A stretch of 64,000 bases of DNA from Minisyncoccota bacterium (GTDB lineage Bacteria > Patescibacteriota > Minisyncoccia > Phycocordibacterales > UBA9973), in contig JAQULK010000001.1 of the NCBI GenBank assembly GCA_028718635.1, forward strand, positions 88,626-152,625. The letters run 5' to 3'. Below are positions 1 through 64,000 of this stretch, piece after piece. Positions within the stretch are counted from its first letter, which is position 1. Each line of letters starts with the position of its first letter. The notes under the pieces were generated by a model. The model saw only the letters and a program-made list of their open reading frames with translations. It did no database searches and was not told the origin of the DNA. The translations under genes were made by a program, and so were the position numbers.

Positions 1-157
1 ACAAAAAAATAACCCCTACTGGGGCTTTTATAATAGAAACAGAAATATTATGGACGTCGTTCGGAAAAATATTTGATTTGCTTTCTAGTTGATACATTAG
101 AGGAGATAGTAGCATTTCTGAGAACATATGCAAGCCTAGCCAAAAGTGGAAAACTTT

Positions 158-997
158 TTAGAAAACTTTGTATTTCCTGATCTCATCTCGGAGTTTTTGC
201 GCTTCAATTTTTGGATTTTTAGAAAACATAATGCCTCGAGAAGAATTTATGATAAGCCCCAAGCCTTTGCTATTTAATCCAGCTTTCAAGGTAGCTTTTA
301 AGTCTCCGCCTTGAGCTCCAATACCAGGTACCAAGAATGTCATATCGCCAGCAATTTCGCGAATCTTTTTCATTTCTTTAGGATAAGTTGCACCAACGAC
401 AAGCATGCAATTTTTGTTTTTATTCCATTCATTTGATACTTTCTCTGCCACAACCTGCCAAAGTGGCCGACCTGCCAGGTTGACCATTTTATCTTTAACT
501 TCTAGGTCTTGAAAATCTCTTGCTCCAGGATTTGAAGTGCGACAAAGTAAAATCACTCCTTTATCTTTTCTATCCAAAATTGGTTTTACGGCTTCATATC
601 CTAAATATGGGTACACAGTAAAAGCATCAAAGCCAAGCCAATCGAAAATAGATTGCACATATCCATTATTTGTATTCCCAATATCCCCTCTTTTGGCATC
701 TAATATCGTAAAAATGTCCGGATGATTTTTAATCAAATAATCCATTGTCATTTTTAATTCTCTTATTCCTTTATCTCCCCGAGCTTCATAAAAGGCGCTA
801 TTGGGCTTATAAGCAGCCGCATATTCGTGCGTTTCTTCTATAATCCATTTATTAAATTCAAATTGCGGGAATTTATTTTTCAAAAATCTTTTTGGAATTT
901 TTGCAAAATCCGTGTCCAACCCGACACACAAAAGTGAATCTATCTTTTTAGCTCTTTTATTGTATTTATCGATAATCATTATATTGCTTGTTATCAC
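158..997 (-). CDS. pyrF: orotidine 5'-phosphate decarboxylase (long/type 2 form)
   Basis: 279 aa. Motifs LCVGLDTD and DAKRGDIGNT are typical of type 2 OMP decarboxylase. Lies next to pyrE and pyrD. Confidence 0.75.
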   Translation of the reverse strand: MITSNIMIIDKYNKRAKKIDSLLCVGLDTDFAKIPKRFLKNKFPQFEFNKWIIEETHEYAAAYKPNSAFYEARGDKGIRELKMTMDYLIKNHPDIFTILDAKRGDIGNTNNGYVQSIFDWLGFDAFTVYPYLGYEAVKPILDRKDKGVILLCRTSNPGARDFQDLEVKDKMVNLAGRPLWQVVAEKVSNEWNKNKNCMLVVGATYPKEMKKIREIAGDMTFLVPGIGAQGGDLKATLKAGLNSKGLGLIINSSRGIMFSKNPKIEAQKLRDEIRKYKVF

Positions 998-1025
998 TTT
1001 TACACGGTCGTCAATTTTGATAATA

Positions 1026-1649
1026 TTATTTTTTGGATTCTAAAAATTTCTTACCATGCCCGACTTTTGTATTTATTGGAACTCCGGCCTTGCAAAATGG
1101 GCAATCTTTCTCGTCATAAGTTTTTGCTGGGATTTCGCACAGCCATAAAAAAGGAATGCCTAAGGTTTTACTATTTATTTTTTCTGGAATTCTGTTTGCG
1201 ATAACTCCCATCGCAACAATATTTCCTCCAAAGTTTCGAACAACTTCCAACATTTTATTTACAGAAAAACCAGTAGCGACAGTATCATCAATAATTAAAA
1301 CTTTTTTATTTTTAATTAAATTATCATAACCTCTCTTAAATACCATTGGTCCTTCGTCAGTTTTTTCTGCATATGCGCTCAAAATTTCTTTCCCTTTTAA
1401 ATTAGATAAATGATAAGCAACCAAATGGCCTAAAATTACTCCGCCTGCCACGGGAGCAGCCACTACCTCCACATCCAAATCTTTGCACATTTCGGCTAGT
1501 CTTTTTGTTATCTCAAATGTTTCCTTCGGGTGAGGTAGTAAATTATCTTTATTCACATATATTTCCATATGTCTGCCAGAAGTACCGACAAGATGACTAT
1601 CTGTAATTACGGCTCCGACGCTTTTTAAAATATCAATTGTATCTTGCAT
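1026..1649 (-). CDS. pyrE: phosphoribosyltransferase, probably orotate phosphoribosyltransferase
   Basis: 207 aa. PRPP-binding motif VLIIDDTVATGFSV. Sits between pyrF and pyrD. C-terminal CPFCKAG motif is unusual. Confidence 0.55.
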   Translation of the reverse strand: MQDTIDILKSVGAVITDSHLVGTSGRHMEIYVNKDNLLPHPKETFEITKRLAEMCKDLDVEVVAAPVAGGVILGHLVAYHLSNLKGKEILSAYAEKTDEGPMVFKRGYDNLIKNKKVLIIDDTVATGFSVNKMLEVVRNFGGNIVAMGVIANRIPEKINSKTLGIPFLWLCEIPAKTYDEKDCPFCKAGVPINTKVGHGKKFLESKK

Positions 1650-1682
1650 ATTTTTTATTCTAACCCTCCTTCGCTAAAAAAG

Positions 1683-2759
1683 CTACGGGCGGGCAAGCCT
1701 TTCTTTTATCTCTTGCGCAAGATATGGGTTCCACATTGCGCCCGTCGCCGACATCACGATATCCGCGCCCGCTTTTTGATATTCAAAAAAATCATCCGGA
1801 GTGGTCACCCCGCCGACGCCGATAATAGTAAATTTATATCTCATCTTTTCTCGCAACTTTTTTAACCTTTTAACCATATCCAACCCAGCCCATTTAATGG
1901 CGTGACCACAAACTCCGCTTCTTAGCCTTCCTTCTCCAGGAAGCGCTTGCTCCCCTTTTTCATTCACAATTTCTGCTGGAATGGTGTTTATGGCAGAAAT
2001 ACCATCCACCATGCCCCCAACCTCCTGCACTAAATTTCTTAAAGCTTCTTCGTCTTCAAAATAAGCAATTTTAATAATTAAAGGAATTTCTGCGATAACT
2101 TCTTTTATAGCCTCGACTACTTTTACGCTTCGCTCTGTATCGTAACAAAGCAAATTGTTCGAGCCTTCATTTGGACAACTTAAATTTACCTCCATCACTT
2201 TCACCCCGACATCTTTAAGAAGTTTAGCTGTGATCCGATAATCATTTATATATTCTTCAGCATTCTGCCCTGCCTTTTTTGTTCCTTGAAAACTGCCCAC
2301 AACAATCTGGCCAGGTTTTATATTATTTAATAAATTTTTCAAATCTTTTTGCCAACATTCTGGATCATATGAAGGTACACCAAAAGAGTTTGTAATAGAG
2401 AGAGGCTCATTATAATTTTTATCTGCCACTAATTTATCTTGTGCTTTTTCTAAAGTTAAATCCCCATCTATTTTTATAGACACAACATTCGGCCAAGAAT
2501 GACAGGGATATTTCTCACTGCGGACCGTTTTATAAGTGACAATGTCAAAACCTTTATCTAAAGCCGCTTGCGCAAACTTTCCATTTAAAAGCGGTCCGGC
2601 AGGAATTCCAAAAGGTGAATTTACTTTAAAACCCAGAAAGTCATATTTGGGCTCGCCTTTATTTTCAACAATTTTTCCATCAGCAAAGGCTCCAAAGGGT
2701 CCTTTTTCATAGTTTTCTTCGTAAGATTTTTCAGGGTCGTAGAATGGGGTAAGAAGCAT
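1683..2759 (-). CDS. pyrD: dihydroorotate dehydrogenase
   Basis: 358 aa. Matches the DHODH pattern: [24 protein letters not shown] and [23 protein letters not shown]. Confidence 0.8.
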
Positions 2760-2782
2760 ATCTTGATTCTAATATAAAACAA

Positions 2783-3421
2783 GTGTATTATCAAAGGATG
2801 TTAATCCCTACCGTTATAGAAAAATCACAATTTGGAGAAAGGGCTTATGATATATATTCTCGTCTTTTACGCGAAAGAATTGTTTTTTTGGCAGGGCCAA
2901 TTGATGACAATGTGGCAAATATTGTGATTGCTCAGCTCCTATTTCTCGAATCCGAAGACGCCAAAAAAGATATTTTCCTTTACATAAACTCTCCAGGTGG
3001 ATCAGTCACTTCCACCATGGCTATCGTGGACACGATGAATCATGTACGTCCGGATATTTCCACTTTTTGTGTCGGACTCGCCGCTTCGGGCGCAGCCATA
3101 GTTCTATCAGCGGGGAAAAAAGGCAAGCGTTTTATTTTACCGAATGCCGAAGTCATGATTCATCAGCCGATGGGCGGAGTGGAAGGCCAAGCGACAGACA
3201 TAGCTATCACCGCCAAACACATTTTGAAGACAAGAGACAATCTAAATAAACTTTTGGCAAAAAATACCGGAAAGTCTCTCGCTCAAATAGAAAAAGACGT
3301 GGAACGCGATTTCTTTATGGATGCCGATGAAGCCAAAAAATACGGCATCATTGACGAGATAATCACAAAATCAAAAATTCAAGAGAAAAATCCAGAGAAA
3401 AGTTCAGAGAAAAAATCTTAA
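2783..3421 (+). CDS. clpP: ATP-dependent Clp protease proteolytic subunit
   Basis: 212 aa. ClpP signature [19 protein letters not shown] ... MIHQPMGG. Confidence 0.9.
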
Positions 3422-5307
3422 ATTATTTTGAGCATTCCTCCAATGTTTCCAGCCATAATATATTCGGCAACTTTGTTTTCCACTATCTCCTCCATGGCGC
3501 GCTTGATCGGGCGGGCGCCAAATTCTGGATCAAAACCAGCGCTTGATATTTTCTCTATTAAAGCATCAGTGATTTCTAATCGTATTTTTTTATCTGCAAA
3601 AAGCCTCTCAGAAAATTCATTCAAGAGCAAGGTTGTTATTTTTCTAACTTGGCTCTGATCCAATGGTTTGAAAAGCACTACGTCATTAAATCGATTTAAA
3701 AACTCAGGGGCAAATATCCCTTTTTGAATTAAGCTATTTATTAACGTCTTTTTTTCAATTTGTGGATTAGCGATGATGTCAACACTCCCAGCATTAGAAG
3801 TCGCGATTATTATCGCTTCCTTGAAAGAAGCCTCTCTTCCGGAACTGCGAGTTAAGCGTCCTTCATCCAAAACTTGCAAAAGCAGATTGCGAATCAAGAC
3901 ATTTGATTTCTCCAACTCGTCAAAAAATACCAAGGAAAGCGGAGCTTCTTCTATAGCGCTCGCAAGCCTTTCGGTAAAAGGCGTCACAGAATCAGCTAGA
4001 GAAAATTCACTCATATCAAAACGAATCATGGCATTCTTTCTTCCAAAATAACTTTCGGCTAAAATCTTGGCTGTATAAGTTTTTCCTACGCCAGTCGGAC
4101 CTAAAAACAAAAAACTTCCAGCAGGCTTGGAATGGTCCGCGATACCCGTGCGCAAGCGCTTTAAGGCCTCGGTCACATCTTTCACCGCCTCATCCTGCCC
4201 CACTATCTTCGCTCGCATTTGTGTTTGCAAGTTCGACAATATCTCAATCTCGTTCCCACTCATGTCTCCTATCGGAATATTTGTTTTGTCAGACACTATT
4301 TGTCTTACGTCGGAAATAGCTATCTTTTTAGGAAGTGCTTGAAGCTCCTCCAGAATAGAAAGGGATTTAGTCGGCTCAGCCTGATTGCCGATCAATCGTT
4401 CTGCCAAACGAACTATCTCGAATAATGCGTCTTGTTCTATAGAGATCTTTAATTGCCTCGCGTGACTCATGAGGATGGCGACGGTCTCCTCTTTGTTTGG
4501 TTCTAAAACATCCACTTTTTCAAATCTCGAAAGAAATTCCGGATATTTTTTTAATACCTGATCATAATTTGAGAAATCTGTCGTCGTGATGATTCCCAAA
4601 GATGAAGATTGCAAATAAGGCATCAACCGTTCAAATAAATTTTCATAGGCGTGAATATTCTCAATAACGATTATGACATTGCCCGCTCTCGCCGCTTCTT
4701 CTAAACATTTATCAAAATCTTGCAAACTAATTCCTTCCGCTTGCAATTCCACTACTCGGTGATGAAGAATACCAGGAAAAGAAAGTCCTGATTTTCCTAA
4801 ATGCCCTAAATATGAAATCAAGGTAGACTTGCCTACCCCGGGATCTCCCACCAACAGAACATTGTGGCTATTGCTTTTAGAAAGTCCGCGTTCAACCATT
4901 CGAAGTGTTTTTTCTCTGCCATAAATACCTTGAGAAGGAGACACCGCTACATCTCGGCTGTGCTTGCTGAGAGTATAAGTCTCTCCATAAGAAAGCGAGG
5001 AACCAAAACTGTCTAAATTTTGCAAATATTCTTTGCTAATTTTTATTGGTAAAAGAAAAAAAATAGGAAAGGTTAAAATTACAACAAAAGTAAAAATTAA
5101 TCCGATAATTATTAAAATTACCCGAGCTACAAAACCTAAAATTCTAGAAAAAATATAAAAAACAAATTTCTCAAGTATTCCTGCATGGTCGCCCGCATCT
5201 TTATCCATTTTCCATGGAGAAAAGAGTGTGTTAAAAAGAAGCGGAATCGAAAAAGCATTAAAAGCATATATCACAAGATTTTTCCAAGACTGGATTCCAG
5301 ATTGCAT
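3418..5307 (-). CDS. ClpA/ClpC-family double AAA+ ATPase with N-terminal transmembrane anchor
   Basis: 629 aa. Hydrophobic N-terminus. Two Walker A motifs ([12 protein letters not shown] and [15 protein letters not shown]). 3' end overlaps clpP. Confidence 0.7.
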
Positions 5308-5327
5308 CCTAACATTCTAACACAAAT

Positions 5328-5383
5328 GGATCACGTTAGAGATAGAGGGTCGCTGCGATCCCTCGCGATCTCTAACGTGATGG
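5328..5383. repeat. palindromic element related to family A (CACGTTAGAGAT...ATCTCTAACGTG)
   Basis: Terminal inverted repeats enclose a GC-rich inner palindrome AGAGGGTCGCTGCGATCCCTCGCG. Intergenic, between the ClpA-like gene and rny. Confidence 0.6.
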
Positions 5384-5612
5384 ACAAAATATGGACAGTC
5401 TGTTATACTTAATGTGTTGAATTTTAAAAATTTATTTTGTTTAATTTATAGTTGGTTCACAAGAATATCCATATATTATGAAGTTTTTAAAGAAAAAATT
5501 CCCACGCTCAAGCGGGGCAAGGCAGATTCTTATTAAGGTTTTTTCCAGTTTTCCAGCAAGAAACTAAAACCAAAAATATAATGGTTTTTTCTTGTAAGCT
5601 CGCTCAAAGCTT

Positions 5613-7142
5613 ATGAGTACAACAATAATAATTCTAATAGGAGCCCTGATACTCCTGTTGGGTGTGGGCGTGGGATACTATCTTCGTCTAATCATCGCCT
5701 TAGGAAAAAGAAGGTCTATTGAAATAGATATAAAACAGATGATGGTCGGCGCAAAAGAAGAAGCGCAGAAAATCACCGAAGAAGCAAAAAAGAAGTCTGA
5801 GGAACAACTGGCATATCTGAAAGAAGAAGAAAAAAAGAAAGAAATTGAATTTAAAGAGACAGAAAAAAGACTCATCAAAAAAGACGAGTTTTTGGATGCG
5901 CGACAAGTCGAGGTAAATAAAGAAGTGGAAAATATCAAAGTGAAGGTGGAAGAAATAAAAAAAATTCAAGAAAAAGTATTGAAAATAGAAGCAGAAAAAA
6001 TAGTAGAACTGGAAAGAGTGGCAAAATTAACCGAAATTGAGGCTAAAGATGAACTTTTAAAAGATGTTGAAAAAAAATATGAAGAAGATATTTTAGTTAG
6101 AATCCAAAAACTAGAGAATAGTAATGAGGAAAAGTTGGACCGAAGAGCCAAAGACATCTTGGCAACTTCTATCCAGCGCCTGTCTTCTAGTACTGCCTCT
6201 GAATTGATGACAACCGTAGTTACCATTCCAAACAACGAAATCAAGGGTAAAATAATCGGAAAAGAGGGTAGGAATATACGGGCATTTGAAAGAGCCTCCG
6301 GAGTTGAGCTTATTGTAGACGATACGCCTGGCTCAATAGTCATTTCTTCATTTGATCCAATCAGAAGACAAGTCGCCCGACTTGCTTTAGAAAATCTGAT
6401 ACTAGATGGACGCATTCAACCGGCTAAAATCGAAGAATTGGTAGAAAAGGCAAAAGAAGAAATAAATAAAATCATAAAAGAAAAAGGAGAACAGGCGGTT
6501 TATGAATGCGGTATATTTAATTTTGATCCACGCATCATCGCAATTATTGGCCGACTATATTTCCGTACAAGTTACGGACAAAACGTTCTTCAGCACTCTA
6601 TCGAAATGGCACATATCGCTGGAATGCTCGCAGAAGAATTGGGAGCAGATGTAGCCATCGCCAAAGCCGGAGCCTTGGTGCACGACATCGGTAAAGCCTT
6701 GGATCACGAAGTACAAGGAACGCATGTCGAAATAGGTATGCGTATTTTGCAAAAATTCGGAGCAGATGAACGCATTATTACTGCGATGAAAAGTCATCAC
6801 GAAGATTATCCTTATGAAACTATTGAATCCATCATTGTGCAAACAGCAGACTCTATCTCTGGCGGACGTCCCGGCGCGCGCCGTGATTCAGTGGAAAATT
6901 ATCTAAAGAGACTTCAAGAACTAGAAGCATTAGTAAATGCTTTTCCAGCGGTTGAAAAATCATATGCTTTGCAAGCTGGACGAGAAATCCGCATCTTTGT
7001 AACACCGGAAAAGATTTCTGATGCTGAAGCAAAACTTATGGCACGAGATATTGCTATAAAAATAGAACAAGAACTCAAATATCCGGGAGAAATCAAAGTC
7101 ACAATGATTCGCGAAACACGAATTATTGAGTACGCTCGCTAA
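5613..7142 (+). CDS. rny: ribonuclease Y
   Basis: 509 aa. N-terminal TM segment, Lys/Glu-rich coiled coil, KH domain (GKIIGKEGRNIRAFE) and HD domain (LVHDIGKA). Confidence 0.9.
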   Translation: MSTTIIILIGALILLLGVGVGYYLRLIIALGKRRSIEIDIKQMMVGAKEEAQKITEEAKKKSEEQLAYLKEEEKKKEIEFKETEKRLIKKDEFLDARQVEVNKEVENIKVKVEEIKKIQEKVLKIEAEKIVELERVAKLTEIEAKDELLKDVEKKYEEDILVRIQKLENSNEEKLDRRAKDILATSIQRLSSSTASELMTTVVTIPNNEIKGKIIGKEGRNIRAFERASGVELIVDDTPGSIVISSFDPIRRQVARLALENLILDGRIQPAKIEELVEKAKEEINKIIKEKGEQAVYECGIFNFDPRIIAIIGRLYFRTSYGQNVLQHSIEMAHIAGMLAEELGADVAIAKAGALVHDIGKALDHEVQGTHVEIGMRILQKFGADERIITAMKSHHEDYPYETIESIIVQTADSISGGRPGARRDSVENYLKRLQELEALVNAFPAVEKSYALQAGREIRIFVTPEKISDAEAKLMARDIAIKIEQELKYPGEIKVTMIRETRIIEYAR

Positions 7143-7147
7143 AAATT

Positions 7148-7252
7148 CTTAGAAATATAACTTTTGAAGGGGTTTCGAGCGCGACGGCGCGAGAACTTCA
7201 GGATTTTTTTCACCAGAAAAAAATCCGTACCGAAAAAAGTTTATATTTTAAG
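7148..7252. repeat. ~105-bp inverted-repeat-bounded element (family D, copy 1)
   Basis: Shares core GGGGTTTCGAGCGCGACGGCGCGAGAACTTCAGGA...TCCGTACCG with 18395..18507. Ends are AT-rich inverted repeats. Internal hairpin GGATTTTTTTCACCAGAAAAAAATCC. Confidence 0.6.
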
Positions 7253-7387
7253 AATTTTGTGAAACAACATAAATACTTGCCTAAAAAAACCCTTGATATA
7301 TAATGTAGGGGTATTAAAAATATAGGTTAAATGGCCCTCCAAAGGCGGGCAAGGTCGAAATATTACAAATATCATCTTAAAAAATAT

Positions 7388-7660
7388 ATGAATAAACAAG
7401 CATTAGCTGAATTAGTACATGGAAAGCTTGGCGGTACAAAAGTACAAGCTGAGGAAATAGTTGATTCAATATTTGATGCTATCATCGGAACCTTAAAAAA
7501 GGGAGGTGAAGTTTCAATTGCTGGCTTTGGAATCTTTTCCGTAAAGTCACGCGCAGCCCGCATGGCTCGCAATCCAAAAACTGGAGAGCAAGTAAAAGTG
7601 GCTGCAAAGAAAGTTCCAAAATTCCGACCCGCAAAAGGTTTGAAAGATACTATTGCCTAA
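7388..7660 (+). CDS. hup: HU-family DNA-binding protein
   Basis: HU signature GFGIFSVKSRAARMARNPKTGEQV. Start placed at the internal Met (MNKQALAELV), not at the ORF-track start 7331. Confidence 0.85.
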   Translation: MNKQALAELVHGKLGGTKVQAEEIVDSIFDAIIGTLKKGGEVSIAGFGIFSVKSRAARMARNPKTGEQVKVAAKKVPKFRPAKGLKDTIA

Positions 7661-7704
7661 ATTCCTGCCCGCCTCCGGCGGGTTCTCTCGAGAGAACTGG
7701 AAAC

Positions 7705-7733
7705 AAAAAACACCCAATGGGTGTTTTTTGTTT
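7705..7733. terminator. bidirectional rho-independent terminator
   Basis: Hairpin AAAAACACCCAATGGGTGTTTTTTG has an A-run on one side and a T-run on the other. Could terminate hup (+) and the minus-strand small ORF. Confidence 0.6.
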
Positions 7734-7742
7734 TAGTAATAA

Positions 7743-7943
7743 CTATTTTGTATACGGAGACGGAACTGAATCATCATTTTCATCTCTATCTCCAAAACCT
7801 ACTTTACCCACGCCGTCTTTTTCAGCCTCAGCAAAAGCCTTCATTAAACCTTCCATGTCGTTAGCTTCTCCATTTTTCATCGCCCTGCAAACAGCACAAT
7901 CATCACAATCCTCCCAATCATCTTTTTTGTTATTGTTTTTCAT
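7743..7943 (-). CDS. small acidic CxxC protein, hypothetical
   Basis: About 66 aa from the internal Met. Motif CDDCAVC. Ends at the terminator. Lies downstream of the R-M pair. Confidence 0.3.
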   Translation of the reverse strand: MKNNNKKDDWEDCDDCAVCRAMKNGEANDMEGLMKAFAEAEKDGVGKVGFGDRDENDDSVPSPYTK

Positions 7944-7956
7944 ATAATTACTAATA

Positions 7957-8748
7957 TTATAAATTTTTAGTTTCCTTAACTTTGACTTCAGCAACCTCTT
8001 TAATTTTTTTAATAATTTTTTCTCTATAATTTTTTCCTACAAGATCAAAAACAGCGAGTAAATCTTTATATGTGTTTTTTCCACCAAGAAAATCCCAATA
8101 TTCTTCTCCTATAAGAAAATCATTTTGATAATCCATCATATTTTGAACTGTAAAACGTGTATAGGGTTCTGGAGCATACGGATTATAAGGAAAAGCTAAA
8201 AATACTTTTACCGGTTTTCTTTTTCTGGCTATCCATTCCAACAATTTTGTCTTTGACTTCGTAAAAACATCAATATTAGGCTTCACTGTCTTTATTTCAA
8301 AATAAAACTCTTGTCCACTTCTTAACATATAAAAATCAACTATATTCCCCTCTTTTTGGTATTTACCATTATTAGAAGAAGCTTTTAACACTTCCCTTAT
8401 TTCTTGCTTAATATTAGCCTTTCTCTCTTTATTCCTAAGCTCTGTAATAATAGTTGAAATAATAGATTTTTGATCTTTTGAAAGTACTCCTCCCATACCA
8501 TAATTTCTAAAGCATTCCTTGGCTGTATTTTTTGCAATAATCACTGAAACATCTTCATATATAGACATACCTAGAGTCGTGGCTATTGAATGTACGAAGG
8601 AATAAGCAGCAACTTTTTCACTATCTTGAATTAGGCGGGATAAAAATGGCATAGATGTACTTTCTCTAGCGTATTTCTTTAATTTATTATCTATCTTTTT
8701 TTCTAATAAATGTTGTATTTCTTGTTTTTGTTCTTTAGATAAAGCCAT
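7957..8748 (-). CDS. putative type II restriction endonuclease
   Basis: About 263 aa from Met (MALSKEQ). Start abuts the stop of the upstream methyltransferase. No recognisable housekeeping motif. The call rests on position alone. Confidence 0.45.
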   Translation of the reverse strand: MALSKEQKQEIQHLLEKKIDNKLKKYARESTSMPFLSRLIQDSEKVAAYSFVHSIATTLGMSIYEDVSVIIAKNTAKECFRNYGMGGVLSKDQKSIISTIITELRNKERKANIKQEIREVLKASSNNGKYQKEGNIVDFYMLRSGQEFYFEIKTVKPNIDVFTKSKTKLLEWIARKRKPVKVFLAFPYNPYAPEPYTRFTVQNMMDYQNDFLIGEEYWDFLGGKNTYKDLLAVFDLVGKNYREKIIKKIKEVAEVKVKETKNL

Positions 8749-8752
8749 AAAT

Positions 8753-10327
8753 TTAAATTGATTTAAAATGAAAAATAATTTCTGAATACGGATTTCGATC
8801 ACGTTCCGTACGGTTTAATACTGGTCTCTTAAATTGATTTACTATCTTCATACCTGATTTTTTGGCAATTTCTGGATAAAGATTATATTTATCATTTGCT
8901 ACAAGAAAAATATCAAAATTATCTTTAAGATATTTTTTACAATTATTTAACACAGCTGAAATTCCTTCTACGTAAGATTTGCGGGCTTCTATCCCTTGCC
9001 CCTTAAAAAGCGGACCTATTTCTAAATTATCTTTACGTTTAAATCCAAGTAAATCATATGCGTAAGCATGTTGTTCGTGGTAATCAATTTGACCAACGTA
9101 AGGTGGTGAGCAAAATATTCCTGCTATTTTTTGCTTTTTTAGAATTTTTGAAAATTCTGGATTATTTTTTTCTACTTTTTCAAAAATATTTACTGTTCTT
9201 GAGTCGTTAGCTAATACAGAATAGTGAACTGGTTTACGTAATTTATTGAATTCCTTAATTCTATTTAAGGTATCAAGGGCATAACGATTAAGCATACTTG
9301 CTATTGAAAAAATAGGTTTACAAATTTTTTTATGCTTATAGCAATAATAAGTTGTAAGTTGTGGTTCTTTAAGAGTTGCTAAATCACTATGAGTAGTTGC
9401 ACGGCATGACCTAATTGTTCTACTTAAAATAAGTGCAAGAATTTTTCTAGTTTTAATATCTTTCTCTTTTTTTATTGTTTCAAAAACATGATCAATCTCA
9501 CGACGTACATTTTCTACAAACCACATATCAAGAAAAGAAGATTTTTTATCTTGTTTTATTTTTATTGAATACTTTTTAAGTAATTTTTGATAAATAGGTA
9601 AAAATTCTTTTTCTTTTTCAATAGCAAATTTACTTTCATTAAAGTTTCCTTGATTAACTTTATATTTAAAATCATATCCAGGGAAATTTATTAGATTAAA
9701 TTTAGCAAGTTCAACCAGAAGTTCTTTTTCAAAGTTCTGAACTTTATTATCATGCTCAAAAGAATCAAGAGAAGAAATTAATTTCTTTATAACCTTTGAT
9801 AAATATTCATAGTCATAATTGGTTGCTTTACAACTTGAAATCATACAATTAAACTCTGAAACATCTATCCCGATGGAATGAATACCCATCTCTAATGATT
9901 GAATAATTGTTGTCCCAGAACCCAAAAATGGATCAAGAATAATATCATTAGGCTTGAAATATATTTCTTTTTTAAAATCATCAATATGAGAATCTAAAAA
10001 ATATTCAACTAGTTGAGGAATGTATTTACCTTTATAGGGGTGTAATCGATGAACATGCTTTGTCGTATCTTTCTCACGCAAATTATCAAAAGAAAGTGTC
10101 CAATTTAAATCATTACCTAGATTTTTTTTCCAACTTTCTTCACGTTTGCCATTATATGAGTCATAATATTTTTTCAAATCGTTCAAATCAAGCATAGTTG
10201 ATCCATTCTCTCCATATTTTTTTACTTTTCCATATTGAACAAGATAAGAAATATTTGTTGGTTTAATTTCTTTTTCAAGAAAATCGGATGCCCATTTTGA
10301 TGCTTCTGGTATAGATACTAATGACAT
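8753..10327 (-). CDS. DNA amino-methyltransferase (N6-adenine or N4-cytosine)
   Basis: 524 aa. SAM-binding motif I DPFLGSGTT and catalytic motif IV SPPY, separated by about 280 aa. Confidence 0.75.
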   Translation of the reverse strand: MSLVSIPEASKWASDFLEKEIKPTNISYLVQYGKVKKYGENGSTMLDLNDLKKYYDSYNGKREESWKKNLGNDLNWTLSFDNLREKDTTKHVHRLHPYKGKYIPQLVEYFLDSHIDDFKKEIYFKPNDIILDPFLGSGTTIIQSLEMGIHSIGIDVSEFNCMISSCKATNYDYEYLSKVIKKLISSLDSFEHDNKVQNFEKELLVELAKFNLINFPGYDFKYKVNQGNFNESKFAIEKEKEFLPIYQKLLKKYSIKIKQDKKSSFLDMWFVENVRREIDHVFETIKKEKDIKTRKILALILSRTIRSCRATTHSDLATLKEPQLTTYYCYKHKKICKPIFSIASMLNRYALDTLNRIKEFNKLRKPVHYSVLANDSRTVNIFEKVEKNNPEFSKILKKQKIAGIFCSPPYVGQIDYHEQHAYAYDLLGFKRKDNLEIGPLFKGQGIEARKSYVEGISAVLNNCKKYLKDNFDIFLVANDKYNLYPEIAKKSGMKIVNQFKRPVLNRTERDRNPYSEIIFHFKSI

Positions 10328-10365
10328 GTATTTATTGTAACAAAAAATTTCATAAAAATCCTTTT

Positions 10366-10944
10366 TTAATACTTCCTTATTACCGCTTTCACTACCGCAT
10401 TAATGTTTAGTGAATGTTTCGGATAAATCGGTTTGTAATTTTTATTGGCTGGTTTGAGCCAGACTTTGGCGCCAGCTTTGCGAAAATATTTCATAGTAAA
10501 CTCTCCATCCACTTCAGCAATTATTATTTGTCCATCACGAGCCGTATTTGCTTTCTCCACGAGCACCATATCCCCCGGCTCTATGTGCGCATCGATCATC
10601 GAGTCCCCATCCACTTCGAGCATGTACGTTAGTGGTTTATTTTTTATTAAAAAGTCATCCAAGTTTACTTTATCAGCCAACTCTTCCTCTACCGTCGCCG
10701 GAAATCCAGCAGTGACAAAGCCAAGCATCGGTACACTAGAGATATCCTCTGTGAAAGTTTCAGAAGGGATCAATCTGCCTAAATGATCTTTCGCGACTAC
10801 TCCTGTGTTAATCAACTTTTCCACTACGCGAAACACTGCGTTCTTCGATTTAAAACCGAATAACTTCATCATTTCTGAATACGAAGGCATCCTTTTATTA
10901 TCTTTATAAAAAGATTCAATCTTTTCCTGATACGAATTACGCAT
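10366..10944 (-). CDS. lexA: LexA repressor (S24 peptidase)
   Basis: 192 aa. N-terminal wHTH. C-terminal GDSM with catalytic Ser and downstream Lys (MKYFRK). Confidence 0.85.
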   Translation of the reverse strand: MRNSYQEKIESFYKDNKRMPSYSEMMKLFGFKSKNAVFRVVEKLINTGVVAKDHLGRLIPSETFTEDISSVPMLGFVTAGFPATVEEELADKVNLDDFLIKNKPLTYMLEVDGDSMIDAHIEPGDMVLVEKANTARDGQIIIAEVDGEFTMKYFRKAGAKVWLKPANKNYKPIYPKHSLNINAVVKAVIRKY

Positions 10945-11143
10945 AGATGTTGGTTCTAAAAAATAGAGTAACCAATTTGTTCGTCAAACTTACTCGGGAA
11001 TTATAGCGAACTTTTTTCAAAAGTAATTTATGATTTCTCGCTTCCTTTTTATAATCTTGCCCTTGGAGAATTTTCAAATCAATTTTTTTGTTGATCTTTT
11101 GTATTTCCCTCTCTAACATTTTTAAATATTGTGTTTGTGACAT
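10937..11143 (-). CDS. hypothetical small protein upstream of lexA
   Basis: 68 aa, Lys-rich, coiled-coil-like. Overlaps the lexA start by 8 nt. Confidence 0.3.
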   Translation of the reverse strand: MSQTQYLKMLEREIQKINKKIDLKILQGQDYKKEARNHKLLLKKVRYNSRVSLTNKLVTLFFRTNIYA

Positions 11144-11201
11144 AAAATTTATTTTTTATTTTCTACTAAATTTGCCCCGACTTGGCCATGTAAATAGTAT
11201 A

Positions 11202-11219
11202 AGTGAACGAGCGTTCACT
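11202..11219. promoter_or_regulatory. SOS (LexA/Cheo-type) box AGTGAACGAGCGTTCACT
   Basis: Near-perfect 18-bp palindrome with a GAAC-N4-GTTC core. Lies upstream of the lexA operon. Confidence 0.6.
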
Positions 11220-11343
11220 TGTCAACAAACCACCTGTGGATAACTCATAAAATAAAAATATCTAGAAAAAATTTAAAGCGTCGTGGGTTCCCTGCCCTTA
11301 TGACTCCGAGGGCGAAGGCGCAGAAATTTTTTGCTAGATATTT

Positions 11344-12906
11344 TTATGAATTCACTTTCGGCCTATATTGTATTGCTTCCAAAATATGATGCTCTTCAAC
11401 CTCGGGAGAATTTTCGAGATCGGCTATGGTGCGAGCGATTTTTATCACTCGATGATAGGCGCGAGCGGACAAGCTCAAGCGTTCGGCGCTGTCGTCGAGC
11501 AGATCCCGCACCCTGCCACCCAAAGTCACCATTATGCCTAAATCTTTCACATTCATTTCGCTATTCGTCGTTATTTTTTTCTTTATATCTTTCTGGAATT
11601 TTTCAAATCTATTTTTTTGAATTTCTCGCGCTCTGATTATTCTTTCTTTTATCTTTTCACTCTTCTCTCCACTCCCATCTCCTCCCAATTTTTTATAATC
11701 AACATTCCCGACTGAAACCCAAAGATCGATGCGGTCTACAATCGGCCCGGACAATTTTCTTTTATATCTGTCTAAATCAGACGGTTTGCAAATGCACGCT
11801 TTTTGTTTCGAAGTCGCATTTCCGCAAGGACAAGGATTCATCGCCGCGACTAAAATAAAATTTGAGGGGAAACAAGCATTTCCTTTGGCGCGGGAAATTG
11901 ACACGATGTTATCTTCGAGCGGTTGACGCAAAGATTCGATAACTCTTTTTTCAAATTCTGGAAATTCATCCAAAAACAAAACTCCCCTATGGGCGAGGGT
12001 CACCTCTCCAGGCTTGGGGTAAGTTCCCCCGCCAATGATAGAGACATAAGATGATGTGTGATGCGGAGAACGAAACGGAGGAAAACATACGAGCTCCCCA
12101 TTTGTATTCCCAGCTACCGAATGGATGCCGGTAATTTCCAAAACTTCATCGAGATCCAAGTCCGGCAAAATTTGAGAAAAAGCTCTGGCGAGCATCGTCT
12201 TGCCTGTGCCAGGCGGACCATACATAGCGATATTGTGTCCGCCAGCTGCTGCGATCTCCAAACCTCGCTTGGCGCCTTCTTGTCCTCGGATATCAGAAAA
12301 ATCAATCCGCGATATTTCTTTTTTATAATTTATTCTGGTCTGAGATTGAAGTGTAATTCTTTTTATTTTTTCTTCAATAGTTTTTTTTCTTTCATCTAGA
12401 TGTTCCACCACTTCTTGTAAACTATTCGCTCCAAAAATTTTTATACCTTCCACTAACGCTGCCTCCACTGCATTTTCTTTTGGTAAATATATTTCTTCAA
12501 AACCAAGCCTTTTGGCCTCTTGCGCGAGAGGCAATGCCCCGCGAATTTTTCGCAAAGCGCCGTCGAGTCCCAGCTCTCCTAGGAAAATCTTTTTCTCCGG
12601 ATTGAATTTAACATCGTGGGCGGCGAGCATATATGAAAGAGCAATTCCTAAATCAAAAAAAGGGCCTTCCTTTTTTAAATCGGCAGGCGAAAGTGAAACT
12701 ATTATTTTTTGATTTTTTGCTTTAGGAGATTTAAAACCAGAATTTTTTATGGCTCCGCTTACTCTGTCTTTCGACTCATCTACGGCTTTGTCTGGAAGTC
12801 CCACCAGGCTAAAAGAATGAAGCCCTTTTGAAAGGTCAACTTCGATAGTCACGATAGAACCCTTGAGCAAATTAACTTGTGCCGAGTAAACTTTTGCAAA
12901 AGACAT
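11344..12906 (-). CDS. YifB/ComM-family Mg-chelatase-like AAA+ ATPase
   Basis: 520 aa. N-terminal Lon-like domain. Walker A GPPGTGKTMLA. Layout matches the YifB family. Confidence 0.85.
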   Translation of the reverse strand: MSFAKVYSAQVNLLKGSIVTIEVDLSKGLHSFSLVGLPDKAVDESKDRVSGAIKNSGFKSPKAKNQKIIVSLSPADLKKEGPFFDLGIALSYMLAAHDVKFNPEKKIFLGELGLDGALRKIRGALPLAQEAKRLGFEEIYLPKENAVEAALVEGIKIFGANSLQEVVEHLDERKKTIEEKIKRITLQSQTRINYKKEISRIDFSDIRGQEGAKRGLEIAAAGGHNIAMYGPPGTGKTMLARAFSQILPDLDLDEVLEITGIHSVAGNTNGELVCFPPFRSPHHTSSYVSIIGGGTYPKPGEVTLAHRGVLFLDEFPEFEKRVIESLRQPLEDNIVSISRAKGNACFPSNFILVAAMNPCPCGNATSKQKACICKPSDLDRYKRKLSGPIVDRIDLWVSVGNVDYKKLGGDGSGEKSEKIKERIIRAREIQKNRFEKFQKDIKKKITTNSEMNVKDLGIMVTLGGRVRDLLDDSAERLSLSARAYHRVIKIARTIADLENSPEVEEHHILEAIQYRPKVNS

Positions 12907-12907
12907 A

Positions 12908-13270
12908 TTAGTTTTCTAAATGTTTTTTGCAAGTTTGAGCGGCGGGGTTCACTTCCAGCCTTGCCATTTCGATATATTTTCCGCAAATTTTGCACTTACC
13001 AAAAGACTCTCTATTTACTCCCTTTAATGATTTTAAAATACTATTTAATCTGGGTTCCAGAGTTCTAATCATGGAACTTCTAGCTTCATAATTCTCAAAC
13101 CGATCCGCTTTGTCATTCTCATCAGATTCCGGAAATTCCAATTCCTCCGGAGTCGCTTCCCACTCCCCCGTTTCTTTATTCAACTTGCCCAAATCTTTCA
13201 TTTGCTCAAGCAGAACGTCTCTCTCTTTTTCCAATTTCTCTTTAATTTTTTTCTTGTCTATCATAGGCAA
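12908..13270 (-). CDS. DksA/TraR-family C4 zinc-finger protein
   Basis: 120 aa. C-terminal CKICGKYIE...AQTC zinc finger. Acidic coiled-coil N-terminus. Confidence 0.65.
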   Translation of the reverse strand: MPMIDKKKIKEKLEKERDVLLEQMKDLGKLNKETGEWEATPEELEFPESDENDKADRFENYEARSSMIRTLEPRLNSILKSLKGVNRESFGKCKICGKYIEMARLEVNPAAQTCKKHLEN

Positions 13271-13311
13271 ATGATAACATTTTAATATTTCATAGCAAGT
13301 GTTATACTCAG

Positions 13312-14514
13312 ATGATGTTTTACAAACACTGCAAAAATTATACAGTCGAGAGCGTGACCTCCGGCCACCCGGATAAAATCTGTGATCAAATATCAGATGC
13401 TATTTTAGACGCTTATTTAAAGTTAGACCCGAAAAGCCGAGTGGCTATAGAAACCTTTGGCGGACATGGTCGCCTTGTTATTGGTGGAGAAGTAACATCC
13501 CTCGGGCATAGTCCTACGGGCGAGCCAAAAGGAAAAGTAAATTATGTGCAAATAGCGCGAGATGTTTATAAAAAGATTGGCTACACAGACAAGCTTGAAA
13601 TCTCTGCCAATATAGTCACTCAGTCTCCAGACATTGCTTTAGGAGTAGACACAGGCGGTGCTGGAGACCAAGGCATCATGTATGGATATGCCACTGATGA
13701 AACGCCTGAGTTTCTACCAAAAGGAATAGTGTTGGCGCACAAACTTGCAAAACAATTAGAAGAAATGAGAAAAAGTGGAAAAATAAAATGGCTCAGGCCC
13801 GATGGAAAAACGCAAGTCACTTATACCAATGGGAAATTAAATACTGTACTAGTTAGCACCCAACATTCTCCAAATATTAAACTGGAAGAAATAAAAAAGG
13901 AAATTACAAAAAAAGTGATATTACCCTTACTCTCCAAAGAAGAAAGAAAAAGGGCCTGTCCCGTTAGAGGCCACGAGGGCTCGCAGTGTGTCTCTGCCTC
14001 TAATGGGATAAAAATTTTAGTAAATCCAACGGGTAAATTTACTGCTGGCGGTTTCGAAGCGGACACCGGTCTAACTGGAAGAAAAATAATGATAGATACT
14101 TATGGCGGGCTCGTTCCGCACGGAGGCGGATGTTTCTCTGGGAAAGATGCCACCAAAGTAGACCGCTCTGGCGCTTATATGGCGCGTTTTGTCGCCAAAA
14201 ATCTCGTAGCAAACGGATACGGCAAAGAAGCCTTAGTGTCTGTCGCCTACGCTATCGGAATGGCAGAACCCTTGATGATAGAAGCCATAAATGAAAAAGG
14301 TGAAGATTTGTCAAAAGTAGTCCGAGAGCATTTTGATTTCAAACCGCTTGCCATAATAAAAAAACTTGGTCTTCAAAATCCTATTTATGAGCAAACCGCT
14401 ACCTATGGCCATTTCGGTAAAAAAAATCTCCCGTGGGAAAAGATTTGTCCCGTTAGAGGCCGCGAGGGCTCGCAGCGACCCTCTGCCTCTAACGGGATTG
14501 AAAAAACAAAATAA
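13312..14514 (+). CDS. metK: S-adenosylmethionine synthetase carrying two in-frame family A repeat insertions
   Basis: ESVTSGHPDKICDQISDAILDA, GGGCFSGKD and ATYGHFG motifs. Repeat copies 13959..14008 and 14447..14497 encode CPVRGHEGSQCVSASNG and CPVRGREGSQRPSASNGIEKTK. Confidence 0.85.
   Translation: MMFYKHCKNYTVESVTSGHPDKICDQISDAILDAYLKLDPKSRVAIETFGGHGRLVIGGEVTSLGHSPTGEPKGKVNYVQIARDVYKKIGYTDKLEISANIVTQSPDIALGVDTGGAGDQGIMYGYATDETPEFLPKGIVLAHKLAKQLEEMRKSGKIKWLRPDGKTQVTYTNGKLNTVLVSTQHSPNIKLEEIKKEITKKVILPLLSKEERKRACPVRGHEGSQCVSASNGIKILVNPTGKFTAGGFEADTGLTGRKIMIDTYGGLVPHGGGCFSGKDATKVDRSGAYMARFVAKNLVANGYGKEALVSVAYAIGMAEPLMIEAINEKGEDLSKVVREHFDFKPLAIIKKLGLQNPIYEQTATYGHFGKKNLPWEKICPVRGREGSQRPSASNGIEKTK
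13959..14008. repeat. family A palindromic element (CCCGTTAGAGGC...GCCTCTAATGGG) inside metK
   Basis: Inverted-repeat termini. Internal CACGAGGGCTCGCAG. In-frame within the coding region. Confidence 0.8.
14447..14497. repeat. family A palindromic element at the metK 3' end
   Basis: Near-identical to 62844..62895. Extends the metK C-terminus by about 22 codons. Confidence 0.8.
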
Positions 14515-14533
14515 TTTTACTTTATTAAAAATA

Positions 14534-15427
14534 CTACTGCTTTTTTTGACTAGATGTGAGGCGCAGTATGATTTCGTGCGCGGCACTTTGCGAGTCGGTA
14601 ATGACAACAGAATTGTCATCTGCAAAAACATACATCAAAGCCGGTTGGCCGTCTTTGCCGAAAAGAATTCGCGCATTTTTATTGTCAACAATGCCATCTT
14701 GAAAATCTTTCGTTAAAAGATCGTTTGTATCAGCTGAAAGATTTACTCCAAAAAATCCGTGCAGATCGGAAAACATTTTTCCTTCCCAGGCGCGCATGGC
14801 ATCAAAAATATCAGCAATGGAACGCATTTTAATCAAGATAAAGAAATCCTTATTCGTCGGAGCAGGAGCGGAACCGCTCTCGCTCGTCTCGCTCCCAGGT
14901 TCATTCACAACTCCCATTAAAAAATTATCATCAACTAAAAGTGTATTAGTGCTTGGGGTAAAATTACTCTCAGTCAAGGAAATGAATCTCCTGAGTCCGA
15001 TAATTTGTTTATTTTCTGTCAGATAAATCCCTTCGATGCCTCCAATTTTTACCTTTGTAGTATTAATTTCATTTTGGACAGCCTGTATTATTTCTTCTTT
15101 TTTCAATCCAAAAATTTCTAAAGGAACACTTTGATCGCTAAAAACGATCGGGGTAAACTGCTTTTCGACCACCACCGTGTTGTCTTCTTTCCTAAAGAGA
15201 AAAAAAAATAAAATTATTAAGGCAAAGACTATAAGAAAAAAACTGGCAAGCATAAAAAGCTTATTTTCCTTTGATTCTGGAGAAAAATTTTCTTTCTCCT
15301 TTTCGTGCTCTTCCTCTCCATGAATCATTTTTTTTACCAAGCCTTCTCTGTCATTCTTAAGCACCTCCGCCATGTCTTCGGCATAAGTCTCTACGATTTT
15401 ATTTTCTATTTTTTTATTTTTTTCCAT
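14534..15427 (-). CDS. hypothetical membrane protein
   Basis: 297 aa. Single TM segment (FFLIVFALIILFFFLF) after a charged N-terminus. Confidence 0.45.
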   Translation of the reverse strand: MEKNKKIENKIVETYAEDMAEVLKNDREGLVKKMIHGEEEHEKEKENFSPESKENKLFMLASFFLIVFALIILFFFLFRKEDNTVVVEKQFTPIVFSDQSVPLEIFGLKKEEIIQAVQNEINTTKVKIGGIEGIYLTENKQIIGLRRFISLTESNFTPSTNTLLVDDNFLMGVVNEPGSETSESGSAPAPTNKDFFILIKMRSIADIFDAMRAWEGKMFSDLHGFFGVNLSADTNDLLTKDFQDGIVDNKNARILFGKDGQPALMYVFADDNSVVITDSQSAAHEIILRLTSSQKKQ

Positions 15428-15429
15428 TC

Positions 15430-17556
15430 TTAAGATTTTTTGAAAAAATCTTTATCCGCTTCTTTAATAGACAAACTGATCTTGCCTCTCTCGTTGTCAA
15501 TTTTTATTATTTTTACCGGCACAATCATACCTTCCTTTATTATATCTGATACTCGCTCTACGCGAAATGGAGCCATTTCAGAAATGTGCACCATTCCGTC
15601 AGTAAAAGGATTCAAGGCTACAAAAGCTCCGAAATCAGCAATCTTTACAACTTCGCCTTTCAATATTTCACCAACTTTAAATTCATGCGTCATTTCTTCG
15701 ACAATCTCTTTAGCCTTTTCTGCCGAACCATTTTTCCCAGTCAAATACACTGTTCCATCATCTTCAATAGTTATTTCCGCGCCGGATTTTTCTTTAATTT
15801 CTTTGATCGTTTTTCCTCCCCCGCCAATAACCATTCCTATTTTTTCAGGATTAATTTTGATAATCAAAATTTTTGGCGCATTTGGAGAAATATTTGCGCG
15901 CGGTTTTGGAATTTCTTTTTCAATTCTATCAATGATAGCCACTCGCGCTTTTTTAGACTGCCTCATTGCTTCGCCCAATATTTTTATCGGCACTCCTTCC
16001 ACTTTTACATCGAGCTGAATAGCTGTCACTCCTTCTCTCGATCCCGCAATTTTAAAATCCATATCTCCATGATGATCTTCGGGACCTTGGATGTCAGTCA
16101 AAATTTTATATTTTGCATCTGATTCATACATCAATCCCATCGCAATACCGGCGACAGGAGCCAAGATCGGCACTCCGCCATCCATCAATGCGAGAATCGA
16201 AGCGCAGATCGAAGCTTGAGAAGTAGAACCATTTGAAGCCATTGATTCAGAAACAATTCTCATTGTGTAGGGAAATTCTGAAACTGGGGGCAATACCATC
16301 GCGAGCGCTTTTTCAGCGAGCGCTCCGTGGCCGATTTCTCGGCGATTAGTAAAACCTGTTCTCCCTACTTCTCCCGAAGAATACGGAGGAAAGTTATAAT
16401 GATGCATAAATCTTTTCTCCACTTTCAATTGCAGGCCGTCAACTAAATTTCTATCTTCCGGTCCGCCTAAAGTCAAAACAGAAAGCACGTGGGTTCCTCC
16501 GCGATAAAAAATTCCCGAACCGTGAATGATGCTGGAGAGACCTCCCGCTTGCGCATACAAGTCCCGAAGTTCGTCCATCGCCCGGCCGTCTGCTCGTTTG
16601 TTTTCTTCTATGGCTTTTTTGTGCAAAATTTCATTTTCGGTATCGTCGAACAGATTATCTTCCAGGGAAAAATCAGTTCTATCTCCAAATTTTTCTCGTA
16701 TAAGATTATTCCAAACAGTATGCAGGGCATCTATTTTTTCTTTTCCAGCTCCGGCAAAAAGAGCGCTTTCCATCTTGGGCAAAATATTTTCATTAAATAA
16801 TGCTACAGACTCGGGAGAAATTTTTTCTTTTTCTATTATTCTTTTTTCCTTGCCGATTTCTTTAACAATATTTTTTTGGAAATCTTCCAGTTTTGCTATT
16901 TCTGCACTCGCCACCTTGAGCGCTTCTTCCAATTCTTCTTCTTTACTCTGTCGAGCAGAGGCTTCAATCATATTTATATTTCCATCTTTACCGCAAACGG
17001 TCAGGTCAAATTTGTATTGAGTGTCCTCGTCAATACGCCAACTCTGGGGTGGATTAATTTTCAACTGGTTATTTTCTTTATCGCTATCGTACTTGCCAAT
17101 ACGCACACAACCGATAGGACCATTCCAAGGAATATTGGAAACAGCCAGAGCAAGCGAAGCTGCGTTTACCGCCAAAATTGTCGGATCATTATCATCTACT
17201 GAAAGCACAGTCACAATGATTTGCACTGCATGACGCATTGATTGATCAAAGAGAGGCCGCAGGGTGCGATCTATCACTCGGCAGGCCAATATCGCTTCTT
17301 CAGAAGGCTTCCCTTCTCGGCGAACAAAACGAGAACCTAAAATTTTGCCGGCTGAATAAAATTTCTCTACATAGTCCACAGTCAAATTAAAAAATCCCAA
17401 GCCTTGCTGTTTATCATGAGACATACAAGCAGTGGCTAGGACGATAGTCTCTCCGTATTTTAATATTACCGAACCATGCGCTTGTTCTGCTAAATCACTA
17501 AAAATAGCAGTTAATGTCCTTCCTCCTATCTCTACGCTATATTCTTTTTTTTGCAT
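15430..17556 (-). CDS. pnp: polynucleotide phosphorylase
   Basis: Two RNase PH-like domains, KH (GKTIKEIKEKSGA) and S1 (GEILKGEVVKIADFGAFV). Start at MQKKEYS. Confidence 0.9.
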   Translation of the reverse strand: MQKKEYSVEIGGRTLTAIFSDLAEQAHGSVILKYGETIVLATACMSHDKQQGLGFFNLTVDYVEKFYSAGKILGSRFVRREGKPSEEAILACRVIDRTLRPLFDQSMRHAVQIIVTVLSVDDNDPTILAVNAASLALAVSNIPWNGPIGCVRIGKYDSDKENNQLKINPPQSWRIDEDTQYKFDLTVCGKDGNINMIEASARQSKEEELEEALKVASAEIAKLEDFQKNIVKEIGKEKRIIEKEKISPESVALFNENILPKMESALFAGAGKEKIDALHTVWNNLIREKFGDRTDFSLEDNLFDDTENEILHKKAIEENKRADGRAMDELRDLYAQAGGLSSIIHGSGIFYRGGTHVLSVLTLGGPEDRNLVDGLQLKVEKRFMHHYNFPPYSSGEVGRTGFTNRREIGHGALAEKALAMVLPPVSEFPYTMRIVSESMASNGSTSQASICASILALMDGGVPILAPVAGIAMGLMYESDAKYKILTDIQGPEDHHGDMDFKIAGSREGVTAIQLDVKVEGVPIKILGEAMRQSKKARVAIIDRIEKEIPKPRANISPNAPKILIIKINPEKIGMVIGGGGKTIKEIKEKSGAEITIEDDGTVYLTGKNGSAEKAKEIVEEMTHEFKVGEILKGEVVKIADFGAFVALNPFTDGMVHISEMAPFRVERVSDIIKEGMIVPVKIIKIDNERGKISLSIKEADKDFFKKS

Positions 17557-17736
17557 CTTAAATTTTAAGTTCGTATCCAGACTACAGTGTTGTTTCACAA
17601 CTTAAATTGATAAGTGGAAACACTACTTTGTGTCTAAACGCGAACCCGATTAACTAATAAATATTTGTTTATCCTAACACTTTTAAGTAAAAAAGCAAAA
17701 ACCTGTCCCGTAGTGAGCTTTGCTCTACTACTGGGA

Positions 17737-18246
17737 TTATTTAGCGTTCATCAGATATTTTCTAGGGTTTTCAGACAAGTCCACAAAATCATCCACGACT
17801 TCGCGAAGTTTGCTGGAAGTTGATTTACCAAAAGAAACTACCTCCACTTGCACGCCGATAGTTTGCAAATATTCTACAAGCGGAATAAAATCTCCATCGC
17901 CAGAGACTATCACAACAGAATCAAGACGCGGAGACATTTTAATTGCATCGACAGCGAGCCCCACATCCCAATCCGCTTTCTTTGCGCCGCCGGCAAATAT
18001 TTGCAAATCTTTGGTCTTGGTTTCAATACCGAGTTTGGATAATGCTTCAAAAAAATTCTTTTCGTCTCCAGCTTCTGTGGTGATGACATAAGCCACTGCC
18101 CGCACAAGCTTTCGCCCCGCCACTGCGTCTTTTAAAACCGCGCCAAAATTAACTCGCGCTTGATATAAGTTTCGAGCGCTGTGATATAAATTTTGGGTAT
18201 CAATAAAAACTCCTACTCTCTGTTCTTTGTGTTTTATAACTGTCAT
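17737..18246 (-). CDS. NYN/LabA-like (PIN-fold) domain protein
   Basis: 169 aa. VGVFIDTQNLYHSAR and IVSGDGDFIPLV. Flanked by inverted CCTGTCCCGTAGT / ACTACGGGACAGG hairpin-forming sequences. Confidence 0.7.
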   Translation of the reverse strand: MTVIKHKEQRVGVFIDTQNLYHSARNLYQARVNFGAVLKDAVAGRKLVRAVAYVITTEAGDEKNFFEALSKLGIETKTKDLQIFAGGAKKADWDVGLAVDAIKMSPRLDSVVIVSGDGDFIPLVEYLQTIGVQVEVVSFGKSTSSKLREVVDDFVDLSENPRKYLMNAK

Positions 18247-18394
18247 CCCAGTACTAAAATTTTAAAATTAATAATATTATAAAAAGGACTTATCTCGTAC
18301 GACGTTATATTTTTCTAAACTTTTATATAATAAAAATTTAGTACGGGACAGGTGTATATAGTATAGCAAATTTTTGAAACTTGTCGCAGGCGTT

Positions 18395-18507
18395 AGAAGT
18401 TTGGAAAATAGTTTTCGCAGGGGTTTCGAGCGCGACGGCGCGAGAACTTCAGGAATTTTTAAGCTTCAAAAATTCCGTACCGGAGAAAACTTATTTTCCA
18501 AACTTCT
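18395..18507. repeat. family D element, copy 2
   Basis: 22-bp inverted repeats AGAAGTTTGGAAAATAGTTTTC / GAAAACTTATTTTCCAAACTTCT. Core identical to copy 1. Abuts the rpsO stop codon. Confidence 0.65.
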
Positions 18508-18769
18508 ACGCTAGATCCATTTTCTTCATCAAAGCTGTGTAGCGAGGTTTGCTTTTGCGTTCCAAATATTTTAAATGAGTGCGCCTGTCGGCTACCATCT
18601 TGATCAACCCTCGACGAGAATGATTGTCCTTTTTGTGTTTCTTTAAATGTTTTGCCAGTTCGGAAATCTGAGTAGATAAAATAGCCACTTGCACTTCTGA
18701 AGAGCCTGTATCCTTGTCATGAATTTGATTTTTCTTTATAACTGTTTGCTTTTTCTTTGTATTTAACAT
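18506..18769 (-). CDS. rpsO: 30S ribosomal protein S15
   Basis: 87 aa with the S15 pattern ([20 protein letters not shown]). Confidence 0.9.
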
Positions 18770-18808
18770 ATTTCACAATATTAACACAAAACTGTTATAA
18801 TTGCAACA

Positions 18809-20557
18809 CTAATACACCTCCCCCTGATAACACCTCTCACAATACACAATCTCCTTCCTCTCCGGCGCATAAGAAGTCTCAAACTCTGTGGGGCATTTAC
18901 CTATATGGGTATGGGTAGTCTTCTCACACATGCAAGCTCTATGCCAGAGCTTTAAGGGATTTCTTTGTTTCAGTCTCTGGTAATGTCTGCAGTTAGGACA
19001 GAGATGAGGTAAGGGTAGATTCATTCTTTGGTAGAATTGGAGTTCTGGAGCAATGATTTTGAAGGCTTCGGTGCATTGTTCGTTGCATTTGCCTTGATGT
19101 TCGCATTCAATGACTTTTCCTAGAATAGATTCATCTACCTCTTTGATATTATCAGGAATGTCTTTTGTTTTAATGTCTATTGTATAGTTTCTTTCTTCTG
19201 CATCTTTCCACTTGTAACCTTGTTTAATAGCTTCTTCTTTAGTTAAAGGAAAGTATTCTTGAGCAATGGTTTCGTTGTAACAGAAAGGACTTAATTCTAC
19301 CGGAAAGAACTCTCCGTATTGGTAAATTCTGCCTTTACTATCTATGTAGGGCATATCATTCATGTGCTTGATGATTTTGGGGACCAAGGCTTCGTATTGT
19401 TCTTTGGTGTATTGGTGGTTTAGGATGCAGTAGGATTTGTTGTGTAAGCCAATGCAGCCAAAAAGATTATTGCAATTATCACAATCAATAGAATATGAAA
19501 CGTTAATTAAATTTAATCCATGTAAAGCACTTAAAATATTAGAACTAAAATCAACATTTAGAGATTCATAAGCTAATTCTCCTCCACTAACACCATATAC
19601 ATCACTAGTATCTTTCTGCCCTTTCACAGACCTAATGCTGTATCTAACATTATCAACTTCTGAAGTAAAATGTGACTTTTTAACATTTTTTGAGTTGTTA
19701 ATAAAATTACCGGTAGCATTAACATAATTTTTACCAATCATAAATTTATGAATAGCTGCGCTTTTTACTTTTTTATATTTATCAAATAATTCATTTAATC
19801 CGTCAGGTGATTTAAGGGAATTTAATAATGATTCTTTTGTTTTATTAAATTCTTCTTTTGAAACTACCTTATTTACAATACAAAATTGTTGATTGCGAAG
19901 ATTTGAAGAAAAAAGGCAATTCTGGCAATTTTTACAATCATACACAAACCAACAATCTATACAGTTTGCACAATCTTGAGCGAAAAAGGTTTGATAACAA
20001 TTATCAGAATTTATTAACTGAGAAGATAGTTCACATTTATTTATCCATGAATTATCAATGCAGTTTTTACTTTCCAATACAGTATCTCCGTACTGGCAAT
20101 TTTCTGAGTACCAACTGCCAAAAACCAAGTAGCAGTCTTTCATATCTACGCATATATTACAATAATTACTTCTTACTGGATTAATATTATATAAAGCATA
20201 TTTGGGAACTTTTTTATCAAGAGCATGGAATTGTTCAAAAAAAGATTTATTAAAATCATAATCTACTCCATAGTCTCTCGAATCCCAGTTAGCTTCATTT
20301 ATCCAATATTCTTTATCATAAATAATATAAGGGGATTCCGAAGAATACATACTTATTATTTTTTCTTTTGACTTTGAAGCACTGTTCTCTTTTTTATATA
20401 ATGCTCTTTCATTTCTAAACAACATTCTTCTTATCGTTCTGCACTCTGGGCAAAAAGTCGGCGGAGGGACATTAATTTTTTCATAAAACTTGAAATCATC
20501 CGGCTCTATCGTGAAATCCTTTTTGCAGTTTTGGCAATTTTTTGTTTCTGGCTCCAT
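18809..20557 (-). CDS. large Cys-rich protein with zinc-ribbon-like modules at both termini (paralogue 1)
   Basis: 582 aa. N-terminal CxxCxKxF..FYEK.N.P.P..CP.CR..RR module recurs at the C-terminus. Central CxxC-rich repeats. Paralogue at 22743..24422. Confidence 0.6.
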   Translation of the reverse strand: MEPETKNCQNCKKDFTIEPDDFKFYEKINVPPPTFCPECRTIRRMLFRNERALYKKENSASKSKEKIISMYSSESPYIIYDKEYWINEANWDSRDYGVDYDFNKSFFEQFHALDKKVPKYALYNINPVRSNYCNICVDMKDCYLVFGSWYSENCQYGDTVLESKNCIDNSWINKCELSSQLINSDNCYQTFFAQDCANCIDCWFVYDCKNCQNCLFSSNLRNQQFCIVNKVVSKEEFNKTKESLLNSLKSPDGLNELFDKYKKVKSAAIHKFMIGKNYVNATGNFINNSKNVKKSHFTSEVDNVRYSIRSVKGQKDTSDVYGVSGGELAYESLNVDFSSNILSALHGLNLINVSYSIDCDNCNNLFGCIGLHNKSYCILNHQYTKEQYEALVPKIIKHMNDMPYIDSKGRIYQYGEFFPVELSPFCYNETIAQEYFPLTKEEAIKQGYKWKDAEERNYTIDIKTKDIPDNIKEVDESILGKVIECEHQGKCNEQCTEAFKIIAPELQFYQRMNLPLPHLCPNCRHYQRLKQRNPLKLWHRACMCEKTTHTHIGKCPTEFETSYAPERKEIVYCERCYQGEVY

Positions 20558-20689
20558 AAAAAGATAGTATCACAAATTGCGCATTAAAAAAACTTTTATA
20601 ATTACTTCTGGCTTAGGTTTAAGCAAAGGCTATCCCTGCTAAGTTTTTTTAAAAAAATTAATTTTTAAAAATTATGCTAAAATAAAAAT

Positions 20690-21223
20690 ATGAAAAATAA
20701 AAATTTAGCAATTGTTCCGATTGAGATTATTGAAAATAAAATTTATCTTATAAGAAATGCAAAAGTAATGCTTGATAAAGATTTGGCTTTTTTGTATCAA
20801 GTGAAACCGATAGCTTTACGCCAACAGGTAAGAAGAAACAAAGAAAGATTTCCTAAAGATTTTATGTTTCAGCTTACAAATAAAGAAGTTGATTTCTTGG
20901 TATCACAAAATGTGATACCTTCGAGAAAAGTTTTAGGTGGCGCTCTGCCCTACGCTTTTACAGAACATGGTGTTACGATGCTATCTTCTGTGCTAAAAAG
21001 CAAAAAAGCGATTGAAGTAAATATCGCGATCATTAGAGCTTTTATAAAATTGCGAGAAATGTTGCAATCTCACAAAGATGTTTTGATTGAAATTGAAAAG
21101 ATAAAAAGAAATCAGAAAAAAGATGGTGAAAAAATTTCTGCTATCATAGATGTAATCAATAAACTCATGGAGCCAAAAGCAGACTTAAAAAGGAAATCAA
21201 TCGGTTTTAAAACAGGAAAATAA
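20690..21223 (+). CDS. ORF6N-domain (KilA-N-like) DNA-binding protein
   Basis: VMLDKDLAFLYQV...RFPKDFMFQLT...PYAFTEHGVTMLSSVL matches the ORF6N pattern. Confidence 0.55.
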   Translation: MKNKNLAIVPIEIIENKIYLIRNAKVMLDKDLAFLYQVKPIALRQQVRRNKERFPKDFMFQLTNKEVDFLVSQNVIPSRKVLGGALPYAFTEHGVTMLSSVLKSKKAIEVNIAIIRAFIKLREMLQSHKDVLIEIEKIKRNQKKDGEKISAIIDVINKLMEPKADLKRKSIGFKTGK

Positions 21224-21997
21224 ATGAAAATAATCAGCTGGAATACAAATGGTTTGAGGGCGACGGCAAAACAGGGATTTCTTGCTCCCCTTTTTGAGAA
21301 ATATAAGCCTGATATTTTGTGCTTGCAAGAGACAAAAGCCGAACCGGACCAGCTTCCAGAAGAAGTGCGCAACGTAAAAAATTATTATTCTTACTTTTCA
21401 CATCCAAAAATTAAAAAAGGATATAGCGGTGTGGCTATCTATTCAGCGGTTGAACCGCTGGAGATCTTCTATGGTATGGGAATAGAAAAATTCGACGAAG
21501 AAGGCAGATTGATCGGCGTTAAGTATAAAGATTTTACTTTGATAAATGTATATTTCCCAAACGGAGGCCAAGGACCGCACAGATTAAAATATAAATTAGA
21601 ATTTTATGATGCTTTTTTAAAATTTATTTTGAAACTGCGAAGAGACGGAGAAAATGTAATTTTCTGCGGGGACATAAACACTGCTCACACCGAGATAGAC
21701 CTCGCTCGCCCGAAAGCAAATGAAGAAAATACGGGTTTCCTGCCCATAGAGCGCGCATGGATAGATAAAGTAATAAAGAATAAATTTATCGATATCTTTA
21801 GAAAATTTTATCCAGAAAAAATAGGTGCTTACACGTATTGGGACATCAAAAGTCGCGCCCGAGACCGCAACGTCGGCTGGCGCATAGATTATTTTTTCGT
21901 TGATGAAAAGATGGTATCTAAAATAAAGTCTATTGGAATGCTAACTAATTACATGGGTTCAGATCACTGCCCGATTTGGCTAGAAATTAAGGAATGA
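21224..21997 (+). CDS. xth: exodeoxyribonuclease III
   Basis: 257 aa. WN.NGLRA, LCLQETK and SDHCP motifs. Confidence 0.85.
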   Translation: MKIISWNTNGLRATAKQGFLAPLFEKYKPDILCLQETKAEPDQLPEEVRNVKNYYSYFSHPKIKKGYSGVAIYSAVEPLEIFYGMGIEKFDEEGRLIGVKYKDFTLINVYFPNGGQGPHRLKYKLEFYDAFLKFILKLRRDGENVIFCGDINTAHTEIDLARPKANEENTGFLPIERAWIDKVIKNKFIDIFRKFYPEKIGAYTYWDIKSRARDRNVGWRIDYFFVDEKMVSKIKSIGMLTNYMGSDHCPIWLEIKE

Positions 21998-22120
21998 ATC
22001 CCGTTAGAAGTCTCCTAGTTAAACAAAGTCACAAAGAGTGATATAATAAGTTTGTATTTTTTATAGTCGTTATTAATAAATTAACTAACGGAAATCTAAA
22101 GATTTCCTACTTCTAACGGG
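21998..22120. repeat. family A element (~120 bp, CCCGTTAGAAGTCTCC...TCCTACTTCTAACGGG)
   Basis: Fills exactly the gap between the xth stop and the ATG of the downstream gene. Confidence 0.75.
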
Positions 22121-22738
22121 ATGAAAGCAGCTAGATTAGAAACTCTTGCAGACGGCATTTTTGCCATCGTGATGACAATCTTGGTTTTTCAAATTAGGCC
22201 GCCGGTTTTGGTGGATCCTACGAATGCCAAAGAACTTGCCTTCGCGATAAAACACATGCTCCCGATTTTCCTTAGTTATCTTTTAAGTTTTTCTCTGCTT
22301 TTTTCTTATTGGCGGGCACATCATTTCTTTGTTTCAGTTTATGCGAAAAATATTGACGTCAATCTGACGAATCTTAATGCGATTTTTTTCTTATTCCTCG
22401 CGCTTATTCCTTTTTCCACTTCTCTGCTCGGAGAGTATAGCAACAATCAATTTTCAATAGTTATTTTTGGCATTCATACCGTCATTATGGGTTTTTGTCT
22501 TTTTGCCATTCGCAGTTATGTGTTTAACTCCGATCATATAAAAAATATCGATGTCAGCAGACAAGAAATACGCCGTGGTACTGTCCGAACCTTTGTGCCT
22601 GTGGTTTTCGGTTTATTGGCAATTGTTCTTTCTTTTTTCAACAATTATCTATCTCTCGTTCTCTTTACCCTCGCTGTGATTTTCAACTTTTCTCAAACAA
22701 GTACTGTCTTTATAGATAAATTTATCAAAAATCTATAG
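22121..22738 (+). CDS. DUF1211/TMEM175-like membrane protein
   Basis: RLETLADGIFAIVMTILVFQI matches the RxxxFSDGV motif, followed by further TM helices. Confidence 0.65.
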   Translation: MKAARLETLADGIFAIVMTILVFQIRPPVLVDPTNAKELAFAIKHMLPIFLSYLLSFSLLFSYWRAHHFFVSVYAKNIDVNLTNLNAIFFLFLALIPFSTSLLGEYSNNQFSIVIFGIHTVIMGFCLFAIRSYVFNSDHIKNIDVSRQEIRRGTVRTFVPVVFGLLAIVLSFFNNYLSLVLFTLAVIFNFSQTSTVFIDKFIKNL

Positions 22739-22742
22739 TTAA

Positions 22743-24422
22743 ATGCAAAAAGTTTGTAAAACTTGTAAAAAAGATTTTGAGATACAACAGGACGATTTGA
22801 ATTTTTACGAAAAGATGAAGTCCCCTGCTCCAAGTCACTGTCCGACTTGCCGAATAATGCGCAGGCTTTGTTTTCGTAATGAGAGAACCCTTTACAAAAG
22901 AACTTGTAGTAAAAGTGGCAAACCCATTATTTCTTTATACCCAGAAAACACTCCCTTCCCTGTTTATGATCAACATATTTGGTGGGGTGATGAATGGGAT
23001 GGAATAGATTATGGACAAGATTATGATCCTAGCCGACCTTTTTTTGACCAATTCCTTGAACTTCGAAATAAAGTTCCGCGTATATCTCTTCTAAATATAA
23101 ATAGTATAAATAGCGAATATGGAAATAATATAGAGGATAGTAAAAATTGCTATTTAACATTTGCAGCGCAAAAAAATGAAGATTCAATGTACGGGAGACT
23201 AATATACAGAAGCCGTTTAGTGGTAGATTGTGATTTTACCCAAGATTCAGAACTCTGTTATGAATGCATAGATTGTAGAAAATGTTACCATTGCCTATTC
23301 TCAGATAGTTGTGAAACAAGTACAGATTTGCTTTTTTGTTTCAATTTGCGCGACTGCCAAAATTGCATTTTTTCTACGAATTTAAGGCATAAAAATTATC
23401 ATATTTTCAATCAACCAGTTTCAAAAGAAGAATATGAAAAACAGAAAAAAGAGATTTTTTCTTCGTATTCAAATTTAGAAAAAGCAAAACAAGAATATGA
23501 AAAATTTAAGAAAAAAGCCATTGTAAAATACTCGCATCAAGTGAAATGTAAAAACGCTACTGGAGATTATTTATATAATTCCCATGACACTAAATACGGT
23601 TTTGATGCTGAAAATACTAAAAACTGTAAATATATAGCAGATGCAGAAGGCACTGTTGATTGTTGGGACATGAATAACACTTACTATAAACCAGAACTCA
23701 ACTTAGATATGATGGGAGTTCTTCAAACTTACAATGTTAAACATTCTTTTTATATATTGTATTCCAGTAATATAGAATATTCTGAAAGTTTAAACAATTG
23801 TGAAAGTTGCTTTGGTTGTACCGGATTAAAAAAGAAAAAATATTGTATTTTAAATAAACAATACGAAAGAGAAGAATATGAAAAATTAAAAGAAAAGATT
23901 ATTGAAAACATGAAAAAGGAAGGCATTTATGGAGATTTTATTTCGCCTCAAATGAGTGTTTTTGGATACAACGAAACCTTGGCTCAAGAATATTTCCCAA
24001 TAACAAAACAAGAAGCCGAAGCAGGAGGCTTTAATTGGCAAGATCAGACTACTGGCACTTATGATAAAGAAACAATCAAAGAAGAAAATATGCCGGAAAC
24101 TATTTCTGAAGTTTCAGATGAAATTTTAAAAGAAATTTTGGTATGCCAAGATTGCAAAAAGAATTTTAGGATTACCAAATCTGAATTGGATTTTTATAAA
24201 AGAATGAATATTCCTCTGCCCCACAAAGATTTCGAATGCCGGCACAAAGACCGTATGAAAAAGCGCAATCCGCGGGAGCTTTGGCGCCGTTCTTGCATGT
24301 GCGAACTCAAAAACCACACTCATGGCACAGAAAAATGCGCAGTAGAATTTGAAACATCCTATTCTCCCAACAAACCAGAGACAGTTTATTGCGAACAATG
24401 TTATCAACAAGAAATATACTAG
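22743..24422 (+). CDS. large Cys-rich protein with terminal zinc-ribbon-like modules (paralogue 2)
   Basis: 559 aa. Collinear with 18809..20557. Same N- and C-terminal modules and central CxxC repeats. Confidence 0.6.
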   Translation: MQKVCKTCKKDFEIQQDDLNFYEKMKSPAPSHCPTCRIMRRLCFRNERTLYKRTCSKSGKPIISLYPENTPFPVYDQHIWWGDEWDGIDYGQDYDPSRPFFDQFLELRNKVPRISLLNINSINSEYGNNIEDSKNCYLTFAAQKNEDSMYGRLIYRSRLVVDCDFTQDSELCYECIDCRKCYHCLFSDSCETSTDLLFCFNLRDCQNCIFSTNLRHKNYHIFNQPVSKEEYEKQKKEIFSSYSNLEKAKQEYEKFKKKAIVKYSHQVKCKNATGDYLYNSHDTKYGFDAENTKNCKYIADAEGTVDCWDMNNTYYKPELNLDMMGVLQTYNVKHSFYILYSSNIEYSESLNNCESCFGCTGLKKKKYCILNKQYEREEYEKLKEKIIENMKKEGIYGDFISPQMSVFGYNETLAQEYFPITKQEAEAGGFNWQDQTTGTYDKETIKEENMPETISEVSDEILKEILVCQDCKKNFRITKSELDFYKRMNIPLPHKDFECRHKDRMKKRNPRELWRRSCMCELKNHTHGTEKCAVEFETSYSPNKPETVYCEQCYQQEIY

Positions 24423-24489
24423 TGAAACTCCTGCCCCGTAGGAAGCTTTGCTTTCCTTCGGGGTGCTATCAACAAGAAATTTATTAAAT

Positions 24490-24528
24490 AAAAAAGGCCC
24501 TCGACATACCGTCGAGGGCAACAATCTC
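24490..24528. terminator. bidirectional terminator hairpin GCCCTCGAC...GTCGAGGGC
   Basis: Between the convergent genes 22743..24422 (+) and 24544..25863 (-). Confidence 0.55.
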
Positions 24529-24543
24529 ACTGCTAGGCACTTG

Positions 24544-25863
24544 CTAATATACAACAATATCTAATTCTTTTTTAAGAGATTCATTTATCCATCTGAATTT
24601 TGCCCAGCGTTTGTAAACCTTTTTAGTTATATAGACATATTTTCCATTTTTTTTTCTTTTTCTAATTATGGGGGAATCAGTCTCTTCTATTAATTCATGC
24701 TTAATTTCCTTTATACTTATCCCCGATTTTATATGTGCATCAAAAACAAACTTTTCAAATATATCTTCAGGGCATCCTCCATCTAAGCGAGTGCGAGCAT
24801 TAACAAATTTCTTTACATCATATATGTTATGATCCATTCCTCCTTCTTCATTTTTATTGCTTGGGTCTACGAGTTGCATTTCAAACTGCCCGCCGTGAGA
24901 AGAAGAATGTAATTTGCCTGTTATAAATATTGCTTCAAATTTTTCATCTTTGGGAGCATTTGATATTTTTATTTTCCCAAATAATTTTTTCATTTGTGAT
25001 GTTGAAAAAAAAGACTTGTTTTCAATTTTTATATCAGTCGCCTTCATTGTTTTAGTGAGCCACTCATATAATTCAGGCAATAATTTTACTGCTTGGTCTT
25101 TTTCTATGGTTATTCTTGAAGCTATGCCATCTTTCAATGCAGCTTTCGCGTCTGAATCTGGCCTTGTGAGAAACTTAAGAATTATTTTTTCAAAATCCTT
25201 TGCTCGTGAGTTGATAGAACCTTCTAGATTACTGTCATTAATTGCGCGGAACCCTTGACCCGTTTCATTGTGATATTTACCGGAAAAAACAAGCGGGGTG
25301 TTTATTGTGGTCTCTCCCTCCGAAGGGGAAGAAACGAGAGCCCCCTCAAAATCTTCAGTGATTTTTTTTAACAACTGACTGTCATTTCTTAACGCCTCAT
25401 AGGTCGCTATCGTAGTCTTAACAATACGGCAATATTTTATTGATTGACTCAAACCTTCTTTGTCACCGGTCAACTTTGTTTTTTCTAAAATTTTAAAAAT
25501 ATCTTCTTTGGATTTTATAGAATCTACTCCTAAAAATAATTCTTTTTCAGAATATTTTAATGTGTCTCTTAAAAAATTCTTAGTTTGCTGAAAGGCGTAA
25601 TTTAAAAGAAAATATTTATCGCGAGATTCTGGGGATTTTCCATTGTCTAAAATAATTTTTGGATCAATCCCTGTTTCTTTTCTAATCCATTCGAGCATGC
25701 CTTCTCTTGTCAGACTGGGAGGAATTCCTGGAAAATCAATGGCTGTAGGCACAAATTCCTTGTCGACAGATTCCAGAGACCCATTCATTACGGCTTCCAT
25801 TAAAGCAAATTTCTTTTCTGGATTTTTGTATATTTCTCTTACTGGAATGCCCTCTAATTTCAT
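24544..25863 (-). CDS. hypothetical protein
   Basis: 439 aa. No confidently recognised motif. Contains a GC-rich palindromic insertion around 25300..25345. Confidence 0.45.
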   Translation of the reverse strand: MKLEGIPVREIYKNPEKKFALMEAVMNGSLESVDKEFVPTAIDFPGIPPSLTREGMLEWIRKETGIDPKIILDNGKSPESRDKYFLLNYAFQQTKNFLRDTLKYSEKELFLGVDSIKSKEDIFKILEKTKLTGDKEGLSQSIKYCRIVKTTIATYEALRNDSQLLKKITEDFEGALVSSPSEGETTINTPLVFSGKYHNETGQGFRAINDSNLEGSINSRAKDFEKIILKFLTRPDSDAKAALKDGIASRITIEKDQAVKLLPELYEWLTKTMKATDIKIENKSFFSTSQMKKLFGKIKISNAPKDEKFEAIFITGKLHSSSHGGQFEMQLVDPSNKNEEGGMDHNIYDVKKFVNARTRLDGGCPEDIFEKFVFDAHIKSGISIKEIKHELIEETDSPIIRKRKKNGKYVYITKKVYKRWAKFRWINESLKKELDIVVY

Positions 25864-25911
25864 ATATATTTTATTATAATTTTAATCTCCTAAACTCACA
25901 AGTTTTGTTTT

Positions 25912-27594
25912 TTACTTCACTCCATGTTTCGTGTGTAGTTTTTTTACCTCTTCTTCTTCTAATTCTTCTTTTTTTTCTTTTCCGCGCAGACCGAGAGTTT
26001 TGAGTTCCGCATCCCCAAGCATATTTAAAGATTTTACCAATTCAGACAAATGTTCCACGGTATTTTTCTCCGGGGCATCCAGCACTTCTTCGAGCAACGC
26101 ATGCAAAATCCACCCCATCCGCGGTCCGGAAGTTATTCCGAGTTCTTTTATCATAAATTCTCCGTTGATTTTTAGCTGTCCGACAGAAATCGGATCCCTC
26201 AAAGCCTCCTCGATCATGGCAAAATATTTTCGAAGCCGATACGGGGCTTCTTTCTTTTTCATTCCCACCCTGTCGCACTCACGGACATCCATTAAAAGCC
26301 AAATATTTTCTTTGCCGACTTTTGTAATAATTCTTCGCACTGCCGAAAGTGTGATCAATTCCGTATCGGAAAAAAACATATGATTGCGCACAAGCTTGGA
26401 CACCAATTCAATTTCTTTTTTAGGAAATTTTAATCTCTCCATTATTTTTTTTGCCATTCGCGCCCCGACAACTTCATGCCCGTAAAAAGTAAATTTCTTT
26501 TTAGCTTTTAAAGACGAAGACGGGGAAATAAATTTGCTTTCGCGGGGTGTCTCGCAGGCTGACGAGCCGAGAGGCAGCGCTGTGCGAGCACGCACAGACA
26601 GCGACCCCGAGAAAGCAGAATTTATTTCCCCGTCTTGTTTCCCTGCAAGTCTTCTAGCTCGCGGTTTCCCAATATCATGAAAAAGCGCTGCGAGCCTTAT
26701 TTCTAAAGACCAATTCTTGTTCGCTGCATGTTGCAATGCAAGTAATGAATGATTCCAAACATCATAAATATGCTCCCCCCCTTGTTCACAATCCACGCCT
26801 TCGAGTAATTCAGGAATTATATTTTTTAACAAATTAAATTTCTGAAGCATTAGCACTCCAGAAGAAGCATTGGCACTAGTTGTTATTTTTACAAATTCAT
26901 CTCGGATTCTTTCCTCAGAAATTTTTTTTATTAATTCCGAATTTTTCAAAATACTTTCCGTTGTTTCTTGCGCAATAAAAAAATTAAGTTGGCAAGAGAA
27001 ACGCACCGCGCGCAACATCCGAAGAGCATCTTCGGCAAAGCGGTCATCTGGATCCCCTACCGCTTTTAACGTCTTGTCCTTAATGTCCTTTATGCCGTCA
27101 AACAAATCTACGAGGTGTCCTTTAGGGCTTAAGGCCATTGCATTGACTGTAAAATCACGTCTCTTGAGGTCATCCTCTAACTTATCACTGAATTTTACCT
27201 CATCAGGATGCCGAAAATCGCTGTATTTTGCCTCTGTTCTATATGGAGTAACTTCAATTATGAAATTATGGGATGTTTCACGAATAACGTCTTGTATTTC
27301 CCCCTCTCCTTTACAAGGAGAGGGTTGGGGTGAGGTTCCCAATGTTTCACGGGAAACAACCACTGCGACCGTTCCAAACGTATTTTCATATACAGTCTTC
27401 TCAAAAAGCCCTATTATTTGTTCCGGTTTTGCATTCGTCGTGACATCCCAGTCGTTTGGTATTTTATCCATTAAAAGATCTCGAACACACCCGCCAACTA
27501 AATATGCCTCAAATCCGGCCTTTTCGAGCGTATTTGTTACATGTGAAACTTCTTTGGGGATTTTGGATATTAAGTTTTTAGTTATTGAATCCAC
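25912..27594 (-). CDS. cca: CCA-adding tRNA nucleotidyltransferase with HD domain, carrying two in-frame palindromic insertions
   Basis: GGCVRDLLM and RRDFTVNAMA (polymerase head). HD motif LFHDIGKP. Insertions at about 27296..27345 and 26518..26625. Confidence 0.85.
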   Translation of the reverse strand: MDSITKNLISKIPKEVSHVTNTLEKAGFEAYLVGGCVRDLLMDKIPNDWDVTTNAKPEQIIGLFEKTVYENTFGTVAVVVSRETLGTSPQPSPCKGEGEIQDVIRETSHNFIIEVTPYRTEAKYSDFRHPDEVKFSDKLEDDLKRRDFTVNAMALSPKGHLVDLFDGIKDIKDKTLKAVGDPDDRFAEDALRMLRAVRFSCQLNFFIAQETTESILKNSELIKKISEERIRDEFVKITTSANASSGVLMLQKFNLLKNIIPELLEGVDCEQGGEHIYDVWNHSLLALQHAANKNWSLEIRLAALFHDIGKPRARRLAGKQDGEINSAFSGSLSVRARTALPLGSSACETPRESKFISPSSSLKAKKKFTFYGHEVVGARMAKKIMERLKFPKKEIELVSKLVRNHMFFSDTELITLSAVRRIITKVGKENIWLLMDVRECDRVGMKKKEAPYRLRKYFAMIEEALRDPISVGQLKINGEFMIKELGITSGPRMGWILHALLEEVLDAPEKNTVEHLSELVKSLNMLGDAELKTLGLRGKEKKEELEEEEVKKLHTKHGVK

Positions 27595-27608
27595 TTCTTA
27601 AATATATG

Positions 27609-27679
27609 TGCGGCCAGAGAGAATCGGACTCTCGTCTCATCCTTGGCAAGGATGTGTTCTACCACTGAACCATGACCGC
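27609..27679 (-). tRNA. tRNA-Gly (GCC)
   Basis: Hand-folded cloverleaf GCGGTCA-TG-GTTC..GAAC-A-CATCC-TTGCCAA-GGATG-AGAC-GAGAG-TCCGATT-CTCTC-TGGCCGC-A. Confidence 0.75.
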
Positions 27680-27834
27680 TAATTATTTATGTATAAAGAC
27701 CACCGAATATGACTGCTAATTATTTTTTAATAATCTAATTATATATTATATACAATTTATTGCAATTTGGAATTTAGGCTTATAAAATAAAATGATTTTG
27801 ATTATTTTTTAAATGATGTATAATTATAATCACT

Positions 27835-27906
27835 GCACCCGTAGTGAAATGGATATCACAACAGTCTTCGGAACTGTCGTTGGGGGTTCGAGTCCCTCCG
27901 GGTGCA
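27835..27906 (+). tRNA. tRNA-Arg (TCG)
   Basis: Acceptor GCACCCG/CGGGTGC, D-stem GTGA/TCAC, anticodon stem ACAGT/ACTGT, loop CTTCGGA, T-arm GGGGG-TTCGAGT-CCCTC. Confidence 0.7.
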
Positions 27907-28166
27907 CAAGATTCTGCTTGTCCTTTATTTTTTTTCATAAAGGCTTGCTGTATAAAGATTTTATTAAAAATGTGGATAACTATGTGCGTACTGTTCATAA
28001 AGGACAGAGTTAGAAGTTGTCTCTTATTGCCATCTTTTTCACAATAATGCTTATAAAATAAGGATATTTTTATAAGAGACATAAATATTTCTCAGATTTT
28101 GTCTTTTCGTTTCACGTGAAACCACGTTAATCGTGAAACCTCATATTTTATTGTAAAATAAAGAAG

Positions 28167-28577
28167 ATGCCAAAAGTATTTACATCAATAACTCAAAAAA
28201 CTGGCGAAATTGGAGAAAACATAGCAGTAAGGTTTCTTGTGAAACATAATTTTTTAATATTAAATAGAAATTACACAAAAAAATGGGGAGAAATAGATAT
28301 CGTAGCTGAAAAAGCCAATAAATTATACTTTGTTGAAGTGAAATCTGTGTCAAGGTTCGACCTTGACAAGGTTACACATGAAACAATAGATCAATATCAT
28401 CCTGAGGACAATATGCACCCGTGGAAACTAAAACGTTTATCGCGAACAATTCAAACTTACCTTTTATCCGAAAAAATACCAGATGAAAAAGAATGGCAAG
28501 TGGATTTATTAATCGTGTTCCTTGATATAAAAAATAAAAAGGCAAAAATAAAAGTAGTCAATGATATTATTTTGTGA
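28167..28577 (+). CDS. YraN-family (UPF0102) endonuclease-like protein
   Basis: 136 aa. GEIGENIAVRFL...GEIDIVAE...YFVEVK pattern. Confidence 0.6.
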   Translation: MPKVFTSITQKTGEIGENIAVRFLVKHNFLILNRNYTKKWGEIDIVAEKANKLYFVEVKSVSRFDLDKVTHETIDQYHPEDNMHPWKLKRLSRTIQTYLLSEKIPDEKEWQVDLLIVFLDIKNKKAKIKVVNDIIL

Positions 28578-28633
28578 TATATTATTAAACGTTGAAGTTG
28601 AAACGGGCTTGCCCGCCGAAGCTTTAGCGAAGG

Positions 28634-28704
28634 CGGGCTGTAGTATACCGGTAGTACAAGTGGTTTGGGACCATTTAGACTGGGTTCGATTCCCAGCAGC
28701 CCGA
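28634..28704 (+). tRNA. tRNA-Pro (TGG)
   Basis: Acceptor CGGGCTG/CAGCCCG, anticodon stem AGTGG/CCATT, loop TTTGGGA, T-arm CTGGG-TTCGATT-CCCAG. Confidence 0.65.
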
Positions 28705-28824
28705 AGGGATGGAGTAAGCAAATTTATTTGCTTACGTTGGGAATTGAAAGGCTTTTCTATGTTGAATGAAATGAAACAGAAAAGCACCTGGCTATGTAAT
28801 AGCCGATCCCAGCAGCCCGACATT

Positions 28825-28895
28825 GCGGGATTAGTTTAGTGGTAGAATAAGAGTTTTCCAAACTCTGGGCAGGCGTTCGATTCGCCTATCCCGCA
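28825..28895 (+). tRNA. tRNA-Gly (TCC)
   Basis: Acceptor GCGGGAT/ATCCCGC, anticodon stem AGAGT/ACTCT, loop TTTCCAA, T-arm AGGCG-TTCGATT-CGCCT. Confidence 0.7.
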
Positions 28896-28896
28896 C

Positions 28897-29622
28897 ATGA
28901 TTATTTGGATAAGTATCGCGACATTAATTTCTACTTTTCTAGGTGGAATGTTTGCTTTACGTTTCAAAGATAAATTGCATTTAATTTTAGGCTTCTCAGC
29001 CGGAGCTGTTATTGGCGTGGCCTTTTTTGATTTATTGCCTGAAGCTTTAGAATTAGGAAAAGGAATTTACGATATAAGTTTCCTCACTTCCATTTCTGCT
29101 CTCGGTTTTATAACTTACATGATTTTAGATAGACTTTTCTTTTTTCATTCACATTGCGATCATGATAGTAAAGAATGTAATCAAAACAAAAGGGGATTGC
29201 TCGGGGCAGGAAGTTTGTCTGCACATAGTTTTATAGACGGTGCTGCGATAGGTTTAGCCTTTCAAGTATCAAATGCTGTAGGTATTATCGTGGCTGTCGC
29301 CGTATTAGTTCATGATTTTTCTGACGGAATAAATACTGTAAATATGATTTTGAAAAATTCTGGTACACGCAAACAAGCTTTTAAATGGCTTCTGGTTGAC
29401 GCTATTGCTCCGGTTTTAGGTATAACTTCCACGTTGTTTTTTTCTGTTTCTGAATCAGCTCTAGGAATAATCCTTGCTGTATTTACTGGATTTTTCTTAT
29501 ATATAGGAGCCTCTGATTTATTGCCAGAAAGTCACCATAGCCACCCCACGGCTTGGACTACTTTTTCTACTATTTTAGGTGTTGCAGTTTTATTTGGAGC
29601 AATAAAACTCGCTGGAATATAA
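28897..29622 (+). CDS. ZIP-family metal (zinc) transporter
   Basis: 241 aa, polytopic. His-rich loop HSHCDHD. Signature HSFIDGAAIG...HDFSDG. Confidence 0.8.
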   Translation: MIIWISIATLISTFLGGMFALRFKDKLHLILGFSAGAVIGVAFFDLLPEALELGKGIYDISFLTSISALGFITYMILDRLFFFHSHCDHDSKECNQNKRGLLGAGSLSAHSFIDGAAIGLAFQVSNAVGIIVAVAVLVHDFSDGINTVNMILKNSGTRKQAFKWLLVDAIAPVLGITSTLFFSVSESALGIILAVFTGFFLYIGASDLLPESHHSHPTAWTTFSTILGVAVLFGAIKLAGI

Positions 29623-29625
29623 AAA

Positions 29626-30729
29626 TTATTTTGCCCAAGAATTGTTTATTCCAGGATTAAACGCGCCTTTAACTTCAAAATGAATATGTGGCCCTGTAGA
29701 GTGTCCTGTAGAACCAACGTAGCCTATAACTTCACCCTGAGATACTTGATCTCCTGAGTGAGTCGCTATTTTTGACTGGTGAGCATATAAAGTCTGAGTG
29801 CCATTAGGATGAGAGATAATAACTAAATTACCAAAACCTCCGTTGTATCCAGTCCTAGCAAAAATAACTCTTCCAGCGGCGGCGGCATGGATAGGAGTAC
29901 CTGTGGCTATGGCTAAGTCCACAGCATTTCCGTCGTGACGTCCTTGACTTAAACGATAACCAGGGGCAGGGTTGATAAATCCGGCAAGATTTTGAGCAGG
30001 GTAGGCTTGATAGGTTTGTTTTTTCTTAGTAGTTGAAGTACTACTTTTAACTGATTTATTATTATCTCCAAGGCTAACATCTCCTCCAGGGATTGTAAGC
30101 TCATCTCCCAAGGCAAGGGTAGAGTCCGGTGTAATACCATTACAATAAATAATATCTTTTGCATCAACTTTGTAAAGTTTCGCTATCTGCTGTAAAGTCT
30201 GTCCTTTAGTAACGGTGTGTTCTACGCCAGAGACAGAAGGGATGAAAAGAACATCATCTCTTGTAAGAGTTTTCTTCATATCATTGGCTGCTAAGACTGT
30301 TTTTTCAGAAACATCAAGTAAGTCGGCTATTTTTGCGATAGTGTCTCCCTCTGCCACCACGTAGACATTCGGCTCTCCGCAGGATGAATCTAAAGCGTTT
30401 TGGTCGTCTGATACGCCTGAACCAACATTCGGAGAAAGTGCCTTGTCGTCAGAGATATTGTCAGTATTCGGATCTATGCCGTTAATGGTATCGTTATTTG
30501 AGCCATCTTTGCTGTTTTCCTCTTCTAAAATTGAAACCGAGGAAACATTCGCTTGAAGTGCATAAGCTTGATCACCCACAAAGATAGAAGACAAAGAAGA
30601 AAACAGATCCGCTTTAACTGACCATATGGGCACAAAAAGAACCCCAAAAAGCAAAGAAAGGGCAAAAAATGATTTTATTTTACTAACTGTTTTTTTTGTA
30701 GGTTTTATAAAACAAACTAAATGTCGCAA
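29626..30729 (-). CDS. LysM-domain M23 metallopeptidase
   Basis: Signal anchor, two LysM repeats, C-terminal M23 motifs (HDGNAVD, HxH in GHSTGPHIHFE). Confidence 0.8.
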   Translation of the reverse strand: MRHLVCFIKPTKKTVSKIKSFFALSLLFGVLFVPIWSVKADLFSSLSSIFVGDQAYALQANVSSVSILEEENSKDGSNNDTINGIDPNTDNISDDKALSPNVGSGVSDDQNALDSSCGEPNVYVVAEGDTIAKIADLLDVSEKTVLAANDMKKTLTRDDVLFIPSVSGVEHTVTKGQTLQQIAKLYKVDAKDIIYCNGITPDSTLALGDELTIPGGDVSLGDNNKSVKSSTSTTKKKQTYQAYPAQNLAGFINPAPGYRLSQGRHDGNAVDLAIATGTPIHAAAAGRVIFARTGYNGGFGNLVIISHPNGTQTLYAHQSKIATHSGDQVSQGEVIGYVGSTGHSTGPHIHFEVKGAFNPGINNSWAK

Positions 30730-30918
30730 GATTTCCTTTTCTAGCCTTTTAAAATAAGGGTAGAATCACAGGACGACCAATAGGTTCTGTAAACAAAAGG
30801 TTCTCACGATGTTACTATCTTCTCTGGAATTCAGTCAACTTGTACTATACCTCTCTTCAGAACTATGTTTTAAGGATAGTTCAAAAACAGCCAAAAGTCA
30901 ATTTAATGGAAAATTAAT

Positions 30919-31290
30919 GTGGATAACCCCCACACCTTTTGTTTTATACCTTCAGGTCATATAATGATTATTATGTATTATATATATGTTCTAAAAAGCA
31001 TAAAAGATGATAAATTATATATCGGTTCGACTAATGACCTGAAGCGAAGACTTTCGGAACACAACAATGGATTTAATCGTTCAACAAAAGCTAGGCGACC
31101 ATTTGAACTTCGCTATTATGAAGCTTGTGCCAATGAACATGATGCTAGAACTAGAGAATATAATTTAAAAAAAGATGGAAAAGCGCTTGGGCAACTAAAA
31201 AGAAGGATTTCCGAAAGTCTTAAATAAATCCCCACAACCTATTTGGATAGGTGTGGGGATAAAACGAAAGGTGTGGGGGATAACCCTTTT
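30919..31290. mobile_element. GIY-YIG gene bounded by inverted repeats (family B: TGTGGATAACCCCCACACCTTT / AAAGGTGTGGGGGATAACC)
   Basis: Inverted repeats at 30921..30942 and 31270..31290 enclose one small GIY-YIG ORF. A solo derivative lies at 61068..61216. Confidence 0.6.
30964..31227 (+). CDS. small GIY-YIG nuclease-family protein
   Basis: YYIYVLKS...KLYIGSTNDLKRRLSEHN pattern. Start placed after the inverted repeat. Confidence 0.65.
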   Translation: MIIMYYIYVLKSIKDDKLYIGSTNDLKRRLSEHNNGFNRSTKARRPFELRYYEACANEHDARTREYNLKKDGKALGQLKRRISESLK

Positions 31291-31337
31291 TACCTTAATT
31301 TGGTATTAAAAGTTAAAAACTATATAATGTAAACACC

Positions 31338-33713
31338 ATGGAACCAAAAGAACCAAAAATACACCGAAAACCAACAAAAAGAATAAATCTAATGCCTATT
31401 GAAAAATCAATATCTGAAATTGAAGAAGAAAGAAAAGATCTAGTAATTCCTGAGGAAGAAGCTGGAATCGAAAAAGAAATAGAGAATCTTCCACCAGAAG
31501 ATAAAGAAAAAATGGGGCGCTGGTATAATAATTTAGGCTTTAAGGCTGAAAAAGCAAAAAATGATATTTTTGCTAGTGTTTTTAATAAAGCACTGAAACT
31601 AAAAAATATTGACCCCAAAGGAACTACTGGAAAATTTTGCAAAGAAGCACTAGATGGTTTTGTACGTAATGCAAAAATTGCTGAAAAAAAAGCCAATGAC
31701 CCATCAGCGTTTAGTGATATTAAGAAAGGAGTATATATTAAAGGTAAAAAAAGAGGCATAACTATTAGCGCTGGAAAACAAAAATTTGCATCAAATGTCG
31801 GAGCTTTTTCTGGAAACGCTTTAAAATATCTCAGATTAATAGCTGACGCAACCGGACTCACGGTGGGTGCTGCTCATCGTGTGGTTATGGCAGCTGGTAT
31901 GGCGACTACTTGGTTGGCTGAAACTAGCAAAGAAACACGTTTTAAAAATGAAAAGTTGATTGCAAAAACTAGAATTGGTAAAGATATAACTCGAGAATCA
32001 AGCGCGGAAGAAGTAATGCAATTTTTGAAAGACAATGAAAAAGATATTGAAAAAGCTGAGGAAGAAGCTTGGAATATATACGAAAAAGCTGGAGGAACAT
32101 TTGAGAATGATAGTAAAGGGAATCGTATTTGGAAGGCAAATGATCTTTCCGCAGAAGATCTTAAAAATAAATATCTGATAGAAATACCAAAAGATTTGCA
32201 GAAAAGATTACAAAATCCAAGCTTAGCAAGTAATTTTATTCTGAGATTTGCTCAAAGAGCATTAAGAAGAGAGCTTCTTGGGTATAAGATAGAAGATCAC
32301 ATTCTTTTTGAAGGTTCAATATCAAGATTGAATAAAAAAATAGAAGAATTAGAAAATAGTAAAAGACTTACTCCTGAACAAAAAAAATATGAAATAGAAA
32401 AACTCATCACAAAACAAAAGAAAAATCTGGAAGATTATGATCGCATGATTACTCAATATGGCATTATCGATGGAACTGCTATGTTGCTGAAATATGCTCA
32501 AACAGCTGGAAAAGCCACAGTGGCAGTGTTGCAGGTAGAAACATTGGCTTTATCTGTAAACAAAATGTTTGAGGGAATCTCGCATCTTTTAACCTCGCAT
32601 AATATTCATCCAATTGAAGGAACTGGAAAATCTATAAAAGATATACTCCAAAAAGAAAAAACAGCAGAAGAACCAAGAATGCCTGAAGAAACAACTGCAC
32701 CTGAACATCCCGTTAAGCCAGAAATAAAACCAGAAGTAAAACCAGCTGAGACACCGGATCATAAAATAGAAGATAGTGTGGAAAAAGAAAATATAGTCAA
32801 ACCGCCAGAATCCGAAACTACTGAAACCTCCAAACCACCAGAGCCCGAAGCTGGAAATAAATCCACCGAAGCTACTTCAGAATCTAAAGTTGGGGCAGAA
32901 CAAGCACAAGCCGTAGAAAAAGAAGAGACAGAAACCGAAACAAAAACGGAAACAGAATCAAAAACAGCGCCTGCACCCGAAACACCTCCAGCAGAACCAG
33001 CACAGAAAACAGAGTTGGAATCATTAGTATTTAAAAAACCGATTACTCCTGAGGAATTAACTAAAACAATACAAGACCAATTAACTGCCAAAGAGCCTCC
33101 TGGAACTGTGCATATGGGAACACAATATAATACTGGGACACCATATGAAGTTGGAACATCATATAATACTGGTGAAATAAGAGGGACGGGCGGTGGAGGG
33201 TACGCAGAAAATTATTACGGAAACCAGCCAATAGTATTTGGAGGAAATAGATACTATCCTGACTCAGAAGGCCAGTATCATGATTTTCTTGGTAGACCAT
33301 ATTTTCCAAATCTTTCCCCCGAAGATAATTCTATTTTGCAACAACACCCGGAATTTGCAGAAAATCCTTACAACCTGCCTGAAACAAAATTGGTGCAAAT
33401 CTATGAAAACAGCCAAAAAGATTTGAGTTATATATTTAGAGATGAGCCATCGGGTTGGGATAAATACTTATCAAACTCCTTAAAGGAAGGAGCAAATAAA
33501 GTTTTAGAATACCAACAAAACCCAAGCGATGATCCAGCAGGCAACTATTTATCAGGTTATTTGAATATGCTTAAAAATCACGCAAATCTTAAACCAAAAG
33601 GAGGTTTCCTCGGGATGGGAGCTGAAAAAAGTGATCATTTTATTGCTCGCTGTTTACAAAAATTAGCATCAACTGGAGAGTTAGAAGTTTTTGAAGCAAA
33701 TCTAAGAAAATAA
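31338..33713 (+). CDS. large hypothetical protein (Lys/Glu-rich N-terminal half, Pro/Glu/Thr-rich linker, Tyr/Gly/Asn-rich C-terminal region)
   Basis: 791 aa uninterrupted ORF. Low-complexity linker PEHPVKPEIKPEVKPAETPDHK. Confidence 0.5.
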   Translation: MEPKEPKIHRKPTKRINLMPIEKSISEIEEERKDLVIPEEEAGIEKEIENLPPEDKEKMGRWYNNLGFKAEKAKNDIFASVFNKALKLKNIDPKGTTGKFCKEALDGFVRNAKIAEKKANDPSAFSDIKKGVYIKGKKRGITISAGKQKFASNVGAFSGNALKYLRLIADATGLTVGAAHRVVMAAGMATTWLAETSKETRFKNEKLIAKTRIGKDITRESSAEEVMQFLKDNEKDIEKAEEEAWNIYEKAGGTFENDSKGNRIWKANDLSAEDLKNKYLIEIPKDLQKRLQNPSLASNFILRFAQRALRRELLGYKIEDHILFEGSISRLNKKIEELENSKRLTPEQKKYEIEKLITKQKKNLEDYDRMITQYGIIDGTAMLLKYAQTAGKATVAVLQVETLALSVNKMFEGISHLLTSHNIHPIEGTGKSIKDILQKEKTAEEPRMPEETTAPEHPVKPEIKPEVKPAETPDHKIEDSVEKENIVKPPESETTETSKPPEPEAGNKSTEATSESKVGAEQAQAVEKEETETETKTETESKTAPAPETPPAEPAQKTELESLVFKKPITPEELTKTIQDQLTAKEPPGTVHMGTQYNTGTPYEVGTSYNTGEIRGTGGGGYAENYYGNQPIVFGGNRYYPDSEGQYHDFLGRPYFPNLSPEDNSILQQHPEFAENPYNLPETKLVQIYENSQKDLSYIFRDEPSGWDKYLSNSLKEGANKVLEYQQNPSDDPAGNYLSGYLNMLKNHANLKPKGGFLGMGAEKSDHFIARCLQKLASTGELEVFEANLRK

Positions 33714-33733
33714 ATTCATGCTATATTAGATGC

Positions 33734-35809
33734 GTGGATATAGAAGAAAAACATCTAAAAGGTCTAAATAGTGAGCAAAAAGAAGCGGCGCTTCATATGA
33801 AGGGACCGCTTTTGATTATTGCCGGAGCGGGAGCTGGGAAAACAAAAACGATTACGCACAGAATTGTAAATCTTATAAAAAACGGCGTGTCTCCCGATAA
33901 AATTTTGGCAGTGACCTTCACTAATAAGGCCGCTAAAGAAATGCGAGAGAGAATTATTTTAGAAATTAATAAAAACGCAAAAGGTCAAGAAAAAATTCCT
34001 TTCGTTTCCACTTTTCATTCTCTGGGAGTTTATATAATAAAAGAAAACGCCCGACTGCTCGGACTGACGAGATATTTTACTATTTTAGACGAAGGAGACG
34101 CGACCACTCTTATAAAAAATATTTTAAAAGAGCTTAGCATAGACCCGAAGCAATATGATCCAAAAAAAATAAAAAATATAATCTCGCGGGAAAAAGGAAA
34201 ATTTACAAATCTAACGGATTATATGGAGAAAGCCCTCTCCTTCGGGGAGGGTTGGGAGGGGTCTCTGGGTAAAATTACAGCTCAAGTTTGGAATTTGTAT
34301 GAAAAACAAAAAATGAAAGAGAATTCTTTAGACTTCGATGATCTGCTCTTAAAAGCGGTAAAACTACTGAAAGAAAACGAGGAAATTAGAAAAATATATC
34401 AAGAAAAATGGGAATATATCCACATTGATGAATATCAGGACACGAACGAAGCGCAATATTTGATGTCTAAATTACTTTCCGAAAAAAGTGGAAATATTTG
34501 CGTAGTCGGGGATGCCGATCAAAATATATATTCTTGGCGCGGAGCAAATTTGAAAAACATTCTGAATTTTGAAAAAGATTACCCGAATACAAAAATAATT
34601 TTGTTGGAACAAAATTACAGGTCTACAAAAAATATTCTAGAGGCGGCAAATGAAGTAATTAAGAAAAATAAATATAGGCCGGATAAAAATTTGTTTACGA
34701 AAAACATTGAAGGCGAAAAAATAGGCTTCTATGAAGCCCTAGACGAAACCGATGAAGCTGAATTCGTCGCCACAAAGATTATGGAGATACTAGACAGCGG
34801 GGCAGACTTGCTTTTTCGGGGTGTCTCGCAGGCTGACGAGCCGAGAGGCAGCGCTGTGCGAGCACGCACAGACAGCGACCCCGCAAAAGCAGAGTCTGCC
34901 CCGCTGTCTGAAATAGCCGTTTTGTATCGCGCAAATTTTCAATCGCGGGCGCTCGAAGAAGCGATGCTTCGGTACAATATTCCTTACCAAGTTTTAGGGG
35001 TTAAATTTTTTGAAAGAAAGGAAATAAAAGACACTCTCGTTTATTTGCGTGCAGCTCTCAATCCCGATAGCCTGTCTGATATAAAAAGGATCATTAATTT
35101 CCCATCGAGAGGCATTGGAAAAGTAACCTTGATGAAAATCTTTGCCGGCCAAAGAGAAACCCTGCCGGTAAAAATGCAAATAAAAATTAATAGTTTCTAT
35201 GAAACATTGGAAGAGATAAAGGAGAAAATAAATGATTTAAAAACAAGCGATCTCATAAAATTCGTAATAAAAAAGTCCGGAATTGAAACAGAACTTTCCT
35301 CTGGCACTGAAGAAGATATGGAAAGATTAGAAAACATCAAAGAGCTCGCCACCCTTGCGCTCAAATATGACAATCTAAAAAATGGAGCGGGTATAGAAAA
35401 ACTTTTAGAAGATGCCTCGCTTGCTTCAGATCAAGACTCTTTAATAATAAATCAAGAAAAGAAAGAAATAAAAAATGCGGTAAAATTAATGACAGTACAT
35501 GCTTCAAAAGGCCTTGAATTTGAATATGTTTTTGTTGTTGGATTAGAAGACGGGCTTTTTCCGCACGAGAGAATGGGAGACAGCCCAGCCTCCGCACAAG
35601 GCTTCGGCGAGACGCAGGAGGAAGAAAGAAGGCTTTTTTATGTGGCACTTACCCGCGCAAGGAGAAAATTATTTTTATCATTTGCGAATTTCCGCACTAT
35701 TTTCGGTTCGCGCAACATCAACGCTCCTTCAGAATTTATTTCTGATATTCCAGCAGATTTATTTGAAAGGGAAGGCGAAGATAGCGGGATAAAAACAATT
35801 TATTTATAA
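33734..35809 (+). CDS. uvrD: UvrD/PcrA-family ATP-dependent DNA helicase with two in-frame palindromic insertions
   Basis: Motif I AGAGAGKTKTITHR, DEYQDTN, and motifs V/VI. Insertions at about 34228..34268 and 34800..34905. Confidence 0.85.
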   Translation: MDIEEKHLKGLNSEQKEAALHMKGPLLIIAGAGAGKTKTITHRIVNLIKNGVSPDKILAVTFTNKAAKEMRERIILEINKNAKGQEKIPFVSTFHSLGVYIIKENARLLGLTRYFTILDEGDATTLIKNILKELSIDPKQYDPKKIKNIISREKGKFTNLTDYMEKALSFGEGWEGSLGKITAQVWNLYEKQKMKENSLDFDDLLLKAVKLLKENEEIRKIYQEKWEYIHIDEYQDTNEAQYLMSKLLSEKSGNICVVGDADQNIYSWRGANLKNILNFEKDYPNTKIILLEQNYRSTKNILEAANEVIKKNKYRPDKNLFTKNIEGEKIGFYEALDETDEAEFVATKIMEILDSGADLLFRGVSQADEPRGSAVRARTDSDPAKAESAPLSEIAVLYRANFQSRALEEAMLRYNIPYQVLGVKFFERKEIKDTLVYLRAALNPDSLSDIKRIINFPSRGIGKVTLMKIFAGQRETLPVKMQIKINSFYETLEEIKEKINDLKTSDLIKFVIKKSGIETELSSGTEEDMERLENIKELATLALKYDNLKNGAGIEKLLEDASLASDQDSLIINQEKKEIKNAVKLMTVHASKGLEFEYVFVVGLEDGLFPHERMGDSPASAQGFGETQEEERRLFYVALTRARRKLFLSFANFRTIFGSRNINAPSEFISDIPADLFEREGEDSGIKTIYL
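34800..34905. repeat. ~100-bp GC-rich palindromic element shared with cca (26518..26625)
   Basis: Core GGGGTGTCTCGCAGGCTGACGAGCCGAGAGGCAGCGCTGTGCGAGCACGCACAGACAGCGACCCC is identical at both loci. Short inverted flanks. In-frame in both host genes. Confidence 0.8.
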
Positions 35810-35813
35810 ATAT

Positions 35814-36695
35814 ATGATACACAAAGCAAAAAAATCCCTAGGGCAAAACTTTTTAAAATCTGAAATGGCCTTAAAAAAAATTGTTGAAGCCGGGGAAGTA
35901 AAAAAGAGCGATATAGTTTTAGAAATAGGACCAGGCAAAGGAGCGCTCACGTCTAAACTTTTAGAAAAAGCAAAAACTGTAATTGCGGTAGAGAAGGACC
36001 GCGAACTTTTTGAATTTTTAAAAGAAAAATTTAAAAAAGAAATAAAATCAAAATCTCTCCTCTTGATACAGGGAGATATTTTGGAGTTCGACCCCCTCTT
36101 AATCTCCCCCTTGGCAGGGGGAGAGGGAACAATTAACTACAAAATTATCGCCAACATTCCTTACAATATTACTGGTGCAATTTTGAAAAAGTTTTTGACG
36201 GCAAAAAATCAACCGGAGAGGATGATTTTAATGGTCCAGCACGAAGTGGCTAAACGCATAATGGCTCGCGACCCACGCCACGGCGGGGCAGGTGGCAAAG
36301 AAAGCATTCTTTCAATTTCGGTCAAAGCTTACGGTGAACCAAAGATGATTATGAAGGTGAATAAAAGATATTTTTCTCCTGCACCAAAAGTTGACTCAGC
36401 TATAATTGCGATAAAAAATATTTCTAGGGAAAGATTCACCTTATCCCAAAATTCACCTCACCCCAACCCTCTCCTTATTAAGGAGAGGGAGACATTTGAA
36501 GAAAAATTCTGGGAAATAGTAAAGACTGGTTTTGCACATAAAAGGAAAAAACTCTCCAGCAATCTAAAGAATGTTTGCCAAAGTGTTTGCCAAAGCAAGG
36601 CTTTGGCAAACTTGGGAAATAAAAGAGCTGAGGATTTAACTCTTAACGACTGGATTATGCTGACTAAAGGGGAGATGAGCCGACCATCGGAGTAA
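35814..36695 (+). CDS. rsmA: 16S rRNA (adenine1518/1519-N6)-dimethyltransferase
   Basis: LGQNFL and EIGPGKGALT motifs. Two in-frame GC-rich palindromic insertions encoding DPLLISPLAGGEGT and NSPHPNPLLIKERET. Confidence 0.85.
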   Translation: MIHKAKKSLGQNFLKSEMALKKIVEAGEVKKSDIVLEIGPGKGALTSKLLEKAKTVIAVEKDRELFEFLKEKFKKEIKSKSLLLIQGDILEFDPLLISPLAGGEGTINYKIIANIPYNITGAILKKFLTAKNQPERMILMVQHEVAKRIMARDPRHGGAGGKESILSISVKAYGEPKMIMKVNKRYFSPAPKVDSAIIAIKNISRERFTLSQNSPHPNPLLIKERETFEEKFWEIVKTGFAHKRKKLSSNLKNVCQSVCQSKALANLGNKRAEDLTLNDWIMLTKGEMSRPSE

Positions 36696-37641
36696 TCGTA
36701 CCTTCGGTAGGGATAATAATAACAGGATCGCCAGGTATCGCACAAACACCAGGCACTACATAAGCTCCGAGTAAATAATTGGTAAAAGGAATATTGTAAC
36801 TTGCGAATCCTTGAGTCCCAGGATAATAAGAAAGAAGCGTTACATAAGTTGGCGGAAGAGGTGAAATAGTTATCATCCAACTAGAATTAGCCGCGCAAAA
36901 AAAAGGAAAAATTAAAGCACCACCAAACGGTATGCCAGTCGCAGCTTGGGCTACAGGAGGAGTAATTCCTAAAAAGGAAAGGGCCTTTGAGACAGCTTTA
37001 TCAAAGAATCCCAGAAACGGATGCTCGTTCAAATCAAGACTTAATTTGCTTTCATTTATAAGTAATTCCTTAAATTTTTTACTATAGTCAATATTGCTAT
37101 TTGAGACCTCTTTCCTAAGAGTGTCTGCTATAACGCTGAGTTCTTTTTCACTCTTGCCGTTTTTTCTATTTACTTCTACAACTGTTTTAATAAATTGATC
37201 AAGGTTTGTATTGTTGGCGAAGGGGTTAGAGGTAGGAACAGGGTTTGAAGCTTTATTTACAACGTCGTTTGCAGTACCATCGCATTTGACACCAGTGGTT
37301 GGGCTATACCCGACAGCAGAAAGACAACCTGCTGGGTAGGTGGCATTCGTCTTAACGCTATTGAGCACCCCGCGAGTGATGGCTCCAACTATTCCATCAG
37401 CCACCAATCTATTATTTGACTGAAAAACGGAAACAGCAGCTTTAGTCAAAGGTCCGAAACTCCCATCTGCCGCTACTCCTATTTTTCTTTGTAGACACTG
37501 CACTTCAACACCCTTGAAACCCACTCTTAATGTAGAAGTAATTCTACAGTCATCTGGAACTGAAGCAGAAACTGCAAAAACTACCTGAGAAGAAAAGAAA
37601 AAAGTTAAAACAAAAAATAAATAAAAATATAACGGTCTCAT
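36664..37641 (-). CDS. secreted protein with peptidoglycan-binding (PG_binding_1-like) domain
   Basis: Signal peptide. LQRKIGVAADGSFGPLTKAAVSVFQ resembles PG-binding repeats. Confidence 0.5.
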   Translation of the reverse strand: MRPLYFYLFFVLTFFFSSQVVFAVSASVPDDCRITSTLRVGFKGVEVQCLQRKIGVAADGSFGPLTKAAVSVFQSNNRLVADGIVGAITRGVLNSVKTNATYPAGCLSAVGYSPTTGVKCDGTANDVVNKASNPVPTSNPFANNTNLDQFIKTVVEVNRKNGKSEKELSVIADTLRKEVSNSNIDYSKKFKELLINESKLSLDLNEHPFLGFFDKAVSKALSFLGITPPVAQAATGIPFGGALIFPFFCAANSSWMITISPLPPTYVTLLSYYPGTQGFASYNIPFTNYLLGAYVVPGVCAIPGDPVIIIPTEGTITPMVGSSPL

Positions 37642-37666
37642 TGAGCTAATTATATCACAAATTCAT

Positions 37667-38632
37667 TTGCTTGTGCTCCTCACTTATTGTTATAATTATA
37701 TTGTTATCAAAACATTTTTAGTAAAATACAAAAAGATACTTTTAGTCATCTTGGCGGTGCTCTTTTTGGTTGTACTTTTTCTAATAAAAAATAAAATAAT
37801 TTTCAAAAATACACTCAACCTCAATCAAAACAGACAGGGAAACGGACTCGTTTATGATGAAAATGCGACCATAGAAGACCTAGTAAACAAAGACACCGAC
37901 GGCGATGGAATACCGGATTGGCAAGAAGGTTTATATGGACTTGATCCAACAAAAAAAGAAACTACTCCAGGAATACCAGACAGCTCAGCGATAGAGAACT
38001 TGAGAGCAGCACAAGGAATCAATACAGAAACAATAAACGGAGGAAGTTCCTCCACAGGGACAGAAAATTTAACTCAAACTGAAAAATTCTCTAGAGAACT
38101 TTTTGCGACAGTTGCCGCCTTAAATCAAAATGGTCAAGTTGACCAGGCAACCATAGACGCGCTCAGTAATTCTCTAGCAGAAAAAGTAGAAAATTCTACT
38201 CAAAGAAAAGTCTACACGATTTCTGATATTAAAATAATAAACATTGACACAAAACAAGCTATACAAAAATACAGCGATGCTTTAAACGCTATTTATTTAA
38301 AACAACATATTAAAAAAAGTGTACCCATGGTCTTGCAAGAATTTATAGCAGATGAAACGAATTTAGATAAATTACTAGAACTTGATCCTATTATTAGTCA
38401 AGCAAATCAAACAATCAATGAATCATTAAAAATACAAGTGCCGCAATCTCTCTCAGCCTTGCATTTAGATTTAATAAATAATTTTCAAAGAATTGAAGAA
38501 AATGTAAGTGATATAAAACTTTTTGACAGCGACCCAATAGTGGCAATAGGTGCCATAACTCAATATGGAAACAATGCCATTGCTTTAGCAAAATCCGCTA
38601 AAAACTTAACAGATGCTATTAAGCAAAATTGA
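37667..38632 (+). CDS. hypothetical membrane-anchored protein
   Basis: N-terminal TM segment. Calcium-binding-like motif DTDGDGIPDWQEG. Confidence 0.45.
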   Translation: MLVLLTYCYNYIVIKTFLVKYKKILLVILAVLFLVVLFLIKNKIIFKNTLNLNQNRQGNGLVYDENATIEDLVNKDTDGDGIPDWQEGLYGLDPTKKETTPGIPDSSAIENLRAAQGINTETINGGSSSTGTENLTQTEKFSRELFATVAALNQNGQVDQATIDALSNSLAEKVENSTQRKVYTISDIKIINIDTKQAIQKYSDALNAIYLKQHIKKSVPMVLQEFIADETNLDKLLELDPIISQANQTINESLKIQVPQSLSALHLDLINNFQRIEENVSDIKLFDSDPIVAIGAITQYGNNAIALAKSAKNLTDAIKQN

Positions 38633-38669
38633 ACAACTAGGTAAAAAATTATATAATAAAAACAATAAA

Positions 38670-40712
38670 ATGATAACTAAAAATATGATAGTAAAAAAAT
38701 TTATCTCCGCTCTTTTAATTATTTTAATAGTTACACCGGCTGTTTTATTTTCTAGACCAAAAAAAGCAGATGCTATTGCTTGTGTTCCCGCAGACATTAC
38801 TGCAGTTGTAGGGACTGTAACTAGTGTGCCAGTTAATAGTACTATAGCTAATGCATATCTTGGTGATATTTGCGTATCTACAACCACAATGGCTCCATCA
38901 ACTCTAACTAATACTGCAACTACTGTAAAAGGGTGGTTACAATTAATAGCAGAACAAGCGCTTAGAGCAGTCGAAAGAAAACTCTTAGCACAAATGACTC
39001 AAGCCACCATAAATTGGATAAACTCTGATTTTCATGGACAGCCACTTTTCTTAACAAATCCTGGCTCTTTCTTTAACGACATAGCAAAATCAGAATTAAA
39101 AAATATAGTAAATAGGTACGGCTATGATCTCCGGATGTTTCCTTTTGGCAAACAGTTTGCTTTAAATGCAATAAATAGTTATAAAAGACAACTCGACGAC
39201 AATATGGGATACACTTTGAGCAAAGTGATGAATTCTGCGCAACAAGACAACTTTAGAAATAATTTCAATGTCGGCGGATGGAATGGGTTTTTAATAAATA
39301 CGCAATACCCCCAAAATAATTATTTGGGATTTCAAATGCTTGCAACCGATGAACTCGCTCGCCAACTTCAAGGCACCACCCAAAATGCTGCCCAGAAAGT
39401 ACAAACTGCTCTACAACAAGGCATGGGTTTTCTTTCTCCACAAACTTGTCCGTCTAACCCTAGTTACAACAATGGTGTAAATGAATTCCAAAAACCAAGT
39501 TTTGATTCATCGTCAGTGACATATAATTGCCCTGATGGTTGTGGCGTATCAGGAGCATTCCCGGAAGGAATGGAAATGATATGTAGTTCCTGCAATAGTA
39601 ACTATGAACAAGCCCTTGCCTCAGCCAAAGCAAAATGGGCAAAGACAAATACTTGTCCAGGCGGTTTAGTAAACACTACCCCGGGTTCTGTAGCGGCCAA
39701 TCAAATATTTGAAGCGTTGAATGTTCCAATAAAAGAAAAAACACTCACTGCGGCAATAGGGAAAGATGTAATGGATAGTATGGCTGCTATTATTGACGCT
39801 CTCTTAGGTCATTTTATAGATAAAGGCTTAAGTGCATTATCTGATACCATCAGCGGTACTCCTCCGCAAGATAACTGGAGCTATAATGGGGTCACTTTGG
39901 GAGGTGGAGAAAGTGGAGGAGGTGGCACAGCTGGAACTTTGAATATCCCCCAAAATGTTTCAGTTACTGTCGGACAAACAACCAGTACGACAATATCAGG
40001 CGGCTCAGGAACTTATAACGTTCAACCCCAATCAAGCACATCCTTGGCGATAGCGGTCGCTACGATTGACATTTCTGGTTCTCTTCCAAAACTCACAATA
40101 ACAGCAGGTACTACTCCGGGGACAACAACAATTGTTGTTCAAGATTCATCTAGCCCAGCTAAAACTGTCACTGTCACTATCACGGTAAGCGCTGCCGGAG
40201 CCATAGTGGTTACCCCGGCAAATATTTCGACCACGGTAGGCGGAGGAGGACAAGTCATCGCCACTATCTCTGGCGGAACAGAACCTTACTCTATTCAAAC
40301 AGGCCCCAATGAAACAATTGCGGTGGCTATTCTCTCTGGCACAAATTTAATCGTATCTAGTCTCACAACGAGTGGCACTACTTTTGTAGACATAAAAGAT
40401 TCTTCAAGCCCAGCTAAAACTGTTCGTGTCAATATAATAGTTAGCCCTACTAATTTGACCATCACTCCAGCAAGCATTTCAGTCAAAGTCGGCGAAGTAA
40501 ATAGCAATATGTCTATCTCAGGTGGCACACCACCCTACGTCATCACAAATCAACAAAATGTAACTATAGCAAACGCTGAAATTCTACCCACCACCCCTAC
40601 CACCCTCACCGTCACCGGCCGAGCATTAGGAGAAAGCACAGTAACAGTAACGATCAAAGATTCCTCAAATCCGGCAAAAACCGGCACCGCAAATATCGTA
40701 GTCACCCCGTAG
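38670..40712 (+). CDS. secreted surface protein with C-terminal tandem Ig-like (Big-type) repeats
   Basis: Signal peptide from the internal Met. At least three ~70-aa repeats each ending ...KDSSSPAKTV.V.I.VS. Confidence 0.55.
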   Translation: MITKNMIVKKFISALLIILIVTPAVLFSRPKKADAIACVPADITAVVGTVTSVPVNSTIANAYLGDICVSTTTMAPSTLTNTATTVKGWLQLIAEQALRAVERKLLAQMTQATINWINSDFHGQPLFLTNPGSFFNDIAKSELKNIVNRYGYDLRMFPFGKQFALNAINSYKRQLDDNMGYTLSKVMNSAQQDNFRNNFNVGGWNGFLINTQYPQNNYLGFQMLATDELARQLQGTTQNAAQKVQTALQQGMGFLSPQTCPSNPSYNNGVNEFQKPSFDSSSVTYNCPDGCGVSGAFPEGMEMICSSCNSNYEQALASAKAKWAKTNTCPGGLVNTTPGSVAANQIFEALNVPIKEKTLTAAIGKDVMDSMAAIIDALLGHFIDKGLSALSDTISGTPPQDNWSYNGVTLGGGESGGGGTAGTLNIPQNVSVTVGQTTSTTISGGSGTYNVQPQSSTSLAIAVATIDISGSLPKLTITAGTTPGTTTIVVQDSSSPAKTVTVTITVSAAGAIVVTPANISTTVGGGGQVIATISGGTEPYSIQTGPNETIAVAILSGTNLIVSSLTTSGTTFVDIKDSSSPAKTVRVNIIVSPTNLTITPASISVKVGEVNSNMSISGGTPPYVITNQQNVTIANAEILPTTPTTLTVTGRALGESTVTVTIKDSSNPAKTGTANIVVTP

Positions 40713-40925
40713 GGAATTTTATAAAATTTCTGTGTTACGTTGCAGAATGAATTTTGCGCGACCAGTGTTATAATTAAGAATGTTTATAAAAGGGGGAGCG
40801 GAATGCGTATCGCACTACGAACATTCTGCGGTCTGGGTAACAGCAAAAAAATAGTGTGCGTGAGGACTGACCCATTAAGGACTAAACAGATTTATCTGCT
40901 TCCCCTTTTGCAAACACCAATAATT

Positions 40926-41435
40926 ATGAAAAAAAATTCTACAGCTTACATAGATGCTTCTAATCTGAAGTTTGGAGTTCAGCAAAGCAGTTGGGAGTTG
41001 GATTACAAAGCTTTTAGATCTTGGCTTCGTGATAAATTTGGTGTTTCTAAGGCCATACTTTTTATGGGACTTATTCCTTCAAATTTTGAACTTTACAACT
41101 ATCTTCAAAGTATTGGTTATGATATTGTTTTCAAGCCAACAATTACAAATAAGGATGGCAAGACAAAAGGTAATGTAGATGGAGAATTAATTTTGCGTAT
41201 TGCGAAAGACTTTTATGAAAATGATCTGAATAGTGTTGTGTTAGTGGCTGGCGATGGTGATTATCACTGTATTGTTGAATTTCTGAAGGAAAAAAAAGTT
41301 TCTACCTGTATTGTTTCTCCAAATAAAAAATATTTATCTTTTTTGTTAAAACGCATTAATGTGCCAATTATTATTTTAGATGATTTTATTGAAAAATTAA
41401 AGATTAAAACGAAAAAGCCCCCGAATATGCCGTAA
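40926..41435 (+). CDS. NYN/LabA-like domain protein (second copy)
   Basis: AYIDASNL, LVAGDGDYHCIV. Start at internal Met MKKNS. Upstream 40786..40915 forms a long-range stem. Confidence 0.65.
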   Translation: MKKNSTAYIDASNLKFGVQQSSWELDYKAFRSWLRDKFGVSKAILFMGLIPSNFELYNYLQSIGYDIVFKPTITNKDGKTKGNVDGELILRIAKDFYENDLNSVVLVAGDGDYHCIVEFLKEKKVSTCIVSPNKKYLSFLLKRINVPIIILDDFIEKLKIKTKKPPNMP

Positions 41436-41569
41436 CATATCAAGGGTCTTTTTCTTATTTATGAATATATTGTATCAAAAAGAAAATGTAAATGTCAATA
41501 GGAATGAAAAATTGCGATAAAAGAATAAAATTAATGCTAAAATAAAAGGAGTTAAAAAAGTTTATAAAG

Positions 41570-43789
41570 ATGCCTAGAAAAATTAAAAAAATAATCCCTT
41601 ACTTTCTCATACTACTTTTTTTTGTAGTTGTGGGAATTTTTAGTCCGATGGTAAAAGTGCATGCATCTGCGGCAGATCCTAACGAGGCTTGTACTAAAAA
41701 TGCAGATGGAAATTTTAATAATCTTCCTTGTAAGACAACGGTAATTAATGACGCAACTAATGAAACGGTAACAACATACTTTGGCGAGGATGGAAAAATA
41801 ATACCTGGTGCTGCTACTGTCACACCTCCAAAACCTGTAGAAAAATCAGAGTTTGAAAACTGGGCAAAAGAAGAATCTTGTGGAATCATAGGTAGCAGTT
41901 CTGTTGCTGGATGCACAAAAGCACTTTTTTATTATATTGTATATACTCCATCTTCTGTTTTTCTTACCATAGCAGCAAAATTCTTTAACGCTTTAATAAA
42001 AATAGCTTTGGACAGTGAAATGATCTCTGGTTCTACTTTTATTTCTACTGCATGGGGAGTCGTCCGTGACCTTTCAAACATCTTCTTCATCCTTATTTTA
42101 CTTTATATAGCTATCAAATTAATTTTAGGACTAGGAGGATCCGAAGTTAAAAAAATGATAGCAAATGTCATAATAATGGCTCTCCTCATAAACTTTTCTA
42201 TGTTTTTTACGAAAGTGATTATTGATACTTCCAACATCTTAGCTTTAATTTTTTACAACAAACTTGATGTTACCTATAAAGATCCAAACACCGGACAGCC
42301 AGCAACTAGACCCGATACCCCAACAACACCTGGAGAAAAAGAAATCTCAGGTGCTATGTATGGTTCTTTTGACGTAACTACAAAATTAAATAATTCAGTT
42401 TTTTGGGAAGATGTTAGAGGAGGAACAGATCATGTCCCTGTAGGAACAATGATTGGCATTATTTGCATTGCCGCTGGCATTATGCTTTTTGCGGCTTATG
42501 CTTTTTTTGTGTCTGGAGTAGCTTTTGTGGCCCGACTAATTGAACTATGGATTTTAATAATCTTTTCTCCTTTCGCTTTTATGTCTTTCACGGTGCCAAA
42601 ACTAGCTGGTACTGATTACATAGGATGGGATGGTTGGTTTAAGCGTTTATTGAAGGTGTCTTTTATGGCACCGATTTTTATGTTCTTTATATATTTAATA
42701 TTTTTATTATTAGAACCCCCAGGATTATTCGGCAATATAACAGCGCAAGCAAAAGCAAGTCAAACATGGGTACAAACTCTTCTGTTTACTCTTATCCCAG
42801 CAATGGTGATTATGGTTCTTCTTCTAAGAGCAACCAAGTATGCCAAAGAAGGCTCGGGAGCAATAGGAGAAATGGTCTTCAAGGGTGCAAAGATTGTGGG
42901 TGGTTTGGCTTTGGGAGGCGCAATAGGTGGAGCAGCGTTTGCTGGCAGAAATGTTATTGGTGGAGGTGGAGGATATCTTGCTAATAAGGCTGCGTCAGGA
43001 ATGAATAAACTTGGAGGTAAATTAGAAAACAAATATGGAAGAAGCTTTGGAATTAACAAGGTTGCTAGCGGACTAACAAGTGTTGGCACACGTGCACAAA
43101 AGGGTAGTTTTGATTTGCGTGGAATCCCTGGAGCAAGTAAAGCTATAGGAATGGCTGGACTAACTGCGGGTGTTGGTATTGGTAGCACCCTTGTTGGTAG
43201 TAGTAAAATAAAGACAGGAGGAATTGCACAGACACGAAAAGAAAAAGTGGAAAAGAGAATGAAGAGGGCGGATATGCTAAAGGTTAGAGAAGATGAAGGA
43301 TTGAAACAGAAATTAAATAAATCAGAAATTGACTTACAAACAATGTTGAATAAGGTTGCAAAAGATTTTGAAAAAATAGATAAAGGATTAGAAGGACAAA
43401 GACAAGCAAAAAATGACGCCGCAAAAGATTCAATAGAAGAAAAGAGTGCAATCGCAAATATCGCAGAACTTAAGGCACAAAAAGCAGCTCTAGTAACAGG
43501 AGCATTGCATACTGGTCAAATGTTAAAACCTGACGGAAGCGTCGAAAAAACCACTAGCGTTGACGGCTCGATCCTAAAGGTATCATCTGGTGACAATGTT
43601 GGAAAAACTATAAAACAACTACAAACTGAAGTAATTCCAGATCAAAAAAATGCGATACTCACAGAAAGCAGAAGGAGAACAACTGCCTTTGCTAACAGAA
43701 AGGGTAGTTGGGGACCATTAAGTAGCACGGCTAATAAAGAGGCAAGATATAAAATAATTATGGAATCAAAAATAGAAAGTAAAGCTTAA
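41570..43789 (+). CDS. polytopic membrane protein, VirB6/TrbL-like candidate
   Basis: 739 aa. Signal sequence. At least six hydrophobic helices centrally. Gly-rich segment. Charged coiled-coil C-terminal tail. First gene of the T4SS-like block. Confidence 0.45.
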   Translation: MPRKIKKIIPYFLILLFFVVVGIFSPMVKVHASAADPNEACTKNADGNFNNLPCKTTVINDATNETVTTYFGEDGKIIPGAATVTPPKPVEKSEFENWAKEESCGIIGSSSVAGCTKALFYYIVYTPSSVFLTIAAKFFNALIKIALDSEMISGSTFISTAWGVVRDLSNIFFILILLYIAIKLILGLGGSEVKKMIANVIIMALLINFSMFFTKVIIDTSNILALIFYNKLDVTYKDPNTGQPATRPDTPTTPGEKEISGAMYGSFDVTTKLNNSVFWEDVRGGTDHVPVGTMIGIICIAAGIMLFAAYAFFVSGVAFVARLIELWILIIFSPFAFMSFTVPKLAGTDYIGWDGWFKRLLKVSFMAPIFMFFIYLIFLLLEPPGLFGNITAQAKASQTWVQTLLFTLIPAMVIMVLLLRATKYAKEGSGAIGEMVFKGAKIVGGLALGGAIGGAAFAGRNVIGGGGGYLANKAASGMNKLGGKLENKYGRSFGINKVASGLTSVGTRAQKGSFDLRGIPGASKAIGMAGLTAGVGIGSTLVGSSKIKTGGIAQTRKEKVEKRMKRADMLKVREDEGLKQKLNKSEIDLQTMLNKVAKDFEKIDKGLEGQRQAKNDAAKDSIEEKSAIANIAELKAQKAALVTGALHTGQMLKPDGSVEKTTSVDGSILKVSSGDNVGKTIKQLQTEVIPDQKNAILTESRRRTTAFANRKGSWGPLSSTANKEARYKIIMESKIESKA

Positions 43790-43803
43790 GTAATTTAGAA
43801 AAA

Positions 43804-44346
43804 ATGACTGAAAAATCAAAAAAATTAATACAAGAGGAAATGTTGAATCTGCCAAAAGAAGCGCAAGATGCCATCAATGCTTCAAATTGGGAAAAACAAT
43901 CTGAAGAAATTGGAAAAAAATACTTACTGAATGAGGATGAAATTTATACTTTTCAACTAGAAACAGCTTGTTTTTTACTTGGTCTTATTGATGAAGATCA
44001 ATACCAAAAAAATATCGAAGATGGCATAGGCACCAGTAAAGCTGAAGCAGAAAAAATATCTGAAGAAGTAATACAGAAAATACTTATTCCTATCAATGAT
44101 CTTTTTGTAAAAAATATTAAAAAAAGCGATAAGGTAAAAAACGCAACGGCTGAGCAAAATCTTAATTTTATTTTATCCGGCGGGGATTATACGGCGTTTT
44201 TGGATGTTCCTCCTCTCGTTGATAAGGAGGGGAATGAGGGGAGGTTCTTAACTAATTCAAATTCACCTCACCCCGACCCTCTCCTTAGTAAGGAGAGGGG
44301 GAATACTGAAGAAACAGTCTTACCAGCCTTTTTTATTAAAAAATAA
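43804..44346 (+). CDS. hypothetical protein (paralogue of the next gene)
   Basis: 180 aa. N-terminus similar to 44364..44957. Carries an in-frame palindromic insertion encoding SNSPHPDPLLSKERGN. Confidence 0.45.
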   Translation: MTEKSKKLIQEEMLNLPKEAQDAINASNWEKQSEEIGKKYLLNEDEIYTFQLETACFLLGLIDEDQYQKNIEDGIGTSKAEAEKISEEVIQKILIPINDLFVKNIKKSDKVKNATAEQNLNFILSGGDYTAFLDVPPLVDKEGNEGRFLTNSNSPHPDPLLSKERGNTEETVLPAFFIKK

Positions 44347-44363
44347 TATATTAGAATAATTTT

Positions 44364-44957
44364 ATGGATAATAATACAGACAACACAACAGATTTATTAC
44401 AAATAAAAATTGACGAGGCAAAAGCGCAATTGCCGGAAGAAACCCGAAACGCGATCAATGCTGTTGACTATAAAGCGGTTATCTTGGAAATGAGAAAAAC
44501 AAAAGGTTACACTTTTGAACAACTGGGAGACTTGGAGACCGAAACAGAATTATTACTTTCTGGACTGACAAGTCCAGAGAATTATTCAAAAGAGCTAGAA
44601 AATAGAATGCATCTCTCAAAAGTTGAGGTCAATGAATTGATAAAAGAAATGAATGACCGCGTTTTTGCAAAAATAAAAGAAAACTTGATAAAAAGCAGTG
44701 AAGGAAAAAATGATATGAAAATATTAAATTCCGCGGGCATTGAAATAATATCCACCCCGTCTAGCAAGCTAGGCACCCCTCAAGAGGGGAATAACACTCC
44801 TCCGATTTTGGCGCAGAAATTATCCGGTTCTTTTCAAGTTCCCGTAGTGAAAACAGAACATTCTTTAGAGAATATTACCAAGACAATTGCGCCCACTCCG
44901 ATAAATGCCATTCCAAGCAAACCAGCCGTAGATCCATACCGAGAGATCCCTGAGTAA
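44364..44957 (+). CDS. hypothetical protein
   Basis: 197 aa. N-terminal region similar to 43804..44346 (LPEETRNAINAVDYK versus LPKEAQDAINASNWEK). Confidence 0.45.
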   Translation: MDNNTDNTTDLLQIKIDEAKAQLPEETRNAINAVDYKAVILEMRKTKGYTFEQLGDLETETELLLSGLTSPENYSKELENRMHLSKVEVNELIKEMNDRVFAKIKENLIKSSEGKNDMKILNSAGIEIISTPSSKLGTPQEGNNTPPILAQKLSGSFQVPVVKTEHSLENITKTIAPTPINAIPSKPAVDPYREIPE

Positions 44958-44978
44958 AAAATTCTTAATGGATATGCA

Positions 44979-45258
44979 ATCCCGTTAGAGATCACTTATG
45001 TTTTATTACACATATATTTTAAAAAGTAAGAAGGACGGTAAAATTTACACTGGATATACGCAAGACCTACGGAAGCGCCTGAATCAGCATAATAAAGGTT
45101 TATCTACATATACGAAAGGACGAGGCCCATTTATTTTGATATACTATGAAGGGTGTCTATTAGAAAGTAAAGCGAAGTCGAGAGAATTATTTTTAAAATC
45201 GGGAATGGGCAAGCGTTATCTAAAAAATAGATTAGGCGCTTCCTATCTCTAACGGGAT
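44979..45258. mobile_element. GIY-YIG gene bounded by perfect 14-bp inverted repeats ATCCCGTTAGAGAT / ATCTCTAACGGGAT (family A archetype)
   Basis: The inverted repeats directly flank the 84-aa GIY-YIG ORF. Termini match the solo family A repeats. Confidence 0.7.
44998..45252 (+). CDS. small GIY-YIG nuclease-family protein
   Basis: YYTYILKSKKDGKIYTGYTQDLRKRLNQHN. Confidence 0.7.
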   Translation: MFYYTYILKSKKDGKIYTGYTQDLRKRLNQHNKGLSTYTKGRGPFILIYYEGCLLESKAKSRELFLKSGMGKRYLKNRLGASYL

Positions 45259-45721
45259 GCAATTCAAAGTTCCACAATTTTTAGACATTGAAGATAAAAT
45301 ATTCGGCCCTTTTACTTTTAGGGAATTTGTTTATTTAGCCGGCGGGGCAGGCTTGTGTTTTATTCTTTATAAATTGCTGGGTCTTATTTTAGGAATAATA
45401 CCCATTTTAGCTGTCGCGGGATTTTCGCTCGCTCTTACTTTTTACAAACCAAATAATAAACCATTTATTAATATAATAGAATCAGGTTTTAAGTATTTTA
45501 CCCAAAATAAACTTTATATTTGGAAGAAAAAAGCAAATAAAACCACCTCTTCCCCCGCCTTCTCCAAAGGAGAAGGAGCCCTCTCCTTCGGGGAGGGTTT
45601 GGGAGGGGTAAACAAAATTCAAATGATGCATCCAGGCAGTTCCCCGTTGAGTGGGAGCAAGTTACGAGACTTGGCTTGGAGTTTAGATGTGCTGGACTTG
45701 AGTAAGCAACAATCCCGTTAG
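45257..45721 (+). CDS. PrgI-family (VirB3-analogue) membrane protein
   Basis: MQFKVPQFLDIEDKIFGPFTFREFVYLAGGAG followed by two TM helices. Lies immediately upstream of VirB4. In-frame palindromic insertion near the C-terminus. Confidence 0.55.
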   Translation: MQFKVPQFLDIEDKIFGPFTFREFVYLAGGAGLCFILYKLLGLILGIIPILAVAGFSLALTFYKPNNKPFINIIESGFKYFTQNKLYIWKKKANKTTSSPAFSKGEGALSFGEGLGGVNKIQMMHPGSSPLSGSKLRDLAWSLDVLDLSKQQSR

Positions 45722-45833
45722 AAGCCGCGGTCGCAGTTTAAAAAATATAAATATGTTAAATAGAAAAATAAAAATTAATAGAATAACAAAGCATAATCAC
45801 GGTCTGTTGACCGCGACCTGCTTCTAACGGGAT
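45711..45833. repeat. family A element (GAAGC subtype)
   Basis: Left inverted repeat contains the TAG stop of the PrgI-like gene. Right inverted repeat ends ...TAACGGGATG, giving the ATG of the next ORF. Inverse-orientation copy at 61725..61805. Confidence 0.75.
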
Positions 45834-46470
45834 GGCCTTAAACGCAAAAGCAACTCAAGAATTTGTCCCGATCAAGGAAGTCCGCGATGGAATCGTTGTA
45901 TTAAAAAACGACGAACTGCGAGCTATTGTCCTAGCCAATTCTGTCAACTTAGCCTTAAAATCTTCCGACGAACAACAGGCAACAATAATGCAATTCCAAA
46001 ATTTTCTTAACACTTTGGATTTTTCTGTGCAAATATCGATTCAATCAAGAAGACTGGACATTAGACCGTATCTTTTGCTTTTGGAAAACAGAATCAAGGT
46101 GCAAAATGAGCCTCTTTTAAAATTACAAACCAAAGAATATATAGACTTCATCAGAAATTTTACTGACTCAGTGGCAATAATGACCAAAAACTTTTTTGTA
46201 GTAGTGCCTTACACTCACACTGCCTTAAAATCAGACTCTGGAATCTTGGATAAAATATTTTCTAGAAAAAATAAAGAAGAAATAAAAGCTGCCAAACAAA
46301 TAGCCTTTGAAGAAAAAAGATCCCAATTGGAAGAAAGAGTGGCGGTCATTCAGCAAGGACTCTCTAGTTGCGGTATAAATTCAGCGCAGCTCGGCACCGA
46401 AGAAGTAGTGGAAGTATTTTATAAGGTTTTCAATCCGGGAGAGATAGAAGGGAAGATTAAAGTAGAATAG
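45832..46470 (+). CDS. VirB4/TraE-type ATPase, N-terminal segment
   Basis: FVPIKEVRDGIVVLKND...NLALKSSDEQQATIMQFQNFLNTLDFSVQISIQ resembles Gram-positive VirB4 N-termini. Confidence 0.5.
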   Translation: MALNAKATQEFVPIKEVRDGIVVLKNDELRAIVLANSVNLALKSSDEQQATIMQFQNFLNTLDFSVQISIQSRRLDIRPYLLLLENRIKVQNEPLLKLQTKEYIDFIRNFTDSVAIMTKNFFVVVPYTHTALKSDSGILDKIFSRKNKEEIKAAKQIAFEEKRSQLEERVAVIQQGLSSCGINSAQLGTEEVVEVFYKVFNPGEIEGKIKVE

Positions 46471-46509
46471 CATCGAGCGCCTTAGGCTCTCTGAGAGCCT
46501 AAGGCGCTA

Positions 46510-48369
46510 ATGCAAAATAAAATGAGTATCTTAGAAAACATTAAAAAATTATTTGGAAAAGAAAAAAGAGACGATAATGAAGAAACACAAGCTTCTGTTT
46601 TGGCCGTCTTGCCGGAAAAGATCTATGAGTCTGCCAATCTTGAACTTCAAGATGTCATAGCGCCGTCAGCCTTAAAAATTGACCCGAAATCCATAAATTT
46701 AGGAAACAAAATCGCCCGTACTTTTTTTATAATATCTTATCCGAGATATTTAACAGATAATTGGTTTTCTCCGATAATCAATTTGGATAAAATTTTTGAT
46801 ATTTCAATATTCATCCACCCCATAGACACTTCTCTCATGTTGCGGCAATTCCAGAAAAAAGTGGCTGAAGTTCAAAGCCAGATAAGCGTCCGAGAAGCAA
46901 AAGGGATGGTACGCGACCCGATGCTGGACACTGCTTATGAAGATTTGGAAGGGCTTCGCAATAATCTGATCCAAGCGCAAGAAAAGATGTTCGATGTGGG
47001 AGTTTACATTACGATTTATGCAGATAATGAATTAGAGCTATTTAAAATTGAAAATGAAATAAAATCAATGCTCGAATCGAAGCTCATATACATCAAGCCG
47101 GCGCTTTTCCAGCAAGAAGAGGGTTTTAAAAGCGTTATTCCAATAGAAACAGACTTATTGAACATCCATCAAAAATTAAACTCTGAGCCTCTTTCTAGTG
47201 TTTTTCCATTTATTTCCTCTGATCTTACTTCCGACAAAGGAATACTTTACGGTATCAACAGAAATAACTCGTCCCTCGTTATTTTCGACCGGTTCAGCTT
47301 AGAGAATTATAACTCCGTGACCTTTGCTAAATCAGGTTCTGGAAAATCTTATGCGGCAAAATTAGAAATTTTAAGATCATTAATGTTTGACACTGATGTC
47401 ATCGTAATAGATCCAGAAAGAGAGTACGAATTTTTAGCTGAAACTGTCGGCGGACGCTATTTTAATATTTCACTTTCCTCAGATCACCATTTAAATCCCT
47501 TTGATTTGCCAATACCTCGTGAAGATGAAACAGTGGAGGATGTATTGCGTTCAAATATTATAAACTTAGTGGGGCTTTTCAGGCTGATGCTAGGCGGACT
47601 CACCCCGGAAGAAGATTCAATGGTGGACCGAGCTATTTCAGAAACTTATGCTATGAAAGACATCACCCCGGAATCAGATTTTTCAAACATCGAACCTCCT
47701 CTTCTTTCAGATTTCGAAATGGTGCTCTCTGGGATGGAAGGAAGCGATTCGGTCATCGCCAGACTGGCAAAATACACCCGAGGCTCTTGGTCAACCTTCT
47801 TAAATAGACCGTCTAATGTAGATATCAACAAAAAATTCGTGGTTTTTTCTGTCCGTGATATGGAAGACGAATTAAAACCGGTAGCCATGTATATCATAAT
47901 GCATTACATTTGGAATGCGATAAGAAAGAATCTTAAAAAAAGACTTCTCGTAGTGGACGAAGCCTGGTGGATGATGAAATCTGAAGATACGGCTTCATTT
48001 CTTTATTCAATCGCAAAAAGAGGCAGAAAATATTATTTAGGTCTTTCCACTATTACCCAAGACGCAGCTGACTTTATGAAATCTCCATATGGCGTACCAA
48101 TAATCACCAACTCTTCCATTCAACTTCTCTTGAAACAATCGCCTACCACTATTGATATTCTGCAAAAAACCTTCAACCTCACTGATGAGGAAAAATATTT
48201 GCTTCTAGAATCCGGACTAGGGGAGGGTATATTTTTCGCAGGATTAAAGCACGTCGCTATAAAAATAGTTTCTTCTTATACTGAGGACCAGATCATTACC
48301 TCTGATCCTTCGCAAATATTATTAAACAAAAAAGCCAGAGAGGAGCAGGAGGCGAAGGATATGGTATAA
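46510..48369 (+). CDS. VirB4/TraE-type type IV secretion ATPase (central and ATPase domains)
   Basis: YPRYLTDNWF...ISIFIHPID. Walker A AKSGSGKSY. Walker B LLVVDEAWWM. Confidence 0.8.
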   Translation: MQNKMSILENIKKLFGKEKRDDNEETQASVLAVLPEKIYESANLELQDVIAPSALKIDPKSINLGNKIARTFFIISYPRYLTDNWFSPIINLDKIFDISIFIHPIDTSLMLRQFQKKVAEVQSQISVREAKGMVRDPMLDTAYEDLEGLRNNLIQAQEKMFDVGVYITIYADNELELFKIENEIKSMLESKLIYIKPALFQQEEGFKSVIPIETDLLNIHQKLNSEPLSSVFPFISSDLTSDKGILYGINRNNSSLVIFDRFSLENYNSVTFAKSGSGKSYAAKLEILRSLMFDTDVIVIDPEREYEFLAETVGGRYFNISLSSDHHLNPFDLPIPREDETVEDVLRSNIINLVGLFRLMLGGLTPEEDSMVDRAISETYAMKDITPESDFSNIEPPLLSDFEMVLSGMEGSDSVIARLAKYTRGSWSTFLNRPSNVDINKKFVVFSVRDMEDELKPVAMYIIMHYIWNAIRKNLKKRLLVVDEAWWMMKSEDTASFLYSIAKRGRKYYLGLSTITQDAADFMKSPYGVPIITNSSIQLLLKQSPTTIDILQKTFNLTDEEKYLLLESGLGEGIFFAGLKHVAIKIVSSYTEDQIITSDPSQILLNKKAREEQEAKDMV

Positions 48370-48376
48370 TAAAACT

Positions 48377-49363
48377 ATGAGACTTAGGTTTTTAACATTA
48401 AATTTTCTTATAACAATCGCGATACTAGGAACTTTTTTACCGCTCGCCGCAAAAGCAGTTTCGTCGGATGATGTTTTAGTTAATGTGTCACCAGAAAATC
48501 CAGCCCCTGGTGAAAACGTAAATATTTCTTTAAAAAGCTATGTTAATAATTTAGACATAGTTTTAATATCTTGGTCAGTAAATGGCAAGAATGTTTCCTC
48601 TGGGATTGGCAAGAAATCTTTTTCTCTTAATGCACCAAGCGCTGGAGGGGAAACAAGCGTCATCGCCACTGCTTCCTTGCCAGATGGCGCAGTAGATACA
48701 AAGGTAATAATAAGACCCTCGGCAATGGTGTTGCTTTCCGAAGCATTGGATTCTTATACACCTCCGTTTTATAAAGGCAAAGCATTACCTTCGCCTGATA
48801 GTTTAGTAAAAGTAGTTGCCTTACCAGAAATAAAATCTGGCTCTAATTTTATAAATCCTAAAAATCTGACTTACGCCTGGCAAAAAGATTACACCAGCAA
48901 CCAAGATGGTTCCGGTTATGGAAAAAATACTTTTACTTATGTAAATGATTATCTTGAAAACTCAAACAACATCGGAGTGACAGCCGGAACCACTGATCAG
49001 AAATTTTCCTCAACAGTAAATATAGACGTAAGAATGAAAGAACCAAAAATTATTTTTTACAAAAATGACGCCAAGCTGGGAACGATTTGGGAACAAGCAC
49101 TCGCTGATGGATATAAAATTCTCGGAAATGAAATCATTGAGGCAGCGCCGTATTTTTTCTCACCTCGCGACATCAGAGTTCCATTAGTCACTTTTGATTG
49201 GTTTATAAATAGCCAAACAATAAATGTGCCTAGTTATAGGAAAAATATACTGCCACTTCAAGCACAAGTGGGAACTTCCGGAACTTCTAAAATAAGATTA
49301 GAAATTAATAATGCCGATAAAATTTTTGAAAGCGCCGTTAAGGAAATCAATGTAAATTTTTAA
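48377..49363 (+). CDS. secreted hypothetical protein of the T4SS-like cluster
   Basis: 328 aa with signal peptide. No recognised motif. Confidence 0.45.
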   Translation: MRLRFLTLNFLITIAILGTFLPLAAKAVSSDDVLVNVSPENPAPGENVNISLKSYVNNLDIVLISWSVNGKNVSSGIGKKSFSLNAPSAGGETSVIATASLPDGAVDTKVIIRPSAMVLLSEALDSYTPPFYKGKALPSPDSLVKVVALPEIKSGSNFINPKNLTYAWQKDYTSNQDGSGYGKNTFTYVNDYLENSNNIGVTAGTTDQKFSSTVNIDVRMKEPKIIFYKNDAKLGTIWEQALADGYKILGNEIIEAAPYFFSPRDIRVPLVTFDWFINSQTINVPSYRKNILPLQAQVGTSGTSKIRLEINNADKIFESAVKEINVNF

Positions 49364-50299
49364 ATGATGAAGAAAGATATATTTAAAAAAATAATAGCCT
49401 TAACATATCTAACATTTTTATTATTTGGATTTCTTACTCCTGCTCGCCATATTTTCGCAGAAGATACTCCCAAAGATGCAACCTATCAACTTTTAGCTCC
49501 GCTTCCTGATCCAGAAGGAGGAAATGATATTGAGATTAATGATCCTACACATCCTGAAGCCCTAAGTGATTATTTAAACGTAATGATAAAGCTCATTATA
49601 GGCATCTGCGCTGTCTTGGCAGTGGTAATGATCGTAATGGGTGGCATTGAATATATGACGAGCGAATTGATTTCAAGTAAAGCAGCGGGTAAAGACAGAA
49701 TTATGCATGCAATTTTTGGTCTTATTTTAGCCCTTGGCGCTTGGACGATTCTCAATACCATAAATCCTAAATTACTCGATAGTAGTTTATCGAGTTTAAA
49801 AAATGTGACAGTGGAGGTAACTGCACAAAATTTTGCACTCTCTCCTTCAACGTATATTGTTCCCCTCGGTGGAAAAGGACAAGCAAGTGGTACAAACTGT
49901 GATGAAAATGCAGTTGCTGCGGCAAACGCCGGTCTTAGTAATGCTCAAATACATACACTCGCTTGCATAGGTGGAATAGAAAGCGGTTGTAAATCAGTCA
50001 AAAACTACGCTTGGGGGAATGGGTCCTCTGCGTATGGACCTTTCCAGATAACATTACAAGGGAATGCTGGATGTTTTACAAGCCAGGTTTGCCGCGACGC
50101 CGGAGCACCGCCTTATCCGCCTGGTTGTGCCGCCGGATTCCAAAATGGTAATCCTAAACCTGGTTCTCCGATTGTGGAACAATGCAAGAACGCTGCTAAT
50201 AATTTTAATTGCAGTGTCTCGGCTGCCGCATGTTTAATAAAAAAGAGACCGAACTATGGCGACTGGAACGCGAACAGCAATCTTTCAAAGTGCCTATAA
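49364..50299 (+). CDS. pilin-like two-helix membrane segment (VirB2-like) fused to a Cys-rich lytic-transglycosylase-like domain
   Basis: Signal sequence. Hydrophobic hairpin IIGICAVLAVVMIVMGG...IFGLILALGAWTILN. C-terminal IESG...AYGPFQI resembles the SLT ES...GLMQ motifs. Confidence 0.4.
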   Translation: MMKKDIFKKIIALTYLTFLLFGFLTPARHIFAEDTPKDATYQLLAPLPDPEGGNDIEINDPTHPEALSDYLNVMIKLIIGICAVLAVVMIVMGGIEYMTSELISSKAAGKDRIMHAIFGLILALGAWTILNTINPKLLDSSLSSLKNVTVEVTAQNFALSPSTYIVPLGGKGQASGTNCDENAVAAANAGLSNAQIHTLACIGGIESGCKSVKNYAWGNGSSAYGPFQITLQGNAGCFTSQVCRDAGAPPYPPGCAAGFQNGNPKPGSPIVEQCKNAANNFNCSVSAAACLIKKRPNYGDWNANSNLSKCL

Positions 50300-50314
50300 T
50301 TTAACCACATTTTT

Positions 50315-51715
50315 ATGTCAAAAAGAAATTTTATACTTTTAATAATAGTTGTAATAATAGGAATAATTGCATTATTCGGATATTTTTATTTCAACCCAGG
50401 AACCAACACGCCAGGGGAGGACAACACGGGCACAAATTTTATTTCACAATTTAACCCATTTGGAAAAAACACCACAAAACCTCCTGCCGACACAACAACC
50501 CCAATTGATATTTCTGGAGATCAACCAAATACCACCTCTGCAGATATAGATGCAAAATTGAAAAAAGTTTCAAGCATGCCAATTGCAGGGTTTACTGTAT
50601 TTTCTAAAGAAAGATTAAAGGATGTGACTGTTCCTCCCCTCCTTTCGGAGGAGGGGGCAGGGGGTGGTGATAACTCTGCACCACCTCGCCCTTCGGGCTC
50701 TCCTCCTTCAAAAGGAGGAGAGAGAACCAAACCAACTCCGCCCCAAACTGAATTTATGCCAGCTTTGAGGTATGTGGAAAGAGCCACAGGAAATATTTAC
50801 CAAACCTTTGCAGACAAAATAGAAGAGAAGCAATTTTCGACAACAATGATACCTCAAGTGTATGAAGCATTTTTTGGAAACAAAGGAAACTCAGTAATCA
50901 TGAGATACTTGAAACCGGATGGCAGAACAATCATAACTTTTGTGGGAACTTTGCCAAAAGAGGTTCTTGGCGCAGATAGCACCGTTGGTAATGAAATAAA
51001 AGGAGTATTTCTTCCAGAAAATACAAAGGATGTGAGTTTGTCAAGCGATTCCAAAAGTCTCTTTTATATGTTTTTAAGTGGAAAAACTCAAGCAGATGGA
51101 GTAACTGGCGCTACTTTTAATTTATTAAATAATAAAAAGATTCAAGTTTTTAATTCTCCTTTCACAGAATGGTTGTCCTCATTCCTAACCAGCAAGATGA
51201 TTACTTTTACCACTAAACCTTCTGCTCAAATTCCGGGATATATGTACGTTATGGATCCGACAAATAAAAATTATAATTTTCATAAAATATTGGGCGGCAT
51301 AAATGGGCTTACCACCCTCATTAGCCCTAATGGAAAACTGGCTCTTTATAGCGATAACAATTTATCTCTTAATATTTTTCACTCGAACACAAAGGTTTCC
51401 GATACGTTGGGAGTAAAAACATTGGCGGAAAAATGTGTTTGGAATAAAACTAGTGAAGTTATTTATTGCGGAGTGCCAAAATCTTATGGAAACGGTCAAT
51501 ACCCGGACAGTTGGTATCAAGGAGAAGTTTCTTTTTCGGATCAAATTTGGAAAATAGATGTTAAAACTGGAAATGCGACTATGATTGCGGATCCAGCCGA
51601 CATAAACGGCGGAGAAGATATTGATAGCACTAAATTAGCGCTGGACGATGGAGAAAACTATTTATTTTTTGTAAACAAAAAGGATTCTTTCCTATGGGAG
51701 TTGAATTTAAAATAA
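50315..51715 (+). CDS. membrane-anchored hypothetical protein (Pro/Thr-rich linker, beta-rich C-terminal domain)
   Basis: 466 aa. N-terminal TM segment. In-frame palindromic insertion encoding PPLLSEEGAGGGD. Confidence 0.45.
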   Translation: MSKRNFILLIIVVIIGIIALFGYFYFNPGTNTPGEDNTGTNFISQFNPFGKNTTKPPADTTTPIDISGDQPNTTSADIDAKLKKVSSMPIAGFTVFSKERLKDVTVPPLLSEEGAGGGDNSAPPRPSGSPPSKGGERTKPTPPQTEFMPALRYVERATGNIYQTFADKIEEKQFSTTMIPQVYEAFFGNKGNSVIMRYLKPDGRTIITFVGTLPKEVLGADSTVGNEIKGVFLPENTKDVSLSSDSKSLFYMFLSGKTQADGVTGATFNLLNNKKIQVFNSPFTEWLSSFLTSKMITFTTKPSAQIPGYMYVMDPTNKNYNFHKILGGINGLTTLISPNGKLALYSDNNLSLNIFHSNTKVSDTLGVKTLAEKCVWNKTSEVIYCGVPKSYGNGQYPDSWYQGEVSFSDQIWKIDVKTGNATMIADPADINGGEDIDSTKLALDDGENYLFFVNKKDSFLWELNLK

Positions 51716-51740
51716 AATATAAAATTTAGAAAGGGTTTCG

Positions 51741-51832
51741 TATTTCCTCTCCCCCTTAATAAGGGGGAGACTGTGAGGGGGTTCTTAATTAATTCACCTC
51801 ACCCCAGCCCTCTCCTTATTAAGGAGAGGGGG
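51741..51832. repeat. compound GC-rich palindromic element (family C)
   Basis: CTCCCCCTTAATAAGGGGGAG, TTCACCTCACCCC and CCCTCTCCTTATTAAGGAGAGGG. Same compound as the insertion in 43804..44346. Ends at the jag stop codon. Confidence 0.7.
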
Positions 51833-52357
51833 CTAAATTCCACCCACGTATTTGATCACCACTCGGCGATCGCGCCCGAAACCTATGGATTCGGTTTTAA
51901 GGTCATTTGATTCAGATAAAAATTCATGAACGATTCTGCGTTCGAAGGCTGACATTGGGTCAACTTCTATATTAGACTTAAAATATCTCGCTCTTTCAGA
52001 CATCATATGGGCTATTGCACGGATATTCTCAACATGTTTTTTTTGAAAACCGTTTATATCTATAATAACAGACCCTCCCCCAACCCCTCCCTTGGCAGGG
52101 AGGGGGGTCCCTTCTCCCCCTGCTAAGGGGGAGTGCCCGAAGGGCGGGGGGGTCTTAGCTTCTATTATTCTATGAACAAGGTGGCTTAACGCGTGCAAAC
52201 CCTCACCATCACGCCCAATAAAGAAATGTGGCTCGACAACCTCTATGGAAACCCATACATTTTTATGCCCATCATCAACTATTGAAATTCCATTTAGTTT
52301 TACTGTAGTTTTTTCAATTAAGTCTTTTATTAAATTTTGAATCTCTTCTTTTTCCAT
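51833..52357 (-). CDS. jag: Jag/KhpB (KH + R3H) RNA-binding protein
   Basis: R3H motif ERRIVHEFL. In-frame double-palindrome insertion encoding PPPFGHSPLAGGEGTPLPAKGGVGGGS. Confidence 0.8.
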   Translation of the reverse strand: MEKEEIQNLIKDLIEKTTVKLNGISIVDDGHKNVWVSIEVVEPHFFIGRDGEGLHALSHLVHRIIEAKTPPPFGHSPLAGGEGTPLPAKGGVGGGSVIIDINGFQKKHVENIRAIAHMMSERARYFKSNIEVDPMSAFERRIVHEFLSESNDLKTESIGFGRDRRVVIKYVGGI

Positions 52358-52477
52358 CCCGTTAGAAGCAGATCGCGATCAACTCGCGTATCTGCCATAT
52401 TAAGTTATTAATTTTATTAATATTTGATTTCATGTTTTGTTTGTTTTTAAATTGCGATCGCGGCTTCTAACGGGATC
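52356..52477. repeat. family A element (GAAGC subtype)
   Basis: Fills the yidC-jag spacer. One end supplies the jag ATG (CTAACGGGATG on the minus strand). The other ends 5 nt before the yidC stop. Confidence 0.75.
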
Positions 52478-52482
52478 CATTC

Positions 52483-53211
52483 CTATCGGATCACAATTTT
52501 GAAATTTTTCTCTCTTTTTACATAAATCTGCTGGCCTACCATAAAAAGATTGCTGGTAATCCAATAAAGCGCTACTGCTCCAGAAATACTATAAGCGACT
52601 AAAGCAATAATGAACGGAAAAACGTATTTCATTTGCACGCTCATGCTTTTAGCAAAACTATCAGAAAAAGAAGCTTTGTCATTTCCTGAAGAAAGAACAG
52701 GTTTAGGCATAAAGTGCGCTTGTAAATATTGAGAAACACCAGCTAAAATTGCTAAAACTAAACTTTTTTTAGTTATATCAAGGAAACCAAGAAAAATCAT
52801 ATTTATATGAGTGGGAACTTTAACAAAAGAATAAAGCAATCCGCTTTCAAAGTTTATACCTTTGAAAAAGACGTAATATAAGGCAAAAATAACTGGAATT
52901 TGGATCAAAACCAAAAGACACCCTGAAAAAGGATTAGTATTGTGTTTTTTGTATAATTCGAATGTTTGTTTTGCTTGTTCTTCTTTGGAAGCGCCACTGG
53001 CTTTTATTTTATTAATCTCGGGAGTTAAAATGCTCATTTCTGCCTGACTTTCAATGGATTTCTGGGATAAAGGAAAGAGAATAATTTTAACAAGAATGGT
53101 AAGAACTATAACTGCCACCCCCACGTCTCCGCCAGGGACAACAGACACCAAAAAAGCCAAAGCGTTTAAAAGTGGTTGATATAAAACGGTATTCCAAATA
53201 TTTGTAAGCAT
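52483..53211 (-). CDS. yidC: membrane protein insertase YidC (short form)
   Basis: 242 aa. Five TM helices. ILFPLSQKS and LIQIPVIFALYYVF motifs. Confidence 0.85.
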   Translation of the reverse strand: MLTNIWNTVLYQPLLNALAFLVSVVPGGDVGVAVIVLTILVKIILFPLSQKSIESQAEMSILTPEINKIKASGASKEEQAKQTFELYKKHNTNPFSGCLLVLIQIPVIFALYYVFFKGINFESGLLYSFVKVPTHINMIFLGFLDITKKSLVLAILAGVSQYLQAHFMPKPVLSSGNDKASFSDSFAKSMSVQMKYVFPFIIALVAYSISGAVALYWITSNLFMVGQQIYVKREKNFKIVIR

Positions 53212-53250
53212 TCGTCCATTCTACCCCGAAGTAAAATTTTTAGCAAAATT

Positions 53251-53544
53251 TTACTTCACAGAATCAATGTGATTTTTTTGCCAAGGATGGCAACGCAGAA
53301 TGCGTTTCAACCCTAAATAAATTCCTTTCCATGCGCCATATTTTTCTATCGCTTGTTTGGTGTATTCAGAACAAGATGGATAAAAAACACAAGTGTTCGC
53401 TTTCAAAAAAATTGAAATGTTTTTTTGATAAAAATTAATCCCGTTAGAAGCCGCCCTCGCTAGTAAGCGAGTGCTACAGTCACCCTGGGGCGACTTGCTT
53501 CTAACGGGATTAATTAAGTTTTGAAAGAATTGTTTTAATTTCAT
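53251..53544 (-). CDS. yidD: membrane protein insertion efficiency factor YidD with in-frame family A repeat
   Basis: C.FYPSCSEY...RILRCHPW signature. N-terminal residues [24 protein letters not shown] are encoded by repeat 53438..53512. Confidence 0.7.
53438..53512. repeat. family A element inside the yidD 5' region
   Basis: CCCGTTAGAAGCCGCCCTCGC...GCGACTTGCTTCTAACGGGAT. Right end abuts the rnpA stop codon. Confidence 0.75.
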
Positions 53545-53860
53545 TTTCTATAGCAGAGATATCGTCCCTCGGCTGTAGCCCTACGGGCGAAGCTTGATAT
53601 TTTTTAAAAACAAAGACTCCCATGATTCCGAGAGGGAACTGGTCTATGTATTTAGATAAAGCTGTATAGCCTCGACGTCGCAGTAAATTTCTCTTAACAG
53701 CGAGTTTGGCTACACTTTTTGGCGCAATAAAGGAAATTTTTACTTCTTTATTGGGGTTTTGGGTGTATTTAAAAGTAAAACTGGGAGAAATAAGAAATCT
53801 TCCTTCTTTAAAGATTTTATCGACTTCTTTAGTGCTTACTCTATTCTTTTTAGGTAGCAT
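53510..53860 (-). CDS. rnpA: ribonuclease P protein component
   Basis: 116 aa, basic. Sits between rpmH and yid[12 protein letters not shown]. Confidence 0.8.
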
Positions 53861-53871
53861 ATAAAACCAAC

Positions 53872-54006
53872 TTAAACACTGAGTTTTTTTCTGCCCTTTT
53901 GACGTCTTCTTTTTAAGACCTTCTTTCCTGTTTTTATTCTAGATCTAACCAAGAACCCGTGAGCTCTGGCTCTTTTTCTTTTTTTAGGTTGGTATGTAAC
54001 TGACAT
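53872..54006 (-). CDS. rpmH: 50S ribosomal protein L34
   Basis: Not in the ORF track. Hand-translated as [44 protein letters not shown]. Confidence 0.85.
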
Positions 54007-54117
54007 TACTAGAGTCTATAATAAAAATTATAAAAATACAACCCCCTAATCCCCCTTATCAAGGGGACTTACAAAATTTTTCCTCCCTTGACAAGGGGAG
54101 GTCAGGAGGGGTTGAGT

Positions 54118-54137
54118 TTTATCCACAGTTTATCAAC
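54118..54137. promoter_or_regulatory. two tandem DnaA boxes (TTATCCACA then TTATCAACA)
   Basis: Perfect consensus 9-mer plus a 1-mismatch copy 2 bp downstream. Sits between rpmH and dnaA beside a GC-rich compound palindrome at 54035..54112. Confidence 0.6.
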
Positions 54138-54194
54138 AGAGTTAATAAGCTTTCAAAGATGTCTTCTATTTTAGAAATAGTATAATATGGAACT

Positions 54195-55532
54195 ATGAAC
54201 ACAAATCAATTGTGGAAAAGCTGTTTGCTAAAAATTGAGTCTGATATGTCTAAGGCAAATTTTAGCACTTGGTTTAAAAATACCTCTATTGCAAAAGAAG
54301 AAAACGGGATTGTTTATATAGGAGTGCCAAATGAATTTGTTCGTGATTGGCTTATAAATAAATATCATAAGCTTATAACCAAAACCATAGCTGAAAATTA
54401 TGAAAATATGCGCGCGGTGGAATATGTAATTACAAAAATAGAAAATTCTAAACAAGAAACAATAACAAGCGAAACTATAGAAAAAGAACTACCTTTGAGA
54501 GATTTATATATTAATCCGGAGAATAATCTAAATCCTCGCTACCATTTCAACTCTTTCATCGTGGGAACTTTCAATGAACTCGCCTATGCGGCAGCTCAGG
54601 CAATCATAGAGTCTCCGGGGACTAAATATAATCCATTTTTTATTTACGGCGGTACTGGTCTCGGAAAAACTCACTTAATTCAAGCTGTAGGAAATTCAGT
54701 AAAAGACAAATATCCCCATAAGAAAGTGCATTATATGACTCTGGAAAAATTCGCGACAGATTTTATAAACTCCCTTCAGAGTAATAAGGCAAATTCTTTC
54801 AAAGAAAAATACCGCAAATATGATCTTTTGATCATAGATGATATTCAATTTATCGGTAAAATGGAAAAAATTCAAGAAGAACTTTTCCACACATTTAATA
54901 CTTTTTATGAAAACAATAAGCAAATTATTTTTTCCTCTGATAAGCACCCTAATTACATTCCAGAACTAGCAGATCGTTTAAAATCACGTTTTGCTGCAGG
55001 AATGATAGTAGATGTCACTGAGCCGGAATACGAGTCTCGCCTTGCGATTATAAAAGTAAGGCTTCGTGAATTTAATATAGTCTTAGATGAAGATGTAATT
55101 GAATATGTCGCGTCATCTATCCAAGGGAATATCCGTGAACTTGAAGGGATCCTGAATCTTATTATTTGCCAATATCGCCTTAAAAATAAGGCTCCGGCAC
55201 TGCCTGAAGTCAAAAATTTGTTGAAAAATAGTATGAAACCAAAAAAGAATATAGCAATAAAAGATGTCGTAAAAATTGTGGCTGAGTATTATAAACTAGA
55301 AGAAATGTCTATATATGAAAAAACTAGAAAAAAAGAAATCGTAAAAACTAGACAAGTTATAATGTATCTGCTTCGAGAAGATTTCAGTGTCTCTTATCCA
55401 CTCATAGGGCAAAAATTAGGTGGAAAAGATCATACTACAGTGATGCATTCGTGTGTAAAAATAAAAGAAGATTTAAAAAATGATCCGCAATTAATACAAG
55501 AATTGGAACAAATAAGAATTTTGTTTAAATAA
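54195..55532 (+). CDS. dnaA: chromosomal replication initiator protein DnaA
   Basis: GGTGLGKTHL, LLIIDDIQF and C-terminal DNA-binding domain. TATAAT at 54181..54186 lies only about 8 nt before the ATG, possibly a leaderless transcript. Confidence 0.9.
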   Translation: MNTNQLWKSCLLKIESDMSKANFSTWFKNTSIAKEENGIVYIGVPNEFVRDWLINKYHKLITKTIAENYENMRAVEYVITKIENSKQETITSETIEKELPLRDLYINPENNLNPRYHFNSFIVGTFNELAYAAAQAIIESPGTKYNPFFIYGGTGLGKTHLIQAVGNSVKDKYPHKKVHYMTLEKFATDFINSLQSNKANSFKEKYRKYDLLIIDDIQFIGKMEKIQEELFHTFNTFYENNKQIIFSSDKHPNYIPELADRLKSRFAAGMIVDVTEPEYESRLAIIKVRLREFNIVLDEDVIEYVASSIQGNIRELEGILNLIICQYRLKNKAPALPEVKNLLKNSMKPKKNIAIKDVVKIVAEYYKLEEMSIYEKTRKKEIVKTRQVIMYLLREDFSVSYPLIGQKLGGKDHTTVMHSCVKIKEDLKNDPQLIQELEQIRILFK

Positions 55533-55677
55533 TTTAAAATAGTTATTAGAAAGTTATTAGACTTAAATTAAAAAAATAAATTTTAAAAATCATAATATTA
55601 ACCAATATAAAACATATTTATACACTTATTAACATCATTAATATTACTAATAAATTAAATATATAAAATATAAACAT
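55533..55677. promoter_or_regulatory. AT-rich dnaA-dnaN spacer, candidate DNA-unwinding element of oriC
   Basis: 145 bp, almost entirely A/T. Contains the DnaA-box-like TTATACACT. Confidence 0.45.
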
Positions 55678-56775
55678 ATGAAACTAGAATGCGGAGTGGA
55701 AAAAATTAAAAACGCAATTTCTCAAGTAGAAAGAATTACTGGAAAAAATTTAACTTTGCCGATCCTGAGTTCGATTTTACTAATTGCTTCCAAAAATTCA
55801 CTAAAACTAAGATCCACAAATTTAAATCTTGGAATTGAAGTCGAAATTCCTGTAAAAATAGAAAAAGAAGGTACTTTAGCCATTTCTGGTTCTATATTAA
55901 ACGCTGTTTTTTCTAATGTTTCTCAAAATGAAAATGTGTTTTTTGAAGATATAGACGGGAATTTATTGATTAAAACCAAAAAAAGCCAAATAAAACTAAA
56001 AAGCCAGCCTTGTGAAGATTTTCCAACAATTCCAAAAGTCACCGGGAATAGTTTTGAAATAGAATCAAGCAAATTGATCGATGGTATAAAAGCAGTTTAT
56101 TATAGTTCTTCTGTTTCAGATATAAAACCTGAGATTTCAAGTGTTTATATATATACCAATGAGGATAATTTAATTTTTGTTTCCACAGATTCTTTTAGAT
56201 TAGCTGAGAAGAAAGTAAAAGTAAAAGGTCTAGACGAAATTAGCGGAATTATTCTACCGTATAAAAACATAGGAGAAATATTAAAAGTTTTTGGAGAAAT
56301 TAAGGGTAATATAAAAGTGTGTTTTAATAAAAATCAAATTTCTTTTTCATCCGATAGGGTATATTTAACATCTAGAATAATTGACGGTATTTTTCCTGAT
56401 TATAGGCAGATTATCCCCAAAGATTCTATTACAGAGGTAGTGGTATTAAAACAGGATTTATTGAATGCTTTAAAACTTTCTAATGTTTTTTCAGATAAAT
56501 TTAATCAAGTAAACCTTAAAGTCGCACCAAAAGAAAAAGTTTTTGAACTTTCTTCCGCTAATAATGATATTGGAGAAAATAAAACATATTTAGATGCAGT
56601 AATAAAAGGAGAAAACGCCGAACTTAGTTTTAATTACAAATATTTTCTAGACTGTTTCCAATCAATAAACACTGATAGTGTTTCTATAAAATTGTCCGGA
56701 CATTCTCGTGCCATGGTTATCTCTCCTGTTTCTGATCCATCTTTTACTTATCTTATAATGCCAATGAATAGATGA
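55678..56775 (+). CDS. dnaN: DNA polymerase III beta sliding clamp
   Basis: 365 aa. Three-domain layout. Follows dnaA. Confidence 0.9.
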   Translation: MKLECGVEKIKNAISQVERITGKNLTLPILSSILLIASKNSLKLRSTNLNLGIEVEIPVKIEKEGTLAISGSILNAVFSNVSQNENVFFEDIDGNLLIKTKKSQIKLKSQPCEDFPTIPKVTGNSFEIESSKLIDGIKAVYYSSSVSDIKPEISSVYIYTNEDNLIFVSTDSFRLAEKKVKVKGLDEISGIILPYKNIGEILKVFGEIKGNIKVCFNKNQISFSSDRVYLTSRIIDGIFPDYRQIIPKDSITEVVVLKQDLLNALKLSNVFSDKFNQVNLKVAPKEKVFELSSANNDIGENKTYLDAVIKGENAELSFNYKYFLDCFQSINTDSVSIKLSGHSRAMVISPVSDPSFTYLIMPMNR

Positions 56776-56779
56776 TAAA

Positions 56780-57037
56780 ATGATTGAAATCAAGGACTTA
56801 TTAATCAGATTCAATAATATTCTTCTAGGAGAAGAAATTAAAAAAGAAATTATTAGAAAAACTATTTCTGAAATAATTAAAACAGAAATAAAATCAGAAG
56901 ATATACAGGTAAAAAATAATATAATTTATTTGAACATCAAACCAATTTATAAAAATGAAATTTTTATAAAAAAAGACAAAATTTTTTCAAAACTTGAGGA
57001 ATCTTTCGGTAAAAGAACTCCTACAGGCTTACTTTAA
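56780..57037 (+). CDS. small hypothetical protein downstream of dnaN (position typical of DUF721/recF-region proteins)
   Basis: 85 aa, Lys/Ile-rich. Position only. Confidence 0.3.
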   Translation: MIEIKDLLIRFNNILLGEEIKKEIIRKTISEIIKTEIKSEDIQVKNNIIYLNIKPIYKNEIFIKKDKIFSKLEESFGKRTPTGLL

Positions 57038-59549
57038 AGGTCAAATTAGTTTCATTGCTATTTGAAACAGTATCATAAGAAATCAATTTCAATTCATTAT
57101 CACCTTGCACGGCTTCCAATTCATTTGGTATGAAGGAAAAATTAAAAGGAGATTTTATGGTTTCTAAATAAACTCCATTTATAAAAACATCTATCCTTTG
57201 TAAAGGATAAACTCCAGAACTTGAAATTTTTAAATTTATTTTTTGATCCGGTGAATAATTTGTCGTATCATTTGGTTCCAAAATCAAAACTTTTGGTTTT
57301 GATGAGAGAGTGTGCACATTATCAGATGCAGTTGGTTTTTCACCCCAAGTTGTTATTGGATATTTCCCTTTATTTTGGGCCCACCAATTCTGTATTGGTA
57401 TTTCCCAATGGCTGAATTGGTAATCATTATTTGGATTCGATGGCGATGGCCCTAAAATGTTATTTCGATCCACCCAATATAAAATTGAATGTACATTTGT
57501 TATTACTTTTTCCTGCATAGTTTCTTTTGGGGTATTAGGAGTGGCTAAAAGACCAGAAATTTTATCTATAAAAAAGTTTTCATTTCCGAGCCATTGTCCT
57601 CGGAGAACAGGTTTTACTTTAGTCGGGTCGGTACTAAGATCTGGTTTTTCAAACGTTTCATTTGGAAGTGTTGCGAGGGCGGTGGTCATAAATTTATTCC
57701 AAATCGGCCCTGCCACTGCCGCGCCTCCCTTTTTCATTGGCTTATTGTCATTATTTCCAGCCCAAACACCCACCACAATAGACGGGGAATACCCAATAGT
57801 CCAGGCGTCCTTGTTGTTATTTGTAGTTCCAGTTTTAACTGCTACATCTCTGTTGGGAATATACAAAACAGAATGTACTCCAAAAGTCGGTTGGCGAGCT
57901 TTTTCATCTGAAAGAATATTTGAAATAGTTAAAGCGGTATTTTTGGGTAAAATTTCTTGGGTTTTAGGTTGAAATTCTTCTAAGACTTTGCCATGAGAAT
58001 CTTCAACCTTCAATATCCCAGTGTATGAATTTTTTATGCCGTTGTTTGCAAATACCCCATAAGCTGAGGTCATATCTAAAAGCGAAACTTCCCCGCCTCC
58101 AATAACAAGAGTAAGACCATACTGATTTATATCTTTTAAAGTACCGATACCCATATTTTCTGCTGTTTTTAGAGAATCAGAAAGTCCAGCTAAGTAGAAA
58201 AGTTTTACCGCGATAATGTTGATTGATTGGGCCAATGCATCTCGCAGACTCATTGGTCCGCGAAATTTTCCATCATAATTGTCTGGCATATAACAATCAC
58301 TTTGATTGTGTCCTGGGAGAGCTTTTCCATAAGCGTTACAGGTTGATTGAAATTCTGTTGGCAGGTCAAACAACACAGTGTTCGGAGTAAAGCCCTTATT
58401 GAAGGCCGTAGCATAAATAAAAGGCTTAAAAGACGATCCAGGCTGTCGAGTGGCAGTCGTTATGTTGAAATTTCCATCTATGTTTTTATCAAAATAATCT
58501 CTAGAGCCTACCATTGCTAAAATTTGTCCTGTTTTTGGGTCTTCCGCTACCAGTCCCGCATTGCTCCCATTCCAATCTTTTTCGTTTTGTAATGCTCCAT
58601 CTTTTACAATTTGTTCTGCCTTGTCTTGTAAATCCGCATTTAGGGTGGTAGTAACTTTCAGTCCGCCATTTTCCACTACATCAGTCCCGTATTTTTGCTC
58701 CAAATAATCCTTGATCCAAAAAACAAAATGCGGCGCTCTGATACCCATAATAGCTTGCGGAGCAAAAGTCACCACTTCGCTCTTTGCTTGGTCGTATTCT
58801 TCTTTTGTAATAAACCCAAGTTCTAATTCTCTAGAGAGCACTAAATTTTTTCGAGCATCCAGACTGGCCCTGTTTTTTCCATACGGAGAAAGTTTCGATG
58901 GAGAATTTGGAATAGATGCCAAATAAGCAGCTTCCGCTATCGTTAAATCAACTGCGTTTTTATTGAAATAAGTTTTACTGGCGGTTTGTATGCCATAAAC
59001 AGTTCCCCCATAGGGAATTTCATTTAAATAAGCCTCGAGGATTTTATCCTTTGGCATAGAGTTATCTATCTTGATTGCCAAAACCCATTCTTTTATTTTT
59101 CGGATATAGCTTCGATTTGTTGTTAAAAGAGTATTTTTTACCAATTGCTGAGTTATAGTCGAACCGCCTCCGCCTATCCCAATGTGAAAGATGTTGGAAA
59201 AAAGAGCTCTAATCGTGGAAGTTATCTTAACCCCGCCATGAGTGTAAAATTGGGCATCTTCTATAGCAACTGTTGCATTTTTTATATTTGAACCCATTTG
59301 TTCAAAAGGTATTTCAGTTCTTTTTATATCTTGGTGGATGTCATAAAGTAAAATTTCTCCTGTGCGATCGTATATCTGGGTAGAATTCATAATTTTTCTT
59401 GCTTCAAAAGCATGGAAATCAGGGATTCTCAAAGAAGATAGTAAAATAACAAGTATTCCAAATAAAAAAATAAAAAGACCGCCGCTCAACAGTAGTATAT
59501 TTCTGAACAATCTTTTGTTTTTATACAACTTTTTCAATTTCCTCCACAT
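57021..59549 (-). CDS. class A penicillin-binding protein (transglycosylase + transpeptidase)
   Basis: GT51 motifs EDAQFYTHGG and GGSTITQQLVKN. Transpeptidase SSFKP, SIN and KTGT. Start set at MWRKLKK to avoid overlap with tyrS. Confidence 0.85.
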   Translation of the reverse strand: MWRKLKKLYKNKRLFRNILLLSGGLFIFLFGILVILLSSLRIPDFHAFEARKIMNSTQIYDRTGEILLYDIHQDIKRTEIPFEQMGSNIKNATVAIEDAQFYTHGGVKITSTIRALFSNIFHIGIGGGGSTITQQLVKNTLLTTNRSYIRKIKEWVLAIKIDNSMPKDKILEAYLNEIPYGGTVYGIQTASKTYFNKNAVDLTIAEAAYLASIPNSPSKLSPYGKNRASLDARKNLVLSRELELGFITKEEYDQAKSEVVTFAPQAIMGIRAPHFVFWIKDYLEQKYGTDVVENGGLKVTTTLNADLQDKAEQIVKDGALQNEKDWNGSNAGLVAEDPKTGQILAMVGSRDYFDKNIDGNFNITTATRQPGSSFKPFIYATAFNKGFTPNTVLFDLPTEFQSTCNAYGKALPGHNQSDCYMPDNYDGKFRGPMSLRDALAQSINIIAVKLFYLAGLSDSLKTAENMGIGTLKDINQYGLTLVIGGGEVSLLDMTSAYGVFANNGIKNSYTGILKVEDSHGKVLEEFQPKTQEILPKNTALTISNILSDEKARQPTFGVHSVLYIPNRDVAVKTGTTNNNKDAWTIGYSPSIVVGVWAGNNDNKPMKKGGAAVAGPIWNKFMTTALATLPNETFEKPDLSTDPTKVKPVLRGQWLGNENFFIDKISGLLATPNTPKETMQEKVITNVHSILYWVDRNNILGPSPSNPNNDYQFSHWEIPIQNWWAQNKGKYPITTWGEKPTASDNVHTLSSKPKVLILEPNDTTNYSPDQKINLKISSSGVYPLQRIDVFINGVYLETIKSPFNFSFIPNELEAVQGDNELKLISYDTVSNSNETNLTFKVSL

Positions 59550-59589
59550 TGGTCGAATTATAGCAGAAAATGTGTTAGAATCCAGAAAC

Positions 59590-60786
59590 ATGAAGATAAT
59601 TACAGATGAAAAAAAAATAGATGAAATTTTAACACGAGGGGTGGAAGATGTTTTTGTAAAAGAAGATTTAAGAAAAAAACTTCTTTCTGGAAAACGATTA
59701 AGAATTAAGCTTGGGATTGATCCAACTAGTCCTTTTATTCATCTCGGCAGAGCGGTAACACTTCTCAAACTTAAGGCTTTTCAAGACTTAGGTCATCATA
59801 TCGTTCTCATTATCGGTGATTTTACTGCAAAAATTGGAGACCCTTCAGATAAATTAGAAAAAAGACCAATGCTAACTGATAAACAAATAAAAAGCAATTT
59901 AAAAAAATATCTAGAACAAATTTCTCTCATCTTGGATATGAAAAATGTGGAAGTCAGATATAACTCAGAATGGTTGAAAGGAATGAGTATACCGGAAATA
60001 GGTCAACTTTTGGAATGTTTTACTGTTCAGCAAATGACAAAAAGAAGAAATTTCAAAAAAAGATTAGATGCAGGTGAAGATGTTTTTATGGTTGAGTTTA
60101 TGTATCCTGCTTTACAGGGCTACGATAGCGTAGCTGTTAAAGCAGATGTTGAAATTGGCGGATTTGATCAGCTTTTCAATTTAAAAGCTGGAAGAATAGT
60201 TCAAAGAAGATACGGCCAAAAAGAACAAGATATTATGGTTCTCTCAATGCTTGAAGGAACAGACGGGCGCAAAATGTCTTCGTCTTGGGGAAATATAATT
60301 TCTGTTATTGATTCTCCGGACGAAATGTTTGGGAAAATTATGTCTTTAAAAGATGAACTTATTACTAAATATTTTTTACTTACAACAGATATGAGTTTAG
60401 AAGAGATAAATAAAGTAGAAGATTCTTTAAAAAACGGAGAAAATCCGATGAAGTTCAAAAAAATACTAGCAAAAAAAATTATTTCTTTTTATCATTCTAA
60501 AAAAGATGCTGAAAAAGCCGAAGAGAATTTTGTGAATACTTTTCAGAAAAAGGAGATTCCAGAGGAAATGGAAGAAATAAAATGCGAAAAGGGAGATTTT
60601 TTGAGCGAGGTTTTGGTGAAAAATAAAATTTTAGCTTCCAAAGGAGAATGGCGAAGGCTTGTAGAAGGGAATGCAATTCATGATTTAACCAAACACAGCA
60701 ATATCACTGATCAAAATATAAAAATATCAGAAAATCTAACACTTAAAATTGGAAAGAAAAGATTTGTAAAAATAGTTCTTAAATAA
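59590..60786 (+). CDS. tyrS: tyrosyl-tRNA synthetase
   Basis: GIDPTSPFIHLG (HIGH region) and KMSSS (KMSKS). Start at internal Met MKIITDEK. Confidence 0.85.
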   Translation: MKIITDEKKIDEILTRGVEDVFVKEDLRKKLLSGKRLRIKLGIDPTSPFIHLGRAVTLLKLKAFQDLGHHIVLIIGDFTAKIGDPSDKLEKRPMLTDKQIKSNLKKYLEQISLILDMKNVEVRYNSEWLKGMSIPEIGQLLECFTVQQMTKRRNFKKRLDAGEDVFMVEFMYPALQGYDSVAVKADVEIGGFDQLFNLKAGRIVQRRYGQKEQDIMVLSMLEGTDGRKMSSSWGNIISVIDSPDEMFGKIMSLKDELITKYFLLTTDMSLEEINKVEDSLKNGENPMKFKKILAKKIISFYHSKKDAEKAEENFVNTFQKKEIPEEMEEIKCEKGDFLSEVLVKNKILASKGEWRRLVEGNAIHDLTKHSNITDQNIKISENLTLKIGKKRFVKIVLK

Positions 60787-60790
60787 AAAA

Positions 60791-60823
60791 CAACTAGGTC
60801 TGACCTAGTTGTTTTTTTTGTAT
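60791..60823 (+). terminator. rho-independent terminator
   Basis: CAACTAGGTC-TGA-CCTAGTTG followed by TTTTTTTT. Confidence 0.7.
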
Positions 60824-61067
60824 TATACTTTATCTATCCCTGTCCGGATCCTCTTCATCCAGTCCGAAATCACTTATATCATCATCAAGCATATCTAGCG
60901 GTTCGTCTTCGTCTGCTCCAAACTTGAAGTTATCTCTTATTTCTTCATCCTCATCGTACATAAAAATTTATTTTCTTGTCCCGTAGTGAATTTATTCTAC
61001 TACTGGGATTATTATTACCTGCTAATGCCTACTTTGTATCAAAATATAAAAAGCTTGGCAATAGCAA

Positions 61068-61216
61068 ATGTGGATAACCCCCACACCTTTCTTGATATCA
61101 CTTTTTATTCTTTAAATAAAACGTTAAGCAGGATAGTTTTTTAAGAGAAAATATTAATAAAATAATATTTTTACTGAAAAAGTAGAATAATATCAAGAAA
61201 GGTGTGGGGGATAACT
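61068..61216. repeat. solo family B element with 21-bp perfect inverted repeats CCCCCACACCTTTCTTGATAT
   Basis: Termini match the GIY-YIG element at 30919..31290. No ORF inside. Abuts the ruvC stop. Confidence 0.7.
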
Positions 61217-61724
61217 AAAACTTTATGTGTGCAAAGGCTGTCAGAGCTATAGCGATAGCATCCAATTCATCATCAGATGTTTTTATTTTATCTATATCCA
61301 CCAAAATTTTTACCATTTTTATTATTTGTTCTTTGTTGGCTTTTCCATAGCCAGTAGTGGCAATTTTTATTTGGGGAGGAGAAGCTTCAAATATTTTTAG
61401 TCCTGCACAGGAGGCTTCGTATATCACTACTCCGCGCGCTTCAGCGACCTTCATCACTGTCTTATGATTAGTATTTAAAAATAAAGTTTCAATAGCTAAA
61501 ATTTCTGGTTTGTATTTGCTAATTACTTTATTGACCTCTGTGCCTATTAAATGTAAACGCTCACTAAATTCTAATTTAGCCGGAGTCTTAAAACATTTGG
61601 AAAAAATTACTTTTTCCTTACCCTGAAGTCCCCGCCTGCCGGATGGGCAGGTTGCCTCAGTGGTTCGTTCTAGCACTGCTATTCCCAATCGCTCATATCC
61701 TGGATCTATCCCTAAAATCATCAT
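61215..61724 (-). CDS. ruvC: crossover junction endodeoxyribonuclease RuvC with in-frame palindromic insertion
   Basis: ILGIDPG...AIETLF...DELDAIAIALT. Extra segment TTEATCPSGRRGLQGKEK is encoded by palindrome CCTGCCGGATGGGCAGG. Confidence 0.8.
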   Translation of the reverse strand: MMILGIDPGYERLGIAVLERTTEATCPSGRRGLQGKEKVIFSKCFKTPAKLEFSERLHLIGTEVNKVISKYKPEILAIETLFLNTNHKTVMKVAEARGVVIYEASCAGLKIFEASPPQIKIATTGYGKANKEQIIKMVKILVDIDKIKTSDDELDAIAIALTAFAHIKF

Positions 61725-61805
61725 CCCGTTAGAAGCAGGTCGCGGTCAGACCGTGACTACTTAAATTAATATTATTAAAATTGCGACCGCGGCTTCTAAC
61801 GGGAA
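61725..61805. repeat. family A element (inverse copy of 45711..45833)
   Basis: Occupies exactly the 81 bp between the ruvB stop (TGA 61806..61808) and the ruvC ATG. Confidence 0.8.
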
Positions 61806-62828
61806 TCATAATAATTTTTCTTGATTTTTCTTAACATCAAAATCCAAATGCTCATAAGCTTTATTTGTGGCTATTCTTCCGCGGGCGGTGCGCTCTAGTA
61901 AACCTAGCTGGATTAGATATGGCTCGATGACTTCTTCTACGGTCGCTTCTTCTTCCGACATTGCCGCAGCAATAGTTTTCAACCCCACTGGTCCGCCATT
62001 AAATTTCTCAATTAATATTTCTAAAAATTTTCTATCAGAAGAATTCAAGCCGATATCATCAATGGCGAGCATATTTAGCGCATCTCTCACGGTTTTCTGG
62101 TTCAAAAGTTTTTTATTATTCTTCTCATATACCTGAGCAAAATCCCGACAGCGTTTCAAAAAGTAATTTGCTGTGCGGGGAGTAAATCTGCTTCTCTTGG
62201 CTATTTCTTTTAGAGCATCTTCATCTAAAACTATTTTTAAAAGATTGCTTGATCTTTTTACTATTTCTCCAATTTCTTCATTGGAATAAAATTCCAATCT
62301 AAAAACTCCGCCGGAGAAACGGGAACGAAGCGGAGAAGAAACCATTGCTACTCTGGTAGTCGCCGCGATCAAAGTAAAAGGTGGCAAGTCGAGCTGGATG
62401 GTGCGCGCCGAAGGACCTTTGCCGATGATAATATCTAAAACCCCGGACTCCATCGCAGGGTAAAGTATTTCCTCAACCATTTTATTGAGCCGATGAATTT
62501 CGTCGATAAAAAGAATATCGCCAGACGCTAAATTTGTCAGGATGGAAGCCAAGTCGCCAACTTTTTCAATTGCCGGACCAGAAGTGATTTTCATCTGTCT
62601 GCCTGTCTCTTTGGCAATTAAATGCGCTAAGGTAGTTTTTCCCAATCCTGGAGGTCCGTAAAAAAGAATGTGTTCGGGGGTGTGTCCGCGTTCAAGAGCC
62701 GCCCGCAACAAGATTTTTACATTGTCTTTTATGTGTTTTTGGCCGATATATTCATTCCACTTCGTGGGGCGGAGAGTCTGATCTAGAAAAGAGTCATCTG
62801 TTGTTTCTTTTTTTATGTCTTTATTCAT
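61806..62828 (-). CDS. ruvB: Holliday junction branch migration helicase RuvB
   Basis: GPPGLGKTTLA, DILFIDEIHRL. Winged-helix C-terminus. Confidence 0.9.
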   Translation of the reverse strand: MNKDIKKETTDDSFLDQTLRPTKWNEYIGQKHIKDNVKILLRAALERGHTPEHILFYGPPGLGKTTLAHLIAKETGRQMKITSGPAIEKVGDLASILTNLASGDILFIDEIHRLNKMVEEILYPAMESGVLDIIIGKGPSARTIQLDLPPFTLIAATTRVAMVSSPLRSRFSGGVFRLEFYSNEEIGEIVKRSSNLLKIVLDEDALKEIAKRSRFTPRTANYFLKRCRDFAQVYEKNNKKLLNQKTVRDALNMLAIDDIGLNSSDRKFLEILIEKFNGGPVGLKTIAAAMSEEEATVEEVIEPYLIQLGLLERTARGRIATNKAYEHLDFDVKKNQEKLL

Positions 62829-62843
62829 ATGGGTTTTTGGTTG

Positions 62844-62895
62844 ATCCCGTTAGAGGCCGCGAGGGCTCGCAGCGACCCTCTGCCTCTAACGGGAT
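62844..62895. repeat. family A element (GAGGC subtype)
   Basis: Near-identical to 14447..14497. Lies 16 bp upstream of the ruvB ATG. Confidence 0.8.
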
Positions 62896-63194
62896 TGACA
62901 TTGATTTTATTATATGCTATATTGTGAGCGTAGTACATTTATCAACAGGGTATCAACATAGCTATCAACATTATAGCATTTGCTTGATTAAGCATATAGT
63001 ATAATTACAAAAGAGAAAGTTTTTGTTGATATTTAAATAAGGCATTAATCTCTAAGCAATCAGCCATAGGTTATATGAATTTGCGTAGGACGTTTTGGGG
63101 CTTTAATTAGTTTCTGGAGCTATCCTATAATATTTTATTACTTTCGGAGCTCAGCTCTGAAAGGATTGTTTAGAGATTAATGCTTTTTTTGTTC

Positions 63195-63860
63195 TTATTT
63201 TTCTTTTTTATTCGCTTCTCTGTGCAATAGAGAGAACAAAGCGACAGTCTGCCCGAAATCTTTTTCGGCAACGATAAAAATTAATTCAGTAGGCGTGGAA
63301 ACTAGTTCTTCCAAATTGATCCGGGCGCGAGCAGTGACGGAAAGAAGCGAGAAGAAAACATTTGGCATTTCAAAAACTTCCGGACCGTACGAAACTCCAA
63401 TAGCAGCCAGATTGTGATTGATAATTTTTGGTTTCACTTTAAAATGCTTCAAAATTTTATTTTCTAAATTGGAGGAGCATATAATATCAACCTCGGCAGT
63501 ACCGATAGTGGTGGTAAAAAAATCTTCCTGAGATACGGATATATTTTTGTGAAGCGATTCGAGTTCTTCTATAAGCTTGAGAGTGTTCTCGTAGATTATC
63601 TCCGACAAGGGGAGCTTTGTAGTAATATTTTTTATTGGAACATCCCAAATAAGAGGATGTTCTTTTTTTAATTCTTTTCGAATGCGTGATAAAGAAACAA
63701 CCAAACTGGTAATAGTTACTTGTTTTTTAGTAAGTGCTTCGACTCTCGGACGGATGCGGTGCGCATAACTGCTCATGTTCATATAACCATTCGAAAGAGC
63801 GATGGAAGCTTCCAGCTCTTTTAGTACAATATCTTGCACAATGGGTTGTATTTTGATCAT
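63195..63860 (-). CDS. hypothetical protein, possibly with tandem ACT-like regulatory domains
   Basis: 221 aa. Two beta-alpha-beta-beta-alpha-beta-like segments. Weak call. Confidence 0.35.
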   Translation of the reverse strand: MIKIQPIVQDIVLKELEASIALSNGYMNMSSYAHRIRPRVEALTKKQVTITSLVVSLSRIRKELKKEHPLIWDVPIKNITTKLPLSEIIYENTLKLIEELESLHKNISVSQEDFFTTTIGTAEVDIICSSNLENKILKHFKVKPKIINHNLAAIGVSYGPEVFEMPNVFFSLLSVTARARINLEELVSTPTELIFIVAEKDFGQTVALFSLLHREANKKEK

Positions 63861-64000
63861 ATTTATAATTCTAACAGATTTTACAAAAAGTCAAAATCTT
63901 TAAGTAAATGTTAAAAAATTTAGTGTTATTAAACTAAGCTGTCATTATATTAATGTAATAGGAAGTATTTATGTATAAAAAGATAGTTAAAAAAATAGTC

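Follow-up and report, generated by a model that had tools for sequence, protein, structure and literature searches.

The window analyzed here, a 64,000-nucleotide stretch of a contig from a Minisyncoccota bacterium of the candidate phyla radiation (CPR), harbors a metK gene (13312..14514, + strand) that codes for an S-adenosylmethionine synthetase of 400 aa when read from its first ATG. This assignment was supported by the match of MetK to solved S-adenosylmethionine synthetases (PDB, phmmer, E = 3e-98) and by the presence of all three Pfam SAM-synthetase domains (N, M and C, E = 1e-26 to 7e-54), the central one matching residues 116-243 and the C-terminal one beginning at residue 246. The reading frame was intact, and the columns invariant over 112 homologs were retained. 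No exact-protein match was found for the 400-aa MetK because the public gene call begins at the second ATG (NCBI start at 13315); the homolog search did recover P0001, an NCBI MAG protein from Candidatus Pacebacteria whose sole difference is this annotated start. Outside the inserts described below, metK presented a dN/dS of about 0.05 (0.04-0.07 vs homologs), indicating strong purifying selection, and therefore the working enzyme tolerates the inserts, as a previous sequence-only reading of this DNA had proposed for an essential enzyme.

Two direct repeats of 58 nt, 86% identical, were found in metK at 13957-14014 and 14446-14503, with their starts 489 nt apart. Each contains a 50-bp miniature element, made up of T, a 48-nt core and A: copy 1 (13959..14008, + strand) is placed in the linker before the strand KILVNPTG, and copy 2 (14448..14497, + strand) four codons 5′ of the metK stop. 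Both are inverted repeats, with 13-nt arms TCCCGTTAGAGGC / GCCTCTAAYGGGA around 24 nt, that is, 13-bp inverted ends TCCCGTTAGAGGC / GCCTCTAACGGGA and a GC-rich centre; the complementarity of the arms is complete (100%) in copy 2 and amounts to 92% in copy 1, and the corresponding DNA hairpins reached -19.4 kcal/mol (z = -5.8) and -11.8 kcal/mol (z = -3.3), respectively. The sequence-only reading, which described two in-frame repeats about 440 bp apart, was borne out, since 439 nt separate the elements and both share one stop-free reading frame, CPVRG[H/R]EGSQ...SASNG. The deletion between the copies that it suggested could occur in principle; the longest identical run between them has 16 nt, 163 codons of the catalytic half would be lost, and such a deletion is unsupported as a function. 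A third metK insert, of 27 nt (13501-13527), was also considered as a member of this repeat family or of a different one and discarded, as no second copy was found in the window or in 207 loci.

The comparison with relatives confirmed that both repeats had been inserted. Insert 1 was missing from 108 of the 112 aligned close MetK homologs and insert 2 from 109, and L003, a genome with the same gene order, presented clean gaps at both sites. The net gain per site was 18 codons (54 nt), one more than the 17 previously given, which fits a 50-bp element plus a 4-bp target duplication (48 + 2 + 4 = 54 bp). The unfilled site of copy 1, ..GTAAAAAT.., was found in L003, L205 and L206, and that of copy 2, AAATTGAGAAA, in L207. 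Filled sites were likewise recovered: the copy 1 fill was common to L002 and L207, the copy 1 site of L001 was filled with the interior reversed and an exact TAAA duplication, and L206 carried a fill at the copy 2 site with an exact TTGA duplication. Peptides similar to the inserts occurred in five other MetKs (P0002, P0005, P0015, P0003 and P0006), and in every case the underlying DNA was recognisable as a copy of this element, so that no such peptide was seen apart from the repeat family. MetK homologs unfilled at site 2 terminate in ...WEKIEKIS or ...WEKIKKI. Copy 2, which had been thought to replace the natural C-terminus, thus probably splits it, as an 18-codon insertion between WEKI and the terminal EKTK; alternatively, an exact 3-bp TTG duplication may have struck the original TGA stop.

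In metK, copy 1 is followed by the right target copy TAAA (14009-14012), and its left counterpart, CCTG (13955-13958), now differs; copy 2 is followed by TTGA (14498-14501) and preceded by TTTG (14444-14447). The lack of an intact target duplication in both cases (CCTG/TAAA and TTTG/TTGA), together with an unexplained TGT ahead of CCCG in both copies, counts against the transposon reading.

At the protein level, copy 1 fell within the last part of the Pfam central domain and not inside the C-terminal domain, where it had been placed before. In the AlphaFold2 (AF2) model, both metK inserts are low-confidence loops, with pLDDT < 50 at P0001 residues 217-229 for copy 1 and at residues 384-399 for copy 2. 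Judging from the reading frame, the mature MetK would carry both insert peptides. The peptide of insert 1 was weakly constrained (dN/dS 0.2-0.65) and its synonymous sites were unusually conserved (dS 0.23-0.65 vs 1.9-3.5 for the rest of metK), and thus the conserved entity within insert 1 is the DNA, not the peptide. Moreover, two neighbouring stem pairs of insert 1 were altered in a compensatory fashion in L002. The nucleotide divergence of the insert follows that of the metK gene.

These copies belong to a family of elements bounded by terminal inverted repeats (TIRs) of the form (T/C)CCCGTTAGA...TCTAACGGG(A/G), with nine members in the window, among which the short and mid-size forms measure 50-123 bp and are non-coding. 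A 29-mer from the metK repeat was found at three window sites vs 0 in 100 shuffles, and a 12-mer arm at 18 sites vs 1.8 expected. When the whole window was scanned against Rfam at gathering thresholds, four tRNAs only were returned, and the repeats matched no family. The sister of copy 2 is intergenic (62845..62894, + strand) and presents an exact TTGA duplication on both sides; its 48-nt core (62846-62893) is identical to that of copy 2 and to L010 1665-1712. Another intergenic member, GC-rich and 71 bp long (53439..53509, no strand assigned), has a 69-nt core, also a multiple of three, an exact TTAA duplication and a hairpin of -24.6 kcal/mol (z = -7.7). Mid-size copies were found at gene starts, one of them including TATAAT. 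The start codon of a TMEM175-family gene, for example, is the insertion site of a 123-bp member with an AT-rich interior (21999..22121, + strand), which is flanked by an exact TGAA duplication; the orthologous site of L003 is unfilled, and the right subterminal sequence of this member, TTCCTAYYTCTAACGGG, is also present in the GIY-YIG unit described below. Two minus-strand genes likewise carry a family member on their start codon: gene 51833-52357 a mid-size one of 119 bp (52357..52475, - strand), flanked by an exact TCCA duplication, and gene 61215-61724 one of 81 bp (61724..61804, - strand), for which the exact duplication is ATCA. A 120-bp member placed between two genes (45713..45832, + strand) has an orthologous copy in L010; the upstream gene now terminates at a TAG within its left repeat, and the downstream ATG comes directly after the element.

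The family was further characterized in a sample of 267 non-redundant elements from 2.0 Mb of Patescibacteria DNA, which was picked by the nuclease or by a short pattern and is therefore biased. An exact 4-bp direct repeat flanked 147 of the 263 testable elements, with about 0.4% expected by chance, and the duplications followed the consensus TNNA (the first base being T in 89% and the fourth A in 87%), being mostly non-palindromic (TGAA 34, TTTA 25, TTCA 16). In the window, five of the nine copies had exact 4-bp duplications and a sixth had one of 5 bp. The exact duplications in the sample therefore indicate that the family transposes. Short elements were also observed on ten viral contigs, and a search of viral contigs for a full-length GIY-YIG unit returned none.

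The length of the short elements was strongly biased. Their cores were multiples of three in 100 of 154 cases (binomial p = 1e-15, related copies being counted separately), and, of the 36 located within long open frames in addition to those in metK, 34 were multiples of three and stop-free in the host frame. On each strand, the element ends place a stop (TAG/TAA) in a single one of the three frames, which, combined with the 54-bp gain, means that a coding insertion extends the protein (x-PVRG...SNG-x) and does not break it. The proposal that the element had been selected to be translatable was thus upheld with regard to length, and failed with regard to stop-codon avoidance: multiple-of-three elements outside genes presented 2.32 open frames of 4, vs 2.15 expected from shuffles of their GC-rich interior, so that a strong claim of selected avoidance was rejected and stop-codon freedom is mostly an effect of composition. 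Divisibility by three is what lets the short derivatives survive inside genes. Full-length units adjoined an ORF start in 56 of 69 cases and mid-size units in 25 of 32, compared with 22 of 132 for the short elements.

The only full-length member in the window has 278 bp (44980..45257, + strand), with ends TCCCGTTAGAGAT...ATCTCTAACGGGA, and carries an 84-aa GIY-YIG ORF (44998-45252) whose TAA stop falls within the right repeat. Its insertion site is the start codon (ATG at 45257) with which a PrgI-family gene begins, and TGCAA is duplicated on both sides. The 84-aa protein matched Pfam GIY-YIG over residues 3-69 (E = 8.8e-18), with no second domain; its nearest solved relatives were the UPF0213 proteins BH0048 (E = 2.7e-9) and EF2693, and no NCBIfam model matched it at its cut-off. 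More than 1100 homologs at 80-100% identity were found, and the gene evolves under purifying selection (dN/dS 0.11 at dS 0.8). The same ends surrounded about 78 of 80 GIY-YIG homolog loci in other genomes, again with the stop codon within the right end, and single MAGs carried several nuclease-bearing copies on different contigs and before different genes. In the 2.0 Mb sample, all adjacent end pairs were < 300 nt apart and the sole ORF between them was GIY-YIG; no larger parent, of a size up to several kb, that combines these ends with a conventional transposase was found in this biased sample, which makes for a weak negative.

Several known systems resemble this family in part. The metK repeats recall the bacterial MITEs (Correia/NEMIS, ERIC, Nezha; PMC10969869), which occur as many short non-coding copies with TIRs and target duplication, apparently originate by internal deletion of a longer coding element and occasionally form in-frame fusions (PMC10969869). 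The metK repeats are indeed small, non-coding, multi-copy and variably present at orthologous sites (unfilled in L003, L205, L206 and L207), and they have TIRs; their fixed-length duplication is found family-wide and is not intact in the metK copies themselves. However, known MITEs derive from insertion sequences with DDE or similar transposases, whereas the only coding relative here is the 278-bp GIY-YIG unit, and the strong bias of the short forms to lengths divisible by three also sets them apart. Rickettsia palindromic elements (RPE; Ogata et al. 2000, 2002), of about 100-150 bp, are found in-frame in housekeeping genes, and a review that summarises them reports no associated enzyme (PMC10969869). 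The likeness lies in palindromic DNA inserted in-frame in unrelated protein genes of a small-genome bacterium, with a tolerated peptide and copies also between genes; the metK elements differ in their 50-bp size, 13-bp TIRs, TNNA duplication, Patescibacteria host and GIY-YIG-bearing relative, and by size and host the comparison is an analogy only.

A closer parallel on the side of the enzyme is the Ssn system, in which the gene of a small GIY-YIG nuclease is flanked by hairpin repeats that the nuclease binds (Chenal et al. 2025, PMC11893778); its authors remarked on the likeness of the repeat-flanked gene to an insertion sequence (PMC11893778). Both systems combine a single-domain GIY-YIG protein of < 100 aa (84 aa here) with flanking hairpin inverted repeats dispersed in the genome, and both repeat types start with TCCCG and finish with CGGGA, a lead taken from the published consensus and not a test. 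Nevertheless, the NTS repeats are rarely inside genes (2%), with no target duplication or start-codon insertion reported (PMC11893778), and the nuclease described here has UPF0213 proteins as its nearest solved relatives. The SRM motif HGTCWYN(0-2)YYVSBRHN(0-5)WNVSBRGN(0-2)RNCYNB had 0 matches on both window strands (shuffles 0.3), and the classification of the repeats as Ssn-family SRMs was rejected. The REP/BIME repeats linked to RAYTs (IS200/IS605-like Y1) are also genome-wide hairpins associated with a small repeat-flanked nuclease gene, but RAYTs belong to the HUH/Y1 enzymes, and REPs, by definition, lie outside genes; to our knowledge, IS200/IS605-type movement leaves no target duplication. 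Free-standing GIY-YIG homing endonucleases (phage T4 Seg, I-TevI) share the catalytic domain and the condition of selfish genes between host genes. Homing enzymes have extra DNA-binding domains and rely on repair-mediated copying at one cognate site, and we know of none with TIRs or target duplications. In the literature covered, which is incomplete and allows no claim of priority, no GIY-YIG transposon, no link of such an enzyme to MITEs and no palindromic in-frame elements in Patescibacteria were found.

Taken together, these observations make it highly probable that the metK repeats are miniature non-coding, in-frame copies of a TIR transposable-element family. As to the enzyme, sequence comparison leads us to lean slightly toward the GIY-YIG nuclease as the one that mobilises the elements. 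A fuller proposal, advanced tentatively and falling a little short of an even chance, is that the 278-bp unit is an autonomous DNA transposon with a GIY-YIG transposase, TNNA duplications, start-codon insertion and expression borrowed from the host, whose derivatives evolved lengths divisible by three and so colonised the coding sequences that make up most of these genomes, including those of essential enzymes such as MetK. Cutting activity would probably be supplied in trans by this unit, the only coding member of the family, and the hairpin-forming ends would probably be the recognition site of the nuclease, as in the Ssn/NTS pairs. Where a full-length unit lands on a host start codon, the duplication would recreate an ATG 4 nt past the nuclease stop, and by its sequence the host gene behind it could still be translated from there. 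In metK, copy 1 landed on TAAA, in a variable linker that is disordered in the AlphaFold2 model, before the split from two other lineages; copy 2, much younger, landed at or next to TTGA. Purifying selection subsequently retained only harmless insertions such as these. Against a role of the nuclease as transposase, no GIY-YIG enzyme is known, from experiment or otherwise, to perform transposition, so that this one would be a first, and a 278-bp autonomous unit would undercut by far every insertion sequence described that we know of.

The main alternative, which we regard as unlikely though worth serious weight, attributes the movement of the elements to a conventional transposase encoded elsewhere, such as a DDE enzyme with 4-bp duplication; the GIY-YIG gene would then be cargo or serve a different purpose, for instance the restriction of single-stranded DNA that has been proposed for SsnA of Neisseria. 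TIRs with a fixed-length duplication are the classical DDE signature, 4-bp duplications are also typical of DDE transposases, and the GIY-YIG enzymes we know of are nucleases, not strand-transferases. A DDE enzyme acting in trans could go unseen in a sample selected by nuclease or pattern, and what was demonstrated for SsnA is a modulation of transformation, not transposition (PMC11893778). Nevertheless, GIY-YIG is the sole ORF between the closely spaced end pairs throughout the 2.0 Mb, these ends are present at nearly all of the homolog loci mentioned above, the stop codon and last residues of the nuclease are built into the right end, and the mid-size elements carry the subterminal sequence of the nuclease unit, as deletion derivatives would.

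It is improbable that the repeats are mainly host-functional hairpins (Ssn-type sites for recombination or transformation, transcript punctuation or promoters) and that the metK copies are incidental and kept for a DNA or RNA role. The low dS of insert 1 and the compensatory stem changes in L002 would be in line with such a role, as would the strong hairpins and the mid-size copies exactly at gene starts, including the one with TATAAT. However, conversion from other copies could also depress dS, while target duplications, presence/absence differences and multi-copy nuclease units all speak of spread by insertion, and L003, with the same gene order, has no family elements in 21 kb. A hairpin role of this kind does not exclude the transposable-element explanation and is compatible with it. 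Far less probable is an intron- or intein-like removal of the 54-nt segments after transcription or translation, leaving the mature MetK unaltered: each segment is a strong self-contained hairpin, and Patescibacteria are known for unusual insertions in rRNA genes, but no Rfam family was matched, a self-splicing intron would need more than 48-50 nt, and the 34 of 36 intragenic copies that are stop-free multiples of three are predicted by selection on translation and would be needless if the segments were excised. Finally, the reading of the segments as native lineage-specific MetK loops or as an assembly artefact has a negligible likelihood, because it is this TIR element, once with its interior reversed, that encodes the similar peptides of a few other MetKs, copy 2 has an identical intergenic counterpart 48 kb away, and the filled alleles come from independent assemblies and samples.

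In-frame protein-coding palindromes have so far been mainly a matter of Rickettsia, their spread never tied to an enzyme, and are now extended to Patescibacteria, where this transposable-element family adds clear transposition footprints and one candidate enzyme, a very small GIY-YIG nuclease. The question raised by the Ssn system, whether repeat-flanked nuclease genes are insertion sequences, thereby gains a directly testable system. For annotation, 18-residue PVR...SNG or PLE...LTG segments in these proteomes should be taken as parasitic DNA, not as functional motifs. Should the nuclease prove to be what moves the elements, a new class of minimal transposon would be established, a compact nuclease with sequence specificity and a recognition hairpin of its own would become available, and many short insertions in Patescibacteria proteins that so far lack an explanation, along with miscalled gene starts, would be accounted for.

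The metK gene (13312-14514, forward strand), coding for S-adenosylmethionine synthetase, was matched over its full length by solved MetK structures (E = 3e-98), contained all three MetK domains of Pfam, and its product was identical, apart from the annotated start, to a protein of a Candidatus Pacebacteria MAG (672-kb contig). Two direct repeats of 58 nt with 86% identity were found within this gene (13957-14014 and 14446-14503; 489 nt from start to start), each itself inverted, with 13-nt arms TCCCGTTAGAGGC / GCCTCTAAYGGGA and 24 nt between them. A 29-mer derived from the repeat was present at three sites in the window and at none in 100 shuffles. Both copies were in the same reading frame and free of stops, and the two in-frame repeats described by the sequence-only reading were confirmed. 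The alignment of 112 close MetK homologs (78-89% identity; typical length 354 aa) revealed the first 50-bp element (insert 1, 13959-14008) in four of them and the second (insert 2, 14448-14497) in three. Moreover, a locus from another genome (L003) with the gene order of the window, ComM, DksA/TraR, metK, a hypothetical gene and PNPase, carried an unfilled metK, leaving clean DNA alignment gaps at sites 1 and 2; both segments are thus insertions. The adjacent PNPase gene was called as two ORFs in L004 (5275-7458) and as one in the near-identical L003 (11951-14134), a split that could stem from a frameshift, insertion or misassembly.

At either metK site the insertion measured 18 codons (54 nt), that is, a 48-nt core plus 2 nt and a 4-bp duplication. 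Site 1 was unfilled in L205 and L206 (..ACAGTAAAAATT..) and site 2 in L207 (..AAAATTGAGAAA..), while L001 carried a site-1 fill with reversed element interior and a perfect TAAA duplication, and L206 a site-2 fill with a perfect duplication of TTGA. In the window, the left flanks of both copies mismatched the right ones, and a TGT codon was common to both. The site-1 fills of the window, L002 and L207 shared the odd left junction GCCTGT and an identical G·T wobble in the stem, and therefore represent one ancestral insertion. The nucleotide identity of insert 1 (83% and 75%) paralleled that of the remaining metK sequence (78% and 73%), which indicates that it is old. Copy 2, in turn, is young, since the same 48 nt recurred without mismatch between genes at 62846-62893 and within a long ORF of another MAG (L010).

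Outside the insert, metK presented dN/dS of 0.04-0.07 relative to five relatives, with dS saturated at 1.1-3.5, and the enzyme is under normal constraint. Insert 1 showed dN/dS of 0.2-0.65 with dS of just 0.23-0.65, several-fold under the remainder of metK, and in L002 two neighbouring stem pairs had changed from GC to AT on both arms. Strong single-stranded DNA hairpins were predicted, copy 1 folding at –11.8 kcal/mol (z = –3.3) and copy 2 at –19.4 kcal/mol (z = –5.8). It is suggested, not firmly, that the 20 codons of insert 1 are constrained as a DNA hairpin or converted from other copies, the peptide not being the constrained part. Insert 1 fell within residues 116-243, matched by the Pfam central domain, in a linker that joins a helix to the strand KILVNPTG and is already variable in length across solved MetKs; insert 2, if taken as 18 added codons, separates WEKI from the final four residues. 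In an AlphaFold2 model (112 sequences; mean pLDDT 75), both inserts had pLDDT below 50 and the neighbouring elements were confident, which fits predicted disordered loops.

Other irregularities were observed in MetK. A third insertion of 27 nt (9 aa, LGHSPTGEP; 13501-13527) in the N-terminal domain was common to 5 of the 112 homologs and missing from L001-L004; it forms a weak palindrome terminating in CCTACGGG, similar to the right end of the element family, and neither the window nor 207 loci contained a second copy. In the public gene calls of five homologs (P0004, P0018, P0026, P0042 and P0064; alignment columns 1-79), long unrelated N-terminal extensions led directly into MFYKH, probably miscalled starts that read across further insertions immediately 5' of the genuine ATG.

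Nine elements bounded by CCCGTTAGARGY...RCYTCTAACGGG were found in the window, with 50, 50, 50, 71, 81, 119, 120, 123 and 278 bp; a four-tRNA cluster (27609-28895, Rfam) was unrelated to the metK elements. The sample was extended with 80 loci around homologs of the one protein encoded by the family and 120 metagenomic segments that matched the short form; adding the window and the metK loci gave 2.0 Mb with 267 non-redundant elements. With element bounds set as one base (T/C), CCCG...CGGG and one base (A/G), an exact 4-bp direct flank repeat was present in 147 of 263 elements, against about 0.4% by chance. These repeats were mostly non-palindromic (TGAA 34, TTTA 25, TTCA 16, TAAA 14, TGGA 13), with T as the first base in 89% and A as the fourth in 87%; they are target-site duplications, and the family therefore transposes. 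In the window, five of the nine copies had an exact 4-bp duplication and a sixth had one of 5 bp. The orthologous site of the 123-bp element (21999-22121) was unfilled in L003 (16970-17070). This element, placed ahead of a TMEM175-family gene, has an AT-rich interior with TATAAT, a possible outward promoter, and the duplicated upstream ATG starts a 15-codon ORF running into it. The right subterminal sequence TTCCTAYYTCTAACGGG was common to mid-size elements and the full-length unit, and the 48-nt core resembled a fusion of the two mid-size end modules; both features fit derivation of the short and mid-size elements by internal deletion. Short members occurred on ten predicted viral contigs (L208-L217), and no full-length unit was found among 2.9 million viral contigs.

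The full-length element (278 bp, 44980-45257) carries an 84-codon ORF (44998-45252) in which GIY-YIG was the only domain (E = 8.8e-18). More than 1100 proteins shared 80-100% identity with this nuclease, nearly all of 84 aa and several per MAG. The ORF was flanked by TCCCGTTAGAGAT...ATCTCTAACGGGA in about 78 of 80 loci, with its TAA stop within the right end, and it was under purifying selection (median dN/dS 0.11 at dS 0.8). Since no adjacent ends lay more than 300 nt apart across the whole sample, it was the only protein seen between such ends. This nuclease is inferred to be the most likely mobilising enzyme of the family. A 65%-identical homolog (L083, 8221-8457) lay between other, mutually complementary ends, CCCGAACGAACC...GGTTCGTACGGG, a hint of covariation between nuclease and ends. 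GIY-YIG units bounded by the family ends were also found on contigs assigned to Woesearchaeota, Clostridia, Desulfobacteraceae, Scalinduaceae and Omnitrophica (L054, L067, L076, L077, L080), which could reflect horizontal spread or mis-binning. In tandem arrangements (L033 near 10252; L054/L055), the right end of the unit was followed by ATGAA or GTGAA and the left end of the next member.

Of 69 full-length units, 56 adjoined the start codon of an ORF with 60 or more codons (55 in nuclease orientation), as did 25 of 32 mid-size and 22 of 132 short elements, a placement that may reflect either targeting or survivorship. Because the left flank of these units duplicates the ATG together with one to three further bases, the host ATG lies 4 nt past the nuclease stop after insertion. 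The unit would borrow the expression signals of the host gene, whose translation may be resumed by termination and re-initiation. Downstream of the unit in the window, a PrgI-family gene (ORF 45257-45721) ends (...QSR*, 45713-45721) at a TAG supplied by the left terminus of the following element, and therefore has family members on both its start and stop codons.

The length of the short form accounts for its persistence within genes: the core was divisible by three in 100 of 154 short elements (binomial p = 1e-15, related copies counted as independent), including 34 of the 36 within long open frames, whose frames read PVR...SNG (22) or PLE...LTG (12); the third frame of each strand was shut by TAG/TAA in the ends. 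The bias extended to the 118 elements without in-gene placement (66; p = 6e-7), and therefore either holds family-wide or many of these are truly intragenic. Outside genes, 2.32 open frames were observed against 2.15 expected, a stop-freedom that is close to the prediction from the GC-rich interior. The proposal that the element is selected to be translatable is thus supported by element length, with no clear support from codon content.

Palindromic elements in-frame in housekeeping genes are the hallmark of the Rickettsia palindromic elements (RPEs; PMC10969869), to which the metK elements are analogous. The family shares the architecture of the Ssn/NTS pairs, a small GIY-YIG gene between hairpin repeats dispersed over the genome; the study of that system demonstrated site-specific cutting of single-stranded DNA, pointed out a resemblance to insertion sequences, and listed Rickettsia and Wolbachia among genomes rich in repeats (PMC11893778). 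NTS are rare within genes and target duplications are unmentioned there (PMC11893778), whereas the present family has both in-gene copies and target duplications. Ssn membership was not adopted, as the family repeats did not match the published SRM motif and the nearest solved relatives of the nuclease were UPF0213 proteins. The literature searched, whose coverage was incomplete, described neither a GIY-YIG transposon nor such elements in Patescibacteria. The metK finding is a genuine instance, analogous to RPEs, of selfish DNA presumably translated within an essential enzyme, and the wider family is a variant of MITEs, RPEs and Ssn-associated repeats for which the evidence of transposition is unusually clear.

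Follow-up and report, generated by a model that had tools for sequence, protein, structure and literature searches.

Two divergently transcribed genes encoding Cys-rich proteins, here termed A and B, lie in the window, i.e., the whole 64,000-nucleotide stretch of DNA that was analysed. Their coordinates were confirmed exactly as first reported:

18809..20557, minus strand: gene A, 582 amino acids (NCBI MDD5720925.1, PHT16_00530)
22743..24422, plus strand: gene B, 559 amino acids (NCBI MDD5720929.1, PHT16_00550)

The original prediction described the products as Cys-rich paralogues, and both points were borne out: the proteins align over their full length with 41% identity (580 columns, E = 2e-144 by BLASTP), and Cys makes up 5.7% of the residues of each (33 of 582 in A and 32 of 559 in B). 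A and B are real genes, ancient paralogues that belong to one very large uncharacterised family, of which at least five paralogues, A and B included, are present in the ~672-kb Paceibacterota genome containing the window. A belongs to the largest subfamily of this family, the one most often found adjacent to a VirD4/TraD-like ATPase gene in other genomes. B represents a separate, well-conserved orthologue group, with 57-81% identity across many Paceibacterota. A search of the A and B sequences for a transmembrane helix or signal peptide found none, and a hydrophobic N-terminus was likewise absent.

In the window, A and B flank genes for ORF6N, xth (Exo_endo_phos) and DUF1211/TMEM175. The divergent arrangement around this block, which had been remarked on previously, was confirmed, but it is not conserved: in a related genome an 85%-identical orthologue of A lies between a pilB-like gene and polA, and the bracketing is therefore incidental. 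Short gaps suggest shared transcripts, probably of A with rpsO-NYN-pnp (39 nt) and of B with the DUF1211 gene (4 nt). Both are dispersed solo copies here, with no ATPase, TrmB or dnaK/dnaJ gene near either of them in the window.

The proteins share the architecture [F1+F2]-linker-[solenoid 1+helices]-[solenoid 2+helix]-aromatic-rich domain-[F1'+F2'], with the following parts:

20387..20557, minus strand: A residues 1-57, N-terminal treble-clef-type finger F1 (C8, C11, C36, C39)
20273..20386, minus strand: A residues 58-95, degenerate ribbon F2, with N58, S61, D81 and Y84 at the Cys positions
19853..20188, minus strand: A residues 124-235, solenoid 1, with approximately 8 coils, each 12 residues long
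19400..19735, minus strand: A residues 275-386, solenoid 2, the second copy of solenoid 1
19127..19399, minus strand: A residues 387-477, conserved helix and aromatic-rich 'YGEFFPxELSPFxYNETxAQEYFP' domain
18938..19126, minus strand: A residues 478-540, C-terminal F1 copy, F1' (C485, C495, C520/C523, H525)
18812..18937, minus strand: A residues 541-582, terminal ribbon F2' (C542, C555-x17-C573-x2-C576), of the CxxC-x17-CxxC / zf_Tbcl_2 type
22743..22904, plus strand: B residues 1-54, finger F1 (C5, C8, C33, C36), a sub-threshold zf_Tbcl match
22905..23009, plus strand: B residues 55-89, degenerate ribbon F2, with C55 as the one Cys left of four
23094..23429, plus strand: B residues 118-229, solenoid 1
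23538..23873, plus strand: B residues 266-377, solenoid 2
23874..24122, plus strand: B residues 378-460, conserved helix and aromatic-rich domain
24123..24290, plus strand: B residues 461-516, C-terminal F1 copy, F1' (C468, C471, C499, H501)
24291..24419, plus strand: B residues 517-559, terminal ribbon F2' (C518, C532-x17-C550-x2-C553), a sub-threshold zf_Tbcl_2 match

Zinc-finger-type modules at both termini, as originally proposed, are supported. The opening motif CxxCxKxFxI..DD..FYEK..P.P..CPxCR..RR..FRNER is present in both proteins, and in an alignment of 143 homologues its four Cys (C8, C11, C36 and C39 in A) were conserved in 99-100%. Finger Cys were conserved in 93-100% overall, the exception being C520, which is optional (75%) and whose position is occupied by Asp in the subfamily of B. 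In an AlphaFold2 model of A (pLDDT 87.4, pTM 0.89), F1 was predicted with pLDDT >90 and contained strands at residues 4-7 and 14-17 and helices at 19-27 and 37-46; this is the layout of a treble clef, with two CxxC pairs separated by about 20-25 residues, the later of which begins a helix. Superposition of a finger with 'putative zinc-ribbon' proteins of phages gave an RMSD of 0.6 Å over 41 residues, with 36% identity. After the Cys set of F1 in A comes a basic helix (R40, R43, R48, N49, E50, R51), and the C-terminal copy has the conserved residues R524, R528, R532 and N533. Homologues likewise keep the Arg residues of the finger helices. The fingers carry net charges of about +5 (F1 in A) and +4, whereas the remainder of the protein is acidic.

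The claim that both proteins close with a second copy of the opening module was correct as regards the copy (B 4-55 versus B 467-518, 42% identity, E = 5e-15), but not as regards its being the end of the protein: a Cys/His ribbon of ~42 residues follows it. Comparison of the F1 and F1' profiles gave an hhalign probability of 98.9% (E = 3e-17), and the duplication spans the whole double finger of ~85 residues (99.2%, E = 3e-19 over 76 columns). All four Cys of F2, with the spacing CxxC-x19-CxxC, are retained in 43% of the family, although they have been lost in A.

F1 and F1' resemble zf_Tbcl (PF13451, gathering cut-off 24 bits) in having the pattern CxxC...F...FY...P..CxxCR with a basic helix after it. 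B scored 18.8 bits against this model (E = 0.0016), i.e., below the cut-off, A gave no match at E <= 1, and 20 of 40 family members matched at E <= 0.1 (best E = 5.7e-6); these scores suggest a relationship at the superfamily level only. Known members of zf_Tbcl, a 'probable treble clef domain', are short, single-domain, uncharacterised proteins of bacteria and phages, whereas the present family carries two copies around a solenoid core of ~400 residues. The tail carries the motif 'F.TSY.P.R.E.VYC..C' and the spacing C-x17-CxxC, in partial agreement with TIGR04272 and PF23477 (cut-offs 36 and 27 bits), and the intact N-terminal F2 found in other members (CxxC-x19-CxxC) is homologous to it (hhalign 94%). 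The tail differs from those two models in that its first knuckle is not CxxC (C542...C555); zf_Tbcl_2 scores were sub-threshold (14-17 bits versus 27; 14.2 bits for the tail of B, with 5 of 40 relatives matching at E <= 0.1), F2 is degenerate in A and B, and neither protein matched NCBIfam TIGR04272. The DnaJ zinc finger (PF00684) was matched by none of A, B or 40 relatives, and CXXCXGXG is absent from the alignment. In small proteins of Methanosarcina mazei, the CxxC-x17-CxxC domain binds zinc, as shown by ICP-MS (PMC12704099). Each terminal finger of A and B would be expected to hold one structural zinc, i.e., three sites per protein, with four in members in which F2 is intact.

Between the fingers, the sequence is periodic, with autocorrelation maxima at 12 and 24 and a sub-period of 3 residues. 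Within this centre, one half duplicates the other (27% identity, E = 7e-13; hhalign 99.8%, E = 6e-30). In solenoid 1 of A, Cys, Ser or Asn occupy the inward positions 1, 4, 7 and 10 of the coils, and the cap has the sequence LRNxxFCIVNKVVSKEE; solenoid 1 of B contains the run C172-x2-C175-x2-C178-x2-C181-x2-C184. Across the family the solenoids vary, solenoid 2 most of all, whereas the fingers and the aromatic-rich domain are conserved. Conservation peaks in two parts of the protein, of which the domain at residues 387-477 of A is one; it was modelled with pLDDT 90-98. Solenoid 1 of A reached a pLDDT of only 70-75, and part of solenoid 2 showed a 6-residue beta-bridge spacing.

The many CxxC motifs previously noted between the modules are indeed present, but they are part of this 3-/12-residue solenoid pattern: they mark the ladder of the solenoid and are not zinc knuckles. 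Most central Cys are conserved at only 37-79%, with Ser, Leu, Met or Val in their place elsewhere; the central Cys do not behave as obligate ligands. Zinc binding is likely to be confined to the terminal fingers, although in some paralogues the central Cys could bind metal. We also considered whether the family might be a metal or redox protein, in which solenoid runs of C-x2-C-x2-C(-x2-C) bind Fe-S clusters or stacked metal ions, and whose task would be to transfer electrons, store metal or sense redox state. The high Cys content, coils such as CrNCqNCfgC that place Cys at all four inward positions, and the exceptional conservation of C211, C214 and C368 (94-99%) would fit such a protein, as would a chance-level match to the ferredoxin domain of epoxyqueuosine reductase in a PDB sequence search (E = 0.15). 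However, most central Cys are poorly conserved and replaceable as just described, the Cys-bearing coils are not the same in A and B, Fer4, radical-SAM and other metallo-enzyme families were not matched at E <= 1, and PDB sequence and fold searches were without a match. Both the metal-binding proposal and the roles attached to it appear improbable. An Fe-S or radical-SAM identity was likewise unsupported, with no Pfam or NCBIfam match at E <= 1, no invariant CxxCxxCxxxC(P) or CxxxCxxC ligand set, and no match in a profile search of the PDB.

A middle section resembling a beta-helix, as had been suggested, is supported by the 12-residue period and by weak Foldseek matches, nearly all of them to beta-helix proteins. 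Left-handed beta-helix proteins (gamma-carbonic anhydrases, LpxD, DapD, GlmU) accounted for 25 of 28 PDB matches and were the only recurring ones, although none was significant (150-190 aligned columns, E >= 0.75, RMSD 11-13 Å, TM 0.1-0.2). Membership of the hexapeptide left-handed class was rejected: the period is 12 residues, with its sub-period of three, rather than the 18 of coils built from [LIV]-G-x4 hexapeptides, there was no Hexapep Pfam match, and acyltransferase or carbonic-anhydrase active-site residues were not found in the family. A structural analogy is the antifreeze protein (AFP) of the beetle Tenebrio molitor, a secreted, disulfide-bonded beta-helix of 12-residue Cys-rich coils with interior Cys and a TxT ice-binding face. 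Both are narrow solenoids of 12-residue coils with interior Cys at i/i+6, and Cys-filled coils of this kind appear in the register table of A and B. This is analogy only: we found no homology, Foldseek match, TxT ladder or signal peptide (the family being cytoplasmic), Ser or Asn can stand in for the core Cys, disulfides are not required, and there are two solenoids plus zinc fingers. Overall, the Pfam, NCBIfam, PDB sequence and Foldseek searches matched no well-characterised family, including the radical-SAM or ferredoxin-type enzymes that had been named as examples of such a family, and for the core of ~400 residues there was neither a Pfam or NCBIfam family nor a PDB fold that covered it.

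The family, whose members are soluble proteins of ~570 residues, comprises 5,440 clusters at 50% identity. It is confined to the CPR (Patescibacteria), i.e., ultra-small bacteria, and occurs across that group; all of the best 80 genome loci (80/80) were from CPR, and a search for viral or phage copies found none. A and B are not a special pair of this locus: among uncharacterised families found throughout the CPR, theirs ranks with the largest, a point that the original prediction had missed. Tandem arrays of at least two copies, usually co-oriented and numbering up to eight, were found at 50 of 82 loci. The nearest relative was in another genome for 131 of 142 array members, showing that the paralogy is ancient.

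Which genes recur beside the family in other genomes? A soluble P-loop ATPase resembling VirD4/TraD was present, co-oriented, at 20 of 82 loci and immediately adjacent in 17 cases, with gaps mostly of 6-96 nt, in Paceibacteria as well as in Peregrini/Peribacteria; because of shared phylogeny, such counts of loci are not counts of independent events. The subfamily of A accounted for 8 of the 17 adjacencies and that of B for none. The ATPase matches T4SS-DNA_transf, TrwB_AAD_bind, TraG-D_C and DUF87/HerA, but scores far below every equivalog cut-off. One form of it, of ~700 residues, consistently has a CxxC-x17-CxxC finger: the best 120 homologues of this form, 71-87% identical, all carried PF23477 (120/120), and the finger is a bona fide copy (49.5 bits versus a cut-off of 36). 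HMMs of the family's own finger modules did not detect the fingers of these neighbours. PADLOC assigned A and B to no families, and the ATPase gave only weak mad8/HerA matches.

In type IV coupling proteins (VirD4/TraD/TrwB), a hexameric translocase works with substrate-selecting, DNA-binding adaptors (e.g., TraM-TraD), an analogous logic. The CPR ATPase differs in being soluble-looking, chromosomal and highly conserved, in being part of the dnaK operon and not of a conjugative element, and in having no channel components adjacent to it. In a converse arrangement, the paralogues would be not adaptors but cargo, effector-like substrates that the ATPase passes to a secretion or transfer apparatus, with the host cell of the episymbiont as destination. 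CPR bacteria depend on hosts, and diversified paralogue arrays do adjoin the ATPase. However, the ATPase sequences that were read have no N-terminal transmembrane anchor, VirB-type channel genes were not among the recurrent neighbours, the paralogues are ancient with stable orthologues rather than fast-evolving, and the ATPase is conserved like a housekeeping protein. Zinc-locked fingers and solenoids would also be poor substrates for unfolding. We regard the cargo proposal as improbable, and delivery to a host cell equally so.

The dnaK linkage raises a role in proteostasis or stress, with the family acting as partners of DnaK/DnaJ/GrpE (e.g., as co-chaperones for particular clients or as holdases with zinc fingers) and the ATPase being unfoldase-like. 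A block grpE - dnaK - ATPase - family member - family member - ATPase - dnaJ, all on one strand, recurs in Paceibacteria, DnaK being encoded at 10 and DnaJ at 9 of the 82 loci, and DnaJ itself has a Cys-rich zinc domain. However, the arrays of Peregrini/Peribacteria show no dnaK linkage, a TrmB-like regulator and the ATPase recurring instead; the family lacks the CXXCXGXG motif and any DnaJ-type domain, and the copies in the window are not near chaperone genes. We consider this role unlikely. Less likely still is a structural or cytoskeletal one, with solenoid rods that polymerise or bundle like bactofilins and end fingers that join head-to-tail or bridge DNA. The same binding units at each end of two solenoids, the high copy number and a neighbouring ScpB gene at 5 loci would suit it, but there was no similarity to bactofilins or other polymer-forming families, many divergent paralogues would be unexpected for a homopolymer, and the model (pTM 0.89) points to several domains packed compactly, not to an open rod.

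We favour, tentatively, a family of zinc-stabilised adaptors that work with the VirD4/TraD-like ATPase, without regarding this as probable. The basic, conserved, Arg-rich helices of the fingers point, with low-to-moderate confidence, to putative nucleic-acid binding; gene order points, at a similar low-to-moderate level, to partnership with the ATPase. The body would be rigid, with Arg-rich helices at each end that bind nucleic acid or perhaps some other acidic partner. The Cys, Ser or Asn at every third residue of the mid-protein would form the tightly packed core of very narrow solenoids and have no catalytic or redox role. Target specificity would come from the solenoid surfaces that face outwards, which differ in each paralogue, and the paralogues would serve the neighbouring translocase-type ATPase as an exchangeable set of adaptors or recognition subunits. 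The process served would be a core one in CPR that involves DNA or RNA handling, co-expressed in Paceibacteria with the dnaK operon.

A bolder extension, which we think rather doubtful, is that the family and the finger-bearing ATPase form an unrecognised CPR-wide core machine; a separate, structural proposal, likewise doubtful, is that 12-residue coils with four inward Cys bind metal ions inside the solenoid. In the machine, a soluble hexameric translocase would be programmed by a genome-encoded set of 5-10 or more interchangeable zinc-finger/solenoid adaptors, each picking a different nucleic-acid or protein cargo. If such a machine exists, it may, for example, process or traffic DNA or RNA that CPR bacteria scavenge from, or exchange with, their host cells.

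The original prediction had placed two divergent, paralogous Cys-rich proteins, here termed A and B, at the following positions, and both ORFs were found there:

18809-20557, minus strand: A, 582 aa, 5.7% Cys, MDD5720925.1 (PHT16_00530)
22743-24422, plus strand: B, 559 aa, 5.7% Cys, MDD5720929.1 (PHT16_00550)

The sequences of A and B in the window are identical to these two entries, both encoded on one contig (671,958 bp) from a Candidatus Paceibacterota MAG. Their paralogy was borne out by an alignment over the full length (41% identity, E = 2e-144). No third copy of the family that they represent was present in the 64-kb window.

As predicted, a second copy of the N-terminal module of these proteins lies close to the C-terminus (42% identity over 52 aa, E = 5e-15; hhalign 98.9%, E = 3e-17), although the duplicated unit is larger than had been noticed, being a whole double finger of ~85 aa. 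The first finger is followed by a second ribbon (CxxC-x19-CxxC), which retains all four Cys in 43% of 143 homologues and shares homology with the terminal Cys/His tail; in A this N-terminal ribbon lacks all four Cys, and in B three of the four. The entire unit aligned with the C-terminal ~100 aa with a probability of 99.2% (E = 3e-19, hhalign). The finger cysteines (C8, C11, C36, C39; C485, C495, C523, with H525; C542, C555, C573, C576; numbering of A) are 93-100% conserved, the exception being C520, an optional finger Cys that is Asp in the subfamily of B. After each finger of the first type there are conserved arginines (R40, R43, R48, R51; R524, R528, R532), and the finger segments carry net charges of about +5 and +4, the remainder of the protein being mildly acidic. 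In the treble-clef fingers of GATA and nuclear-receptor DNA-binding domains, contacts are made by the helix after the second Cys pair. The fingers of A and B are predicted to be structural zinc sites, and their Arg-rich helices are putative binding elements for nucleic acid or an acidic partner.

Searches of Pfam and NCBIfam gave only sub-threshold matches at the termini, to zf_Tbcl and zf_Tbcl_2, and no match at all for the ~400-aa core. The termini are distantly related to the zf_Tbcl and CxxC-x17-CxxC finger families, with both A and B under the membership thresholds. In BFVD the top matches were small phage "putative zinc-ribbon domain" proteins, which superpose on a finger (0.6 Å over 41 residues). 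Neither A nor B contains a hydrophobic segment or a signal peptide. It is possible that the family represents secreted cargo, although specific evidence counts against this.

The centre of the protein has itself been duplicated (27% identity over 123 aa, E = 7e-13; hhalign 99.8%, E = 6e-30), and its two halves we term solenoid 1 (aa 124-235 of A) and solenoid 2 (aa 275-386). In the autocorrelation of column profiles there were maxima at 12 and 24 and a sub-period of 3 residues, and each half comprises ~8 coils in a 12-residue register, with Cys, Ser, Asn, or Asp at positions 1, 4, 7, and 10, and a cap (LRNKxYCI(L/F)NKQYxKEEY) followed by a helix. Each end of a family member bears a double unit of zinc-finger type, and between the ends are two narrow solenoids with 12-residue coils; the ends are conserved and the solenoids variable. 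The central cysteines are 37-79% conserved and swap with Ser, Leu, and Met, with the exceptions of C211, C214, and C368. On the basis of this conservation, and of the absence of a match to any model of these kinds, an Fe-S or radical-SAM reading was rejected; when membership of a characterised family (radical-SAM, ferredoxin) was examined directly, neither assignment held. A metal or redox function of some kind is possible, but specific evidence counts against it. We infer that the central Cys, Ser, and Asn pack the solenoid core, and that the variable outer faces provide paralogue-specific specificity.

AF2 modelling of B with 40 sequences gave only moderate quality (pLDDT 73), particularly in the central part, and was superseded by modelling of A with 143 sequences (pLDDT 87.4, pTM 0.89). 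In the latter model pLDDT exceeded 90 in the fingers and in the aromatic-rich domain (aa 387-477), and was 74-88 in solenoid 2 and 70-75 in solenoid 1. Nothing in the PDB was significant by Foldseek; of the 28 weak matches, 25 were to left-handed beta-helix proteins, with alignments of 150-190 columns, a pattern that is consistent with a solenoid outside every solved class. Searches of PDB sequences with a single sequence or a profile also gave no match. As modelled, the solenoids are weakly similar in fold to left-handed beta-helices, and by analogy they are like the beta-helices of beetle antifreeze proteins in the length of their coils and in having a Cys core, but they are members of neither group. 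A structural polymer is another possible identity for such proteins, although here too specific evidence counts against it. Structurally, the family presents a cytoplasmic, Cys-laddered beta-solenoid with 12-residue coils, together with a double-zinc-finger unit that would serve as a bipartite clamp.

When used as queries, A and B each retrieved thousands of Patescibacteria proteins, "hypothetical" or unnamed. An exhaustive profile search yielded 5,440 clusters at 50% identity (E <= 1e-3), 2,329 of them with E <= 1e-30, and the best 150 were almost all full length. A scan of one genome per species gave at least 559 confirmed relatives, from 600 examined stretches. In the phyletic check proposed earlier, the best 80 loci were all from CPR lineages, among them Paceibacterota and Nomura-, Peregrini-/Peri-, Gracili-, Abawaca-, Lipton-, Giovannoni-, Jorgensen-, and Staskawiczbacteria. 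A reading as a defence system or mobile element was dropped, because PADLOC models, viral contigs, and phage genomes all lacked a match. The family is real, huge, CPR-restricted, and cytoplasmic. Two members (P0127 and P0220; NDI62_02115 and NDI62_01975) lie on a 267,744-bp contig labelled "Burkholderiales bacterium" in NCBI; as the family is otherwise confined to CPR bacteria, the contig is probably mis-binned or mislabelled Patescibacteria sequence.

The genome of the window itself has at least five paralogues (_00530, _00550, _02745, _03050, _03205). Unusually long tblastn matches elsewhere proved to be head-to-tail tandem paralogues rather than the inteins or inserted domains first suspected. 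In 82 loci (each <=14 kb) there were 206 family ORFs, with two or more copies in 50 loci and a maximum of eight. At a given locus the median best identity was 43%, compared with 55% between loci, and 131 of the 142 array members had their nearest relative in another genome. The paralogues are thus ancient as well as arrayed.

Recurrent partners were identified by clustering the 659 non-family neighbours at the 82 loci. A soluble VirD4/TraD/HerA-like ATPase (26 genes, 20 loci) adjoins a family gene 17 times, nearly always co-oriented and mostly with gaps of 6-96 nt. A TrmB-type HTH protein is encoded divergently to family genes at 15 loci, and chaperones are also neighbours (DnaK at 10 loci, DnaJ at 9, and GrpE). 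With FAM denoting a family gene, the typical layout in Paceibacteria is dnaK - x - ATPase - FAM - FAM - ATPase - dnaJ, and in Peregrini/Peribacteria a divergent TrmB gene followed by FAM FAM FAM ATPase. Gene order thereby connects the family with a conserved ATPase of the translocase type. It is also possible that its members are co-chaperones, although specific evidence counts against this; tests of A and B for DnaJ-finger membership were negative.

The ~700-aa form of the ATPase has a CxxC-x17-CxxC finger above the NCBIfam cut-off. Its best 120 homologues all have the finger, are all from CPR, and are 71-87% identical. Because HMMs of the family modules (both copies of the first finger, the tail, the solenoids, and the aromatic-rich domain) matched none of the non-family neighbours, the fingers of the latter are only distantly related. 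This ATPase occurs at locus L081 (5289-7421; homologues P0397-P0516) and at L029, L030, L061, L062, and L079, with the finger inserted near aa 450; the gene is usually between dnaK and dnaJ, and its database labels are only "type IV secretion system DNA-binding domain" or "DUF87" protein. The gene for the TrmB-type protein (~258 aa), a candidate dedicated regulator, repeatedly sits in divergent orientation immediately upstream of single family genes or of arrays, at L010, L013, L019, L023, and L071 (Peregrini/Peribacteria) and at L001, L002, L004, L007, and L008 (B orthologues); it is absent from the window.

None of the ATPase, TrmB, or dnaK/dnaJ-type partners is near A or B in the window. 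For the genes between A and B, Pfam matches confirmed ORF6N, the xth nuclease (Exo_endo_phos), and TMEM175/DUF1211. A precedes rpsO-NYN-pnp by 39 nt on its own strand, and 4 nt separate the end of the DUF1211 gene from the start of B. The bracketing of this block by A and B, noted earlier, is incidental, because the partners are absent here and because an orthologue of A (85% identical) lies between pilB and polA in another genome. The subfamily of A accounts for 8 of the 17 ATPase adjacencies, and B is in a different, well-conserved orthologue group. The ORF6N gene (20690-21223) adjoins A, and since Peribacteria arrays also have ORF6N-domain genes next to or among their family genes (three at L015, one at L025; neighbour cluster c21), this adjacency may be a recurrent, possibly mobile, association.

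A scan for promoters and terminators gave counts near those of shuffles. Other features of the window were:

14534-15427, minus strand: 297-aa ORF, no Pfam family at E <= 1e-3
24544-25863, minus strand: 439-aa ORF, no Pfam family at E <= 1e-3; convergent with B, ending in a strong GC-rich hairpin terminator (24497-24519)
22000-22120, 45714-45831, 52358-52474, 53440-53508, and 61725-61803: short element in intergenic DNA, with the inverted repeat CCCGTTAGAAG(T/C) at its boundaries
8001-10000 (GC 0.276) and 54001-58000 (~0.30): marked GC dips, against ~0.37 for the window

The arms of the five-copy element have 10 matches (0.22 expected), and for the copy that separates xth from DUF1211 the folding energy is -34.3 kcal/mol (z = -5.4). 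The element has the look of a MITE-like or REP-like repeat, and is probably the "family A repeat" of the original prediction. The GC dips may represent horizontally acquired or surface/glycosylation-type genes.

Given the architecture and the ATPase linkage, together with the predicted zinc sites, Arg-rich helices, packed solenoid cores, and variable faces, the reading that we favour, albeit tentatively, is that the family supplies adaptors or recognition proteins as partners of the ATPase. The Arg-rich helices of the zinc fingers at both ends would grip nucleic acid or an acidic partner, the variable solenoid faces of each paralogue would set its own target specificity, and the set would act together with the ATPase.

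The finger and solenoid building blocks are of known kinds; what is undescribed is the architecture, together with the expansion and the linkage to the ATPase. We found no description of the family in the literature, including the CPR protein-family preprint of Meheust et al., and it has no name in any curated database. For biochemical work it is a concrete target that is easy to express, from a lineage in which the majority of conserved unknowns are still untouched.

CPR/Patescibacteria genomes are tiny (0.6-1.3 Mb). They nevertheless keep from five to more than eight of these ancient 570-aa paralogues, about 1-3% of coding capacity. Because this costly upkeep extends across Paceibacteria, Peregrinibacteria, and Gracilibacteria, and is coupled to a highly conserved translocase-type ATPase, the family is likely to be central to the episymbiont life of the CPR.

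Follow-up and report, generated by a model that had tools for sequence, protein, structure and literature searches.

Palindromic, MITE-like elements with an 84-residue GIY-YIG nuclease gene in Patescibacteria: a putative family of small transposable elements

Results

Two elements with shared ends in a Minisyncoccota contig

The window, by which we mean the whole stretch of DNA analysed, is 64,000 nt long and corresponds to positions 88,626-152,625 of contig JAQULK010000001.1 from a Minisyncoccota bacterium (GCA_028718635.1). The 13-mer CCCCCACACCTTT is present exactly four times in the window, as two inverted pairs (30927-30939 on the plus strand with 31267-31279 on the minus strand, and 61078-61090 on the plus strand with 61198-61210 on the minus strand). 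When up to two mismatches are allowed there are seven matches, against 0.68 expected, and seven or more were found in none of 100 shuffles of the window. The two pairs delimit two elements, referred to here as family B. Their features are as follows.

30918-30926, minus strand: TGTGGATAA flank of element 1, the exact reverse complement of TTATCCACA (DnaA-box consensus)
30923-31283: element 1 with its duplications, the putatively autonomous form
30923-30926: left ATAA target-site duplication of element 1, the same as 31280-31283 and abutting the arm
30927-30939, plus strand: left arm CCCCCACACCTTT of element 1, 13 nt perfect; the inverted repeat extends to about 30 nt with 87% complementarity
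30960-30965, plus strand: TATAAT, a -10-like hexamer read from the sequence, 7 nt before the nuclease ATG
30973-31227, plus strand: gene for an 84-aa single-domain GIY-YIG nuclease (family B), in the loop between the arms; Pfam PF01541, E 7.6e-19
31229-31259: nested 31-nt minimal family B hairpin, TCCCCACAACCTAT-TTGG-ATAGGTGTGGGGA, absent from loci L077 and L078
31267-31279, minus strand: right arm AAAGGTGTGGGGG of element 1, a match to the 13-mer
31280-31283: right ATAA duplication of element 1, identical to the left copy
61069-61077, minus strand: TGTGGATAA flank of element 2, DnaA-box-like, again the exact reverse complement of TTATCCACA
61074-61214: element 2 with its duplications, the putative non-autonomous form
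61074-61077: left ATAA duplication of element 2, inside the TGTGGATAA flank
61078-61210: element 2, 133 bp, no open reading frame (ORF), AT-rich centre; the inverted repeat reaches beyond the arms and is perfect over 21 bp (61078-61098/61190-61210)
61211-61214: right ATAA duplication of element 2, directly followed by the ruvC stop codon (61215-61217, minus strand)

An initial annotation of the window had described termini of this type around a GIY-YIG ORF, and a 21-bp perfect inverted repeat around an ORF-less element next to the ruvC stop. Both descriptions hold, and the ORF is intact. The ORF start had been placed at 30919, which is the GTG of a longer mechanical ORF; the homologues are 84 aa long and begin at ATG 30973. 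The position of the -10-like hexamer suggests that the nuclease transcript is leaderless or has a very short leader, and the motif cttcagatcatataat is kept in other ORF-bearing copies.

On either side of the nested hairpin of element 1 is a copy of TAAA (31225-31228 and 31260-31263), a duplication whose left copy includes the stop codon of the nuclease gene. In alignments the hairpin and TAAA together form a 35-nt insertion relative to L077, the closest relative (nuclease 96% identical; JGI sample 3300014208), and to L078. Folded as single-stranded DNA (ssDNA), both elements form a long terminal stem (-56.5 kcal/mol, z -7.8 for element 1; -31.9 kcal/mol, z -8.25 for element 2).

Elements 1 and 2 have 24 nt in common at the left (AATGTGGATAACCCCCACACCTTT) and 19 nt at the right (GAAAGGTGTGGGGGATAAC), and a pairwise comparison found no internal similarity beyond these shared ends. 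The inner DNA of element 2 between the 13-nt arms comprises 107 nt and is AT-rich. Elements of this kind are found in at least seven genomes, they measure about 133 bp from arm to arm and have imperfect terminal repeats of about 35 nt and a variable AT-rich centre. Element 2 had been interpreted as a solo derivative of the ORF-bearing element. We reject an origin by deletion because element 2 belongs to a separate conserved family, which has only the outer 13-nt arms in common with the ORF-bearing element and lacks internal similarity to it. By this comparison element 2 is from a sub-lineage separate from that of element 1.

Families A and C

A second type of GIY-YIG element, family A, is present in the window together with ORF-less hairpins of the same family.

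44980-45257, plus strand: family A element, arms TCCCGTTAGAGAT (44980-44992) and ATCTCTAACGGGA (45245-45257), enclosing an 84-aa GIY-YIG ORF (44998-45252)
5331-5380: ORF-less hairpin, TGGA duplication
21999-22121: ORF-less hairpin, TGAA duplication
52357-52475: ORF-less hairpin, TCCA duplication
53439-53509: ORF-less hairpin, TTAA duplication
61724-61804: ORF-less hairpin, ATCA duplication
62845-62894: ORF-less hairpin, TTGA duplication
13959-14008, 14448-14497 and 45713-45832: ORF-less hairpins without a clean duplication

The family A protein is 49% identical to the family B protein and the arms of the two are unrelated, in agreement with the earlier claim that the window holds two separate GIY-YIG/repeat systems. 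Three GIY-YIG clades can be distinguished, which are 49-53% identical and have each their own unrelated arm (A, TCCCGTTAGAG; B, CCCCCACACCTTT; C, ACCCTGTTAAAT). Duplications of 4 bp are made by family A as well as by family B. These comparisons support the core of the initial annotation, in which a GIY-YIG element with inverted repeats is accompanied by a relative lacking an ORF and by an independent second system.

The family B protein

The family B protein is a member of the GIY-YIG superfamily, as judged from the domain match and the conserved Tyr, Tyr, Arg, His and Glu residues. The match to PF01541 covers residues 1-71 and scores 68 bits (cut-off 22.6; E 7.6e-19). Residues Y5, Y16, G18, R26, H30 and E62 are invariant in an alignment of CPR, YazA and Ssn proteins. 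Homologues form at least 390 clusters, nearly all of 84 aa, with 69-96% identity among the matches listed. The protein is under strong purifying selection, and in locus L028 the nuclease is 87% identical compared with 51-73% for the neighbouring proteins. It looks active, because the catalytic residues are invariant and its conservation exceeds that of its neighbours.

Matches in Pfam and NCBIfam were confined to generic GIY-YIG families and weak intron-endonuclease hits, and the best match among solved structures was the UPF0213 protein BH0048 (E 1.8e-5). The CPR proteins score 44-56 bits against UPF0213/YazA and 32-41 bits against Neisseria SsnA. As SsnA reference we used the NTS-flanked Neisseria gonorrhoeae protein encoded by NZ_CP119140.1, a chromosome catalogued as a plasmid; the identity of this reference to its N. 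meningitidis counterpart is 97%. The family B protein is 35% identical to this reference over 72 of 94 residues (40.8 bits), with a pairwise E of 3e-11 that is estimated to become weaker than 1e-10 in a proteome-sized search. With hhalign, family B matches the Neisseria-type Ssn proteins at 97% probability (E 1e-10, 32% identity over 74 columns).

Viral contigs contained no hairpins and no close relatives of the protein that would indicate a phage origin. A plasmid origin was rejected, the matches in a plasmid collection being only YazA-like genes and mislabelled chromosomes; the one copy of yazA that was examined, in a Bacillus subtilis record of this collection, lies between trmNF and rsmI.

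Distribution and target-site duplications

The arms are not peculiar to the two loci in the window, they recur at about 35 Patescibacteria genome loci and in 85 metagenome stretches. Family B homologues retrieved by protein alone also have the gene between arms in the loci inspected (L077, L078, L080, L081, L089, L091, L092, L095 and L183-L185), and L187 has a degenerate left arm only. Tandem and nested insertions are found in L035, L029, L066 and L102.

The spacing of arm pairs was surveyed in 1.25 Mb of arm-enriched sequence, where the pairs form discrete size classes. There are 101 pairs at up to 40 nt, ten at 41-100 nt, ten at 101-200 nt (104-110 nt among those listed) and 38 at 286-328 nt, and every inspected copy of the last class contains a GIY-YIG ORF. 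In the same 1.25 Mb no pair is 361-1000 nt apart, and the two pairs more than 1 kb apart both lack a duplication. A transposase-sized gene was not found between the arms in this sequence, the sole ORF seen there being the 84-aa GIY-YIG; likewise the search between arms for an autonomous partner with a recognised transposase class (DDE, HUH, serine or tyrosine recombinase, Cas1) found none. Even among loci that were picked via the ORF, the ratio of short ORF-less hairpins to ORF-bearing copies is about 3:1.

A flank-free scan of the metagenome sequences provided 73 short hairpins that are unbiased with respect to their flanks. In 45 of the 73 an identical 4-mer lies outside both arms, against a background of 0.75%. 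The duplicated 4-mer in these 45 is TAAA in 19, TTTA in nine, TATA in six, ATAA in five and another sequence in the rest. At ORF-bearing sites a duplication is present at about 19 of 24 distinct sites, again with differing 4-mers (ATAA, CAGG and ATGA). Across sites the duplicated 4-mers include TAAA, TTTA, TATA, ATAA, CAAG, TTTT, CAGG and ATGA, for example CAGG in L080, ATGA in L089 and TTTT in the protein-retrieved L185. A 6-bp duplication (GATAAC) was considered and dropped in favour of 4 bp on the evidence of these three loci and of the TAAA of the nested hairpin.

The elements have terminal inverted repeats, a target-site duplication of variable sequence and fixed length (4 bp) and presence/absence polymorphism, which are among the criteria for miniature inverted-repeat transposable elements (MITEs). 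They are mobile and MITE-like on the evidence of the 4-bp duplications, the variation at orthologous sites and the 35-nt hairpin insertion in the window. The ORF-less hairpins are mostly located at TAAA, TTTA or TATA targets and the ORF-bearing copies mostly at (TGTG)GATAA sites, and one mechanism or enzyme specificity may not be common to both. The orientation of the ORF relative to the asymmetric flank in the window, L028 and L074 is opposite to that in L003, L013 and L035.

Occupancy of orthologous sites

Orthologous sites differ in what they contain. Upstream of the M23 peptidase gene the ORF-bearing form is found in the window, L028, L074, L077 and L078, and only a short hairpin in L064, L042 and L043. 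In the interval between the TyrRS gene and ruvC, the window and L065 have the 107-nt cargo and L047 has a short hairpin. The window also contains two bare copies of TGTGGATAAC.

11235-11244, minus strand: bare TGTGGATAAC, an unoccupied site; the orthologous position holds a family B ORF element in L013 and L114 and half an element in L018
27971-27980, minus strand: second bare TGTGGATAAC, near a parS-like site; the 10-mer is kept at the orthologous position in L028 and L064, where L074 has TGTGGATAAG

Many copies are old and were inherited vertically instead of having moved recently, as the same ORF-bearing site is in several cases shared between genera. The ORF-bearing copy upstream of the M23 gene is kept where the neighbouring proteins are only 40-53% identical. 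An upstream motif at this site, GTCAAT-N15-TGTG, was considered as part of the element and rejected, since its conservation is due to orthology and it represents the M23 peptidase promoter region. The window has just two family B copies, and the nested hairpin is the sole evidence of activity in this genome.

The DnaA-box-like flank

The initial annotation had located a DnaA-box consensus within the inverted repeat. The match to the consensus is exact, its position is outside the repeat: the repeat begins with CCCCC, TGTGG is flanking host DNA, and the ATAA in the box is the duplicated target. Both elements are, as read from their flanks, inserted in a TGTGG-ATAA-C site that is DnaA-box-like and was already present in the genome. 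All ATAA duplications are embedded in a TGTGGATAA sequence, and of the 11 ORF-bearing sites that were retrieved independently about 6-7 resemble the box. The DnaA-box-like site appears to be a favoured target, perhaps since GTGTGG mimics the arm end GGTGTGGGGG.

The bare 10-mer TGTGGATAAC, which we take to be identical to the high-affinity R1/R4 DnaA boxes of Escherichia coli, is about 15-fold enriched in the Patescibacteria loci (about nine observed against 0.6 expected in 310 kb). The boxes at the element flanks are single ones; clusters of boxes are found upstream of dnaA (54119-54138) and in L016. The first genome scan required GWTAWC adjoining the arm, so the apparent association with DnaA boxes is inflated. 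In the flank-free metagenome scan only 5 of the 73 unbiased hairpins adjoin GTGGATAA, and the box was rejected as a part of the element or an obligatory target. The boxes are located upstream of -35-like hexamers on the minus strand. The junction of box and arm is terminator-like in a consensus scan and no U-tract follows the main stem. The sites have no match to a tRNA or a known RNA family, including those in Rfam.

Comparison with known systems

Among known systems the nearest is the Ssn nuclease/SRM hairpin family (Chenal et al., Nat Commun 2025). Ssn proteins are single-domain GIY-YIG proteins that bind ssDNA and cleave it beside the hairpin repeats on either side of their own genes (PMC11893778). 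By the definition of Chenal et al. the top conserved-domain assignment of an Ssn protein is cd10448 (GIY-YIG_unchar_3), and cleavage is site-specific and confined to ssDNA. As in the elements described here, the Ssn proteins have about 84-94 aa, their genes lie between inverted hairpin repeats that are also scattered in the genome, and each protein lineage has repeats of its own. The proteins of the two groups are homologous, and in both groups they are very strongly conserved and frequently encoded on short contigs. Operationally, a protein counts as Ssn when its BLASTP match to SsnA of N. meningitidis has E <1e-10 and covers at least 75% of the query (PMC11893778). At 84 aa the family B protein is within the size of a single-domain Ssn (<150 aa), and its gene is flanked by repeats (30927-30939/31267-31279) that recur at 61078/61198, in the nested hairpin and in many genomes. 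The SRM consensus HGTCWYN(0-2)YYVSBRHN(0-5)WNVSBRGN(0-2)RNCYNB has no match on either strand of the 64-kb window.

The elements also differ from Ssn systems in several respects. The family B protein is nearer to UPF0213/YazA and has a different C-terminal tail, and the host belongs to the Patescibacteria. The gene is located in the loop of one long-range hairpin, whereas N. gonorrhoeae ssnA lies between complete local hairpins. Duplications of 4 bp and empty sites are documented here, whereas the Ssn report only notes an IS-like architecture (PMC11893778). The two family B elements resemble the Ssn/SRM pairs, and their 4-bp duplications are evidence from sequence for the transposition of such units.

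The REP/RAYT (REPIN) and IS200/IS605 systems are similar in having dispersed intergenic short palindromes, an enzyme gene between inverted copies, hairpin recognition that probably involves ssDNA, and non-autonomous copies that far outnumber the gene. Their enzyme is a HUH Y1 transposase; the enzyme here is a GIY-YIG protein and no HUH protein is associated. Insertion of IS200/IS605 elements takes place on the 3' side of a fixed tetra- or pentanucleotide and duplicates no target sequence, in contrast to the 4-bp duplication here.

Bacterial MITEs such as Correia and the Rickettsia palindromic elements are likewise about 30-150 bp long with terminal inverted repeats and target-site duplications, and are intergenic, sometimes against stop codons, with sub-families that have the same ends. 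MITEs originate from IS elements with genes for conventional transposases and depend on these IS elements for their movement, whereas the sole coding relative here is the 84-aa GIY-YIG nuclease. The family B protein has the GIY-YIG catalytic core in common with homing endonucleases of the I-TevI type and with UPF0213 proteins (B. subtilis YazA, E. coli YhbQ; PDB 1zg2, 1ywl), and like a homing endonuclease gene the present gene lies amid what may be its own recognition site. I-TevI-type enzymes differ in their long DNA-binding domain and intron location. Literature searches yielded reports neither of palindromic GIY-YIG elements that duplicate their target nor of MITEs in CPR bacteria.

Discussion

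The explanation that we favour, and consider fairly probable, is that these sequences are a family of small palindromic transposable elements, widespread in Patescibacteria (Paceibacteria/Nomurabacteria-type), with the 84-aa GIY-YIG protein as their own nuclease. The mobile unit would be bounded by the 13-nt inverted arms CCCCCACACCTTT ... AAAGGTGTGGGGG, which would form a hairpin in ssDNA or a cruciform with the cargo in the loop, and 4 bp of target would be duplicated on insertion. The GIY-YIG protein would recognise its cognate hairpin or arm and cut at the boundary of arm and flank, as Ssn enzymes do, and could act in trans on ORF-less hairpins and on the copies with about 107 nt of cargo. 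The cut would have a 4-nt stagger, and host repair or ligation would finish the insertion. In favour of this explanation are the duplications and the site polymorphism, the size classes, the pairing of each protein clade with its own arm, the intact catalytic residues, the terminal hairpins predicted in ssDNA and the precedent of the Ssn enzymes. GIY-YIG nucleases are hydrolytic and none is known to catalyse strand transfer, which counts against it, as do the differing targets of ORF-less and ORF-bearing copies, the age of many copies and the low number of family B copies in the window. More tentatively, and here we lean slightly against, the elements could be a new class of prokaryotic DNA transposon with a single gene, that for the 84-aa single-domain GIY-YIG nuclease, with hairpin recognition, a 4-nt stagger, swarms of ORF-less copies mobilised in trans and an ORF-bearing form that prefers DnaA boxes (TGTGG mimic). 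In that case Ssn/SRM-type systems as a whole would either be GIY-YIG transposons themselves or have arisen from them.

A transposase of a conventional kind is an alternative to a nuclease of the elements' own. The hairpins would then be MITEs moved by an unlinked enzyme, for instance an IS5- or IS701-like DDE transposase, and the GIY-YIG genes selfish homing passengers that entered hairpin loops via arm homology. The excess of ORF-less hairpins in ORF-selected loci, the differing targets of the two kinds of copy and the hydrolytic chemistry of GIY-YIG enzymes agree with this, as do the two orientations of the ORF, which repair templated via identical inverted arms would give; A/T-rich 4-bp duplications are typical of DDE transposition. 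We nevertheless consider it unlikely: no arm pair encloses a transposase-sized insert in the arm-enriched sequence, and three clades with private arms, two of them with the same 4-bp duplication, would need three separate unseen transposases. Moreover, the repeats recognised by Ssn proteins are precisely those on either side of the ssn genes (PMC11893778). A related idea keeps the nuclease and gives up the mobility. The protein would be a domesticated Ssn-type host enzyme that cuts ssDNA at chromosomal hairpins, and the repeats would be kept for this function, with negligible mobility today; one such role, proposed for Neisseria, is the restriction or modulation of ssDNA that enters the cell or is being replicated. 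Purifying selection on the protein and the retention of the M23-upstream copy among diverged neighbours fit a host function, and in Neisseria the SsnA/NTS system modulates transformation, for which domestication of an IS-like unit was suggested by Chenal et al. (PMC11893778). The site-specific 4-bp duplications, the tandem and nested insertions and the 35-nt insertion relative to a locus with a 96% identical nuclease instead show continuing insertion, and parallel systems in one small genome (at least two, three across relatives) look like competing selfish families, so that domestication also seems improbable to us.

A regulatory signal that does not move at all, in which DnaA box and hairpin form a titrating site, an origin-related site or a terminator, has the least to commend it. 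The presumed identity of TGTGGATAAC to R1/R4, the enrichment of the bare 10-mer, the terminator-like junction and the position of the boxes upstream of -35-like hexamers would suit such a signal. It is already largely refuted by the duplication statistics and we hold it to be very improbable: few unbiased hairpins adjoin GTGGATAA, the flanking 4-mers vary and are duplicated, cargo and occupancy differ between orthologous sites, and the main stem has neither a U-tract nor an Rfam match.

With the elements read as transposable units that carry their own nuclease, the partnership of GIY-YIG proteins and hairpins, described for Ssn only in 2025, would extend to Patescibacteria and to a clade nearer to UPF0213. 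At least two cognate protein/arm pairs, and three across relatives, coexist in genomes noted as streamlined. The 4-bp duplications, empty sites and nested or tandem copies are sequence-level evidence of hairpin insertion, which was wanting in the Ssn work. The notion of a mini-transposon that has no enzyme besides a nuclease can now be put to a direct test, given so small a protein and an arm of 13 nt. Each protein/arm pair is also a candidate for a DNA nuclease that recognises structure as well as sequence and whose specificity is new, which makes it interesting in practice for the development of ssDNA tools. The insertions may affect regulation and annotation in CPR genomes, because they adjoin DnaA-box-like sequences located upstream of promoters and also abut stop codons, for instance that of ruvC. 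They probably also fragment CPR assemblies, since many of the homologues are found on very short contigs.

Family-B elements and their arms

The arm of family B, one of three GIY-YIG protein clades found here, is CCCCCACACCTTT, which has four exact matches in the window at 30927(+), 31267(-), 61078(+) and 61198(-); with two mismatches allowed the count rises to 7 (0.68 expected). The first pair encloses an ORF that, read from the ATG at 30973, encodes an 84-aa protein with a GIY-YIG domain (PF01541, 7.6e-19). The second pair encloses 107 nt of AT-rich DNA without an ORF, and its inverted repeat is a perfect 21 bp, the end of the unit abutting the ruvC stop codon. At their left ends the two loci have 24 nt in common and at their right ends 19 nt, their interiors are unrelated, and long terminal stems are predicted for both as single-stranded DNA (z about -8). 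The window is a bacterial chromosome segment of low GC (~37%) that also carries dnaN, ruvB, a class-A PBP, TyrRS and four tRNAs. The features referred to in the text are as follows.

54195-55532, dnaA
61215-61724, minus strand, ruvC
44998-45252, family-A GIY-YIG ORF, product 49% identical to the family-B protein, arms TCCCGTTAGAGAT / ATCTCTAACGGGA
L050 (a retrieved locus from another genome, as are all L-numbers), about 7080-7545, and L010, about 269-514, reverse strand, family-C loci, 91 aa, with about 52% identity to both family A and family B

The initial annotation had described a GIY-YIG ORF bracketed by paired termini, an ORF-less relative beside ruvC and a second GIY-YIG/repeat system with unrelated termini, the family-A one. 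These observations are confirmed in every particular; the finding is real and its first interpretation was right for the most part.

The three clades (49-53% identical) correspond to three unrelated arm sequences. Some ten ORF-less palindromes at other places in the window are also delimited by the family-A arms, and the family-C gene is bracketed by ACCCTGTTAAAT / ATTTAACAGGGT. Among the inspected family-B loci that were retrieved by protein sequence alone, the gene lies between the family-B arms with the exception of L187, which has a degenerate left arm only. The GIY-YIG catalytic residues are invariant in the alignment, and in L028 the family-B protein is conserved beyond neighbouring housekeeping proteins (87% vs 51-73%). 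Locus L050 also carries an ORF-less hairpin with family-C arms near its nuclease gene.

The termini are not unique to the window; unique termini would have counted against the initial annotation. A genome scan with GWTAWCCCCCACACCTTT, one genome per species, returned 74 loci, about half of them from Patescibacteria; the remainder are scattered single matches in unrelated GC-richer genomes, roughly at the number estimated for chance. Plus/minus arm pairs about 310 nt apart each surround a homologue of the window's protein, and further pairs have spacings of 30-126 nt. When metagenome contigs were scanned for two arms 2-32 nt from each other, with the flanks unconstrained, 85 stretches were returned. 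Homologues of the window's family-B protein form 390 or more clusters at 90% identity, almost all of them of 84 aa, the clusters listed being 69-96% identical to it. Close relatives recovered are all Patescibacteria MAGs, labelled Nomurabacteria, Paceibacterota or similar. Searches of viral contigs gave no hairpin copy and no close relative of the family-B protein.

Size classes

In 1.25 Mb of loci the arm spacings form discrete classes: up to 40 nt in 101 pairs, 41-100 nt in 10, 101-200 nt in 10 (104-110 in those listed) and 286-328 nt in 38, with a GIY-YIG ORF in the inspected members of this last class. No pairs are spaced by 361-1000 nt, and the two more than 1 kb apart lack duplications. 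The short versions are hairpins whose stem often extends into YRTTTT/AAAAYR; the ORF form carries its gene at the hairpin tip, and a conserved TATAAT precedes the ATG by 7 nt. The ORF-less copy had been taken for a derivative of the ORF element. This reading does not hold: the ~107-nt cargo forms a separate lineage. A deletion origin was rejected because the cargo has its own imperfect terminal repeats of about 35 nt (CCCCCACACCTTTCTTGGTAT...), conserved in at least 7 genomes around an AT-rich, unconserved centre. Neither the ORF nor the 107-nt cargo has a fixed orientation with respect to the TGTG flank, as is expected because the element ends are identical inverted repeats.

Mobility

Family-B elements are mobile. 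In the flank-free sample an identical 4-mer lies directly outside both arms in 45 of 73 distinct hairpins, compared with 0.75% at random positions in the same loci. The 4-mers are TAAA (19), its complement TTTA (9), TATA (6) and ATAA (5), and also TTTT, CAAG and CTTG. ORF-bearing copies have a 4-bp duplication at about 19 of 24 distinct sites, usually ATAA, other cases being CAGG (L080, at a tRNA gene 3' end), ATGA (L089) and TTTT (L185), while among the window's family-A palindromes the duplications are TGGA, TGAA, TCCA, TTAA, ATCA and TTGA. A duplication of fixed length whose sequence is specific to the site is the signature of target-site duplication.

Insertion polymorphism can also be seen directly. 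Aligned with L077 (the closest relative, nuclease 96% identical) and L078, the window has exactly 35 extra nt just past the nuclease stop codon, comprising a minimal hairpin of 31 nt from the same family (31229-31259) and another copy of TAAA. The M23 peptidase gene is preceded by the ORF form in the window, L028, L074, L077, L078 and L183, and by no more than a short hairpin in L064, L042 and L043. The TyrRS-ruvC interval holds the 107-nt cargo in the window and L065 and a short hairpin in L047. At 11235-11244 the window has bare TGTGGATAAC, where L013 and L114 have a complete ORF element and L018 half of one. Copies also occur in tandem (L035, L102) or nested (L029, L066, and the window's own nested hairpin).

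Four family-B short hairpins lie in tandem at 3970-4110 of L102, with a single TAAA between each and right arms that are increasingly degenerate (AAGGTGTCTAGGG). In L080 (2560-2910) the variant arms CACCCACACCTTT / AAAGGTGTGGGTG enclose a family-B ORF element inserted at the extreme 3' end of a tRNA gene; a CAGG duplication is present, and past the element comes a partial copy of the tRNA 3' end (CAGGCAC). At 1840-1895 of L164 another type of hairpin (CCTCTACACTTTT...AAAAGTGTAGAGG) is inserted so that it separates the left arm from the -10 hexamer of a family-B nuclease gene.

Mechanism and relation to known systems

The elements combine palindromic ends, a 4-bp duplication, trans-dependent size classes and cognate protein/arm pairs. 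In the preferred mechanism the 84-aa protein would recognise its own arm or hairpin, as Ssn does, and would nick the two strands at positions 4 nt from each other, both at the boundary of the arm and at targets, after which the host would complete the insertion and fill the stagger by ligation or repair. The weak point of this proposal is that GIY-YIG enzymes are hydrolases and are not known to transfer strands. The main rival is that a conventional transposase elsewhere makes the duplications, the GIY-YIG genes being homing passengers in hairpin loops, but no conventional transposase is associated with these elements. A domesticated Ssn-like host function is the second rival, and a purely regulatory motif is essentially excluded.

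The nearest described system is the Ssn family, a recent precedent (Chenal et al. 2025). These are single-domain GIY-YIG proteins of about 94 aa (CDD cd10448) that bind and cut ssDNA beside the NTS/SRM hairpin repeats flanking their own genes, and the NTS-ssnA-NTS arrangement was likened to an insertion sequence by its authors (PMC11893778). The system described here probably works in the same way as Ssn/SRM. As reference we used the NTS-flanked Neisseria gonorrhoeae ssnA, 97% identical to the N. meningitidis protein. The window's family-B protein is 35% identical to this SsnA over 72 residues (40.8 bits), and profile-profile comparison with Ssn gives 97% probability (E 1e-10, 74 columns). However, the CPR proteins score higher against Bacillus subtilis YazA (UPF0213, 44-56 bits) than against SsnA (32-41 bits), YazA against SsnA scoring 26 bits, and their C-terminal tail is unlike that of SsnA. 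Among solved structures UPF0213 BH0048 is the best match. Nothing in the window fits the published SRM consensus, one of the features that define the Ssn family, and membership in that family as defined is unproven. To that precedent the elements described here add evidence for transposition. REP/RAYT and IS200/IS605 follow an analogous logic, but their enzymes are HUH and they make no duplication, whereas here it is 4 bp; ordinary MITEs depend on conventional transposases, and none is associated with these hairpins. The source of the reference, L075 (NZ_CP119140.1, 1880787-1883993; ssnA of 94 aa between NTS repeats), is a 2.17-Mb N. gonorrhoeae replicon listed in PLSDB as a plasmid and evidently the chromosome.

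Target sites and DnaA boxes

TGTGGATAA matches the DnaA-box consensus exactly, and the initial annotation had placed it within the repeat. This is contradicted by the element boundary: the repeat starts at CCCCC, TGTGG falls outside and ATAA is what was duplicated, giving TGTGG-ATAA-C as the original target at both window loci. The impression that the box always accompanies the arms was an artefact of the pattern used for scanning; of the 73 unbiased hairpins, only 5 adjoin one. All ATAA duplications in the flank-free sample are in TGTGGATAA context, and box-like sites account for about 6-7 of 11 independently found ORF-bearing sites vs 7% of short hairpins. It is plausible, from the resemblance of (G)GTGTGG to the arm end GGTGTGGGGG, that a nuclease reading the arm and cutting just beyond it would also cut such boxes. 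Degenerate G-rich sequence resembling the arm also precedes some TAAA-class targets, and in tandem arrays neighbouring copies have one 4-mer in common.

In 310 kb of Patescibacteria loci the 10-mer TGTGGATAAC occurs bare about 15 times as often as expected (~9 observed vs 0.6). The copy at 27971-27980 is kept at the orthologous position in L028 and L064, where L074 has TGTGGATAAG, and is about 130 nt from a parS-like TTTCACGTGAAAC (28110-28122). The cumulative GC skew minimum and a switch in gene orientation fall at this site, at about 28 kb, whereas dnaA is at 54 kb with its own boxes (54119-54138), and the position of oriC is therefore ambiguous. A UPF0102 gene (28167-28577; YraN-like, a small nuclease of PD-(D/E)xK type) lies near the tRNA cluster, its synteny kept in L028, L043, L064 and L074. 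In L016 (1950-2620) three GTGGATAA boxes within 150 nt (2462-2610) adjoin a family-B ORF element and may be an origin-type DnaA-box cluster beside the insertion.

Other repeats

An 86-nt GC-rich repeat, its copies 95% identical, is found at 26515-26634 and 34790-34908 and is read through in frame in a 560-aa ORF (25912-27594, minus) and a UvrD/PcrA-like ORF (33734-35809, plus). Both copies are bordered by perfect inverted duplications, 15 nt long, of their own flanking sequence (gacggggaaataaat/atttatttccccgtc and gacagcggggcagac/gtctgccccgctgtc). This signature is unlike the direct 4-bp duplications seen at GIY-YIG hairpins, and it recalls Rickettsia-type in-frame palindromic elements. A GC-rich palindrome family (ACCTCACCCCAACCCTCTCCTTATTAAGGAGAGGG...) occurs at 27296-27336, 36449-36510, 44259-44320 and 51790-51851, with related copies at 34231, 45577 and 50633; no ORF was seen to go with it. 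The repeat GGGGTTTCGAGCGCGACGGCGCGAGAACTTCAGGA has two copies, at 7149-7209 and 18400-18460.
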